A DNA stretch of 64,000 nt, from positions 1 to 64,000 of the forward strand of contig MU271421.1 of assembly GCA_021432655.1 (NCBI GenBank). Reading direction: 5' to 3'. A model generated the notes under the pieces. The model saw nothing but the letters and a program-made list of their open reading frames with translations, ran no database searches and was not told where the DNA came from. Below are positions 1-64,000 of this stretch, piece by piece (the stretch's first letter is position 1; every line of letters starts with the position of its first letter). The position numbers were made by a program, and so were the translations under genes. Source of the stretch: Atractiella rhizophila (lineage: Eukaryota).

Positions 1-3000
1 TGCAAGAAACATGGTTTGCAGTCTGTCTTTCGATTCATTTTAATCTTTCTTTGACACGTCGTGCGTGTGTAGATGCACAGTAGGCATAAAGCGCCAACGT
101 AAGCGCAAGAACGATCCTGGACCCGTATTCTCTGACCAACAATACGACGGGTCTGTAACCTTCTCTGTTTCACCTTGTTGTCAAATTGAACGATATCTCT
201 TGTCTCGCAGTGCTCCTCCAAATGGATCGCAGGCAACCACTTCTCTACAGCTACAGCTGGCCGGCCCGTCTTCAGTTGAAACTCGCCTCGAGCAGAGGGC
301 AATGACGGGTGCATTGTCCAGTCACTTGATTCAAGGTCACCACTTCCACCTCCCTACCCCGACCATCGGCCGCGATACTAATCTCAACTATACAGAAAAT
401 TTCAAAATCCTTCCCAACCCAGTATCAGCGGCGATTATACCCAATTTCTTTCTCGCCTTTGAGAATGCAGGCAGAGATGCCTCACGTCTTGGTCCATATG
501 GAGAGGTGGGTATTGTCTTGGTCTTCGGATCACGTTCTGTTGCGTTTCAAATCTCTAATTCTGCACATGCAGATAATAGCGGCAGCCCACATTGGTTCAG
601 GCTGTCATAGTTCCTGCCATTCTGTTCGTCTCTCCATTTAGCATCTTGAGCGAACAACTATCCTCACATCTTGCTTTGTGTAGGCTTTGATAGGCAGACT
701 CGCGCGTGTGGATGTTCCCGTTTATTTTGGAGATCTGAGAAGCTTCGGATACACCAAGCAAAACGCCTGTGCCGCGCTCAAGACTCGCGCCGCCAATTTG
801 CTAGAGGAGTCCGATGCTCTCACGCGACCTAGCATTGACACCATCGCGGTGATATTGGACGTTGTCAGAATGCTATGGAGTATGTCCTCCCGCTTTTTCT
901 CCATGCGCTTTGCCCCTATCTCTTCGAGGAGACGCTCCCCCTGACTATGTTCTGGCTTTGCTCAGTGACACGCGTCGATCTCGCAGATCGTTACTTCCGA
1001 CACGCCCTGGCGCATTGGCGCTACTTCGTCTCCCTCAGTGAACAAGGTCATGCCCCTCTCGGCGTGGAATGGGCGCGATGGATGTATCTCTTCGACAGCA
1101 CTCTAGCAGAGAGGTCCAGTCGAGCATCGTATGTGACAGACCAGGAGATCCGTTCCATCATCGCACCAGCCCTCAACCTACCTGCTAACTCATTCCTTGA
1201 CCCGACAGCCTTGTTGAACTACGACCCAGATGCGGAGATAAAGAATGAAAAACCGCTCATCTTCCAGTCAAACTTGGTCTTGCATCGAGTCTTCGGATAT
1301 GGGATCCAGCAGATTGAGCAGAGAGACGACCCGGATCTCACTTTACAAGTCTTGAAGAACCTCATCCGACGGTTGACGACTTATGGCGTTGGTTGGAGGC
1401 AAGGAGGCTGCACGATCTCAGGGTTGCGCCGAATGGCCCGAGCAAGAGTTTCACTTATTATCAATACTATTCAAGACGTGGAGGTTCGTCTCATTCTGCC
1501 TGCCTCTGAATTCCATTCTTTGAAACAAAAAAGCTGTTACTGATGACTATGCGCAGAGTTCGCAATCCGCATGTTTCGCTGCTTTTCCCTTGCTGAAAAG
1601 CAACTCGAACGAACCTTTCACCCTGCACTAGATGCGTTCCGGACCCAACTGCAAAGGAGGGTCGATGCCGAGATTGGAAATTTCGCAGACTGGTTGAAGA
1701 TTTGTCACTCAGTTTGTCTTTCCACCCTCCCCAAGATTACTGACCTGATAATTCCATAAGGAACTTATACTCACCAAGCCTGAAGTGACTTCCGAGTTCG
1801 TTCGATCTCTTCGCCTGATCTGTAGAGTCTTCGGCTACCTCCCTGGCTCATTCAGCTATTGGGAGAGGTACCTAAAAAATGGCCCGAAGTCGCTGGAGAG
1901 GAAGCTTCAGGAGGCCCAATGGGTCCTCCAGGTCTGCAAACCCCTCGGATTTTTCTCAAAGTCGACGGCAGATTGGGCCACGAAACTTGAAGAGGCAATA
2001 AGCAAATTCGCTTCGAGCGAGGTACGTAAATGTAAATGAGCAAGACGTTATACTAACCATCGTGCAGCCAACAATGTTTACTCAGGCGTCACTCACCAAT
2101 CCCCCATCCACCACCGTTGTTGACCCTAATTTCTCGGTATCTGTCCGCAATAATCAGAACGATATAAAAAAGTCCTTGCCCAGCACCTTTGGACAGTACG
2201 CTGCTGCTTTGTCTCCTATATATGCACCGTCTCCGCCGCATGCCCAAACCAATCATTATTCCCCTTCGTCACCTCTAAACAGCTCTTTCAAAGATATGCC
2301 TTATTCCCCTCCTCCAAGCTTGGTGGACCCATCATCACCCGTCACATCTACCGCTCTGTATCAGTCATCATCTTCACCTGTTACCCAAAGTTCGTTACAT
2401 CCTGTACCACTCAGTCGAGAGGGGTCTGGGTATGCCAATTCGCCAAACCAACATTATCCGTCGCCTTCGTCCTCAGATTCTCCCGTGGATGTTAACTTGC
2501 AGCCATACGGAACGCATTTGTCGAATTCGGCAGCAAGTTGGGACGTTCAATCCAGCAGCCCTTCATCGACTGGGTTACCCCATCCGCCAACTACAGCCGA
2601 AGCTCCTGGGGCATCATGGGACAGATCTTCCCCCGATCAACGACAGGATGCTAGAACTTGGATCCAACCCGTGATGATTCAACCTCCTCGCCTTCCTGAA
2701 CTCGCCCCTCATCTCCAGGCACCAACTTTTTCCCACGTTCCACAATTCACCGCGGATTATGCCCCCCGTCACCATCACATATATCCACCATATACCGCAA
2801 CCGCTGCTAGTATTACCTTTGATCAGTCCCAGGATGCAGCTCCAGCAGCGTCGAAGCGTCCGCTTTACCCCGTGGAGGAACACAACTTACCTCCTTATCA
2901 GTCTGGTTATCCCTATCTTTATGAACTGCAACCTCAATCTCAGTCTCTTCCCTATTATTCGAATGGACACCCGGTTCAACCAAACGGATACACAGCTCCA

Positions 3001-3147
3001 TACCTTCCCCTCGATCAACAGGTACAAACCCAACAACGGGTCGACATAGCGAATGTCCTGACCCATAAGGCCGTGAACGAGATTTCGAACACCGGAGATC
3101 CCAACTCGATTCCTGCTGTCTCTATTTATTATCCGAGAAACACATGA
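1..3147 (+). CDS. Zn(II)2Cys6 fungal transcription factor, 5'-partial, multi-exon, with a long Ser/Pro/Gln/Tyr-rich C-terminal region
   Basis: Removing intron 21-72 gives CKKHGLQCTVGIKRQRKRK, i.e. the last C-x6-C of a Zn2Cys6 cluster followed by a basic linker. Successive + strand exons with GT-AG introns follow. The low-complexity final exon ends TGA at 3147. Confidence 0.7.
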
Positions 3148-3380
3148 TCTTGGCTGTCTCATAGTGCATGATCTTCTTATAAGTCGGTGTATGTAGTTCT
3201 GGATTTCGATTCTTCTCTTCAGTGTTTGTTCTTGCTCTGTGATTATTCGTGCTACGAGACTTCATAGATGGCAGAACAAATGTGTAACAGGATGCAACAC
3301 TACAGAATGGAAAAATGAAGATGATACCATCAAAGATTAAAGCTTCTGGCGCTTTTGTAACCAAATCCCAACAATCATAT

Positions 3381-4115
3381 TCACTTCAAGCCCTCTTCCT
3401 CTTTATGAAACATCGATTCCACCCCCTGCATCTTTTCAGTTCCACCTTCACTACCCATCTCCCTCTCCCCACTTGCCTTCTCGACATCCTCTACCTTCTT
3501 CTCTCCTTCCTTTACCGCTCCACCTGGTTGATCTTCCGGCGCTTCCGACCGTCTGAACCTATCCATCAGACTCCTTCCCACTGCTCCCAATCCTCCAACC
3601 AAATCTGCCGGCCTCAGTGGAGCAAGGACACTGCCACCTCCGCCAGCAATCCTTCTTTCCGGACTCCTCTCTCTCTCCCTCTCCGAAGGGCCGGGTGGTC
3701 GCCTTGTGCCGGTGGACAGGAGGGGAAGCATGGTTGGTCCCAATCCAAGGTCATCTCTCGTCGGAGGGTCGGTTTTGTCGATGCTAGGCGATCGACCCCT
3801 GAGTTGGAGACGTGGCGGAGTGGTGGACGGCTCCCCCGTTTGATTTTCCAGCCATGGAATGGGCGAAAGCATATCCATCAGTTGAGGTGCATTTACATTA
3901 GGCTCCAGGGAAGCGAGCGGCGTGGATGGAGGAAGAGGGAAAGCGGAGATGGGAGAGGTAACGGAGAGCACGCGGGAGATAGCTTGCATGTAAGAGGCAA
4001 GGGTGCGATGGTGTGGATGGCAGAAACGAGGGGAAGTAGAGGAAGAAGAGATGGATGGATCACCTTGCAACGAAGGGCCTGGCGGAGTGATTGGATCAAT
4101 GATACAGAGCTCCAC
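3381..4115 (-). CDS. Hypothetical protein (Pro/Ser-rich N-terminus, Glu/Lys-rich C-terminus)
   Basis: 244-aa single-exon ORF with a disordered-protein composition. No recognisable domain. Confidence 0.45.
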   Translation of the reverse strand: MELCIIDPITPPGPSLQGDPSISSSSTSPRFCHPHHRTLASYMQAISRVLSVTSPISAFPLPPSTPLASLEPNVNAPQLMDMLSPIPWLENQTGEPSTTPPRLQLRGRSPSIDKTDPPTRDDLGLGPTMLPLLSTGTRRPPGPSERERERSPERRIAGGGGSVLAPLRPADLVGGLGAVGRSLMDRFRRSEAPEDQPGGAVKEGEKKVEDVEKASGEREMGSEGGTEKMQGVESMFHKEEEGLK

Positions 4116-5321
4116 CAGTCGTTGGATTGTAAATGGAGGAGACCTACGCTCAATTTATCCACAGTCAGCTTACCAACTCTGTTTATAAAGCATAAAGCAA
4201 AGAGGAAACAATCACTCACGAGCCAAATTGACCATCGATGGTTGCGAAGAATTGTGTCTTTCGGCTAGATACTTCGAGTGCCGTGAGCTCTGGAAGCTGT
4301 AGCGCCCGACGTTGCGGAGACTTCTCCGGTGACTTCTCAGGCGAATTTTCTCGGGCCTTTTGGTAGGCAGTTATGTTCTGCGGCGTGGCTCCACATTCAG
4401 TCAGCTGAATCCACAGGAGAAAGAACCAACCGCATCGATTTTGTATTTAATCATGTCCTTCAACTTGTTCCAATCCACCTGCCTAAAGCCCATTTAACTA
4501 GTCCGTACAAAGACTGTAGTAAAATTGATTCACTCCAGAGAGCCTGTGGATGCAACTTTTTGAAGTGTTTCCTCATATTCTGCACGCAACGAAGGTCAGC
4601 ATGAATACATCCTGACTTTCAAACTACTCGCCATCTTTCCACTCGATTTTCTGAAGATTCTGAGCTTCAGCAACAATTTGAACCATTGCCTCAGCCATCG
4701 CAGATCAATGTTTCCACCACTTGTAGTATGGTCACGTGTTCCCATCCAAAATCCAAAATCGGTATTCCATTGCAGCACACTGAGGCAGACAATCGCGCAG
4801 ACTGAGGAACACAACGGATGCTGTATAGTATAGTTGCCCATGGCAAGGTTAGACTGCCTTTATTCTAGTCTTAACGTAAGGAGCGAGCCTGAGCACAGTC
4901 AGCCGCTGTGTAATGGGCCGACGAGGACGGGAGGCACGGCGTGCGTGAGCTGAAGGACTCGCTCTTCGATATTGAACTTATGATGCACTAGGCACGGTTG
5001 CTGAGCAATCCGATTCTCAGACCTGCCCCGTTTTCATGCCCGATAAGGCTAACCTGTGCATGTGTAGAATAACTCTCAAGACCACACTTTGAAGTTTCCT
5101 GCTTGTCTAATCCACTTCGGATGCCGTAGCAGCCTCCCCGCTGCTCTTCTCATCAATGATGCTCACTAATCGCTTCCTAACGCTGCATGTCGCGTCAAGA
5201 CAGGTTAGCAGTCCAAAATATGGCAACATCTGCTTGACGGCTGCGACTTAAAAGGGGACACGATTCTCTAAACTTCATCACAATCACTCAGCCTGAGCAT
5301 CAAACTGTTTACGTCTCAAAC

Positions 5322-6433
5322 ATGACTTTCAAGACCTTCGCCATCGCCGGAATCTCTGGGAAGATCTCCAAGACAATCTTGCAAACTGTAAGCCTATCTT
5401 CTCTCGCGAATAATGGTTTCCTGAGATTCCAATTGCAGTTTCTTGACCTCCCTACGGTCCCAAGAATATATGTCCTTACTCGCCAGGACAACCCTGATGT
5501 TCCCTCTCATCCAAACATTAGCATTGTCAAAGTGGACTATTCTTCGCCAGATACGATTGCTGCTTCTCTTCAGGGCAAGGGTATCGAGGTCTTAGTCAGC
5601 ACCATTGGTGGAAATCTACTTGCACAGGAACCTTTGGTTAAAGCAGCGAAGAAAGCGGGAATCAAACTTTACGTTCCCTCGGAGTACGGTTCCATTCCCA
5701 AAGGTAACCTCCCACTCTATTCATAAGGAAGTGCTGATGTGGTTGAACCGTTAGAAAACACCCCTCTTGCATCAAAAATCACCATTCGGAAGTTGGCTGA
5801 AGCGGAAGGTATCCCCACTGCGATCTACCTCAACAGTCTTTTTTACGAATATGTGCCTTTGTAGGTCCTCCTTGTGGACATAGAAACCGTGCGCTGAGCA
5901 GCGGTTATCCAGGATTTTCGGAAAGGAGAAAGTGACTGTCTTGAACGGAGGAAACGGCATTCTCAGCGTCACCTCTTTTGTCGATGTTGCCCGTTTCGTT
6001 GCTTGGTCGTTGACCACGCTGCCCGAAGAGGAGCTGTACAACTCTACTTGGAGGTTGGAAGGAGATCGTTTGAGCGCTAAACAGATCGCGGTATGTCTCA
6101 CTTCACTTCCGTCTCAATTGTTCGAATCCTTACCGATGCTTGTGCCGTAGGAATTGCTGAAGAATAAATACGGCAGCGAAATTGTCCATGTGAAAAAGGA
6201 GGACCTTCCCCTGACGCAAGACTTTCCGGGATTCATCAACTTCTTTCACATCTACGTTTGTTGTTCCTTTCTTAACTACCAACTGAAATAACGATACGTC
6301 GCAGATCGACGAGGGCTGTGGAACAACCACTTTCGATTTGGGACCAGGCGATTCATCGGACCGTATCAATGCTGTCAAGGCCTGGCCAGAATGGAAACCC
6401 AAGAAATTTGCAGAATACTTGAGCAGCGCATAA
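5322..6433 (+). CDS. NmrA-like / isoflavone-reductase-like NAD(P)-binding oxidoreductase
   Basis: N-terminal Rossmann-like FAIAGISGKIS, then VDYSS...LVSTIG...AAKKAGIKLYVPSEYG and TSFVDVARFVA motifs. Several short introns. Ends KKFAEYLSSA* at 6433. Confidence 0.85.
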
Positions 6434-7089
6434 AGTGTGTATACTGTTATAGAAAGGTTGAAATTGGGATTGTTGCTATTAGGGACATTCAGAGAACCAA
6501 AGGGTGGCCGTGGCACCAGCATCTTCGTTCATTCGTGCTCTAGCAGAACTCATGGGAACAAAACAGACCTCAACATTAACTTGAACACGCCAATCGGCAG
6601 CAACCCTCTGTGTAGACTTTCGCGGCGTTTCGCGGAAATCACTCCTTTAAAGCCTATGAAAAGGCACGAGAGAACAACTCAAAAAGACCACAATAGCCGA
6701 CAAGCTGAGCAACTAGCTGAGCAATATGCTGCTTCCGATGACGGGGATGTGGACGGGAAGGCAGGCTTCTCAATTTCTGCCCAAGTAAAGGGAGGATTCC
6801 TTGCTGCTGTTGTGCTTGCCTAATCCTATCCGTCCGTCCAGTTGAGGAATAGGTTGGTTCTGGCTGTTGCATGTTTGCGAAAACGCGCGAATGTGCGAAC
6901 AATGACACCTAAAATGTCAATTGGTATATGAGCAAGAGCCAGCTAAAGAGCATATATAGGTGAGGTGAGCTTTGAGAACTGTATCCATCATCCATTCGAG
7001 TCATTACAAATTTGATCTTTTGGACGTTTGATATCACTCGCGGAGGACATCGTCTTTCGTGTTATGGATTTCGCACATGAAACGGTGAA

Positions 7090-7793
7090 GTGCAAACACT
7101 TCTACAATATAAGATCAGTGTTCGACAGGTAGCTGAACGGGAGGGAATTCCTACTGCAATTTGCTTCAGCGGGCGATTTGCGGAATACAGGAAAGTAGTT
7201 AAAGATCAAGCAAAGAAACAGCCGATGTTTATACAGGAAGTGATGCTGACACCCTTCTCCCTTCCTTCAAAACTTGTACTTTATCTCACCGTAGATTCTG
7301 AAAGGATCGATTCTCGGGGGATCAAAGCAGATGAAGCGTACGGAGGTATGAGGAGAACCTTTACAATTCCCGGAGGATGGAGGGAGACCCTCTCAATGTG
7401 AACCAAATTGCTGTACGTTCACCTTCCACGAGCAATTGGTCACCACTTGATAGTTCAAACAGGAAACATTGAAGATCAAACATGGGGCTGAAATTGTCCG
7501 CACCTCAGAAGAACATCTATTCCCACCCAAAAATATCTTGGTTTGGAAATTTCTCTATTGATATGTTCGTCCTTTCTTTTTATCTCACAACTCCATTGAG
7601 GGCATTGGTAGATTCAGCGAGGATATGGCACTACCGCTTGGGGTTTTAAAGATGAAATTCTTTGAATCATATGGATGCACTCAAAGAATGGTCAGAATGG
7701 AATCCAAAGACTTGTGAAGAGGTGGTAGATAGTGAGCAGATTAGGGAACTCAGGATATCAATAGATATGATTAATCGACTGTTGCAATTGTGA
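7090..7793 (+). pseudogene. Decayed, 5'-truncated paralog of the upstream NmrA-like gene
   Basis: AEREGIPTAICFSGRFAEY, EENLYNSRRMEGDPLNVNQIA and DALKEWSEWNPK match AEAEGIPTAIYLNSLFYEY, EEELYNSTWRLEGDRLSAKQIA and NAVKAWPEWKPK of the upstream gene. No Rossmann N-terminus and no clean continuous frame. Confidence 0.7.
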
Positions 7794-9414
7794 CTCCCTT
7801 AAGGATCGTTGGAAACTATGACAACAGCAATTAAATCTGTCATTGTACAAGTGACATGATGCAGATATTGGCGAGCTCAAGCTGCTGCCACACATTAGGT
7901 AACAGTCAGTCGCCAGGGACAGAATGACCCGAGATTAACACGACACCAACATGGGGCTTACTTACTGTGAGAGCAAGATAGAGAGAAAGGTAAAGGTTCT
8001 TGTGTTTAGGTGCTGCGTGACAACATTGCTCACCTGAATAACTCAAAGCTCATCGAAGTACTTCACAAACCTTGAAACACCAACCCCAAGGAACTTTAAC
8101 CGATCACAAAATCTTCTTTCATGACGAAAGACTCTCAGGCAGTGAATCTATCGTTGACGTTTATCGCAGCGTCGACCAATATTAATCTCTGTCTCAACGC
8201 ATAGAAAAGGCAGATTGCTGTAGAGCTTGGAGGTGAGCAAACACTTGGTTTTGCAGTGAACTATGAATCCGTAGTGTTTCCGTTTCTCTATCAACTATGA
8301 ATTGATTAGTCCTTCATAATTTTATCTTTTCCTAAAGATCCAAGATAAAGAGGGCTGCATAATATCATGGGATTAGAAGTAACTAGACTGATTGGTTCTA
8401 AAGTTGCTGACTTTTTATGCTAACTCCTTTTGAGCTACATGGACACAAATGACCTTAGGCACTATCTGCTTGAAGAAAGAAATTAGTGCCCAACGTTCTT
8501 GTGACTCATTGAGCTACGTAGTTTCGCCAGTATTCCTTTTAATCTGCAAGTCTGACGCATCTCTTAAAGGTTTTTGAATGTCCACATAAGAGTTTTCATA
8601 CTGCAGTGGACTGTCACTTGTGACCGTTCCTGCACGCACTTACTCGTCATCGCTTAAAGTTTGCCTCGGCAGCTTTCTTCTTGCCAGCTCGGTGACCTTT
8701 GACTTTGAGACTCTGTGTCGCTCTTCTGTCCTCCTTACCGCAGGTTCAGGGTAAGCGACCTGTTGTTAGGTAGGGGATGATACTTCCGGTGGCCATGGTG
8801 TCCTAGTTTGTCTCCGCTTCACAGGAGGTCGTTTTCTATTTGAAGCCATGGATGTGATGCTCTGATGTCGCCTTTTCCCACTGGAAGGACTCACATCTGT
8901 TTATGAGGACACATTTTATGGTACAGTTCAAAGTTGAATATTTTAATCCTTACGGTGTCGATTGGATTTTGTACTCCTTTTGTTGCAGCTTTGTCCGGGA
9001 CGTACTCCAGTGCTCAGGAGAGGATGAACAGTGGGTTTCGTTTCCTCCCCTCCTATCCTACGGACGCATGAATCTCACCTATCACACCTTTTTACAACAG
9101 CCTGAACCGTTTCTCCTCCACCACTCTGTCAAACAAGAACAGGTGGGGCACATCTGCAAAAGAGCATACAATAGTTACAATATCAAGGAGATTGGCTCAG
9201 TTTACCTCCATTCTTAGAACTTACTCTTCACTTGTTCTACTTTGCGCGACGATCCTGGTGTCACTCTTCCCCGTCTGTCCCACTACACAGGTCGTCATGG
9301 AGTCCATGTTTCCGCTTGGTTCGCGACCGGTCGCTGTTTAACGTTCGCTTGTGACGCGACGGCTTACAAAATTTTTAAAGCAGCAGGGAACATTCTCATC
9401 TCATCCACAACATC

Positions 9415-10980
9415 ATGGACTCACAGGAAGGGCGACGCTTTTGCAGGACTTCGAGGTTGGGTCAATGGCTTCATGAAAACGGAGGCCATTTCCACGAAGC
9501 CTTGTATTTTGAAGTATGCATCCTTCCTTACAATGAAAGTTGAAGATCTCATTTCATTTCTGAAGCATACCCCAGACCACGGAACGGGCGTGTTCACTTC
9601 TTCTTCCCTCGATCCAAATGCAGAACTCGTATCCTGTCCTTTCTCACTATCCATCAACTCCGCCTCCTGTCGTTCCGCTCTCAAGGACCTCGGATTTTCT
9701 TCTGCTCTCCTGGACAAATGGAATGAGCACCAATGTCTTGGCGTCTACCTTGCATTGCATCTGGCTTTTCCTCCCCCAGCGGAAGGCGGAACAAAGGCAT
9801 TGAAACATCATGCCTATATCCAGAGTTTACCGCGGAAAGACGAAATGATGACTCCGCCATGGTGGGCCGAGGAAGAGAGGGCATTGCTGAAAGGCACAAA
9901 TTTAGGTGTCAGCACAAAGGTGAGGACGGACGATTGGAAAAATGAACATCGAGATATTTTAGCTGGTCTCGAGACGGAGATGGGATTGTTAGTGGACAAA
10001 GAGCTTCTTTTACGCGGTTTATCGTGGTAAATTACCCTCACTCTACCCATCACGAATTGCAGCTCACAGATGAGGCAGGGAATCGTACCTGTATGCTGGG
10101 ACTATTCTCTCCTCGCGTTCCTTCCCATCCTCTCTCCTCCCGTCTCAACCCTCCTCTAGTCCTTCCTCCCAGGTCCTCTTCCCAGGTGTCGACTCGTTGA
10201 ACCATCATCGGGCCACGCCGATAACCTGGTCGCTCTCTTCCTCCTCCATCACACTCGTACCTTCCGGCACAGCGCCGCTCGAAGAGAACGCGGAGGTGTT
10301 CAATACATACGGTCCCAAGTCCACCGACTCCTTTATTCTTGGATATGGATTTGTTCCGTCTCCACATACAACAGAAGACGATCTGCTCTCTCTCCAGATA
10401 CCGCTCCCGGATCCATCCCTACAAGACGCCTTATTCGCCCTCGGTTTCGACAAGGATTACCCTACTCGTTTTTTAATTCCTATCACTGGTGACATGCCTG
10501 AGGACATGCTGAAATTGTTACGATTGTTGTTGGTCACGAGAGAGGATGGAGATATGGAAGAAGAGGAGGAGGAGCGGAGTGTGCGTGAATGGGCGAAAAA
10601 TTTTACGTCCACAGCAGAATCGGAACTACCCGACTTGACCTTTGTGTCGTGGTATAATGAGCTGGAGATGTGGGACGTGCTTCAAGGAATGTTACAAGCG
10701 AAGCAGAGGGGGTTAGAAGGCGTAAGAAAACGGGTAGAGGAGAATGAGGAGGCGAATGTGAGAAAGGAAGTGAAGGAGATGATTCTTCTCTATCTGAAAG
10801 GCACGACTTCATTTCGACACTGTATGCTGGCTGACAGAAGCAACAGGTCAGATCGAGATACTTGAGAACGCTCTTTCTCAAACACTAAAAAGGGCGGAAG
10901 AGACTCGAGAGAAGGCAAAGGAAGCAGGAGTAGAGATGGATGAGGATGAGGAAATGGAGTCTGATTCATCTGATTCCTAA
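9415..10980 (+). CDS. SET-domain protein lysine methyltransferase (RKM1/EFM1/SETD3-like, non-histone class)
   Basis: Spliced model: MDSQ...WLHENGG, HGTGVF, YIQSLP...PPWW...LLKGTNL, SSRSFP, LFPGVDSLNH, EVFNTYGPKS...LGYGF. GC-AG intron at 10801. Acidic tail ends TAA at 10980. Confidence 0.85.
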
Positions 10981-11152
10981 TAATCAGTTCTTTGTACCGC
11001 AACTTCTTGAATGTTTCAAAAGTAATGTAGGAAGCAAACATAATGGAGTACAAAAGCATAATCGATATCTGTTTCCAATTTAAGCTGGAATAATTTACAC
11101 GGCCGCTTCACGACCTTTTTAACTCTCCACCCCAAACTAGAATCGGTTGGAT

Positions 11153-12906
11153 CTACTTCGTCCTCTGTTTCTTCCCTCCCCTTCCTCTTCCACCTCTTCC
11201 CCTCCCCCTGCCCCTTCCAGCCCTCTTCGCTTTCTCCGCGACCCTCTTCGCGCTCTCCAGCTTCCTTGTCGCCATCTGCACACCATTCGTGTGATGAAAC
11301 TCGCCAGCCTGCTCCTCCGTAACCTCGTACCACTCCACCTTGTTCCCGTTGTTGAGCACGGAGAGGTGCGTGGATAGCTTCTCAGTTGCCTCTGCTGGGG
11401 TGGCGAATGCGTCCTTGAATAAGGCGGTGCCGGTTAAGGTTGTGGAGGAGGGAGTGGAGGGGTGGAAGGAGATGAAGTAGATGGGATGATGAGGGGCTAC
11501 CGCGTCCTGTTTGATTGCACAGTCACAGTCGCAATTAGGATGGGCGAAGCAAAAAGGTGGAGGGAGGAGGGACAAACCTTGATCTCTCCATGGTAGTTCG
11601 CTCTCGGTTGTTCCTTCTTCTCTCCTCCCTCACCGTTCGTGGCTTCACTCGCCTCCTCTTTAGGCGGAGAAATGATCCTCAAGCCCATCAAGGCATCTTT
11701 CCTTCCCAAAAACTTTCCATCCGTAGGTTTCAGCTCCTCTCCATCTTTATATCCTTTCACGATGATATCCTCCCCACCCTCGCCTTGTTGCACAACCCAG
11801 GTCTTCCCTTCATACGTCATCTCAAACTCTACCTTCTCCTCCGTTTCCTCTTCCGGTTCCTCATCCTCCGCCTTCCTCTTCTTCGAATCCTTCCCTTTTC
11901 CCTTCCCTTTTCCTTTCTCCGACCTCTCTTTCTCCTTCTCCAAGTACGCCTCAATTCCTCCATTCTCTTCCACCCAAAAAGCGTTGAACACCCCATGACT
12001 GGGTTTAACGTTTGTAGGAATCTCTTCGAATTGGATACCCTTTTCGATACACTTCTCACGCATGTAGTCCTTCTTCTTTTGGACGACCATAGGAGCGGCC
12101 TTCCGTTCTGCCTCTTCGGAGTCGATGACGGTGTAGGTGTTTTTGGGGACGAAGGAGAGGGTGGATGCGTCCAGTTTGGAGAATGCATCTGCGAGCTCGA
12201 CGTTGGAGAATTCTACAAAGACGGATCCCTGTAATTATTCCCACCCATCATGAAAGACAAACCAACACGACATTTCTCCACTTTCATAAAATGCTGAAGA
12301 AGAGAAGACAGAGACGAACCTTAAACCTCCCCCGTCCACGTTTATCTCCCTCTCCCTCCCTCCTCATCCTCACCGCCAACACCTTTCCCTGGACCTCCTT
12401 CCCCACCTTCTCCTCCACCACGCCCTGTGTCCACTCCGAGATCTCAGTGAGCAACTTCATATCCTCCTCCTTCAACTCCGTCGATCCCTCCTTCGCTCCG
12501 CTCCTCGGGAAACCCTTCACATACACGCTCCGCTCATTCACGTCCGCCACCTTCACCAGCGCCTCCCTCCTCCGCACCTTCGCTTCTCCATCCACGTCGT
12601 CGACCACGAGGCTGTCCGAGGCGGAGAGCGCCTCTCGGATCTTCGTGAGGCCGAGAGAGGTCACGTACGGACTCATACGTTTGAAAGAGCAGAGGTGGGC
12701 GAGAGAGACGAAGCCGGTCCCCATTCCGTTGACGGGGGAGGAGGCGGAGAGGGCATAGAGGTGTTTGTCGAAGGGCAGGTTGGACGAAGAGAGGTAGAAC
12801 TCGACTTTGGTCCACAGTCGGATAATGATCAGTCGTTTTTCTGATCAAATGATGGAAAGGACAGACTTTGTTCGCGAGCCTTTTCTGCGTCGGTTTTTTC
12901 GGCCAT
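11153..12906 (-). CDS. La protein / La-related RNA-binding protein (La motif + RRM1 + putative RRM2 + RG-rich tail)
   Basis: La motif IEFYLSSSNLPFDKHL...FVSLAHLCSFKRM, RRM ERSVYVKGF...FKGSVFVEF, and C-terminal GRGRGRGRGGRGRGG. Start MAEKTDAEKAREQ at 12906. Confidence 0.85.
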
Positions 12907-13118
12907 CTCAATAACTATAACAATGTTACACTGGACTTATTTCGTGGAATGGCACGACTCGTTCAGGAAAACAAAAAATAAATCCAGTCAGCTGATTCAC
13001 GTTGTAGTCCTCCTTCCTTACTGTAGTTCAGGCGCACTAACATTCCGGCAAAACATTCCCAATCAACCAGCCAATCCAAGAACCAGGTGACGGACAGCAG
13101 GCAAGAAGATCAGCCAGG

Positions 13119-16100
13119 ATGGACATAGACGTCTCCGCCGCGCAACCAATAGCGATGGGCGAATCCATGGACATGGAGGTGGACAAGCCTCCGTCACGGT
13201 CTCCGTCTCCCTCTTCCCGCTCGCACTCGCACCACGACTCGCCCTCTCCCCCGCCTCTGCCCGCGGTGGACGAGGCCGTGTTCGCGCAACAGCGTCTGGC
13301 GGAGCATGCGCTGCGCATGAACAAGCGCAGGGAGCGGCTGGAGGGCATCCCGCTCCTCGATTTGTTTGTGGATTTCAAGGCGTTGGTGCAGAGCAGGGGA
13401 GAGGGGTGTGTGGAGATTAGGGTGAGGGAGTTGGAGAGGGGTGGGGGTTGGGAGAGGGAGAAGTGGAGGGTTGGTGGGAGTGAGAGTGAGGGAGAGGGCA
13501 GTGGAAGTGAGAAGGAGAAGGAGAAGGAAAAGACGGTGTTGTCCTCTGTGGAAGTGAGTGCTCTCTTCATATGCTCAAGGATTATGGCTGTCGTTGTCCC
13601 TGTACCCACGAGAAGCGTGGGATATTTCTCATGGCGTACTTTAGGACAATGTTTGTGCTGACCGTGAATATGGCATCCTGTGCCGTCTGTTTGACTCATT
13701 TGCACAAGATGTATGACAAACTTGTCATACCGCAGTGATGTCGCTTTTGTCGACAGAGCTGCATGCTCAGTTGCAGAGTATGCAGTACCTTCCTGTTGAA
13801 GCACGTTACGATTGTTTTAGCTTACTCCTAAATGGATCGCAATGAAACAATTATGCCTTCAAAGAGAGAAGGCCTCACTCCTCCATCTCAACTGTCCCTC
13901 CATTCAATCATTTGTAAAGCATTTTATTTGGATCTCGTGAGCGCAAGTGTCAGTTACTGTCGACATTTCTGTATTTTTGTTTCTCTTCGCTTCAGAAGCG
14001 AGAAAGTTCTTGTTAGAATCGCCTTTTCTCACTCTTATTACAGAATGAAAGCTCATGACTGGAAGATCGATGAGGAAGGAATGCTTCATGCCGCATGTCG
14101 GATTACGGCACTGCAATTTGTTTCCTACGAAACGACTCAACTTTCCGTTCAGCTTCCCCTCCTCATCTTTCTCCTTCGAGACTCCTGTGTCTTGACTCTT
14201 GTTCGGAGTTTTAAGGCAGCAGTGCTGCGATCAGGATGATTTTATCATTGCATCTTTGGTCCTGGTATCCATTGCCATGGTCACTAGTCGCTATGGCAAT
14301 CCACACAAATTGCCATATGTGAGGAAGCTAAACACGAAGCAGTTTCTGCGTGCTGAACTGTCACATGATTCCTTCGAGAGTCAAGCGTGAAGCTGCTATT
14401 ATCGCTCTTGATTCATCCTCGTATCTCTGGTGAAACAAGGTCCTCCTTGCACCAGTGAAGGCTCCTTTATCCTTGTTCACTGTTTTTCAGTTCAGATTCT
14501 GGTGGGTATGTCGGCAGAGGGGGCGAGATTTCATCCTTCTCTCTGATAGACTGAATGCTGTAACTCAATCCCATTCCTCAGTAAGGTAGCCGACTTCGGA
14601 TTGATTGTTTCATGCAAATGAATAATTTTATTCTATAGCTAAATTCGACATAATATAGCTAAATATTTGCGTGATTGCGAGAGTTAGAGTATTGCTAACC
14701 TGATATTGTCTCACTGATATTGCACTATAGGGAGCTCCACCGCCGAAGAAGCGACGACGAGTTAATCGTCTCGTTCCTCGCGACGAAGGATACGATAAGG
14801 ATGACCCATTTGTGGACGATTCCGAAGCCAGTCTCAGTCTCCCAAAATTCTACGTTCGCCCAGCACGATCTGGGTTTTACGTTGCCTCGAGCACGTTGGC
14901 ATTAGCTGAGGGAAGGTCAGCGTGAGTTCTTCGCCATCAGATGATATTCAGCGCAAAGGCTCAAATATCTGTTTCCTATGAACAGCCAAACCAGGAGACC
15001 GCGAGGGCCCAAGAAGCCGAAGCTGGGACCTACCCATTCTGGATCGATGTTGGGAATCATGGGCGGCATGGGGAAGGTTGGGCCCAAAAAGAGGACCAAG
15101 GTCAAATCTGCCACGCCTTCCCTCTCAAGTCAATCCCTTCCAAAACTCCAAACACAAGTTCAGCCCAATCAACACACGGCCAGCGATGATTCCTTCGACT
15201 ACACCAAAGCCCGACCACCTTACAGCCCTTCGTCCCCACCGCCCCTCCATGCAACAGCACAAGTAGACTACAGTCCACCTATTGCACACAGCATGCCAGA
15301 AGGCTCATCGTACTCACCCATTACAATACGCGACGAAGGAGACATGACGTTTCCATTCAACTCTCCTAACATGTCAACATCTTCTATCCCTAAACCTAAG
15401 CCGCTAACAACATCGACAAAGCCCGTGACGGTTCACAAGCAGACGCCAGCCAAATCAGATGTGACGTTTGGCATGGCAGGCTCTCCGATCATTGTAGGGG
15501 ACGATTCACCAGCTGCGAGCACGGTCTCGATGAAAAAGAAGAAGAAAGATCCGGTTGCATTGCTTGTGGGCATCATTTTCATTGCCATCACAAGAGCTAT
15601 TGAGATTGAGTAATTACGCGTAGGCCTCGTTCCCAGAGAAGATCCAGCGATTTGTGGAGGTAGAGTTGAAGCCCATGGTTGCTAAAGGTGCGTCTTTGTT
15701 ATGGTGCATTTTCTGACTCTTGCTCAGACAACATCGGTTACAGAGAGTTTCGTTCCGAAGAACAAGTTTCCACCCGATCTTAAACCTCCGTTGATCGAGC
15801 TCTCTTGGCTGGCTTTAGAACTTGACCGCTATGACGATGACTTCTTCCTTCTCCTGACTACTATCTTCCCTTACAATCAATTCACCATGAAGGTCAGTCT
15901 CACTCACCTGCATCATCATCCCATTCTCACTGAGGATGCTACCATAGAAATTGGTCAAGAGAGAAATTTTTGATCGTCGGATCAAGCAGTACACGGAGTT
16001 GCAGCAGGAATCGGAGCGCCGTCTGAAAGATTTAGTTGCGAAGGATTTCCCGAGGCAGAAAGCCGCATATGAAGAACAGTTGAGAGAACATTCCCGAGCC

Positions 16101-16682
16101 ATCGCGAATGCGGAAGTTGTCATGCATTCGCTTCCAACAGGAGAGGTCGTCCCCGGATCTTATGATGTAAATGGACAGTGGGTTTCGCATCAAGGTAAGT
16201 TCTCTCTTTTGTTTGAAAAGCTTGCAATAACAATCCATATCGCTTATCCAGCGAGCGAACCCAAGAAAAAGTTCAAGATGTCGGAAGAGATGAAGGCGGA
16301 ACTTATTACTATGGTTAAACTAGAAAACGACATGTCCGAACTTCGCAGCGAAAAGTTGTAAGTTCTAGAGTGAGTACTAACTGAACCAGTATTGACGTAC
16401 GTACGACAGCGAATTGGAAAAGATGGGAGAGACTTGGAGTGACCTGGTTGCTCGCAAGGCTCTGTATGGACGTGTGAGTGCTTGTGTTTGTCCGTCGTCA
16501 GGAATTGAATTTCTTCGCAGTTGATGAATTTGTGGCCGGAAGAAGGTTGGATCACAACAAATGATTTCTCTCGATTCGGTACGCCACGTCTCCCTAATTA
16601 CTTCCGTGGCTGACTGGCCATGAATGCGCCAACAGTGTCTGTGGCAAAGAAAAAAGAGTCTAACGCGGCGACAGGGTCGTGA
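13119..16682 (+). CDS. HPC2/ubinuclein-family histone chaperone subunit (HUN domain + ubinuclein middle domain)
   Basis: The exon starting at 14731 reads PPPKKRRR...GYDKDDPFVDDSE...GFYVASS (HUN motif). A later exon reads FPPDLKPPL...IFPYNQFTMKKLV. Exon 1 (13119-13553) joins in phase 0 across intron 13554-14730. Last exon ends TGA at 16682. Confidence 0.8.
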
Positions 16683-17177
16683 ATATCCACATTCCCTGTG
16701 CCTTCGCGCAGGATTACTTCGTTCTGCTCATACCATAACCCTTTAACGAATGAAACTCTGATTTGAACTTCATTGAATCGTCAATTGTGTGGTAGGGACC
16801 CTTGCCGCGTTCTCGTCAGCTACCTCCTCGGAGGTATATTGTTCCAGGGGAAGGAAAGGGTCGTTTCACTTTGTAAGGGACGATACATAAAGTGCTCTTT
16901 GGACGGAGAACGCATTCAAGTTAAAACGGAATCCAACTGAGGTCGGAGTCATTTATGACGATAAACGTCGAATGTTAGACCTTGACTGGGGCTTACCGGA
17001 TTTCTGCGACTTCCCCGCTCTGGCGGCGATGTACGTTGCTCGGTCCTTCGCACTCTTGGGACCAATAAAGGAGGGCTAGTTGTGCCAGCGAGCAAAATCA
17101 CCAAGAGAGAGAAATACTCAAGGCTGAAAGCACCATCCATCAGGAAGAAGGAAATATTTCTCTCCGAGTCCTGCGCC

Positions 17178-19618
17178 ATGGCTCTCAGAGACGTCTCCTT
17201 TAGCAGTAACGAGTTGTTGCTGCTTGCCATATCCCTCAGCTTCTTGTTTTTACTCATAAAATAGTAAGTTCTCACTTCGCAACAGAGTTCCAGAGTTCGG
17301 ATGCTAAACAATGGCTTCCAGTCCCAACCGAGCCATTTTTACGTCTCATAGACCAGATCTAGTTCAGCCACCTGGGCTTCCCATTGTAGGGCACTTTTTC
17401 AGTACCATCAGGAGAAAAGAGCGCCAACATGAATACTCCCTGGCTAACCTGAGAAAACGAGGCTACGGCACAGCTACGACTCTACCAGGCATCCGAGTTA
17501 TTGATATCTCGAAACCAGAGTGGATCGAGTATGTGCAAAAAGGTTCGCCTTCTCATTTCTACCCAATCAAAGACTCAGAATTTTATCAAGCGAACTTCGA
17601 CAACTACCCCAAAGGATGGATTTTCACCTCCGTGACGAGCGACTTTTGGGGAGTGTGAGGCATGCTCCATTTGCAATGCGTTCTTTGCTCGCTGACATAA
17701 CCTAATGATTTCAAGCGGTATTTTTAATGCGTACGCTATTCACAACGCTCTTTGATCAATCTCATGTTCTTCTCAGGGATGGGAACCCTTGGTCAGTCAA
17801 TGAGTACTGTCCAACTCCTTCGTTCTCATTTCAATCTTAGGTACTATCAACGTAAAATCATCAGGTACAGCTCCGGTTTTCTTTGTTGCGTTACACTTAT
17901 GCCCCGTACAGCCATATCTTTTCCGTCTCACGATTCAAGAGCGTTATTTCATCCTCTATCCGTCGCGCATCTGAGGATTTCGTTACGTTCCTCGACGATA
18001 TAGCATCAAATAAGAACGATTACATGCTCAGCGACGGTTTCTACCGCTTTACCATGGAAAGCTTTAACCGGATGGCGTTTGTGACATCTCTATTCTGCCC
18101 CACGAGCTGACATATGAAGGTAGATTCGGAGAAGATTTAGGTTTGCTCGAGCGCGGTAAAATCGACAAGGTGGTGCCTTTTGCAAAAGCTTTTGATGACG
18201 TCGGTTTGCCTATACGAGGTGGTAATGTAGGCATTGACACATCGGGTACAGGCGCATATCGAGCTTAATAGGCGATTTGTTGATCCTGTTTTCTGGAAAT
18301 TTACCGGGTGGTTCACGTCCGCCAACAAAGCCATGAAGGAGCACATCAAGCTTGTTGACGACTATGCATACGGGATGATCAGGGCAAGGCATGCAGTGTC
18401 GAAGGCGAGCGACGGAACGGACAGCAGGAAGGATCTCCTCGACCTGTTCTTAGAAATGACACACGAAGATGGCACCAAGTTATCAGAGAAAGAAGTCAGA
18501 GACATGGTCTTGAATCTAATCATTGCTGGGTGCGTTGATGAAGTGCTAACACTCAATTTGCTGAGATTCTGTCACAGGAGGGACACGACAGCTGCAGCTT
18601 TGTGAGGCTCTACAACTTCAGCCTTCCTGGCAATCTCATGGTGAACGCAGGTCCTATACCTTTTTCCGACTCATCAAACACCCCAAGTACATTGCATGGC
18701 TGCGTGAGGAAATTGAGGAGCGGAAAGCTACCGATGGAACTACTGATGACAATGTTGTTGAGTACGACAATTATAAGGTGAGCAGAGCGCTAAAGAAGAC
18801 TATTTTTAAAGTATCTGCAGAGCTTTGTGCGAGCCAATGCGATCTTTTATGAAACTCTCCGTTTGCATCCTAGCGTGCCAGGCGTAAGTCTTTAGTCCTT
18901 CGGCCTAGCGCATGCTTACCACTATTCCTCAGAACGTCAAGCACGTCTTCAGCCCCATGTAGTCTTGAACTAACTCGTATGGGTAGAGTTGCCCTCAAAG
19001 ACGATCAAATTCCCAATGGCCCCAGAATAGAGGCCGGAGACCTAGTCAGGTACGTCGCAATCCGCCAATGTTGTACAGAAGGCTAAGCAGATGAATAGGT
19101 GGAACGATTGGTAAGAAATGTTATTTCCTCGAATATCTCGGCTCATTTGGGCACAGGCAAATGGGCAGAGACGAGAATATCTGGCCTAACGCATGCGAGT
19201 TCCAACCGGAGAGATGGATTGACGAGAAGGGACAATTCAAGCAAGTTTCGCCGTACAAGGTGGGGTCGTCACAATTCTTTCTGAATGAGAATCACCTTGC
19301 TCACGAGAACAACAGTTTCATGCCTTCAATGCCGGTGCTCGCCTTTGCGTCGGACAAAACCTTGCTACCTTTGAGGGAATCTACGTTATTGTAACCCTCG
19401 TGAACAGATATGACTTTTCGTTTGCAAAAGGATGGTGGGAGAATTGTCGCAAGACGAACGGCATTGAAGGAATTGAGGACGATTCACCGTTCGTGTCCCC
19501 GTCATTACCCAACTCTCACCAAACGAACTAATGTCTAAACAGATTGTATTGGGATACACTGGTCCCTGGGCCGAAGGATGGGTTGAAGGTCAACATCAGA
19601 AGGAGGTCAGCAGACTGA
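17178..19618 (+). CDS. Cytochrome P450 (resembles the CYP52/CYP86/CYP704-like fatty-acid hydroxylases), highly fragmented exons
   Basis: N-terminal TM anchor, PPGLPIVG, I-helix NLIIAGRDTTA, ExxR (ETLRLHPSVP), FQPERW, heme motif FNAGARLCVG. Ends RRRSAD* at 19618. Confidence 0.92.
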
Positions 19619-19792
19619 AAGTCGCTTCAGTTGGTCAGCTTTTGTGGAATGAATCTGGCTTTATACCACGGACGTTGCAATGTACAAGAATACAACCACT
19701 CATACGACTGCACTATACAAACGGCCGTGCAATCCACACTTAACAAAGTCTCAGCATTCGTCAACATGTGACGATAGCATCTGCCTCGACGT

Positions 19793-21844
19793 TCAATGGA
19801 GGGGCTCATTGGCGAGCCACTTGTTGAACATGACGAGGGAGTTCTTGGGCTGATCCATGGGAATCATGTGTCCTGCCCATCAAGAAATCATCAATTATGA
19901 TCCATTGAGGTCGATGGAAAGAAGAAACGCGTACCTCCACCATAAGCTTTGAGAAACGTCAAGCTACCAGCGCCTGAGTACAGTTGCAGTGTCAGACATC
20001 AGCGATAAACAGTCATGTAGTAGACTGGATACGAACCTTTGCCAGCAGCTTTAACGACACCAGCTTCTTTACCATCAACCACAAAGGGTTTCTCAGCAAA
20101 GGCGTTGAACTCGTCCTGGAAGGTGCTGTTCATGGCAGACACCCAAGCCTATTGTGCATGAATAGAACCCATATTAATCTGTTGTATGCGGAAGTGTAAG
20201 AAAAGGACGCACAAGATTACCCATCCAGTTGCACTGCATGATTCCTAGAGGTCAACATTCCGACAAAACGGAAGGAAAAGTGAACAGACCATGTAATCAA
20301 ACTCTGGACCACAGCATCAGCAGAACAACAACTGATAAGTAAATGCGGACGAACCCCCGGCATAAATAAGGAAACGGATTCCATCCTTCAACATCTCCGG
20401 GATAGGTTCAGAGCGGTCCTTCATTCCGTCTCCAGCGAACATGAAAGCTTGATTGACCTGCATGTTGCAGCTCTGGAAGTTGACTTTGCTCGGCACGCCG
20501 AGCTCCTCCTTCACATCCGCATTGTTAAGGTATGTCTCGATCCATTCAAGTTCCCTGTAGCACAACGGACCATCCTCTCCATTCCTGTCGCACTTTCTTC
20601 TGATATCGTAAGGGTTCAATCCGGCTTGTTGTATCGGTCCATACAAGTTCGTGTTGCAGTAGATGGCAGCGGGGACGCAGGCAAGACGGGAACCAGAGGA
20701 ATAGCAGGAGGAGACGAGACGCTGGCAAGTTTGTGCAGAAGAGCGCATGCGAGAGCACGTAAACTCATCGAAGATCGCGTATTCTGAAGGAGCACAGGCA
20801 TATTCGGGAATCTGCCCGACTTGCGTGAAAGGTTCAGTGATTCCGTTTCCAATGAGGACGGATTCCAAAGGGATGTGAACAATGTCTCTAAGAGGAGAAT
20901 CCGCCGTCAGTCGCCTCGCTTGACGCCTCTTGTTGCCCTTGTGAATCGCGCTGGAGATGGTCGGAGCATAGTGACCTCCATAGGATTCAGCAGCGAGGGA
21001 GAACGGGAGGTGCTTGTACTTGGGAAATTGCTGATAGAAGAGCTGCATAAAAGCGTATACATCCTTGGCCGCATCTGGACTGTTATTGACGGTTTCCCCA
21101 TCGGACCAGGAGTATCCAACTTGAATGGGTTGATCCAAGAAAATCATGCTGGCGTTGGAGTTCCAGCTGTAATCGTTGAATTTGGTTTGGCGACCTTCGT
21201 CAGAAATGGTGCAGGGACCCAATTCGAATAGCAAGCCGGTGGAGGAGGAACAACCTTCCATATGCTTTCAGAATGGAGTTACAATATAGAAGATAGGACA
21301 CACCAGGTCCACCGTTGAGCCACATCACAACTGGGTCGGAGGAGGGATCGTTACGAGATTCGAAGAACCAGAAGAATAGGTGACGCGAGTTCGAGACATC
21401 GAGGTAACCGGAGTATTGAACAACGGTGGGATCACACAGCTTGAATAGCAAGCAGCTTTCAGGACATGACCGAGAGTGGGGCAGAAGAGGAACTGTACCT
21501 TCGGTTGCTTGAGCATGAGACGATGTTCAGGAAACGCTCGATGCGCGACAATGGTGTCTTCATCACTTCTGTTACCACCTTCCCAAAATTGCAGAAACAA
21601 AGGCCTCACAAGCACTCAAATCATTGTCCTCAAAGATGCCAAATCTTCTTTTCGGCTCTCCAACATCTTGACCAGTCAAAAAGTCTTGAAACTCGGCAGT
21701 GACACCTTCAAGCTCTGTTTGGACTTGCTCCAAATCAGGGTTGCTGAAAGTGAGCTGGTCTACTCCTTCCCGAAACAAATCGGAAATGGTTGCAGAGGCT
21801 GCTAGAGTTGCAAGGGCGAGGATAGGGCTCACAGACTTCTTCAT
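19793..21844 (-). CDS. Serine carboxypeptidase S10 (carboxypeptidase Y-like)
   Basis: Signal peptide, QYSGYLDV...LFFWFFESR...[20 protein letters not shown], nucleophile motif AESYGG, and C-terminal GHMIPMDQP ending NEPLH* at 19793. Confidence 0.93.
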
Positions 21845-22200
21845 GGTCGTTCAGGCTGGTGGTGAGAGTGGGTGAGAGACCCTGACTTCGTTTCCGCATC
21901 AACCGAACGAAATTTCAAATGGAGGCAAACCATGACTCTACTCCTCAGGCAGCTAAATAAAATATAAACAGCCATTTGCAGATAATGAAGCTTGGGCGAG
22001 CTACATCTGGATAGTTCTAGGCGAGACAGAAATATTGGGTTGCATTCCGAAGTACATTATCCAATACAACTACACATCCTTTGATACTTTATTCTTCGTT
22101 TACTTTAACAAGCACCATTGCGACAATTATTTCCTTTTCAAACAATTCCCATACTCAACAGCATTATTCAGGCCAAAATCGTGATCGTTCCGTTCGAAGT

Positions 22201-23463
22201 TCACACTCTCCTAGTGTTCGCCAACCTTGACAAAACAGGATTGTACCTGCTCGCCAGTCCTCTGGAGAGGGGATAATGTCCGGCACGCTGATAGACGCCT
22301 CGAAGATCTCTGAGTTGACCGCTCGAAGGTCCATAGGCTCCCCTTCCGAGGTAGTAGTTCATTCCGTATCCTCCGTACACCTGTGGGTGAGGGTTGGAAT
22401 CACGTCCCCAAAGCTCGGGGTGTCTCCTACAATGAATGGACAAAGGTTAGATTACTCGAACGACAACGGCAGAGAAGAGGAAAGACGTACTGGGCATAGC
22501 TTCCTGGCCCACCGTGTGGCGGGACGTATTGTGCCCATGACTCGAAGTCATAGCCGTAGTGGGGACCATAGCGTCTCCCCCACCAACCTCCTAGACCGAG
22601 ACCAAGAATCTCTCTCTCTTCCTAAGTCATCCACAACAGCCTTTTAGCAAGCTGTCCGTTGAAAAGAGAGAGACTTAACACACCTCAGCCATTTGTGCCC
22701 AGCGAAGTTGGCGCTGCTCCTCGTCAAGTTCTTCCCATGACAATCTCATACGCCAACGGCGAATACGTTCTTCTTCAGAGATCGCAGCGTCCAGACGAAG
22801 AGCATCTTCATACTGACTACAGCAGCAAGCACCTCAGTTACATTAGTCTGCCAAGACAAAGGATTCCGCCTACCGGAGATCTTGTAAGGCGTAAAACTCG
22901 TCATGATACGCCGAGTCCAAGCCGATAAGCGAAGCATCGTACGTCCCGTACCCTCCATAGTAGTCATAATAGTTATCTGCGAGCGAACAGATGAAAATGG
23001 TTGAGGACGGGGTGGACGAACGCACCTCCGAAATACGAGGTCAACCCTCCATCATAATAGTTATCGAAGCCGTAATAATCCCAATTGCTGCATCCAAAGC
23101 ATTCAATTACACTTGCCCATTTCATAGAACGACAGAGGAAAGAGCGCACTCGAGCAAACCCAACCCATAGCCATATCCTCTATCATCCAAATACAAGCCA
23201 GTGTCATAAGAATCGACGTAATAAAGATCTGATCCGTAGCCCACTCTGCCAGGGTATTCATCGAGAGGGAAGTATTCATCATAAAGCGTGTTATAGCTAT
23301 CGAGATAGGTGTCGTCGTAGTAGCTTAAGCCAGAGCCCATGTAGGTAGAGCCATACGGTTCGACCACCTGCAAGGAGGATATCAGAACACTCTTGAGGGA
23401 ACAAAATGGAAAACTCGCCGTAGCAACTCCATCATAGGGATCTGGGTCATAAACCAATGCCAT
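22201..23463 (-). CDS. Hypothetical Tyr/Gly-rich low-complexity protein, multi-exon
   Basis: A chain of minus-strand exons with consistent Y/G/D-rich then Y/G/R-rich composition, separated by short GT-AG introns. Start is probably MALVYDPDPYD (23463); 23499 is an alternative. Confidence 0.6.
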
Positions 23464-23761
23464 CGTGCGCGATTTCTCAAGCGAGTTGAATTTGGACATC
23501 TATGTGAACTTTTTTGACAAAGCAGGCCAAAATTTCGTCAATTTTCATCTATATATATATTCCCTGTTTTCGGGAACGTATTTTCATTCTGCCTACAAAC
23601 CAGACTGGAGCATGCGAAACGTTTACGCATCCCTTCTCTTAAGCTATAGCGTCGGCATGCACGATCCTGAGGGTGAGCGAGTGAATATGCGAACATTTGA
23701 TGTAGTTCATTGCTTCTGTACAAATCCTTATTTAGCTGATAGACTGATCATCTCCTCCTCT

Positions 23762-24663
23762 TCAGTGCTGCTGCAATTTGGCTTTCTCCTCCAGGACCTT
23801 CTTAACAGGTGCCATCTCCACCATCTTCTTGTGCCACTCATAAACTTTAGGGTATTTTTCAGGCTCGTCGATGCCTTTGAGAGGACCCAAAGCAGCCTAC
23901 AACCCACGTCAGGTGATTCTACAAAAGGATCAGCCAGTGAGCGCACTGTTAGGTTCCATGTAATGAAGGAAAGATCAGCAATGGTGCATTTCGATCCACC
24001 GAGCCATTCCCTCTTGGACAAGATGTCCTCAAGGACGCTCCATACCCGATTCACCTCGTTCTTGTACCGCTCTTGAGCTGAAGGAATCTTCTCTGGGTGG
24101 AACACGTTAAACCAAACGAATTGGCCGAAGCTGCACCAACCGTTTAGCAAGGTACAATATCTGTAAGGAACGGGGCTGCTCACTATGGACCTTGTCCACT
24201 CGACTGGAAGAAAAGGTATTGCAGCTCGATATACTTGTCCTCCGGCGAGGCCGCGGAGATTTTTCTCTCAGTGTCATACCTAAACAACGTCAGCACGGTT
24301 TCAGCAGTCAAGGTGGACAATACTTGTCAACGAGATACAGAATAATCGCACAAGACTCCCAAATAGTAAAGTCGTTGTTTCTGTGATCTATCAAGGTCGG
24401 TGCTCGTCCGTTCGGATTGAGCTTGGTGTATTCAGGTGCCTTGTGTTCGCCTGCAGCGAGGGGTCAGTCAACTTCTTCAAAAAGGGCGTCACCTGCCTTT
24501 TTGGAAGTCCAAGAATTTTTGTTCATACTTGAGTCCCAAGATTTCAAGTACGATTGCTACCTTCCAAGGCTAAAGTCGGGAAAGGAATAAGGTGAAGTGT
24601 TCGAAAAAGGGGAAAACGTACGTTTGGCCCACCAGTGTGAGAGTAGAGGGTGAAATCGGCCAT
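23762..24663 (-). CDS. Glutathione S-transferase, Ure2p-like class (copy 1)
   Basis: MADFTLYSHTGGPN/PWKVAIVLEILGL, EHKAPEYTKLNPNGRAPTL, IWESCAI, LQYLFFQSSGQG, KCTIADLSF. Ends KLQQH* at 23762. Confidence 0.92.
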
Positions 24664-25241
24664 CGTGTCTTGGTGTTATGCAAAGTTGGGTCAAACGCTT
24701 CTTCGTTGAGGAATGTAGGTACCTCCCTTCCCCTTTTATACCTTCCCTTCATACCCGTCATACTGAAGCGCACCACTCGCTTCCACAAGGGACCGCGATT
24801 GTGCGCTGACATGTGATGACACTAGCTGAGGGTCACTGAAAATATGGGCCCGACAGGACGAGCTCACTGGAAAGGGAATGAATTGGCAACAAAAGAAACA
24901 AAAGAAGCCAGAATAGGACGAAGGAGCTCCCGCACGCACCAACTGGCAAAAATATGAACTATCCTGGTTGCGCCTAATCCCAAGGTGATGAAGCATGAGA
25001 AAAATACTGGAGAACGGGAGCTTGCCCTGACCGACGGCCGCAAGGAGTCTTCGCTGGTGCAGGATGGTCGTCGGCAAGCTTAACCTCACCGATGGCAGGA
25101 TGCAACAACCTCATGGGTTGAGCTTTCGATCCGAGAATAGGCAAGCTGTCTCAACTGACCATTTGCATCTTACCAGCCGTGGCCAGAGTTGGAAGCTGAC
25201 ACTGAGCTGACATACATGGTGACTCAGCAGTGGAAAGCGGG

Positions 25242-25279
25242 CACTCAGCCCCTGGAAAGACTCCCGGCGCTGGTTAGGT
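25242..25279 (+). repeat. Left terminal inverted repeat (imperfect)
   Basis: cactcagcccctggaaagactc...gctggttaggt matches the reverse complement of 34344-34381 at 28/38 positions ungapped, with a perfect ccctggaaaga core. Confidence 0.7.
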
Positions 25280-25419
25280 TCTGGTAAAGTGATAGTTTGG
25301 TGCAATGTAGGTGCGGAGTGCTGAAAGAGTGAAAATTCCGGACTCTCAAACCACTCCCCCAGCACCAAGTTAAGCACTCAATTAGGTGGTGTGGGCATAC
25401 TTCGCAGATGTCCATCAAG

Positions 25420-25711
25420 GTACTCTCTAGGTGCTGAACACGTTCGATTTAGGTGCGGTTTAAGCGTCTCTTGGAGTGCTTATTGAGGTTACTTTCAGTG
25501 CTTTATGAGCGCTTGTCTGGTTTGCTTTAGGTGCAGTTATCGTGCCTTTTGAGGTGCTTATCAGGTTTCATTTAGGTGCAATCACAACGCCTTATGGGTG
25601 CTGGTAAGGTACTGCTGTACGTGCGGTTGGAGTGTTTTCGGAGTGCCGATTGAGTTCGCTTTCAGTGTTGTTACAGTGCCTATAGAGTGCTCTCAGGTTC
25701 GCTCAAAGTGG
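25420..25711 (+). repeat. Left subterminal array of degenerate RGTGC motifs with ~11-bp period
   Basis: GTGC at 25431, 25453, 25476, 25498, 25531, 25542, 25554, 25576, 25598, 25621, 25643, 25676 and 25687, with GTAC/GTTC/GTGT/GCGC variants at the intervening ~11-bp positions. Confidence 0.75.
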
Positions 25712-26984
25712 CATTATGCCTCCTTTCGCTCGGTTGATTGACACTGCAATAAATATCATTCCATTGCTAAAACTACCCTCAGCCTTCGAAACTTCTCTGA
25801 CCTCTGCATTCCTAGCCAGCGAGGCCGCAATCGGGAGACTGGACTCGCAGTCAAAAGTGATGGAATCGAGGAGGATGGAGACGGGATATGGCGGAGGAGG
25901 GACGACATTATTGCTGTTCCGATCCGGTCTCTGTAAAGTAGCGTCATCTCAGTACCAATTCCTTGACTGGGCGGATACGAAGATGAAGACCCAAGCAAAA
26001 TATTGAGTAAGACGTGCGTACGGAACGACATATTTTCGTTACAAATCCAGTTAGCAGTGTATTGGAGAACGATTAAAAGGGTAAACACGCACATTCCATT
26101 GGTCGTAAACACGCCCAGATGGGGTATCAAATGCAGGCAAATGGCGGCTGAAGTAGAACGGCTGAACCACGTTAACGATAGTCATACATAAAAGACTAAC
26201 GAATGTAACATACCATATCGACGTCTAAGCGGTGCTCGAGCACTGTCTAATTGATAGAAAAGTCACTGCTAAACCATGATTCTCATAAAGGAGATACGCA
26301 CCACGGCACAGCAATCATCTGATCAAAACACATTCAAACTTTCAACTGTCACAATCAGATCTACTCCAGGTCGTATGTTGGCGAATTTTAGAAAGAGTGT
26401 TAGAGGTTCCACTGACGAAACGCGTCTTGACCGTTATGCACCTACAAAGTGACTGTTCGTGTTCAACGCGAAAACGACGCGTCAAATCAGACACAGTGTA
26501 CATAAATCCAATCCTCCGATTACTGAAACGGATTCTGGGTAATTTGGTGTGTATTTGATAAGTGGGGTTCTCTAAGTCGTGATTGGACTTCGTCGTTCAA
26601 AACTGGCCCACAGGTCAGCTAAATAGTAAGGGAAGAAGAAAGAGAAATGCGTGGTGGATAGGTGGTGGATAGGTCCTGCTGATTATCGCAGAACGAGGGA
26701 GTCCTATCAGGGATATTTGCCTCAATTAGTGCAGTCAGAACTGGTGCACTGGTGCGCGAAGTTCTGCATCAACGGCACATTGGCAATTCTCTCGGTTTCA
26801 AAGCACAGGGAGGAAGAACACAGCGAATAGAGATGCCGACTGTAGATGACAAACAGCGCAGATTGTTTGTTCATAAGTTACGTTACGCTCCTAATATATG
26901 ACTTTGCCTGAATGGATATATGACCCTATTATTCCAAGATGATCCTGCACAATGTCAAGTGAGTAAAGAATGAATGAAACGTGA

Positions 26985-29900
26985 CTAATCATCTGGTGCT
27001 GGATCTGCCTGAAGATTCTCCTCCTCTGTTTGTTCGTCCAGAACCTCCTCCCAATCCGCTTCTCCTGAAAGATGCAAAGGTCTGCCAAAAGCGTATGAGT
27101 GAGGATGAAGGATATAGACGAAGTCCTCAAGCTGAAAGACCCCAATCAGACTGTGCACACGGCTTAATGGTATAACACCCCAGTCATCTGTCAGCTGTGT
27201 CTTGATCATGCTCGAGTAGCTCATTTCAGTCTCAGTGGTATCGATAACACCGTAGAATTGTGCCACGGCGACAGTGAATGATGCGCGCTCGATGTGGATC
27301 TGTACAAAAGAGTGAGCTTTACAGTAAACAGGTTCTCCACGAGATCCAATGACCTGGTGATAAATTCAGGCTCATGTCATCACGAAGGGAAGTGAAGCGC
27401 ACCTGCATCCTGCAACTGGACCTTGTAACTTGCTTTGAGCCTGCCTCCTGCCTTGCTGAACGAATTATGTGTCCATTCTTGAGGCGTATTTTCCCCCACC
27501 TTGTCCAGCTTGCTGCCATCTCTTCGAACTCGTCTTCTGATTTTGATACATTGAGATTGTTTGATGAACAAAACTCATGTAGTGCGACAACTTCCTTCTT
27601 CCACATCTCCTTATCAGGTCCTGTTACTCTGCGGTAAGGAAAAGATTCCCAGCGCGGAGCAATAAGAGCAGATGTAGTGCCTTCTTCGCCAAGATATTCA
27701 GCTCGAGATGAGCGAACAGCGAACTTCTTCTCAGGATAGCGGATATTAAGGACATTGAACTGTTCCCTTCGAATCATATTCTGTATCATGTTTTCAAAGT
27801 ACAGTCGCTTCTGAGTGATCGACTCCTTTGCCTGTCCGATAACTCGCTCACAGGCAAACTGAGAACAGAGTATTAAAGGTCCATGATTTCGAGTGTTGAG
27901 ACCTATGTGAGAAGTGGAATGGAAGTTCATGGTCGCCCGATCGATGTTGGAAGACTCTCCTCGGATGTAGATCTTCTCAAATCCTATAGCCCACTCTCCA
28001 AAGAAAGTCTCCATGTCCTTCACCTCGCTCTCGTGGAGTTCATATTGCCAAGCAAGTCGGAATCCTTGAATGAAGAGATCCCAGTTCTTGAGAACAGCTT
28101 CGTCTACTTGGAGGTGGACAAGGAGAGGAAGCGAGTACCAGTCAATGAACGCCCACCATTCGTGCATCTTATAGTGGGTATTTTGGGCTAGATTGATGGG
28201 GCGAGGAGCAGTAGCTGCAAATGCAGATGGGAGATCACACTTTGCTTCAGCCATCTTCTGACCGATCCAAGCTTGCTGATCTGCAGAAAGTCTCAGAGGT
28301 TCACGATCTGAATCCCGGCTCTTGGACTCGCCAATCCAAATTCGCCAGATAAGTCGCATAAGGTCCGCAAGAGTAAGATGAGATAAATCAAGTGGGTGAA
28401 AAGTAGCAACGTCAATGAAGGTAGGAAGACGAGAGCATTCAGATGGCCGTTTGATGCCCGTATCCTTGCTGATTTTCTTTCTCTGTGTGTCGTTAGGTGC
28501 GTGGCTAAGGCAGTGAAGAGTTTTGTAGTACTCCTTCGGTTTACGTTGAAGAGATTCGTCATAAGGGCTATACTGTACTGGCCGCCTTGAAGTTGTTGGA
28601 AGCGTCCCATCAGGATACCGGACTGTCCGCCATGTATAGTAATAAGTTCCAACGCCAAAAGCTCGTAGTTGACCATGAAGCCAACAAAATCGACAACCGC
28701 ACTTCCCCTGATGTCCTGTACACCCATTGAATTTTGTAGAACCCAACATATCTCCAAGTAGTGCTAACAGCCATCCTCTCCAGAGAAACCATTCCTCCTT
28801 AAATCGGTCATAGAGCCAGTGTCCTATTGATGCTTTCGTCATCTCCTTGAAAAAGAGATAGAAGAAAGATGAGATATTGATTGGATTGTTAGGACCTGGT
28901 ACGATGCAGAGGAGAAAGATATGCTCCTTAAGATAACGAGACTTTGGAGGATAGCAAGAGGCAGTGAGGATGAAGATCCAAGCGTTGCTGTCTGCACGCC
29001 GAAGCTGTAATGATGCGCCATCTGTTGAAGCATAAAAGGCTGTCTCGCGAGGATCTCGAAGGACATTCTGAGAGGATTTATGAAGGCTATGGAGAATTTG
29101 GCCATCGTACCAATCTCGATACTGCTTCTCCATCTTATCTACAACCTTTATGCTCTCATGAAGCAGCTTTCCGAAATCGCCAATCGACTTTGCAGTTTCT
29201 GGGTTGTCAAAGAGCTCGCGTAATCGTGGCAAGAAGCTCAGATATGCAAATTGCCGGCGAGGAAGCTGTCGATGAAGGAGTCGGGCTCCTGATTTCTTTG
29301 AGCGGACTGGCGTAAAGCGAGGTTCACCACAATGAGGGCAACTGTTTGTTGCAGGATCTTGGTATTCTCCTGTGAACCCCAGACAGGTATTCACACATTG
29401 ATCACGCCACTCAGCACGGAGCCTTGTCAAGTCCTGAAGAAGCTTTTGTGCTTGGTAAAGGGACCCTATCCGAAATCCAAGTGCTTCTTCAAGGTTGACA
29501 CGGTGTTCTTCGTATGACTTCTCTGTTGCCTTCGGTGAAATGATCCAGGCTCGAAGGTTTTTCAACGTCCAGTAATCCACATCAGAAAGAGGCTTTGGAG
29601 GTGACGGAGGGAGTTGTGGTTTGGGGCCAGGATTATGCCCATCGTCAGAGAAAAGAGAGAGAACATCGTCAGCTGAGAAACTAGAGGATGTCTCCTTTCT
29701 ACATTGATATAATTGTCAGTCAATGGAGTGACAGTGAGCTGGGTACTCACGAATCGCTAGGATCATTGTCTGAACCATCATCTCCACCTCCATCAACACC
29801 CATATGCAGATCCTCTTCTGTCTCGTCGATTTCCGGTGTTTGCTCCGGACTCTTAGATGGACGCTTACTGAACTGTCCATCCAGATCCTCTTCAGTCTCC

Positions 29901-30426
29901 AAATCAGAATCTTGCCCATTATGTTCTACTGGATGTTGAAGTGCGCTATCATAAAGATATCCACTACTGGTTTTCGAGAGTTCAAGCTGCGATTGTTGTT
30001 GAAATAGAGGATTCATTTCAGGAGGACGGAACTGGAAAGAAAAAGCTGTCGTAGCACGTTCTGGTGAGCTAGAAACTAGTAAGTAACGCTACGAGACAAG
30101 GCATTGATTGCTCACAGAGTTGGGGACCGTGAGTTGGTATCAATTTGGAGTGATCCCTCCTCCATTTCCCTTCCGCCAGAGTCACCGTGTGTTTGAACAT
30201 ACGATCTTGAGCCAACAACTTTGTTGTGAGAAGTCCGACGCCATTTGTTAGGTAACTCATCTTCAGGAGAATCAGATGAACGCTTCTTCGTAGCTGAAGA
30301 GACCATTGCTGGTGGGTATTTGCGCTGATGATTGTAGAAAGTAGATTTTGGTACCCATCTCCTGGGATCCGTCAATGGGAGCAGGCTACATTTCCAGCAA
30401 TTACATGTTTGACGAGGTGCAGCCAT
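26985..30426 (-). CDS. Transposase, tnp2/Transposase_21 (CACTA/EnSpm) family, spliced and apparently intact
   Basis: N-terminal CxCxxC...H (QTCNCWKC), DQCVNTC...CPHCGEPRF, DWYDG, STDG, LLCIVPGPNNP, GDMLG...GHQGKCGCRFC, DLSH, YKMHEW, NFHSTSHI...GPLILCSQFACERVIG. The 753-codon core is uninterrupted and the flanking exons appear to splice in frame. Confidence 0.88.
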
Positions 30427-30551
30427 GCGATTTAGTTTCACAAGAGCAATGGTTGTTAGTTCGGAGCTCGTTGACGTACTAAGTTATCGCTCCACATTCA
30501 CCAAGTTCTGAGTGTAACCTGCATTTTTTTTACTGTTGTCATTAAGATCTA

Positions 30552-33227
30552 ATGGCCACCAATGGAAGATATGCTAGCACCTATGGCAGTTCGAATAGTT
30601 GGCGGCAACACAATGACCTAACAGCAACGGGAACAGTACAGCCGTTTAGTTTGGCCACAAGCAATGACGGTCAACCTCGATCTACTTCACATTTTGCTTT
30701 ACCCTCGATGGATAATTCTTTTCCATTTCAAAATGAGCAGGCATTTACTTTACCTCCAGCCTTTTCGCCAAATGAGGCTACAAACTCAGGGAACGCAAAT
30801 TCCAACAATATTGTTACTCAAAATTTTGAGCTGAAGATGGAAAACAGTGCTTTAAAACGGCGTGTGGAATCTCTTGAAGCTCAACTTATTGATTCAAAGA
30901 GCGAGATCATTTTGCTCAAGGCGGAAATCACTTCATTAAAGCACCCCGAAAGACAATTTTCTCGGGACACCACATACTTTGCACCATCTTCAGAAGTATC
31001 CCCAGTCCTGACGAAGAAAAAGGAAATCTTTGGTCCTGTCAGTCGCCGTTACACTCTATCAACTCTACCTCAACACTTGTCCTTCCTGCTCAATCCTAAA
31101 TATTCTGCAACACCTCCCAAGACATGGGACCGAAACCGATTCCCTGCCAATGCAGATATTCCTTGGGACCGGCCTTCCCTAAAGTCAGAGAAAAAAGCAG
31201 GGCAATCTTTGCTTGCCCTTCGCTCCATCAAAGCTTGCATAAGGAAAGAAGACAGCGGAGCGAATGGGGGAACCACACGATATGTTGCGATTTCAGAAGA
31301 CGACTGGCGGAGCATCAACTCCAGCGTTGACTGGATCAGATGCTCAATCTTCGATGAGACGTCCGCACTTGATGGTCAAGACAAAGAGCTGGTTTCTGCT
31401 GTTTGCCGTTACCTTGAAGAATCACACCCCAGTCTTCAGCTTTGTAATGGGGGTTGGATTTCACGAGCTATACTTCAGAATAAACTGGGCAATAAGGCAA
31501 AGAAAACGCCAAAGGTATATTATCCAACCATGCTTTCATACAGTTCTAAAGGGCCCATCCATAGAGAATGCTAGACAGGATTGAAGATGAAACAGAAGAG
31601 AACTTAGCGCCGAAGCCGTCCAAACTATTTCGTGCAAAGGCAAGCTTCTACTTTCGTCAGCATCGCATATTAATACACTTGACAGTTGCAACGCTTGAAT
31701 GATACAACACCAACTCCATCAGACGACAATAGAAAGGGGAAAAAACGAATGCGTGATCAAGATAGAGATGCGGAGGAGATGGGTACAGTTGGCAAGAGAA
31801 GACGCATGGTGGGACATGCCGATAACACGGGTTAGTTTATATCTATTCAACTTATCTACAAGTTTTCTGAACATGAACACAGTTTCTGGATCCAATTCCA
31901 TCTTTGACTTATCGAACATTGGTGATTATGACTAATTCCATAGAGGCTCACTGATTCTTTCCGGTAGAATTTCTTCAAGACCTCTTTGAAGAGAACAATC
32001 CGCATCGCGATCTGTTGCAAGCACTCCATTCTGCCCTGTCCATCACCGGCAACTTTCCTCCTCCTCAAATATTTGATCATAACATCACACCAACCATAGA
32101 ACGTCTCATTGAAGTTGTCAGAGCAGATGTTGCAGCTTGGCGGCTTCAGACGACCGGACGTAGCTCTGAGCTCAGCGAGGAAGACGAGGACAATATTTTG
32201 ACTGGCTTTGGACACAAACTGGATCCGGCCAACATCAACAAGCTGTGCGACTGGAAGGAGATAAGATGTGCTGACTCCATAGTTGAAATTTTCGAACTCA
32301 TAGTATCCGGAATGAAGATAGAGTCCGGTTCACGCGATTGCAATTATCTATTTGTCACTGAGAAGCTCCACAAACTGGTGGAAGCAATTGTAGTTGGTTG
32401 GGTGGAGGGAAGAGGCAAAGGTCTGTTCGAATGGGTTTGTTTCTCCCAGGAATCCGTGCCATGAGAGGATAAAATTCTGAATGATGGGATAGGTTGGAGA
32501 TACCAGTTGGAAAAAATGCAACCTTCCACCGCCAAGCGTTCCTATTATCATCGAAGAGACTGTCCCCAGCACCAGACGCTTCGTGATGGATACAACCAGT
32601 CGAGAACAAACTCCTCCACCAGCTCAAGAACTTACAGATCTAACTAGGCAGACTCCACCTCTCCATACACGGCCTCAAAGGGGACAGTTAACTCCATCAA
32701 GTCCAGCTCCTAGCCCTGATAGCGTCAAAGCAAGCGACACTGCCAACAGGAACATAATTCATCCTCCTTATCCACGCCGTGCACTAGTTCCAACTCGGAC
32801 CACCTTTCATACGGACTTGACTACGGTAAATCCTTCCGATGGTGCAGTATTGCGACGAGGACGAGGACATAAAGAGGCCGGGGTGGGAAAGGGAAAAGAA
32901 AAAGAAAAAGAGAAGAAGCGCACGGCAGGAGAGACTGAAGAAGTACAGGTGGATGTTTTGTGGAGGTGGAAAGATGAAAAGGGCGAAGACCTTGAGAGCA
33001 AGAATAAAGCATGGGGAGCATCTGAGAAGGAACTGACCAACAGATATAGGTATACCATAAGCGATTGTAGGACTGTGCTCATGGTAAGACGTTTACATTG
33101 CACTTTCTACTTCACGTTGATGCAAACCTGGAATACTCAGGATTTTGGCCTTCCTACAAATGGAAAGAAGGCGGAACTGGTCCAGCGAATACTACGACAT
33201 CAAGCCGAGGTTCAAAGAAGTGAGTGA
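30552..33227 (+). CDS. Transposon accessory protein with coiled coil, NLS-like basic patches and a C-terminal SAP domain
   Basis: Exons splice in frame through six introns, one of them GC-AG. Coiled coil LKMENSALKRRVESLEAQL, basic RKGKKR and KRRR, and C-terminal YTISDCRTVLM/DFGLPTNGKKAELVQRI matching the SAP consensus (GL..sGkKaeLv.R). Confidence 0.72.
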
Positions 33228-34215
33228 GGTGAAGATTGCGTTGACAGTTAAAGGCTCCTTTTTCGGAGATGAACAGTTTGTACATTCATGAAAAGTATTC
33301 AGTTAGATTTACCTTCCGCTGTGACGCTTCTCAACGCTGTTTCAAAATGAATTGGCTACAGTTTAACAAAGTAATACACCTTTAAAAGGAGTCCAGGATG
33401 CAGTTGCTCAGAGGTCATGAAGCTCATATGAAGGGTCTCCTTCGATGCCATGAGGCATGGATATGTGTGGACGTTCAAACACGTTGCAGGTCTACTATCA
33501 CAACATCAATCCCTGACAATGCGGCAGCTTTGCTTTGTCAATCGCAAAAGTGAACCATCAAGATTCCAAAGACACTGAAAATCATCGGACTAAATGAAGG
33601 CGAGGACTCTGAAAGCTGACTGAAAGAACGTGTAAGGTTATTTACTCGAACAGCATCTGCACTACTTCACCCACTCCATTCCCTCTTTCATCCCACAGTC
33701 TACACAAAGGATCGTGTTGAAATGCTCGGTTGGTAGGAAACTGTGGGAACTGTCTTAGATTTCTCCATATGTCTACGAACGGAGGAGGCGACGAAAGAGG
33801 GAACGGTGTGTCGGTGCACAGAACATTCAGATGGCGAGCTCCTGTTTTACTAATGCAAAAGCGGAAGATCCATTGCAAACCCTTGGGGCATCAGAAAGCG
33901 GCCACAGCAAAGAATAGGTGCACACCTTTAGTTCAATATCTCAATTCTTCCTTCCATTCTTCAAGATTGCTCGCAGTTCGACCAGCCATCTGTCGCTGGT
34001 AAGAAAAGTTGAATGATTGCAGTGCCGAAGCATGGTGCAGCTCAGACATACCAACCTCTCACCTATGGCCGAAGTGTGCGAAGATATAGGCCACCTCATT
34101 TTCGGGCATGAATGGCGCAAAGGACGACGGTGGTAAGACAGGTCGTCGAGTTCGTTCTTACCGCTGTTTCGGCACGCAGTCACGTCCATCTTTCACATCT
34201 TACATCTCCTTTTTG

Positions 34216-34381
34216 CCACTCTGCAACCACATTGTATAGCACTTCGAAAAGCACTCAATCAACCTTGCAATTCCCTCCCACTAGTTCATAACCTATCCTG
34301 CACCTATCCCGCACCCTCCGAACCTTCAAAGCACCACATCACCACCTAACTAGCCGAACGACTCTTTCCAGGGACTCAGCG
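34216..34381 (-). repeat. Right subterminal GCAC array and right TIR (34344-34381)
   Basis: GCAC/CCAC motifs at 34216, 34227, 34239, 34251, 34278, 34300, 34311, 34331 and 34342 are inverted relative to the left array. They are followed by gactctttccagggactcagcg. Confidence 0.7.
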
Positions 34382-34496
34382 CTCAGCATTCCTTCTCAAT
34401 AAGAATGTTTGATCATGCGATTGGCCTTATTGGTAGCCATTGTTGCTGACATCTAAATAAGCTGTATTCAACCGGAAAACATTTATTTCACAACTT

Positions 34497-35430
34497 TCAA
34501 TTTTCCACTGAAGTAGCTCCCCTGGCAGAGTTGAGGGACTGTCGATATTCCAAGACCTTCTTCACCTGTGGCATTTGGAGCATCTTATTATGCCACATTG
34601 TGACGTTCTGAAATTGAGTGTCAACATCGTTCACTACTTTGTCCATATAAAGCGGCTGTAAAGTGTGAGGTTGGCACAAATTGCAGGGATAAAGAGAATG
34701 ACGTACCAAATGATTCCAAAGAAGGAACGAGAGGTCTGCGACTGTGCATTTGGACCCCACCAGCCATTCCCGGTTCGCTAAAATCCCATCCAACACACCA
34801 AGGACACGGCGGATCTCGTTCTTGTAGCGCTCTTCAGCAGAGGCAATCTTTTCCTGGTGCAAATGCTTGAACCAAACCCATTGTCCAAAGCTAGTCCAGA
34901 AGCATTAGATTGTTCCACGATTGACGAGGGAAGCCTGACTATGGCCCTTGCCCACTCGCTTGGAAGAACAGATATTGATTCTGAATCGCCTTTTCTTCTG
35001 GCGTCGAAGCTGAAATCTTGTGCTCTTTATCGTATCTGCGAGAAATTAGACCATTCCTACGCGCTGATGGAAAGAGAACCTGTCGATGAGGTAGAGAACG
35101 ATAGCATTCGATTCCCATAACTGAAAGTCGCCATTTTTATGATCTATGATAGCGGGCACTCGACCATTTGGGTTGATGTTCGTGAACTCCGGCACCTTAT
35201 GCTCTCCTTCACCTTCTCATCAGCCGAGCGTTTGGAGCATTAAGTGGAACTCAAACCTTTTTCGAATACAAGGAATTTGTGTTCGTAGCTGAGTCCCAAG
35301 CATTCGAGCACGATAGCTACCTTCCACGGCTTTCATGGTTCGAAATGAGTAACAGGAAACAGGAACGGCGGATTGCCCATACATTTGGTCCATTAGTGTG
35401 GGAATACAGAGTGATGTCTTTGGACGACAT
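34497..35430 (-). CDS. Glutathione S-transferase, Ure2p-like class (copy 2)
   Basis: MSSKDITLYSHTNGPN/PWKVAIVLECLGL, EHKVPEFTNINPNGRVPAI, LWESNAI, FQASGQG, KCTVADLSF. Same intron layout as copy 1. Confidence 0.92.
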
Positions 35431-37149
35431 TGTTGGTGATAGTTTTAGAAATGCTGACAATGTTGATGGGCGACGGGGACGACTGCTACAGCACTCTCTT
35501 TTAAATGTCACGCATATTTGTTTTGAGCCAGGTTGCTGCTTCTTGGTCAAAACAATGATTACTGAGCAGGAAGAAATGTGGAGGCAGGATACAGTCCCCG
35601 AAAGGAGAGTCGACAGATGGTGTCCTTCACCCGCCGGTTCCACGACTGCAACACTGACCGAAGAAGAAGACCGAAGCTTGCGCGGACAATGCAGCCTTGA
35701 GCCAGTTGAGCAATCGCTGGCTCAGCTTTCAAAATGCTTAGTCAAGGAATCCAGGCCAAGCCTCCACATCAGCCCTCATTATCATGAACAGGGGAATTAG
35801 AGGAAGATTTGGCATCCACAGGCGACATTACTCTCCCGACAGAGAGGAAAAAAGGAGGAACAGAGAAAGGTGCATGTTCGTGCGCTTCATTCAGCTATAC
35901 TCCGCCTTTGTCCGCCGCTGCTCATCTAATGCTTATCAGGGACTCCTCTGCGGACGAAATTTAGAGGCGTTGGCGTCAAGCCTCTCTGAATAGAAATGAA
36001 ACGATGAAGAGCCTAATAACGTTTCCATCCCAAATTCCCTTTGGGCGGAGTACTTCCTTTGCTTCTCAGGCTGGTTTTGTATCCAACATTGTGACATTCC
36101 TTGCAGTCAGTTGACTTGGCGGAAGGATATAGCAAGCTGTACTGGGCTGGCTTCTCAGATGAATTTTGAGACAGAGGACAGCAGAATGAATAATTCCGCC
36201 GGTTTTTATCTGCGAACATGGCTACCTTGGCAAACGAGGGCACTCACTCTCATTCCATCTCCTTTATCACAAATTCGATGGGCGTCACTGTCATCCCGTC
36301 CAGCATGACTCGTTCTCCAATTTGAAATTTCGACTGATCTTGTGAATACGGCGTATACGGAAAGGTTAAGGTTAGAAATGCGGGAGTGCTGGATGCGAGT
36401 TGAGACTGGGAACAAGTCTGAATTTACATAGCTGTATGATAGGCCTTATATAAACATGAAATACCAATGATACCATAAACGAAAAGAGAAGATGCAAGAC
36501 AGTAAAGTAACAATAAGAAGAGACGAAATAGTGGAACGAGAACAGATACTAACAATCATTACAGGATCACCTAATGCGTGACCCGAATGTCGCAATGGAG
36601 GAAGAATGATGGGGAGGGAAGGGGTGTTGGATGGACGGGGAATTCCCCAAAGTAGTCTCGAAGACGTCGAGGGGAACCATGACTCTTAGCAGCAGAGTCA
36701 TCGTATCCACATTGTGCCGGTGACTCTTGTCGCTGATGCTACATGTACTATGTTCCGAGAAGAAGGCTCGGAGAAGCGATAGCGAGAAGTGGTAGCGACA
36801 ATACTGGCGACATTACTATACAGGGTGACTCCTGTGGATTAGGTGTGTACTCTGCTTATGGCTCATGAATCGTGTTACCTTTTTCAGAGTCTTCTCTTTT
36901 TGCTTCCTCTCACGCTGTCGACATTGACAGCTCTGAGTTGTCCAACGTAAACTACAGTATCTCGATATCTTAATTCTACACCTAGCCGTCAAGACAAGAA
37001 ACTCAGGATCTTCGTCCGCAGCTACATCTCCCTCATCTTTTTATGCCACGCACAGTTGTGGGTCTTCTACAGGCTGACATGGGCTTCATGTGTAGTCAGT
37101 AGTTGAAATTACTCTTAGAAATATAAAAAAGTACTATCGCGTCCTAAAC

Positions 37150-37835
37150 GACGAATGATACATTCCCTCTAGCTATTCTTGTTTCGATAAAATGTTCTCA
37201 AGCACACTCCATATTCAATTCATTTCAGCTTTGTAGCGTTCCTCAGCAGAAGGAAGTCGTTCCAGTGTAGAGCTTTAAATATCACTGCTTGAACCTAGCT
37301 GGGCTATGATGAGCTTGGAAGTATCTCCCAAAGAGTATTGGCGTACTAGGGAGCTTGTCCTGTTGCCGGAAAAAGGAGGTACTGCAGCTCACGGCCTTTC
37401 CTTGGGGAGTAGAAGCAGATATTTTTCTTGTGGTGTCGTCACTTTTTGAGGGTTGGATACCGAGTCAGTGGATCGATCCAACAACAGTCTTATCTACGAG
37501 TAAAAATGATAGCTGCTGATTCCCAGATCGTGAAGTCATTTTTCCGTTGTCAACAAGCGTAGGCGCTTTGCCATTGGGATCGATTTTGGCATATTCTGGA
37601 CTTTTATGCTCGCCTTTCCTCTCCCACATCAGCGAGAGCTTGTCCCGATGCAAACAAAGCCTACACTTACTGATGGACAAGTCCAGCTATCCATGCTCGT
37701 ATTCGAGCCCTAGGATTTCAAGTACGAGATCAACTTTCCATGACTGTTCCAGGCGTGTCAATGATGCTCATAACTGGATAAAGGAGGACGCACATTATGT
37801 GCTCCAAGTGTGTAAAGGGTGAACTGCGTCACGAC
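37150..37835 (-). pseudogene. Glutathione S-transferase pseudogene (Ure2p-like, copy 3)
   Basis: FTLYTLGAHN, SWKVDLVLEILGLEYEHG*, GEHKSPEYAKIDPNGKAPTL, frameshifted DFTIWESAAII, and PSAEERYKAEMN*IWSVLENILSKQE*. Contains in-frame stops and frameshifts. Confidence 0.82.
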
Positions 37836-38293
37836 CTGGTACTCAGGCGGATGTTGATGTTGATGAGAATCAAGGGTCGTTAACCTTGGGCAGAGAATAG
37901 ATGCAGAGAGACTAGTATTTATAGCCTTTAATTCCTGCCTCCTGTCGTGTGTGAACGGCAAAAGCAGTCTAGCTTGCCTGTGCTTGAGAAACACTCTACT
38001 ATTACGCATTGGAAGTGCTTGCGACACGACAAGCTACGGCGATAAGCATCATATCGGGAGAGTTGAGAGCTGCCACGCCGAGATAACCAAACAGGTCACT
38101 GTCGATAGCCTGCTTAGCGCGCAGAGTTGACTTGCTGAATAGCACGGCGCCATCGATCGGAGTATTGAGACACTGCTGCATCTGCACAAGAACCATCAGT
38201 TCGGGTTATTGTTCATCAAATCAGCAACGGTTCATACTGGTCTGTGCACTGTGCCGAAATGTAAGACTGATCACGATTATTGGTAGCAGAACT

Positions 38294-39832
38294 ATGACCG
38301 TGCGAGGTGATCTTCCGGTTCCTACTGAAATCCTTGTCCTCATCCTGGAGCTGCTGTGGAGCATTCTGCGTGTCAATGACGAGCGGCCAACCGCCGCATC
38401 GAAAAGCATTTCTCCGTTAATGTTGGTTTGCAAGAGATGGAAGCCGATCGTCTCTGGCATCCTTTGGTCAGAGCTCTACATCCTTGATGACGACTACTTC
38501 GACTGGCTTGGGCAGGAAGACGATGGACGCTTTATTCACACGACCCGGGTGACCATCAAGTTTGCGCCATGGCAGCTTCAAGCACGAAGTCTAGAATCAG
38601 CCCACCGATTCTCAGAATCTACCAATGCACTTCTTTCAAAGACTCGCAACCTCGAACACCTAGAAATCAGTTTCCCATCAGGATCTCCGGGTTTACTTTT
38701 GTGGAATGTACTTCCCAGACTGAGGGTGCTTATTTTACGCGGCCCACTCGCATTGAAATGGCTTTCTAGGACCTCACTAGGAGGGGTGGAACATCTAACA
38801 GAACTGAAATTGGTCAACGTGGCGCATTTGGAGGAGTTTGCTTTCACAGAATGCTCCTCTCTACGAACACTGGAGTTGCGACATTGCCGCCAAAAGGAGG
38901 ATGCAGGACCTTTGCAGCTTCCCGTCTCTCTCAACAGCTTTTATTTTCACTCGGATGAGGATCTAGATGTCAATACCATCCAGAGCCTGACTTCCATCTC
39001 CTCATCACTGAAAGTCTTGCAGCTATGGGGCACCGTTTTTCAAGAGAAAGTTGGCCCCACTATCCGGTTGCCATCATTTCCAGCACTTGAGCGACTATCA
39101 CTCCTCCCCATGTTTCATCGAATCGGCGCTCTCGATTTGTTTGACCTTGCTCCGTTGATATCCCAGTCCCTCCAACTTCGAGAGCTCGAACTCTGTGGTG
39201 TATCCATGATCACAGCCACTTTTGGCACCTTCTTTCCTCATTTGGAGCTGCTCTCGATACAGAACGGCTATATCCATCCAGATCTATGCCTCCCTTACTT
39301 CCGTCAGACCCTGAACTCGCTTTCACGTTTAACTTTGGAGTTTAGCTTAGTGTCCAACATTCCCGCATGGGAGGCCAATCTCGGTATTCTGCTTACTCCT
39401 AGCCTCGTCATTCTCCGCATAGATACATCTGACTTCAGAAATTTCTGGAAATGTGACGACGCGATCAAAGCCATCAATCGGTGCACTTCACTTCGTTTGC
39501 TGTATCTCGATGTCGGCATGCAAGACTGCCACCAACTTTTCGCTCAACTCACAATTCCACTCACCTTTCTCATGGCCTCTCTATTAGATCACGAGATGGA
39601 CACTTTACTAGAGGATCTATGGGCGTCCATCCAGAGAGGAGGACTGCGCGGATTGAAAAGAGCGCGAGTATCTGTGGGGGGCCGGATCTTAGGCCGCGAG
39701 GATTTAGAAGATGGCCCAGAAGGACTGAAGAAATGGATGGTGGACAACGAAGTGCAATTTGATCAGACCCTTGCCGAGCTACCTCTGACCAAATTCCACA
39801 GATGGGCTCAGAATGTGATGCTCAATCTCTAG
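38294..39832 (+). CDS. F-box / leucine-rich-repeat (RNI-like) protein, copy 1, intronless
   Basis: F-box-like LPVPTEILVLILELL...LMLVCKRWKPIV, followed by LxxLxL repeats (LEHLEI, LRVLIL, LTELKL, LRTLEL, LERLSL, LRELEL). Likely start MTVRG at 38294. Confidence 0.8.
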   Translation: MTVRGDLPVPTEILVLILELLWSILRVNDERPTAASKSISPLMLVCKRWKPIVSGILWSELYILDDDYFDWLGQEDDGRFIHTTRVTIKFAPWQLQARSLESAHRFSESTNALLSKTRNLEHLEISFPSGSPGLLLWNVLPRLRVLILRGPLALKWLSRTSLGGVEHLTELKLVNVAHLEEFAFTECSSLRTLELRHCRQKEDAGPLQLPVSLNSFYFHSDEDLDVNTIQSLTSISSSLKVLQLWGTVFQEKVGPTIRLPSFPALERLSLLPMFHRIGALDLFDLAPLISQSLQLRELELCGVSMITATFGTFFPHLELLSIQNGYIHPDLCLPYFRQTLNSLSRLTLEFSLVSNIPAWEANLGILLTPSLVILRIDTSDFRNFWKCDDAIKAINRCTSLRLLYLDVGMQDCHQLFAQLTIPLTFLMASLLDHEMDTLLEDLWASIQRGGLRGLKRARVSVGGRILGREDLEDGPEGLKKWMVDNEVQFDQTLAELPLTKFHRWAQNVMLNL

Positions 39833-40252
39833 TCCACCCTTAGTGGCTTCATCTGCTTCCGTGGATCTTGTTTCTTGCATGATCGAGGTTTGTGTTGTGT
39901 GGCACCATGGCACTCAGTGGATATGGATTGAAATCTAGGCAATGGATTGCGTAAACCATTTCGTGTTAGATTTGGGAACTCTTGCATACGTCCATGAACG
40001 CAACCATAAGACTTATCATCGAAATGAAACAGATGAACGTAAGGCCGATTTAAAGAATTGGACAAGACAGTTATAGGTGATACAGTGAGACAGACGAATG
40101 AACCACAACGAACCGAATGCATGCACTGCACTGCATGGACCCTTCGAACAAGTTTTTGAGATACGGGAGATGAACATAATATGTGGTTACTCCAAGTAGA
40201 ATATTTGGAAGATGCAAAATCAATCTGGGCTAAAGGAGAACAAAATGTTAAC

Positions 40253-40742
40253 TCAAAAGCCTTCGAATGCGTCCCTATCCATCTAGATCAGGCACCATAC
40301 AACAGAAGTGATATCGTAGACTCACCCATGTTTAGACCTCCCAGTCCACACTCCATAAGAGGAGGTATCAGCCTCATCGTATCTGTCGAAGTGTTCCTCC
40401 TTCTCGCTCGGTCTCCAAGGAACTGGCAATTCCTTCCTCCATAACGCGTTCCAATCGACCTCGTTGAACCAAGGGTGATCGAACACGTCCTGCCATCCTC
40501 CGGACAAGTTCCCGAGTCGCTTGGTACAATCCGGTTCCAACAAACGCGTCACGATGGAGATTGAGAGGGGGGTAAAGTGGTGTGTGAACTGGAGTTTGCA
40601 TGCCAGAATCTTCTCGTACAATCGGATGGGGTTGCTGTTCGCAATTGTGGTCAGTTAGTAAATAAAAGTGGAGAATGAAGGAGGGAAGGACTTACTTGTC
40701 TCCGGTGTGGAATGGAGGGTAGCCGGCGATCATTTCGAAGAT
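40253..40742 (-). pseudogene. Duplicated 3' fragment of the PKA catalytic subunit gene
   Basis: Identical to 43087-43576. It begins abruptly at [11 protein letters not shown] at the duplication junction. Confidence 0.85.
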
Positions 40743-41127
40743 AGACTAGTATTTATAGCCTTTAATTCCTGCCTCCTGTCGTGTGTGAACGGCAAAAGCA
40801 GTCTAGCTTGCCTGTGCTTGAGAAACACTCTACTATTACGCATTGGAAGTGCTTGCGACACGACAAGCTACGGCGATAAGCATCATATCGGGAGAGTTGA
40901 GAGCTGCCACGCCGAGATAACCAAACAGGTCACTGTCGATAGCCTGCTTAGCGCGCAGAGTTGACTTGCTGAATAGCACGGCGCCATCGATCGGAGTATT
41001 GAGACACTGCTGCATCTGCACAAGAACCATCAGTTCGGGTTATTGTTCATCAAATCAGCAACGGTTCATACTGGTCTGTGCACTGTGCCGAAATGTAAGA
41101 CTGATCACGATTATTGGTAGCAGAACT

Positions 41128-42666
41128 ATGACCGTGCGAGGTGATCTTCCGGTTCCTACTGAAATCCTTGTCCTCATCCTGGAGCTGCTGTGGAGCATTC
41201 TGCGTGTCAATGACGAGCGGCCAACCGCCGCATCGAAAAGCATTTCTCCGTTAATGTTGGTTTGCAAGAGATGGAAGCCGATCGTCTCTGGCATCCTTTG
41301 GTCAGAGCTCTACATCCTTGATGACGACTACTTCGACTGGCTTGGGCAGGAAGACGATGGACGCTTTATTCACACGACCCGGGTGACCATCAAGTTTGCG
41401 CCATGGCAGCTTCAAGCACGAAGTCTAGAATCAGCCCACCGATTCTCAGAATCTACCAATGCACTTCTTTCAAAGACTCGCAACCTCGAACACCTAGAAA
41501 TCAGTTTCCCATCAGGATCTCCGGGTTTACTTTTGTGGAATGTACTTCCCAGACTGAGGGTGCTTATTTTACGCGGCCCACTCGCATTGAAATGGCTTTC
41601 TAGGACCTCACTAGGAGGGGTGGAACATCTAACAGAACTGAAATTGGTCAACGTGGCGCATTTGGAGGAGTTTGCTTTCACAGAATGCTCCTCTCTACGA
41701 ACACTGGAGTTGCGACATTGCCGCCAAAAGGAGGATGCAGGACCTTTGCAGCTTCCCGTCTCTCTCAACAGCTTTTATTTTCACTCGGATGAGGATCTAG
41801 ATGTCAATACCATCCAGAGCCTGACTTCCATCTCCTCATCACTGAAAGTCTTGCAGCTATGGGGCACCGTTTTTCAAGAGAAAGTTGGCCCCACTATCCG
41901 GTTGCCATCATTTCCAGCACTTGAGCGACTATCACTCCTCCCCATGTTTCATCGAATCGGCGCTCTCGATTTGTTTGACCTTGCTCCGTTGATATCCCAG
42001 TCCCTCCAACTTCGAGAGCTCGAACTCTGTGGTGTATCCATGATCACAGCCACTTTTGGCACCTTCTTTCCTCATTTGGAGCTGCTCTCGATACAGAACG
42101 GCTATATCCATCCAGATCTATGCCTCCCTTACTTCCGTCAGACCCTGAACTCGCTTTCACGTTTAACTTTGGAGTTTAGCTTAGTGTCCAACATTCCCGC
42201 ATGGGAGGCCAATCTCGGTATTCTGCTTACTCCTAGCCTCGTCATTCTCCGCATAGATACATCTGACTTCAGAAATTTCTGGAAATGTGACGACGCGATC
42301 AAAGCCATCAATCGGTGCACTTCACTTCGTTTGCTGTATCTCGATGTCGGCATGCAAGACTGCCACCAACTTTTCGCTCAACTCACAATTCCACTCACCT
42401 TTCTCATGGCCTCTCTATTAGATCACGAGATGGACACTTTACTAGAGGATCTATGGGCGTCCATCCAGAGAGGAGGACTGCGCGGATTGAAAAGAGCGCG
42501 AGTATCTGTGGGGGGCCGGATCTTAGGCCGCGAGGATTTAGAAGATGGCCCAGAAGGACTGAAGAAATGGATGGTGGACAACGAAGTGCAATTTGATCAG
42601 ACCCTTGCCGAGCTACCTCTGACCAAATTCCACAGATGGGCTCAGAATGTGATGCTCAATCTCTAG
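41128..42666 (+). CDS. F-box / leucine-rich-repeat protein, copy 2 (identical to copy 1)
   Basis: Same translation as 38294-39832. Confidence 0.8.
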   Translation: MTVRGDLPVPTEILVLILELLWSILRVNDERPTAASKSISPLMLVCKRWKPIVSGILWSELYILDDDYFDWLGQEDDGRFIHTTRVTIKFAPWQLQARSLESAHRFSESTNALLSKTRNLEHLEISFPSGSPGLLLWNVLPRLRVLILRGPLALKWLSRTSLGGVEHLTELKLVNVAHLEEFAFTECSSLRTLELRHCRQKEDAGPLQLPVSLNSFYFHSDEDLDVNTIQSLTSISSSLKVLQLWGTVFQEKVGPTIRLPSFPALERLSLLPMFHRIGALDLFDLAPLISQSLQLRELELCGVSMITATFGTFFPHLELLSIQNGYIHPDLCLPYFRQTLNSLSRLTLEFSLVSNIPAWEANLGILLTPSLVILRIDTSDFRNFWKCDDAIKAINRCTSLRLLYLDVGMQDCHQLFAQLTIPLTFLMASLLDHEMDTLLEDLWASIQRGGLRGLKRARVSVGGRILGREDLEDGPEGLKKWMVDNEVQFDQTLAELPLTKFHRWAQNVMLNL

Positions 42667-43086
42667 TCCACCCTTAGTGGCTTCATCTGCTTCCGTGGAT
42701 CTTGTTTCTTGCATGATCGAGGTTTGTGTTGTGTGGCACCATGGCACTCAGTGGATATGGATTGAAATCTAGGCAATGGATTGCGTAAACCATTTCGTGT
42801 TAGATTTGGGAACTCTTGCATACGTCCATGAACGCAACCATAAGACTTATCATCGAAATGAAACAGATGAACGTAAGGCCGATTTAAAGAATTGGACAAG
42901 ACAGTTATAGGTGATACAGTGAGACAGACGAATGAACCACAACGAACCGAATGCATGCACTGCACTGCATGGACCCTTCGAACAAGTTTTTGAGATACGG
43001 GAGATGAACATAATATGTGGTTACTCCAAGTAGAATATTTGGAAGATGCAAAATCAATCTGGGCTAAAGGAGAACAAAATGTTAAC

Positions 43087-45567
43087 TCAAAAGCCTTCGA
43101 ATGCGTCCCTATCCATCTAGATCAGGCACCATACAACAGAAGTGATATCGTAGACTCACCCATGTTTAGACCTCCCAGTCCACACTCCATAAGAGGAGGT
43201 ATCAGCCTCATCGTATCTGTCGAAGTGTTCCTCCTTCTCGCTCGGTCTCCAAGGAACTGGCAATTCCTTCCTCCATAACGCGTTCCAATCGACCTCGTTG
43301 AACCAAGGGTGATCGAACACGTCCTGCCATCCTCCGGACAAGTTCCCGAGTCGCTTGGTACAATCCGGTTCCAACAAACGCGTCACGATGGAGATTGAGA
43401 GGGGGGTAAAGTGGTGTGTGAACTGGAGTTTGCATGCCAGAATCTTCTCGTACAATCGGATGGGGTTGCTGTTCGCAATTGTGGTCAGTTAGTAAATAAA
43501 AGTGGAGAATGAAGGAGGGAAGGACTTACTTGTCTCCGGTGTGGAATGGAGGGTAGCCGGCGATCATTTCGAAGATGAGAACGCCAAGCGACCACATGTC
43601 TACCGACTTGTTGTACCTCACACCTCGTACACTGTCCCACAACCAAACCAACTCGTCAGTCATCTATTGATCGAGAGACGGGAGAGAGACGAACATTTCG
43701 GGTGCCAAATAGTCCGGCGTTCCACAGAGGGTCCATGTATCCACCTCCACCTCTTTGGCGAATCCAAAATCCGTAATCTTCACATGTCCCGCATTATCTA
43801 TTCCTCTCATCAATTCCATCCCACAATGAATAGGGTGAACGAACCTATGAGGATGTTTTCGGGTTTCAAATCCCTATAAACGATTCCCAAACCATGTAAG
43901 AAGTCCAGCCCAGCAGCCACTTCCGCCGCATAAAACTTGGCCACTGCGTCCGGAAACCTATGGCTCCTCCTGATCAAACCGAAGAGTTCGCCTCCACCGA
44001 CCCAATCGAGGACCATAAAGACTCTCTCGTCGTCCTGGAGGGTTCCCCAGAGTGTGACAAAGAAAGGATGTCCGCGAGTTCCCTCCGGTCTCCTCCTGTT
44101 CAAAGGGTGGGACGCAGTGCTCCTAAACTGTCCATCTCCTCCATTCCCGGAAGAGGAGGAGGAAGACGAAGCGGGAGTAGAGATGAGCGCGAGGACCCTT
44201 CGTTCTGATCGGGTGTGAGCCACTTGTTTAAGAGCGACCACTTTGTCCTTATTTAAGACCTTGATCGCATAGGCAAGCCCGTTCGTGGCGCTCGCAGCGA
44301 GGTGGACGCGTCCAAAGGTCCCTGTTCCAACGGTACGTTTGAGGTGGAAGTCACGACGGATGTCGTATTTGTGCGTTGCCGGAGTGCGGAGCGAAGTTGT
44401 AGTTGCCGCTGGGGTCGAAGGGGATTGAGCGGTGGAAATGGCGACTGGCGACGGTGTGGGATAGGCGTTGTAGGTGGGATAGGAAGAGGTATGGTGGTGC
44501 GAGATCGGGTGTTTGGATTTGAAAGGAGGGATAGGACCTGGGACGAGAGTCTTGAGGTTGGTCGTGTCTTGACCGTTTTGAGAGCCGTTCTCATGTCCGT
44601 TACTGGACTCATACGAAGGATAGGCAAGTCCGGAAGGCACCTGCTGAGGCTGAGTAGAAGACTGGACTTGAGAATGCGTGTAATGGTGATGATCCTTATT
44701 TAAGACCTTGATCGCATAGGCAAGCCCGTTCGTGGCGCTCGCAGCGAGGTGGACGCGTCCAAAGGTCCCTGTTCCAACGGTACGTTTGAGGTGGAAGTCA
44801 CGACGGATGTCGTATTTGTGCGTTGGCGGAGTGCGGAGCGAAGTTGTAGTTGCCGCTGGGGTCGAAGGGGATTGAGCGGTGGAAATGGCGACTGGCGACG
44901 GTGTGGGATAGGCGTTGTAGGTGGGATAGGAAGAGGTATGGTGGTGCGAGATCGGGTGTTTGGATTTGAAAGGGGGGATAGGACCTGGGACGAGAGTCTT
45001 GAGGTTGGTCGTGTCTTGACCGTTTTGAGAGCCGTTCTCATGTCCGTTACTGGACTCATACGAAGGATAGGCAAGTCCGGAAGGCACTTGCTGAGGCTGA
45101 GTAGAAGCCTGGACTTGAGAATGCGTGTAATGGTGATGAGGTTCCCTATCGAGTGCGACGTGTTGTAGGGTGAGATCTCCATCTTCAAATGTACCATCGT
45201 CGCTGGTGTCCATCATGATATCCTTGGCGCCAATTCCGACTTTGTGCGGCTTCCCATCCCTAGCCAACCCCGGAGTGGGATATCCTCCAACGCCTCCGTG
45301 CACAGAGAGGACGACTTCGGAGGACTTGTCCGTGTTCGAGGAACGTGAGGAGTCCCGCGAGTGTTGCGTCCCCTTCTTCCCTGGACGCCGGAACTTGTTG
45401 GTTGCGTTGGAGAGGAAGTTGGGCGTGTGTGGACGGGACATTGATCTTCTTTTGGCGACTATCGCTGCTGGTGGTAACGGCGGGAGTGGCGGTGGTTGAT
45501 GTGATCTGGAAGGAGGGCTGTTGGAGGAGAGGTTCGAATTGGACTTGAGACGACGGATAAAGGACAT
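43087..45567 (-). CDS. cAMP-dependent protein kinase catalytic subunit (AGC/PKA), with an internal 149-aa in-frame duplication
   Basis: [69 protein letters not shown]. The spliced last exon gives the PKA hydrophobic motif DAFEGF* at 43087. Confidence 0.92.
44246..45139 (+). repeat. Tandem duplication, 2 x 447 bp, inside PKA exon 1
   Basis: 44246-44692 repeats as 44693-45139 with ~4 substitutions (2 synonymous, plus P/A and A/S). Confidence 0.95.
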
Positions 45568-46000
45568 GTCAGTATGGTGCTATATTTTGGTGATAATTAT
45601 GGGTAGAATGGAATTTTGATGATTTGTCGAGGGAGTACAGAAGAAAGGGACAAGTGGTGTGAATGGGGAGGACGAAGGAAGAAGGAAGAAAGCTGACCTT
45701 TATATCTGGCACTCGCTAGCCCAAAGTGTAAAGCTACAAGGCCCAAGGGTTCTTTTAAGTGATGCTCAGCGCTAGGGAGAGATAAGAATATTGGGGATAT
45801 GTTTGCCAGATGCAAGTTGGAATGAAAGAAAGGGACAACAATGGGATCTCCCATCTCCTACCCACGTGACAACTCTATTCACCCTTCCCAAATCAACAAG
45901 CCAAACAATATTTACTTTTAACTTCAAAGTTTGAACCTTATCAAAGTCATTTAGCAATTCATTTTACTATTGTCATTGTCACACTATTCAGAGCAGGAGA

Positions 46001-46588
46001 ATGGAGGCACTCACGAGGAAGCCACAGAAGGATGGAACGACCCACTACTTTCACGGCCACCGTCGCTACTCCTTTATAACCCATGACGTGGATGAACTGA
46101 CAGAGCTGCGAGCTCGAGAAAGGACGTTCGATGGTGGACCTTTTCCTCCTATTGTATATATAAGGAAGTATATTGAGGTATGGAATGATCAGGGGCATAC
46201 ATCCGAACAGCCCTCGGAAACATCACATATGCGCTCGTGATTCTCAAAATATTCTCTCCCTCCTTCGCACCAAGTACGTCACCTCCAAAGCAGAACATAA
46301 AAGCACACTGAAACAAAATCCCTAGTCGGAATATGCTACATCTGCATAGCCGCCATCCTCCTCCTCATCTCCCTCCACCGGCGTTCTCACTCCAACCACG
46401 ACCTCGCAGACGTTTACAAGCCCAAGCCCGCTCCTCAGGAGGCGAAAGCAGCTGGAGGTGGAACGGGAGGAATGATTTGGGGTCGTGCTTTTCGAACCAG
46501 CGGAGTGTCCGTCGTTATCCTCAGTGGGGTCGTCACGGCGCTCGAGGTCGCTCTGTTGGTGTTGCTCTGGAGGATTGGTGATGATTGA
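46001..46588 (+). CDS. Small membrane protein, DUF202/YidH-like fungal family (3 exons)
   Basis: Spliced: MEALTRK...ELRARERTFD/GAYIRTALGNITYALVILKIFSPSFAP/IGICYICIAAILLLISLHRRSHSNHDLAD...GRAFRTSGVSVVILSGVVTALEVALLVLLWRIGDD*. Three hydrophobic segments. Confidence 0.78.
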
Positions 46589-47341
46589 AGTGGTAACTGG
46601 AGGTGAAGGTGAAGGTGAGCGCTAGATCTTCTTTTACTGGTAGATCGAGGAAGGAAGCGTCTGTAACGGTTATTGAATGACGTACTGAGGGTCGACCCTG
46701 TGGGTCACTCTGCAGCGCACTCGAGCAGCAGCTTCCAGTTTATGTGCTCTGTGCTCCGCCCTCTCCCAACTCCTACCAGCAAGGGGAAGTCGGAGCGAGC
46801 CCGTAAACGCTTCTGTCTCAGAGTTTTTCTTATTTCCTAATCATCTCTTTGTTATGTTAGGACGCTAACGTAGCTGATCCCATGTCTGTGCATGTAGAAT
46901 CTGTGTATTACATTGAACTCGTCTTTTCCTTCGTTAGCGACGCAAGACGAACCGTTAAAGTCCATTATCTAGCGTTTCTTCATCAATGCAACCGTGCGTA
47001 TATGCCTGATGTCAATGAATACGGGACTGACGCGTCGGGCTGCTCTAGCCTTGAAAGGCATCAATGGTTAACAACTACCCAAAGGTCTAATAAAGAGGCT
47101 TGGTGCGAATAGCCTCGCTATGGAACACCTCACTGTCACTATTGTTCGAGCAATATTTGCGCAAATGAAATGCAGTCATTGGACGTAGTGCCTCATACCG
47201 AAAAGACATTCTGTAGACATTCAAGTGATTGCGTCCTATCCCATCTTAGTTGATTCTGGATCGGTTCGTGCAGCAGTGGCCATATTTATTTTCCATTTCA
47301 CAGTACTATTCCCATACATCAACGAAGGAGTTGGTGGGCAT

Positions 47342-47495
47342 CTACCAAGGAAGGATCTTGTCCTCCGTGTCGACGGCATAAAACTTGTTCGCCGTTTGAG
47401 GAGTGACTTGATTAATGATGGCGAGGGAATCCTTGACGCTCATATCTGCGGTGTAAGAGGGCTGTAACGATATGTCCATGTTAACATTGCTCACG
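47342..47495 (-). pseudogene. Orphan copy of the SDR last exon (with 3' part of its intron)
   Basis: PSYTADMSVKDSLAIINQVTPQTANKFYAVDTEDKILPW* with an intact ttacag acceptor. Confidence 0.8.
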
Positions 47496-47917
47496 AGTAT
47501 ATTGAGGTATGGAATGATCAGGGGCATACATCCGAACAGCGCTCGGAAACATCACATATGCACTCGTGATCCTCAAAATATTCTCTCCCTCCTTCGCACC
47601 AAGTACGTCACCTCCAAAGCAGAACATAAAAAGCACACTGAAGGAAATCGCTAGTCGGAATATGCTACATCTGCATAGCCGCTATCCTCCTCCTCATCTC
47701 CCTCCACCGGCGTTCTCACTCCAACCACGACCTCGCAGACGTTTACAAGCCCAAACCCGCTCCTCAAGAGGCGAAAGCAGCCGGAGGTGGAACGGGAGGA
47801 ATGATTTGGGGTCGTGCTTTTCGAACCAGTGGAGTGTCCGTCGTCATCCTCAGTGGGGTTGTCACGGCGCTCGAGGTCGCTCTTTTGGTGTTGCTCTGGA
47901 GGATTGGCGATGATTGA
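47496..47917 (+). pseudogene. 5'-truncated copy of the DUF202-like gene (lacks exon 1)
   Basis: Starts within intron 1. Exons 2-3 translate identically to the upstream copy. Confidence 0.8.
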
Positions 47918-48660
47918 ATTGGTGATTGCCTGTGCCGGTGAAGGTGAGTGCTAGACCTTCGTTTATTGTAGAGCAAGGGAGGAGGTGTCTCTAACGGTTA
48001 TAGAGTGACGCACTGAGTGTCGACCCTATGCGTCACTCTGCATCGAAGTTGAGCAGCCAGTTTATGTGCTCGGTGCTTCTGCCTCTCCCACCTCCTACAG
48101 GCAAGGGATAGTTGGAGCGAGGCCGTAAACGCTTCTGTCCAGAGTTTTCTTGTTTTTCAATTCGATCTCGTGGTTATGTTAGGACCCTGGCGTAGCTGAT
48201 CCCATTTGTATGCATATAGAATCTGTGTATTACATGGGACTTGTCTTGTCCCTCGTTAGTAACGCAATACGAACCGTTGAAGTCCATTATATAGCGTTTC
48301 TTCATCACTTAGAATGCAACAGTGCGTATCTGCTTAATGTCCATGAATACGGGACTGATGCATGGGACTGCTCTAGCCTTGAAAGGCATCGATGATTGAC
48401 AGCTACCCAAAGGTGCAAAAGTGGCTTGGTGCACGAATAGCCTCCTATTGAACAACTCACTGTCACTTATGTTCCGGCAATATTGGCGCAAATGAAATGT
48501 CATGTCACTTAACGTCGTGCCTAAGACATTCTGTAGACATACAAGTGATTTACGCCCTCTTCCAACAGTTGATTCTGGGTCAGTTCGTGCAACATTGGCG
48601 ATATTCATTTTCCATCTCACAGTACTATTCCGATACATCAACGAAGGAGTCAGTGGGCAT

Positions 48661-49801
48661 CTACCAAGGAAGGGTCTTGTCCTCCGTGTCAACAGCATAA
48701 AACTTGTTCGCCGTTTGAGGAGTGACTTGATTAATGATTGCGAGGGAATCCTTGACGCTCATATCTGCGGTGTAAGAGGGCTGTAACGATGTGTTTATGT
48801 CAACATCGCTCTCGGGGATGAAAGACTGGACGAACCTCGACTTTATTATCATCCGGTCCCACTTTACCCATATCAGTCTTCACCCATCCTGGATGCAGCT
48901 GCACGAGTATTTTTAGGAATAAGTCCAAAGGGGAACTATGAGCAAGCTTACAGCTATAAAAGAGAATCCTTCGTGTCTAAGATTTGCGTCAAATTTCCTC
49001 GTCGCCATGTTTAGGGCTATAATCCGAGCCATTCTTTCGTTAGCCAGCTGAATTGGGAGGGACAGATTGTGAACGACGTACCAGCTTTCGAAACGCTATA
49101 TGCTCCCCATATGCCGCTGTTCGGCCACATGAGGTCTTTCAGATTATCGACATGAGCGATAGAGCCAGCAAAGGTGCTTATGTTGACTACTTTGCGTTCG
49201 GATCCCTTCTTTAGCAAAGGCAGGAAAGCTTTGGTCGCCTGTATGGTACCTACGACATTGATGCGGAACTACATAAATGCTCAGAAATAATTGGGAGTAA
49301 CGTCATTAAGGGAATGTTGCGCACAGACTCGGCAAACATGTCGATAGGTATATCGATGAATGCTGTAGGTTCTCCTTTCTCCAGCATCACTCCGGCGTTG
49401 TTGATGAGGACATCGATTCTATCAGTCTTGCTAGCGACTTCAGCTGCGGCGTCCTGTAATAACACATATTGTGGCGTCACGCAGGGTCGTCAACAACCAA
49501 AGGGAACGTGAGAAGCAAGTATCCCTCCTTACATTGATGGATGCCGGATCCGTTATCTCTCCAACAACTACATGGCTATTGGGACCAACTAAAGCAAGCA
49601 ACTCCTTGGAAGGTTGTCGAGCAATAGCGAAGACTGTGTTGTTTGGGTCCTTCGAAAGTTGCTTTATCCACTCGAGGCCTGATATCCCCTTTAGAAAATT
49701 ACGCTTCTAAACAGCCTCGAGCTTCGAGTTCAGTTTTAAGTAGAAATGAACTGACCTATACCTCTTGCTGAACCCGTAACAACGAATACTCTTGAGGTCA
49801 T
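48661..49801 (-). CDS. Short-chain dehydrogenase/reductase (C-factor/CsgA-like classical SDR)
   Basis: MTSRVFVVTGSARGIG, IDVLINNAG, KVVNIST, YxxxK (AYSVSKA), LHPGWVKTDMG, C-terminal LPW*. Confidence 0.9.
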
Positions 49802-51209
49802 ATTGGTCAATTATTTGAAGCTCAAAGCGTGGTCTGGACCTTGATGCTGGGAATGGAGGAGCTCTTTTTATACTTCAAGTTCCTACATCGAGAGATCCCT
49901 AGGATCCATAGGCACGCTCCGGTCTGCGGTAAGCGTGCGAAACATATGAGCTGCCGACTCAATTGCTGTCCAGGTAATTTCTTGACATGACAAGCCGCAC
50001 TGGCGAGGCAATAGGAGAATGAATCTCCCGCGGCAGCAGCTTCGCGTTTACACAAGTGCCTAGGACGCGCCAGACAATGACGAAGCCCTTGGACAGGTTA
50101 AGGAAATCAGAGAAAATGCTGTCGTCAGCACGAGGCACGAGTTATGTGGAGATGGAGATGGTCAGTTTTCCAGCTGACATGTTATTCAGAGTCATTGGCA
50201 GGTTGATGCTCGGGAACCCTACATCGGAAGCAAATCCTTTACAGGATCTATCTCCTCAGGCAGGAGCCTGATCATGGAGTAAGCATCGCCCGCTGTGATT
50301 TGACGAAAAGTTGAATTTTGCCAGTAAAACTCGTAATGAGGAATAGCGCTCAAATGCACAAGACGCTGTGTCCAAGGAGATAAAGAAGATTGGTATGTCA
50401 TCTTCTAGCGACCTTTCATTTGTTGACATGAGAGACAGACATCCTTGACTCCATATAAAACCTCAAATCTTCCTCTCCCCCTTATTCGCGGTGTTCACCA
50501 CACTTTCAAACTTTAACTCCGGCAGAATCAACAACTTTGTCTGGAACGACAAATGTCGATTTTGCAGTTAGAAAATAAATTCCAATAGTGATTCGCGTGA
50601 AAGAACAAAGATTGAAAATTTCTCAGTTCAGGTTCAACATTAGCTCATGCACTCCTGAGTCACCGCATTTCGCAAGTGAATGATTTACATCGCTTACCTG
50701 ACAACCTGACAAGCCTTAACCAGTTTCGTTATTGTATTGCGGCAGCAGTCACATCAGTCGCAAGAGAAGGCAGCAGATCCGTAGAGAAACCGTGCCACAA
50801 ATGTTTCCATCTTCTTCAGTCACTCCTACCCTCATGCTCACTCGCTCCAGCACATACCTGTCATTCCTGGCTACGGAAGCACCTCCGTTTGCTATTAGTA
50901 TCCCAGATTTCGCTCCCGGGGGTTGAGGATATGACAGACATTGAGGAGAGAAGGGAAATGGAAATGTGGAGAAAGGATGTCCTTGTGGTGAGCCTTTGTG
51001 TTTCATTCGAGCTATCCATGGCAAAGTTGCAAAGTTCAGCGTGCAATTGCAATACCCTGCAAATGACAGTTCAGCGTTAACACATCGTTTCCTCAAGCGC
51101 TGAACGTTGTTAACAGTCTGACAACGAAGGAAAATTTATATATAATTTCTTTCTTTCCATGAGCTCTACACTTGGTATTGATACAATCCCAAAAACAATT
51201 TAACCTCTT

Positions 51210-52721
51210 TTAGTAAGCACCCTGTTCAGGGTACTTGATTCCTAGCGCCTGAGCGCGACTTATGGAGCTGGGGTCAAAGTACGGTTTTTCACCAATGCTG
51301 ACGATCCTGTCCCCAACACGCTTGTCCTTGTAATCGAAGCTGTAACAAAATCAATCTCTCAGCATGTTGCGAATAGCAGGGAGAGGGGAGAGGACTAACG
51401 TAGCGGTGTGATAGGTGCTTCTATTGTCCCATATCGCGATGGAGTTCTTTTGCCATTTGAATCGGACTTGAGATGAGTGGTTCTCAATCACATGCCTGTT
51501 GATGTATGGAAGTAGAGTGTCGGATTCGTCCCTCGTCACTCCAATCAAGCGCTTCGTGAAGCTATTGCAGTCCAGATCAGTCAGATGACAATGTCGATGC
51601 ATAAAGCAGGCATACTTTTTGTTAACGAAGATGGATTTCCAACCAGTCACTGGGTTGGTTCTACGCTCAGCAGTTCATAAGTTGCTATCTATGACGAAGA
51701 TGAGAGGAAGGAAGACGAACCTGATGACCGGATGGACGGCTTCGAGTTGATCTCCATGGTTGGCGGGATTACCTCGAACTTCATTCCTAAGGCGGAAACC
51801 CAGCCTCTCAGCAATGACGCGGAAGAAGTGTGCTTCGTGTCTCGCTTCCAATCCCTCGAGGAACTTGGCGAAGTTAGGAGAAAGACGGTCGTACTATTTC
51901 TTCTGTTGAATTTTGATGAGGAGGTTGTGATCAGGTAACGCACAGCATCGTATCCGCTTGCCCACAGAGTATCCCCTCCCGTTTCTGGGAGAGTGTGGAT
52001 CTCTGCGAATAGTTTGAGCATGAGGGAGCGTAGAAGGCGTGTGCATACTAAGGATCGCATAGTCAGAAGGAACAGGCTCGAAAGTGATACTATAGGTCAT
52101 GAGCCAGCTGATCAGCATAAGTATAAAAGAGCCTACTCAGCGTGCCATCCATTGGAGCTAAGTGTGGGCCTGTCGTCGACGTTCCTGCTGTACTCGGGCC
52201 GCCTCTCAGAGGTGATGATGCTGACCTCGTCGCCAAGTTCGGAGGTCTCTTCAATGACTGGGTGGATGTGCAATGTCGATTCCTAACCTTGAATGAGTGT
52301 AATATCTTGTTGAGAAATGATTAACACGCCTTGGGTTTACCTGTGAGGCTTCCAAGCTTCCTTCCGAGTTCTTTCTGAGCTTCGATGTCGAGATCTTGAG
52401 CTCGGAAGAAGACAACTCCTCTTTGGGAAACTGCTCTCCGTCAATATCCATTTTGGAATGACGAATCGAAAGAATCTCACCCAAGATAGCCAAGTCGCGG
52501 ATGAGCTCATCCGCGTTCTCAGCTTTAAGCAGATCGCTCAATTGAACATCGACAAATTCCGTTCCGATGATAGGCGTCGAATCGAATTTGGTGAATTTGT
52601 CGAGAGAGCCGCCGTACTTTAAAGGCGCTTGAAGTGTGTTTCCTCCGTGCGGAGCAGCTTCTCCGGAGAGGGAGAGGGACTGGACGGCTTCAGTGACTGT
52701 AGTGGTGGTGGTAGTCGACAT
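51210..52721 (-). CDS. TauD/TfdA-family Fe(II)/2-oxoglutarate dioxygenase (JLP1-like sulfonate dioxygenase)
   Basis: TPIIGTEF, RGVVFFR, GWHADITFE (HxD), GGDTLWASGY, HPVIRTNPVTGWKSIFVN, FKWQKNSIAIWDNRSTYH, GEKPYFDP. Confidence 0.92.
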
Positions 52722-53251
52722 GATACGCTGAGACGAGCTTTTCAAACTCTGGATGGTCCATATCATCTACCTTCCTTTATACGAGGGACAGCCCACTTTG
52801 TCCCCGACAGCAATTAACGGCAGCTATCAGGTAGATGATTCTGTCACTTCAGAGACAACCACACCATCATTGCGTGCGATGGTGGTGCCCGTTATTCACT
52901 CTGTCGCCATTTGGACTCCGCAACGTGTCAGCAGCGCTAGGCCTCTCCACTTTGGTATAAACTTAGATAACGACTCAGCCCACTCAGACTCAATTCTTCA
53001 TTATCAAGAAACATTGCACCAGAGGAAGGCACGATATTCCCGTCCATTAGTAGGTCTAATGCAAGCTGATAAGACATGATGTGCTATTCGTCCCGCATCA
53101 ACCAAGACAAGCGGTCTATGGCGCGATGCCGGGGACGGATGCTCATCAATCCAGAAGATAACGAGAGACTGAAGTTCGATGCAGTTTGTGAAGCTCATAA
53201 ACCAAGAGCGCTCATCTGAATCCCTCACTCCTTCAGCCTAACCTCATCGTC

Positions 53252-55954
53252 ATGAGTAGCAATTCTTCCATTGAGAAAGACGAACGGAACCCTGGAAATG
53301 TAGCTTTGGACAGCGATTCCATAAAAAAGTCCTTTGATGGCATCGAAGCCGGAATCAAACCGTCCAGCTCGACAGAGGACAACATTTTCGAAGATGCTGC
53401 TTTGGGCAAGTTTTATGTTCCAAGAGATGACTATGAGGGAAAACACAGGTGATCTTTGTTTTTCTACAAGAATTGAAGGAAGATCCGACATACAATTAGA
53501 TTTGACCCATCAGCAAGTTGGGAGGCTTCGGAGGAGAGCAAACTATTGAGGAAGGTGGACTACAAGATTTTCGCCTGGTGTGCTTCTTCCTTGCTTTTCT
53601 GACGTGGCTCACGATACCTTTCAATAGGGTGTGCTTGATGTTTTTTGCACTCCAGCTGGATCGAGGTAGGACTCTGCACAGTCCTGCTATTTCATGACGA
53701 AATTTGATGATTTCTCAGGCAACATCAGTCAAGCTTTATCGGACAACTTTCTCAAAGATCTCGGACTCACGACGGATGATTACAACAATGGCCAGGTCTG
53801 TGAACTGCTTCCTCTACGAAGACGAGTTGACTTGGAATGACAGACCATCTTTTACTGCTCTTTTCTCTTCATGGAGGTACGGCTTCGTCTATTCTTCCGA
53901 CACTTTGTCAAACAAAGTTATGTAGCTCCCTTCCCAATTGATTAGCAAGCGTCTCGGGGTCGATGTTTGGATTCCAATCCAAATGGTCGCATGGTCTGCT
54001 GTCGCGGTTTGTGGTTTCCTTTCTTCAAGGCGATAGTTTCATTCGATTCTTGTGAAGGCGTCCCAATCGAGAATCACTGGAAGAACGACGTTCTACATTA
54101 CTCGTTGGCTTCTCGGTGCTCTTGAGGGAGGCTTCATTCCTGACGTGAGTTCAATACCCTTCCTTCTTCGCGGACCAACGTGCACATCAGATTATTTTGT
54201 ACCTGAGCTACTGGTATAAGCGAGAGGAACTGCCTATCCGCCTAAGCTTCTTTTGGACTACTCTGACAAGCACAAATATAATCGGTTGGTTCATCTCCCC
54301 TCTGATTCTTTCGCATAACTAAATAAGTCGAAGGGTCATTCCTCGCGTATGGAATCTTGCACCTGCGTGATCATAGAGGTTGGGAAGGCTGGAGGTAAGG
54401 TTTTGGACTGTGCTGTGCTATCTCGCAGTACTAAAGAAAAGACGCACAGATATCTGTTCCTCATTGAAGGTGCGTCACAGCTCGATGCTCGAGGCGGCAT
54501 TGGAAAATGACGCATCCGATCTCAAATCAGGATCGATCACGGCTCTGATTGGAGTCTTGTCCTTTTGGTATCTTCCTCCTTCGCCAACTCAAACAAAGAG
54601 TTGGTTTCGCGGCAAGAACGGTTGGTTTTCAGAGCGCGAAGAGGTTCGTAATCCAGCTTCATCTGGCAGCGCGGAAACTGAGACTGGTGGCAGGTCATCC
54701 TGGTCTGTTGTCTTCAATAGTGTAAATCGTCACTGTACTCATGAATTATACTTCACATTAGGTCAATCGCATTGTAGGCATTCTTCTCTTCACCTATCGC
54801 CTAAACTGACGGTCAACGTTCAGTTACGCGACGATCCCAGCAAAGGGTGAGTTGTTGTCTTTTTGTGTCGCGACAACTAAAGGATCTCCAGGGACATGCA
54901 TAATCGTCAAGGACTGAGTGTGCAAATGTTCCGAGACTCGTTAGCCGATTACGACATGTGGTTACTTTACCTCGTCCGTCTTTCATCTTGCTTCATGTCA
55001 CCAACCAACTCAGTCCACGCAAACCCACAGCTAGGACTGCTAATCTTCATCCCCATGACCCCTCCCAGTTCCTACCTCACCCTCACCCTCCGTCAACTCG
55101 GCTTCAACACCTTCAAGACCAACCTGCTCGTCATCCCCGCCAACGTCCTGCTCATGATCCAAATGATAGTTCTCGCGCGTGTGTCGCGACGTATCAAGGA
55201 GAGAGCTTTCACCGCCATGTTGGGGAGTCTTTGGGTCTTCCCCCTCCTCATCACTCTCATCTTCTTGCCCGCCGACGTCAACCATTGGGGCAAGTATGCG
55301 GTCTTGGTGCTCTTGCTTGGATACCCTTATTGTCATCCCATCTTGGGTCAGTAGTACCTACGATTGTGGGACGTGATGTGTGACAATGGGTGATGCAGTG
55401 GCTTGGAATTCGGCGAACAGTAATTCTGTAAGGACGAGAACGATCAGCGCGAGCTTGTACAATATGTCGGTGCGTTCGTTCTCCTTTACCCACAAACTCC
55501 CGTTCAGGTGTGGTACGCAGGTCCAGCTTGGGAACATTGTTTCGACACAAATTTATCGCGCAGATGACGCTCCACTGTGTTCGTTCTTTCTTCGTCCACC
55601 TTTTCCGACGAAGTTCACATCTCGTCGAGAATAGACCGAAGGGGGAACAAAATTCTGCTAGGGATCAACGTAGCCTCTATCTTCGTCTTTCTCATTACAA
55701 AGGTGTATTACAGTCAGAGGAACAAGTGGAAGGCTAGGAGGTGGGATGCGATGACTGTCGAGGTACGAGTTTCTTGGTTATCTACATGCATGTGGATGCA
55801 ACCAGTACTAATGCCGTGTTATGAGCAGGAAAAAGAGAACTATCTCGCTACAACGACTGACAAAGGAAACAAAAGGTAAGCAGCCCTCCAAGCTAAGACT
55901 ACGGGATAGACTAACGATCAATTCTACAGGCTGGATTTTCGATTCTTTCATTGA
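53252..55954 (+). CDS. MFS transporter, Dal5/allantoate-permease family, SOA1-like (sulfonate/alternative sulfur uptake)
   Basis: YEGKHRFDP, LQLDRGNISQALSDNFLKDLGL, ELPSQLISKRLG, GALEGGFIPD, RDDPSKGDMHNRQG, WNSANSNSVRTRT, TTTDKGNKRLDFRFFH*. About 20 exons. Confidence 0.88.
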
Positions 55955-56331
55955 TTTCGGTGTTGGGCTTGCACAAAAGGGTTGGCATGGGCTTAGGATG
56001 GGATAGAATGGGTTGTATTGGCAACATTCATGATAACGAAGACTGATTGGCACGAAATAGAATACATTAAAGAATCCTGGGTTCAATTGTGATGGTCACA
56101 ATGAATTTTACACTCAGTGACAGCAAAAAGCGGAAAGGAGCTTCCGTCTCATGCAGCAATTGAATATTGCCTGGGAAGCAGGTTGGACATAAATCGCGTA
56201 ATAGAAGAGAAGAATCGCGTCGCTTTCCTAAACATAACGAAAAAGGAAGCGAGAAAGGAGATAATATGGATGGACAGAAAAATGAACGCGTCGAGATCAG
56301 AATCCATGATGTCGGGGTCGGGGCACCACAG

Positions 56332-56732
56332 TCAATCGTCGGGATCGACTCCAAGCTTGTCGTACATCTCCTTCACGCTACACCTTTCGAAATTCGCCAA
56401 TTTTCCAATGAGGATCTGTGCCGCGTCCTGTTTCGTCAATGGATTGAACATCATCACGATGATTTGACAGGTTGGACAACAAAACGTTAAGTACTCTGTG
56501 GACGCGTCAAAAGGCGAAATATCTCACTCGACATTCGTTGTATTGATGGAGCAGCTTGATATGCTCGTCTACGATCGATTGAGGATCTAAGTTGCTTGAA
56601 ATTACATTGTTTATTTCGTTTGAGCAAGGGGTGGATAAAGCACGCTCACCCTAAGAATGCCTCAAGCTCGGCCACTTCTTTCTTCACTGCTATCAGCTTG
56701 AGCTCTTGTTTGCTCGCAGTGGGGTTCTGCAT
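56332..56732 (-). CDS. swi5: Swi5/Sae3-family homologous-recombination accessory factor (3 exons, ~80 aa)
   Basis: Spliced: MQNPTASKQELKLIAVKKEVAELEAFLG/NLDPQSIVDEHIKLLHQYNECR/DAAQILIGKLANFERCSVKEMYDKLGVDPDD*. This fits the Swi5 motif HIxLLHxYNExxD..Q.L.G..A. Confidence 0.85.
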
Positions 56733-56858
56733 CTTGGAAGAATAATACTGCTGCTGCTTGGAATCAGCTGTATTAACGTATATAATGTTCAAGTAATGTT
56801 GTAAAAATATCGCCGCATCTCGCAAATTCGCTCCTGATATGACCAGGAGAACGACGAA

Positions 56859-58510
56859 ATGATTGTTCCACCCGAGAACCCGCCTCAGAGCACCTCCCAG
56901 CCCCCTGCACCCTCCCACGAAACACAGGCCCACACTCATCCTCACCGCCGGCGAGAAGGAAGCGGGAGTCACCATGCGCGCCGCCCACGGAAGTCGATCA
57001 CCATCCTCTCCCACACGGCGTCCGGGGAGCCCTCCCTCGTGTCCTTCGACCCGGACGAGCAGCCGCCGCCGTATGCTGCTGCTCCTCCCGCGCTGGACGG
57101 TGCGGATGGGGCGGAGGAGGATGTTGCTTTTCCTCCGTCGCCCACCGCACATACTCACTCTCACCCTCACTCCCACTCCCACTCACACCCTGCGGCCGTG
57201 ACAAGCGAAACTACGCCCCTCCTCCCGTCTAGTCGCCATCCTCACTCCGCCCCCTCTGCTTTCCATCGGTATTTCTACAGACTAGTAGATAAGAAGTCCT
57301 GGTTCGCTCTCTCTTACCTCCTCGCACTCAACGTCCCTCTCGCACTCCTGGCATGGGTCTTCGCTTTCGTCGGAACGGTATTGGGAACGACGCTGTTGTT
57401 GACTTTGCCCCTTGGAGTCTGTGTTTGGTGGGTCACGTTGGTCGGCGTGAGAGCTGGGGGGAGGGCAGAGGTATGTATTCATGTTTTAGGAGGTGTTGGT
57501 GCTTTCGATCTTGCTGTGAGAATGATTCCCATTCTCATTCATGTGGAGAGATGAGGATTCTCTTTTTATCGGCACCTTCCATGAGATGAGGAGTGGATTC
57601 CTTCATTTCAATTCGTAACAACAAGGGGTAACCTACTTTCTCCATATTCCATAATTCCGCAAATATCTAATACTGGATGCACATTGATGTTGGCCTGTTC
57701 TCGCCCTTTTTCTCCTCATATATGTTCATCTATGACGCGCGTTGTTGAGGTATGAGTATACCTCCGATGTGAACGATGTGCTTCAACAACGGCAATGGGG
57801 AGCACTGGCACTTTTATTTGTTTTTATTGCATGATATTGTTGAACGTATTCCAACACCGTTTTGTCAACTGGAGAGCTCAAGTATTTGGTGACTGACCTC
57901 GCTTCCTCCAGCTCCTAATCCAATACACATTCAACCCACCCTCCAACCCTTCCCCTCCCCCTCCTCCCCGTCCAATCTTCCACCGCGACTCCCGCTCGCT
58001 CCGAATGCAACACGCCTCCCTCCTCCTCGAGACCGGCTCCGAAGGAGACTCCGACGTCTCCCTCCCTGCCTCCCGGTCTCCCTTCATCGCCGAATCATAC
58101 CTCCTCGTCAGTATTCCGCATCCTCCCTCTCCTTCCCTCCCTTCCCATTCGTTCAATTGTTAACTGAAGAGACCACTGGTTTTGATGTTTGATGTTTGAT
58201 TTTTGATGGATGGGATGGGATGGTGACAGTTCACAGACCCATACTCCTTCCGCTGCCTCCTCTACTTCCTCATCCCCAAAGCTTGCATCGCCCTCTCCCT
58301 CTTCATCCTCTTCCTCGTCCTCACCGCCGCAGTTGGGATCGGGACCCTCGGATTGGGAATGCCGTTGGTCTTGAGGTGGGCACGTCGCGCCGGCGGTTGG
58401 CAGAGGTACGTGTTGTCCCTTCCTTCCCATTCTGTGAACTGTCGCTGATCGTCAGCATGTGTGGTTGGAATGTGATGTACAGGAGAGTCGCGTTGGATAT
58501 GTTGCGGTGA
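56859..58510 (+). CDS. Uncharacterised membrane protein (disordered N-terminus with PPPY and ETTPLL motifs, ~4 TM segments)
   Basis: Exon 1 runs to 57470 with two hydrophobic segments. After a ~440-nt intron, further exons give LFYFLIPKACIALSLFILFLVL... The gene ends RRVALDMLR*. Confidence 0.6.
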
Positions 58511-58999
58511 ACTAGACAATCTTATCGTACGCCTCATGGACGGCTGACCATTTACGGACTTTGAATCATCCCCAACGTTTCTGGTTGCGTTTCTTGGAAG
58601 ATCGGCGTCAGACGCCATCTCGATGTGGGCGGTTGGATGTAACATCGACGGGTCGACATGTCATGCACGGTGCGGTTGGATGTGTGTGGCATCATGCAGT
58701 ATGGACGCTTGTAGTGCAGCGACTGTGGCTCGTGGCTTGGAGCGTCTGCAGAGTACATGTCGACTAATGTCACAATGTTTCATCCATTTCTCATTACCAC
58801 TTCGCAGTAAGATACATGGTAGAGGTAGAGTCACTTCAGTGATTGTGTTTTGGTTAGCATCATTAATATCCTATGAACTGGGCATGAGATTACAATGAGC
58901 ACTAAGTAAATGTATCTGTGTAAAGCCAAAGGTCAGAAAACACATACCGAAACTGCTAGAGAACATACCTGCTTGAAAAATGGCTCCAAAACGATCAAA

Positions 59000-61900
59000 C
59001 TAACCATCCCTCTTTCGTTCCAATTCTTGTTGCCTCACCAACTCGAAATACGTTCCTCTAGCGTTCATCAACGTTTTGTGGTTCCCAACTTCTACAACTC
59101 TCCCTTCAGACGACGTATATCCGCGTGGCATTCTGGATGGTGCTCAGTCGGTGGGCAACGGCGATCGTACCTGAAGCGAAGGTGGTCAGAACTTTTGAGA
59201 ATGGTGCAGCGCAAGGCAGATGACATACCGCGGCCTTGTGCAGCAGAATCGAGTGCGGCTTGTACCACCTTCTCAGATTCTGAATCCAGTGCGCTCGTTG
59301 CTGTAAAGGCACCGTTTAAGACAAGTAAGCAAGCGCTAGCTGTGAAACGCACCTTCGTCAAGCAAGAGGATTCGTGGGTTCCTAGAAAGATCTTAGCGAC
59401 CGCTATTTGATAGAGAGAGGGCAAACCAACCGTATCAGGGCACGCGCGATAGCAATGCGTTGTTTCTAAATAACGTCTCTCTCTCAGACTCAGTTCTGAC
59501 TATAAGACATCACGTACTTGACCACCACTCAGAGCTGCTCCTTTGCCGCCGACTTCCGTGTCATATCCATCTGGTAAAGTCGAGATAAACTGTGATACAA
59601 GTCAGGCAAAGTAAATGTCGTGCAATTCAAGACGCACATCATGAATGTTGGCGCTTTTGCATGCTTGTTCAACCTCCTCTTGAGTGACTTGGTCCATCGG
59701 CTTCGTTGATCCAAGCATGACATTGAACTTGATGCTGCCAGAGAAAAGAGTCTACCAAAGGCATTCAATGTAAGACCAATAAAGGAAACGGTTCATACAG
59801 GCTCTTGGCTAACAAGCGCTATTTGTGAACGGTAATCTTTCACGTTAAGGTCTCGAATGTTGACGCCATCCAAGAGAATTTGACCTGAGCGCTTCATTCA
59901 ACTTGCATGGAATCTCATCCAGGCTAGACGTACCTCCTAAGGGATCATAGAATCTCTCCACGAGTTGAACTATCGTCGATTTGCCACAACCGCTCTATTC
60001 GGCAGCTCAGTTCCTGCACTGTTAAAAATGAACCGTCTCACCTGTCCGACGAGGGCAACAAACTCTCCCGCGTTGAGTTCGATATTGAGACCGCGTAACA
60101 CAGGTCTGCAAAATTATTTCAACATTCGCACAGGGTTGAGCAAGACACCCACATGTCTGGACGTGTAGGATAGTTGAATCGCACATTCCTGAACTCAAGT
60201 TTGTTGATTTCTTTCTCATCCGAAAGCTTCTTTCCGTCCTCGGATTCATCGTCAACTTTTGGCCCTGTATGCTCTAGTCAGCTTAAGAAACTTGAAAAGG
60301 AAAATGGAGCGTACGGGAGTCCATCAGGTTCAAAATGTCGCTCGCCGCACCTCGTCCCTGAGACGCATCCGGGACAAATGTGAAGATATTTCCAACATTA
60401 TTGGCTCCAAAAATGACGGCAATAAGACATATGAAGAATACCCTCGTCTACTTCAAATGTGAGCAGGTGTAGTAAACGAAGGTGTGGCGACGAACAGAAT
60501 AACCTTCGTTGACCAGGAGTCGTGAGCCCCACCAGAAGATCAGTGCCAATATCCAGAACATTCCCGCTAAACCTCTCATATTAGCACACAAGACAACGTT
60601 TCGACGCGGACGCTACCTTGAGTGAAAGCGAACCTGTGGAACGGTTAGAAAGTTGTGATAGCTAGGACTACTGACGCACAGCAGGTTACCCCAAAGCGTA
60701 TGCAGGTTGTTCCTTCGAGCTGGCGCATTCAGAGCTTCGCTGTATTCCTTTACACAAGGATCCTCTCGAGTGAGGGCTAATCCATCCATTTGCTTAACTC
60801 TCCTGCATCTATGGAGAACACGTACAAGCGACCGTTCTGATGGCACTCGCGCATTCGCATGCTTTTTGGGCAGAGTCTGACCCATCGATGAGCAGAGGCC
60901 ACATAACGGAAAGGAAGAGGCACCTTCGTAAGAAGTTCGAGTGAGCTTGTCTTTCAGCACCACAACCTTCAGGCGAACAATGCCTGCTCCGACTGTGATG
61001 CTATCCATGGAATTACTTGATTGCCCTCAGAGAGAGGAAGCAAACACACGGGAGACAAGCTAGGCCTGTAGAGAGAATGCGATTGAGCGCACAACGTCAC
61101 GGCAAACACATCGCTTACCAACCTAGAATTTTATCAGCCAGTATAAATCAATGCAGGGACGAGACTCACAATAGCAATTTTCCAGCCATAGGCAAGACCA
61201 ACTTCACAGATGACATCAATTCATCTAGCTTCGCTCGGTAGAAAGACGACTCACCTATGGCACCACCGAGAAGAGTTAACATGTTCTGGAATATAACACC
61301 AAGTGTTTCTCCTGAGAGGGGATTGAACTGATCGGTCCTGATTTAGCCACTATCCACTGACAGCGTCAGATTTTAACGAACCTTCTCTGGCTTGTCCGAT
61401 ATGGCAGACGTAAGAGCACCAGCAGAATTCCGATCTTCGTCAAAGAACGCGATATCCTGCTTTAGCGTCGATTGGAACATAATCAGTCTGAGGGTACGAG
61501 ACATGGCCTCTCCACATCAATTCATCTAGCTTCGCTCGGTAGAAAGACGACTCACCTATGGCACCACCGAGAAGAGTTAACATGTTCTGGAATATAACAC
61601 CAAGTGTTTCTCCTGAGAGGGGATTGAACTGATCGGTCCTGATTTAGCCACTATCCACTGACAGCGTCAGATTTTAACGAACCTTCTCTGGCTTGTCCGA
61701 TATGGCAGACGTAAGAGCACCAGCAGAATTCCGATCTTCGTCAAAGAACGCGATATCCTGCTTTAGCGTCGATTGGAACATAATCAGTCTGAGGGTACGA
61801 GACATGGCCTCTCCAGCCCAACGATAACAGTACGTTTGTACTAGAATCGCTGTTGATGCAACCAGAGCGAGAGCGAAGAGATACAGCCTGCAAGGGTTAA

Positions 61901-64000
61901 ATGAGCAAGCAGATGATGATAGAGAATAAACGGACGAATAACGATTCCCTTGCTCTCTCAACTCGTGATGGTCAGTGAGAGAGAATGCCCCGAGCGCACC
62001 ACCGAAAATGATTCCAAAGACGGGATAGACCATGCCATTCGCTGCCACGCCAACCAGACCCAAGAGGTAATATCCTCGTGCCTCCCGGTTAACCTTTGCC
62101 ATCCTCCAAAAGATAGTGCGCAAAGAATTTTCGCGTTTAAAAATGCTCTTCTCATCCTCCTTCTCCCCCATCGAGCCAACCGTGGACTTTCGGGTCAGTT
62201 GTCGACTCAGTTTGCTCATCGAAATTTCCTCTTTGTCTTCCATATCCATCTCATCCTTCTCTTCGTCCCTAGGCAAAAGGGTCTTCTCCTCATCTCTCCC
62301 TTCCTCGAATTTCTGAGCTCTAACAAGTCCCGCGTAGGTCCCATTCAGATCCATGAGCTCGTTATGGGTTCCCCTTTCAACGATCTCGCCGTTAGCCATG
62401 CAGATGATCTGTTCTGCGTTACGAATGAAAGAATTTTCGCGTTTAAAAATGCTCTTCTCATCCTCCTTCTCCCCCATCGAGCCAACCGTGGACTTTCGGG
62501 TCAGTTGTCGACTCAGTTTGCTCATCGAAATTTCCTCTTTGTCCTCCATATCCATCTCGTCCTTCTCTTCGTCCCTAGGCAAAAGGGTCTTCTCCTCATC
62601 TCGCCCTTCCTCGAATTTCTGAGCTCTAACAAGTCCTGCGTAGGTCCCATTCAGATCCATGAGTTCGTTATGGGTTCCCCTTTCAACGATCTCGCCGTTA
62701 GCCATGCAGATGATCTGTTCTGCGTTACGGATGGTGGAAAGCCGATGTGCGATGGAGATAGTCGTCCTTCCCGCAGAAGCTTTATCTAGGGCATCTTGAA
62801 CGAGTACTTCGGAGTTGGAGTCGAGAGCGGACGTTGCCTGTTGCTCATCAGCTCACCAGTTCATCAAAACCACATGGAGGGACAAACTTCGTCAAGCAAC
62901 AAAATAGGTGGATTGGAAATGATAGCTCTCGCAATCGCGATCCTCTGCTTCTGTCCTCCCGAAAGCAGCATTCCTCTCTCTCCAATCTTCGTCTCATACC
63001 CCTCACTAAAACCCATCACGAAATCATGCGCATTTGCCTTCTTCGCGGCGTCAACAACCAACTCTCTGACCTTCTCCTCCTCCGCATTCTCCCACTCCGT
63101 CCCAACAAGTCCATACGCGATGTTCTCTTTTATTGATGCCTTGAACAACGTCGGTTCTTGTGCCACCAACCCGATTTGGGAGCGGAGCCATTTGACATTC
63201 AAGTCGTTGATGTCCACACCGTCCAAGCTGATCGAACCTGCTATTGGGTCGTAGAAGCGCTCCAGCAGACAAACGATCGTGCTCTTCCCACTCCCGCTGG
63301 CGCCGACCAAAGCCGTCGTCTTGCCTGGGGGGAAGATGGCAGATACGCTTTTCAGGACTTGCACTTTCGGACGGGCTGGATATCTAACCTCGCGCCGCCT
63401 GGTGAGATGCCCTGTCAAAAGGTGAAGGAGAGGACGAACATGAAATCCAGGTTTTGGATCTCGATCAGACCTGTTACTTTCTCTAATTTCTTCCCTGCTT
63501 CGGATGCAGAGTCGATAGGCGGTACACGGTCGATGGTCGCGAAGATCTATCGTCTAGTCATTAGGCATTCTTTACACGGTCGAGGGAATGGAAGGGTACA
63601 TACCTTCGCTCCGGCTGCTCGAGCTGTGGTGAACGCTTGCAGGTTCGGGGCAGCCTGAGAGAGCGCGAAGGAACCCATGATGATCTACTCCTTCAGATTC
63701 AGACATATGGCACCTTGTAGTGAGAGGGATGGACAGACAGAGAAAAAGACTGTGACGATCTCTCCTCCGTCCGTCGAACCATCGATGATCAACGTTGTCC
63801 CGTACTATCATCCACTCCACATCAGTTTTCTTCTTTTATCGATAGAGTGGACAGGACATACCCAAAAGGCGAGAGCATAAGCAGCATAAACGACAAAAAA
63901 CATTAATCCGAGTCCAGCCGCATGAAAGAAGCCTCCTCTAACACCCAACGCTCTCGCTCTCTCATTCGGGAGAGAGAAGAGGGTATCGGCGTTGCGGGCA
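59000..64000 (-). CDS. ABCB (MDR1/P-glycoprotein-type) full-length ABC transporter, 5'-partial; carries two internal duplications and a C-terminal frameshift as assembled
   Basis: NBD1 [31 protein letters not shown]2 [15 protein letters not shown]2 GQSGCGKST, LSGGQ, LLLDE, AHRLSTI. The natural C-terminus ELERKRDG* is at 59000. Confidence 0.9.
61213..61814 (+). repeat. Tandem duplication, 2 x 301 bp, inside the ABCB gene (copies appear identical)
   Basis: 61213-61513 repeats as 61514-61814. It spans an exon end, an intron, a small exon and part of the next intron. Confidence 0.95.
62122..62733 (+). repeat. Tandem duplication, 2 x 306 bp (102 codons, in frame), inside the ABCB gene
   Basis: 62122-62427 repeats as 62428-62733 with ~6 substitutions and no amino-acid change. 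Confidence 0.95.

Follow-up and report, generated by a model that had tools for sequence, protein, structure and literature searches.

The classification of DNA transposons relies on the length of the target-site duplication and on the terminal letters, and for the CACTA/Mirage/Chapaev/Transib/RAG1 (CMCT) clade the available sections of the latest survey give duplications of 2-5 bp throughout (PMC12730594). EnSpm elements of rusts (Kojima 2025, PMC12730594) and CNIRT6 of Cryptococcus, an element of about 7.5 kb with 24-bp terminal repeats (PMC12810828), start with CAC or CACTG and leave 3-bp duplications, as far as the accessible descriptions go. Maize En/Spm is described, in the accessible parts of two reports, with CACTA ends, a 3-bp duplication, and the proteins TnpA and TnpD encoded by one alternatively spliced transcript (PMC1636069, PMC8195511). 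A lineage with 7-bp duplications would escape CACTA detectors demanding CACT ends and 2-3-bp repeats, or be misfiled by them.

Here, we present a transposon of the basidiomycete Atractiella rhizophila (assembly GCA_021432655.1, contig MU271421.1) located in a window of 64,000 nucleotides, positions 1-64,000 of the forward strand. A first-pass annotation had described it as an intact CACTA-like transposon with two genes, one of them a head-to-head partner with a SAP domain. Intactness, partner and membership in a CACTA-related clade are retained in our analysis, the CACT ends are not. With a probability of about 0.85, we consider it an autonomous cut-and-paste CMCT transposon, belonging to a sub-lineage in basidiomycetes that is unusual in its 7-base stagger.

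Boundaries of the element and the empty allele

The element spans positions 25250-34373 (9124 bases), with CCCTG at the left and CAGGG at the right terminus, i.e. CCCTG at both ends. It is flanked in the host DNA by identical 7-bp target-site duplication copies at 25243-25249 and 34374-34380. The terminal inverted repeats (25250-25279, plus strand; 34344-34373, minus strand) are imperfect, 21 of 28 bases being paired. Related elements start alike and show end asymmetry as well, and one sister fragment begins with CACTG.

DNA contigs from the same fungus contain the empty site with a single 7-mer. The joint leaves out 9131 bases (9124 plus 7), the 7 letters fitting either side, and was found in both DNA runs, which represent one sample; on the right flank, contig C1646 as well as the contigs from these runs start at 34374. 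The insertion is thus polymorphic, and the empty-site allele which the first-pass annotation proposed to look for does exist. The flanks differ little between the haplotypes, and the direction of the polymorphism may be insertion or exact loss.

Positions 25242 and 34381, previously given as boundaries, and a CACT terminus are rejected, since the flanking 7-bp repeats and the empty-site joint place the ends elsewhere; the apparent CACT is made up of one host base and the left duplication copy. Registers of 5, 8 or 9 bp were also rejected, as they reflect chance extension in some copies and none fits the present site or the empty allele. An Rfam search of the window gave no match, and no third gene was found in 25730-26984 or 33230-34200.

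Target-site duplications across the genome

The 7-bp target duplication with its sequence-biased target is the most unusual property of the element and was overlooked by the earlier annotation. Its length, outside the 2-5 bp of the CMCT clade, is fixed by the empty allele and by exact 7-bp duplications at 13 of 20 end-pairs of the same genome, which were found by their inverted repeats (9/14 transposase-bearing CCCTG pairs, 0/1 further pair and 4/5 additional pairs). Among the seven pairs without an exact 7-bp repeat, three have a 6-7-mer shifted by a few bases and one has a 4-bp match. Outside the 20, a duplication-first search yielded three further 7-bp cases with CTCTATG ends.

The target follows the motif nnTnAnn. 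In the 12 duplications used for its derivation, T3/A5 is present in 21 of 24 half-sites, and both bases occur in 26 of 34 held-out flanks, compared with 0-3 after a register shift of one or two bases. The target is roughly palindromic, with purines at -2/-3.

The transposase gene

The transposase gene (26985-30426, minus strand) consists of four exons at 30426-30116, 30068-29751, 29698-27403 and 27353-26985, which encode 1097 aa with no internal stop, as expected for the spliced tnp2-family transposase read there at first pass. Parts of exon 3 are covered by X3 contigs (contigs of a kind not on record); among the 15 listed of 19 X3 joints, none is a transposase splice joint. The model carries a DDE triad and the cysteine and histidine motifs by which the CMCT clade is defined (PMC12730594), namely D436, D526, C545-x2-C548, H803-x3-H807 and E827, all of which are invariant columns in alignments of relatives. 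Transposase_21 is the sole family match, and the predicted profile similarity is present (E=1.7e-4) with a score of 21.3 bits beneath the Pfam cut-off of 28.6. The same family was matched in 12 of 14 aligned members and DUF4218 in three, and neither the Plavaka Pfam domain nor the KDZ (Kyakuja/Dileera/Zisupton) transposase domain was matched in these 14. Atlas neighbours of the transposase at 0.96-0.97 are basidiomycete Transposase_21 clusters.

A structure predicted from the alignment (pLDDT 66, compared with 36 for a single-sequence prediction) has RAG1 as its best Foldseek match (E=9e-9); the superposition of this predicted model gives Z 14.5 and an rmsd of 4.7 over 476 aligned residues. 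Further structural matches are ProtoRAG, the P element (Z 10.7) and Transib (Z 10.3), the PDB entries 4wwx, 6b40 and 6pqn representing RAG1/ProtoRAG/Transib. A PDB sequence search with alignment A1 gave nothing significant. Compared with the related copy C241, pN/pS of the transposase is 0.24.

The protein searches scored the top 8000 candidates with two matches each, so that the range beyond the own genome is poorly sampled; among these candidates P0004 (Tilletia indica per its source) is the one relative from outside. The transposase tree comprises 13 rows from the own genome and P0004. Pattern matches in metagenome contigs (72 and 19) and in viral contigs (60) yielded no confirmed relative.

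The partner gene and the subterminal motifs

The partner gene (30552-33227, plus strand) has seven exons encoding 788 aa, includes the database protein P0001 and contains one GC-AG intron. It is free of internal stops, so the earlier statements that this gene is fully spliceable and that both genes are uninterrupted hold. Its last intron is spliced out in an X3 contig; X3 cover does not extend to the 5' part of the gene, which speaks neither for nor against transcription there. The two start codons are separated by exactly the 125 bp noted before (30427-30551; 118 bp in C241), and this spacer may act as a shared promoter. Segment-wise pN/pS against C241 is 0.33-0.54, and the partner is under purifying selection; in the C241 comparisons of both genes, synonymous changes approach saturation where segments are longer.

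The protein comprises a coiled-coil-like stretch, a helical domain common to the subfamilies, basic stretches, a middle domain and a C-terminal SAP domain. The SAP domain (PF02037; 33054-33200, plus strand, interrupted by the intron 33084-33140) scores above the Pfam cut-off, as anticipated, with E=4.5e-6 unspliced and E=3.8e-8 for P0001, the model taken from the database, and identity in this last exon is 79% in C241 and 75% in C267. It was detected in the present copy and two sisters only. A scan of 232 of 246 partner-strand frames of at least 55 aa from 16 other loci and of four proteins, which may overlook short or intron-split exons, matched P0001 alone; the two sister SAP exons came from tblastn. 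Since SAP turned up in no subfamily but the present one, it does not define the partner, and the emphasis that the initial description placed on it is weakened.

Common to the partners of 13 elements is instead the helical domain (31062-31514, plus strand) with its terminal L-x-x-C-x-G motif, C128 and G130 being kept in at least 90% of the rows of alignment A3. Partners from different subfamilies resemble each other weakly (hhalign probabilities 0.1-63%; E=3e-4 and 40% for the helical domain against the C56 group). Searches of Pfam and of PDB sequences (alignment A3) gave no significant match to this domain, the best Atlas hit of the partner (0.76, TM 0.21) offered no usable lead, and a Pfam scan of the partner found no Transposase_24 or other TnpA-type family, kelch or enzymatic domain. 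Further copies with the same layout, another check proposed at first pass, were recovered: head-to-head placement is constant in the 13 aligned elements, the transposases of which are about 24-71% identical.

Subterminal arrays had been reported for both ends. At the left end (25299-25700, plus strand) the array of RGTGC/AGGTG motifs is clear, with 14 RGTGC in 480 bp compared with 0.82 expected window-wide (top 6-mer p=0.003). The motifs mostly follow an 11-bp phase, 11 of the 13 spacings deviating from a multiple of 11 by no more than 1 bp; the C241 copy has the same array. The short cluster at the right end (34243-34347, minus strand) holds five RGTGC in 224 bp and is weak, the 6-mer test being not significant (p=0.87); for the C241 copy, no right end was found. 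The right end also contains a spliced antisense transcript (33469-34052, minus strand) with X3 joints at 33849-33926 and 33995-34052, both GT-AG on the minus strand; its longest ATG frame is 66 aa, with no clear reading frame.

Proposed mechanism and alternative readings

By analogy with the chemistry of RAG1 and Transib, a transposase dimer would pair the CCCTG ends and excise the element, the ends would be joined to the two strands of the target with an offset of 7 bases, and gap filling would then yield the duplication. The partner, expressed from the putative shared promoter, might use its helical domain to bind the phased subterminal motifs, SAP providing extra hold on the DNA in the present subfamily, and help to pair the ends or to control the promoter; we give this part roughly even odds. 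Such a role would be TnpA-like, corresponding to that of TnpA for maize Spm.

In the same element the partner could act outside the cutting complex, as an anti-silencing or transcription regulator sustaining expression. This would suit the fast divergence of partners between subfamilies, the nuclear-signal-like character of the basic stretches combined with SAP as a chromatin-binding motif, and the frequency of anti-silencing cargo in fungal transposons, for which the available survey text names VANDAL as a plant precedent (PMC12730594). The fixed head-to-head position across such divergent transposases, the phased motifs suggestive of a binding scaffold and the lack of an enzymatic domain in the Pfam scan argue against it, and we consider a regulator rather unlikely. 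SAP is found in numerous host proteins, so that a captured host gene carried as a passenger might also be suspected. However, homologues in the assembly lie only in or beside related elements, those of C241 and C29 adjoining transposases and that of C267 a matching end, and database searches, among the top 8000 candidates scored, gave only the protein itself and its C241 sister. Together with the purifying selection and the empty allele, this assigns the partner to the transposon, as first proposed; host capture is largely refuted and highly improbable.

Equally improbable is a synthesis of the 7-bp duplications by another enzyme that mobilises these elements in trans, e.g. a P-like transposase, because the 7-bp rule spans several end types and deep branches, each with its own tnp2-type gene under purifying selection, and transposases as a rule recognise their own ends. 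More weight, still that of a minority view, is due to an intact but dormant old copy on one haplotype, movement having ceased and the empty allele possibly reflecting exact loss. The copy is single, its nearest relative is 70% identical and therefore gives no sign of a burst, its ends match incompletely, and many relatives contain stops. Conversely, the duplication is perfect, both genes are open, the haplotype flanks differ little, a spliced partner joint occurs among the X3 contigs, and asymmetric ends are shared by the relatives. Of the former description as recent or active, recent insertion is in keeping with a polymorphic site and a perfect duplication; current activity is unproven because a near-identical second copy is absent from the genome. 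Beyond the autonomous 7-bp CMCT transposon favoured here, a wider interpretation appears doubtful: an unnamed CMCT branch which would differ from EnSpm sufficiently to form its own lineage, combining a RAG1-fold transposase, a 7-base stagger, a palindromic nnTnAnn target and a required, separately encoded partner, placed head to head and representing a novel DNA-binding family, with the present copy live and recently inserted.

Comparison with known systems

With fungal EnSpm/CACTA elements, as far as described, the present element shares short terminal repeats, a similar size and a DDE enzyme in which C(2)C and H(3-4)H motifs are combined with similarity, here below the Pfam cut-off, to Transposase_21. 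It differs in its CCCTG start, where the rust elements and CNIRT6 begin with CAC/CACTG and the termini typical of EnSpm/CACTA are CACTA/CACTG (CA..TG), in the 7 bp and in the nnTnAnn bias, and the accessible descriptions of rust EnSpm and CNIRT6 mention no head-to-head partner (PMC12730594, PMC12810828). In the literature compared, which excluded Lanisha and most sequences of the Kojima supplement, neither a 7-bp EnSpm/CACTA lineage nor a SAP partner was found. Like maize En/Spm in the accessible accounts, it combines a transposase with a second protein and subterminal motif arrays; unlike it, it has two separate divergent genes and no TnpA-type Pfam match. Animal CACTA-related TRC elements (SmTRC1) have ends starting with CCC as well and a Transposase_21 domain, to which the present enzyme shows similarity below the cut-off, but are described with 2-bp duplications and a second protein arising by alternative splicing (PMC1636069, available text).

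Plavaka, ESTA and CNEST are fungal CMCT members as well, but differ, according to the sections available, in their 2-3-bp or TA duplications and other termini (PMC12730594, PMC12810828); the Plavaka domain, TGT/CATCA termini and 2-3-bp duplication by which Plavaka is defined (PMC12730594) are all absent here. Fungal elements with 7-bp duplications are found in Kyakuja and hAT7, but their transposases (KDZ, hAT) are unrelated and Kyakuja is described there without terminal inverted repeats (PMC12730594); in the present element, which gave no KDZ match, SAP sits in a separate gene.

As the copy is complete and polymorphic with a known empty site, excision, target choice and partner role are directly testable. 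RAG1, ProtoRAG and Transib, structurally the closest counterparts of the predicted transposase at about 10% identity, are associated with duplications of 5 bp and with RAG2, a partner of the kelch type; unlike RAG2, the present partner has no kelch match. The duplication length is set by the distance at which two active sites hold the target, and an enzyme with a predicted RAG1 fold that staggers its cut by 7 bases and prefers particular target bases therefore lends itself to comparison with RAG and Transib.

Element boundaries and an empty allele

The CCCTG start is common to related elements of the genome; in this register the transposon is placed at 25250-34373, where an exact 7-bp direct repeat lies on both sides. 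The ends proposed in the first-pass annotation (25242 and 34381) each lay 8 bp too far out, and the supposed CACT terminus at 25242 is composed of host sequence and target duplication. An empty-site allele was looked for and is present beside the filled one in two DNA runs, both from one sample that is possibly the assembly's own source. The filled allele is represented by a 9184-base contig that reads through the element and across its two junctions, at depths of 133 and 86 in the two runs. The empty allele is seen as a joint at which 9131 bases are missing and 7 letters can be assigned to either side, at depths of 286 and 144; flank depth is 363-400 and 228-262. A variant cluster at 23894-23947 has a one-third share, similar to the filled allele. 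We infer two haplotypes at about 1:2, a ratio that is an estimate only because sequencing depth is no measure of the share of cells.

Contig C1646:1-1910 begins exactly at 34374 with 99.8% identity to the right flank (1227 bases compared) and represents sequence of the other allele that the assembler left over. A sequence almost identical to the duplication, followed by an end-like GTGGAAAG word, stands at 25223-25238, 20 bases to the left of the insertion; both are also present in the empty allele and reflect either chance or the trace of an earlier event.

Duplications of 7 bp and target bias

The genome harbors at least 70 transposase matches (56 of 182 candidates scored). Among 32 regions examined, including that of the window, 14 showed CCCTG...CAGGG pairs that match at no fewer than 21 of 28 bases and enclose a transposase match; this set excludes one region, C149, which lies inside a long inverted duplication, as well as weaker pairs attributable to chance. 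Exact 7-bp duplications flank nine of these 14 pairs and four of six further pairs derived from end patterns, giving 13/20 for pairs found by their ends alone. Among the seven misses, three have a 6-7-mer displaced by a few bases, in one case with a 4-bp match as well, and no miss argues for a regular 2-3-bp duplication. Three CTCTATG-ended elements with 7 bp came from a duplication-first search and stand apart from the 20.

In the 12 first-collected exact duplications, 21/24 half-sites carry T at position 3 or A at position 5 (p=6e-10), and a purine occupies -2 in 22/24. The held-out set comprised 45 ends of two subfamilies (30/36 and 15/15 pattern matches), reduced by 8 already used and 3 duplicate flanks. 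Here T3 and A5 occur together in 26/34 flanks, but in only 0-3 once the register is moved by 1-2 bases, which confirms the 7-base register without relying on pairing. The C33/C43 subfamily fits the target motif nnTnAnn less well.

At C119:62950-71349, C16:17099-26497 and C33:32700-41623, a 6-7-base repeat lies 2-5 extra bases off the ends, possibly due to imprecise joining or as old footprints. A 2.2-kb fragment at C267:59839-62061, with right end and SAP exons, is located between 2.3-kb flanks that are inverted-orientation duplicates (99.8%), owing either to aberrant transposition or to an assembly artefact. Two more ends of the window element's subfamily (C103:70099 and C119:28458) lie in a 3.5-kb segment duplicated at 95%, and no transposase was found behind them.

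Transposase

The spliced minus-strand transposase gene described earlier was recovered at 30426-26985 with 4 exons, 1097 aa and no internal stop. The expected Transposase_21 domain was matched, yet below the curated cut-off; it was found in 12/14 members and DUF4218 in 3/14, while none of the 14 matched Plavaka or KDZ. D436, D526, C545-x2-C548, H803-x3-H807 and E827 do not vary across the alignments and agree with the motifs that the available part of PMC12730594 assigns to the CMCT clade (CACTA/Mirage/Chapaev/Transib/RAG1). A structure model from the 14-row alignment (pLDDT 66, pTM 0.67) matched RAG1 best, followed by ProtoRAG, P element and Transib. Against the C241 copy, the sister element, transposase pN/pS is 0.24. 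Contigs of X3, a further sequencing run of unrecorded kind whose 14 joints among those listed are intron-sized, cover parts of the transposase exon with strand unassigned, and another X3 contig skips the predicted last intron of the partner gene.

Partner gene and proposed mechanism

The plus-strand partner at 30552-33227 is likewise a spliced gene without internal stop (7 exons, 788 aa, one GC-AG intron), and its ATG lies 125 bp from that of the transposase, as annotated before. The database protein P0001 (hypothetical protein, Atractiella rhizophila) is contained in the model letter for letter, except that it has neither the first 95 residues nor exon 2. SAP was matched above the curated cut-off and was found only in the window copy, C241 and the C267 fragment. 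The head-to-head layout recurs: a long opposite-strand frame directly upstream of the transposase could be aligned in 13/18 elements, C489 and C677 have similar unaligned frames, the likewise unaligned C29 has a homologue of the partner middle domain (36%), and C204 and C187b were left out of the alignment. What the partners share is a helical domain that follows a coiled-coil-like stretch and closes with an L-x-x-C-x-G motif; its pairwise support is weak (best involving the window copy E=3e-4), and it has no match in Pfam or PDB. A host gene is very unlikely, as homologues in the assembly occur only in or beside such elements. The partner gene is kept by selection, since longer segments compared with C241 give pN 0.30-0.40 versus pS 0.74-0.82, with 79% identity in the SAP exon.

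Given what is known of RAG and Transib and the palindromic target bias, a RAG1-type dimer would most likely cut the element out at its CCCTG ends and join these 7 bases apart across the symmetric target. RGTGC motifs at the left end are spaced mostly by multiples of 11 bp, as expected for sites sharing one helix face. The chances are about even that the partner would bind these motifs and act like TnpA; a role as anti-silencing regulator is a less likely alternative.

Genomic surroundings

The element is flanked by two minus-strand tandem glutathione S-transferase genes (23700-25214 and 34497-35444). Because the long spliced leader of the left gene ends about 35 bp from the insertion, the element may influence its expression. 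A spliced antisense transcript without clear frame (33469-34052), inside the element's right end, may be read-through from the right gene. Farther right, a very high-depth repeat starts at 36340-36500 in the DNA runs and has no Rfam match. Two 581-aa frames (38087-39829 and 40921-42663), 2834 bp apart and alike in their start and in their F-box-like match, represent a recent tandem duplication or an assembly artefact. Near-perfect two-copy tandem repeats at 44246-45139, 61213-61815 and 62122-62733 (periods 447, 301 and 306), within kinase and ABC-transporter frames, are likely assembly artefacts.

Comparison with known systems

CMC elements are in themselves well known from fungi (PMC5751038, in part). 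The accessible portions of PMC4455052, PMC9674265, PMC8969392 and the Bostrychia preprint (10.1101/2025.02.11.637652) contain nothing on a 7-bp group. No description of such a lineage was found in the literature, a search that did not cover Repbase and Dfam. In Lanisha, duplications may reach 7 bp, and if so, the novelty of the lineage is lessened. The available text of PMC8245031 and that of its preprint mention Lanisha twice each.

According to the sections available, plant CACTA elements make a 3-bp duplication, with TnpA and TnpD encoded by a single transcript (PMC8195511, PMC8978399, PMC1636069), and animal relatives start with CCC and duplicate 2 bp (PMC1636069). Excerpts on fungi give 3 bp for rust EnSpm, TA for ESTA and 2-3 bp for Plavaka, with 2-5 bp summarised for the CMCT clade (PMC12730594), and 3 bp for CNIRT6 and TA for CNEST of Cryptococcus (PMC12810828). 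The element in the window works like a CACTA/RAG1-type cut-and-paste transposon, but it is not a canonical CACTA member because it differs in termini, duplication length and gene layout.
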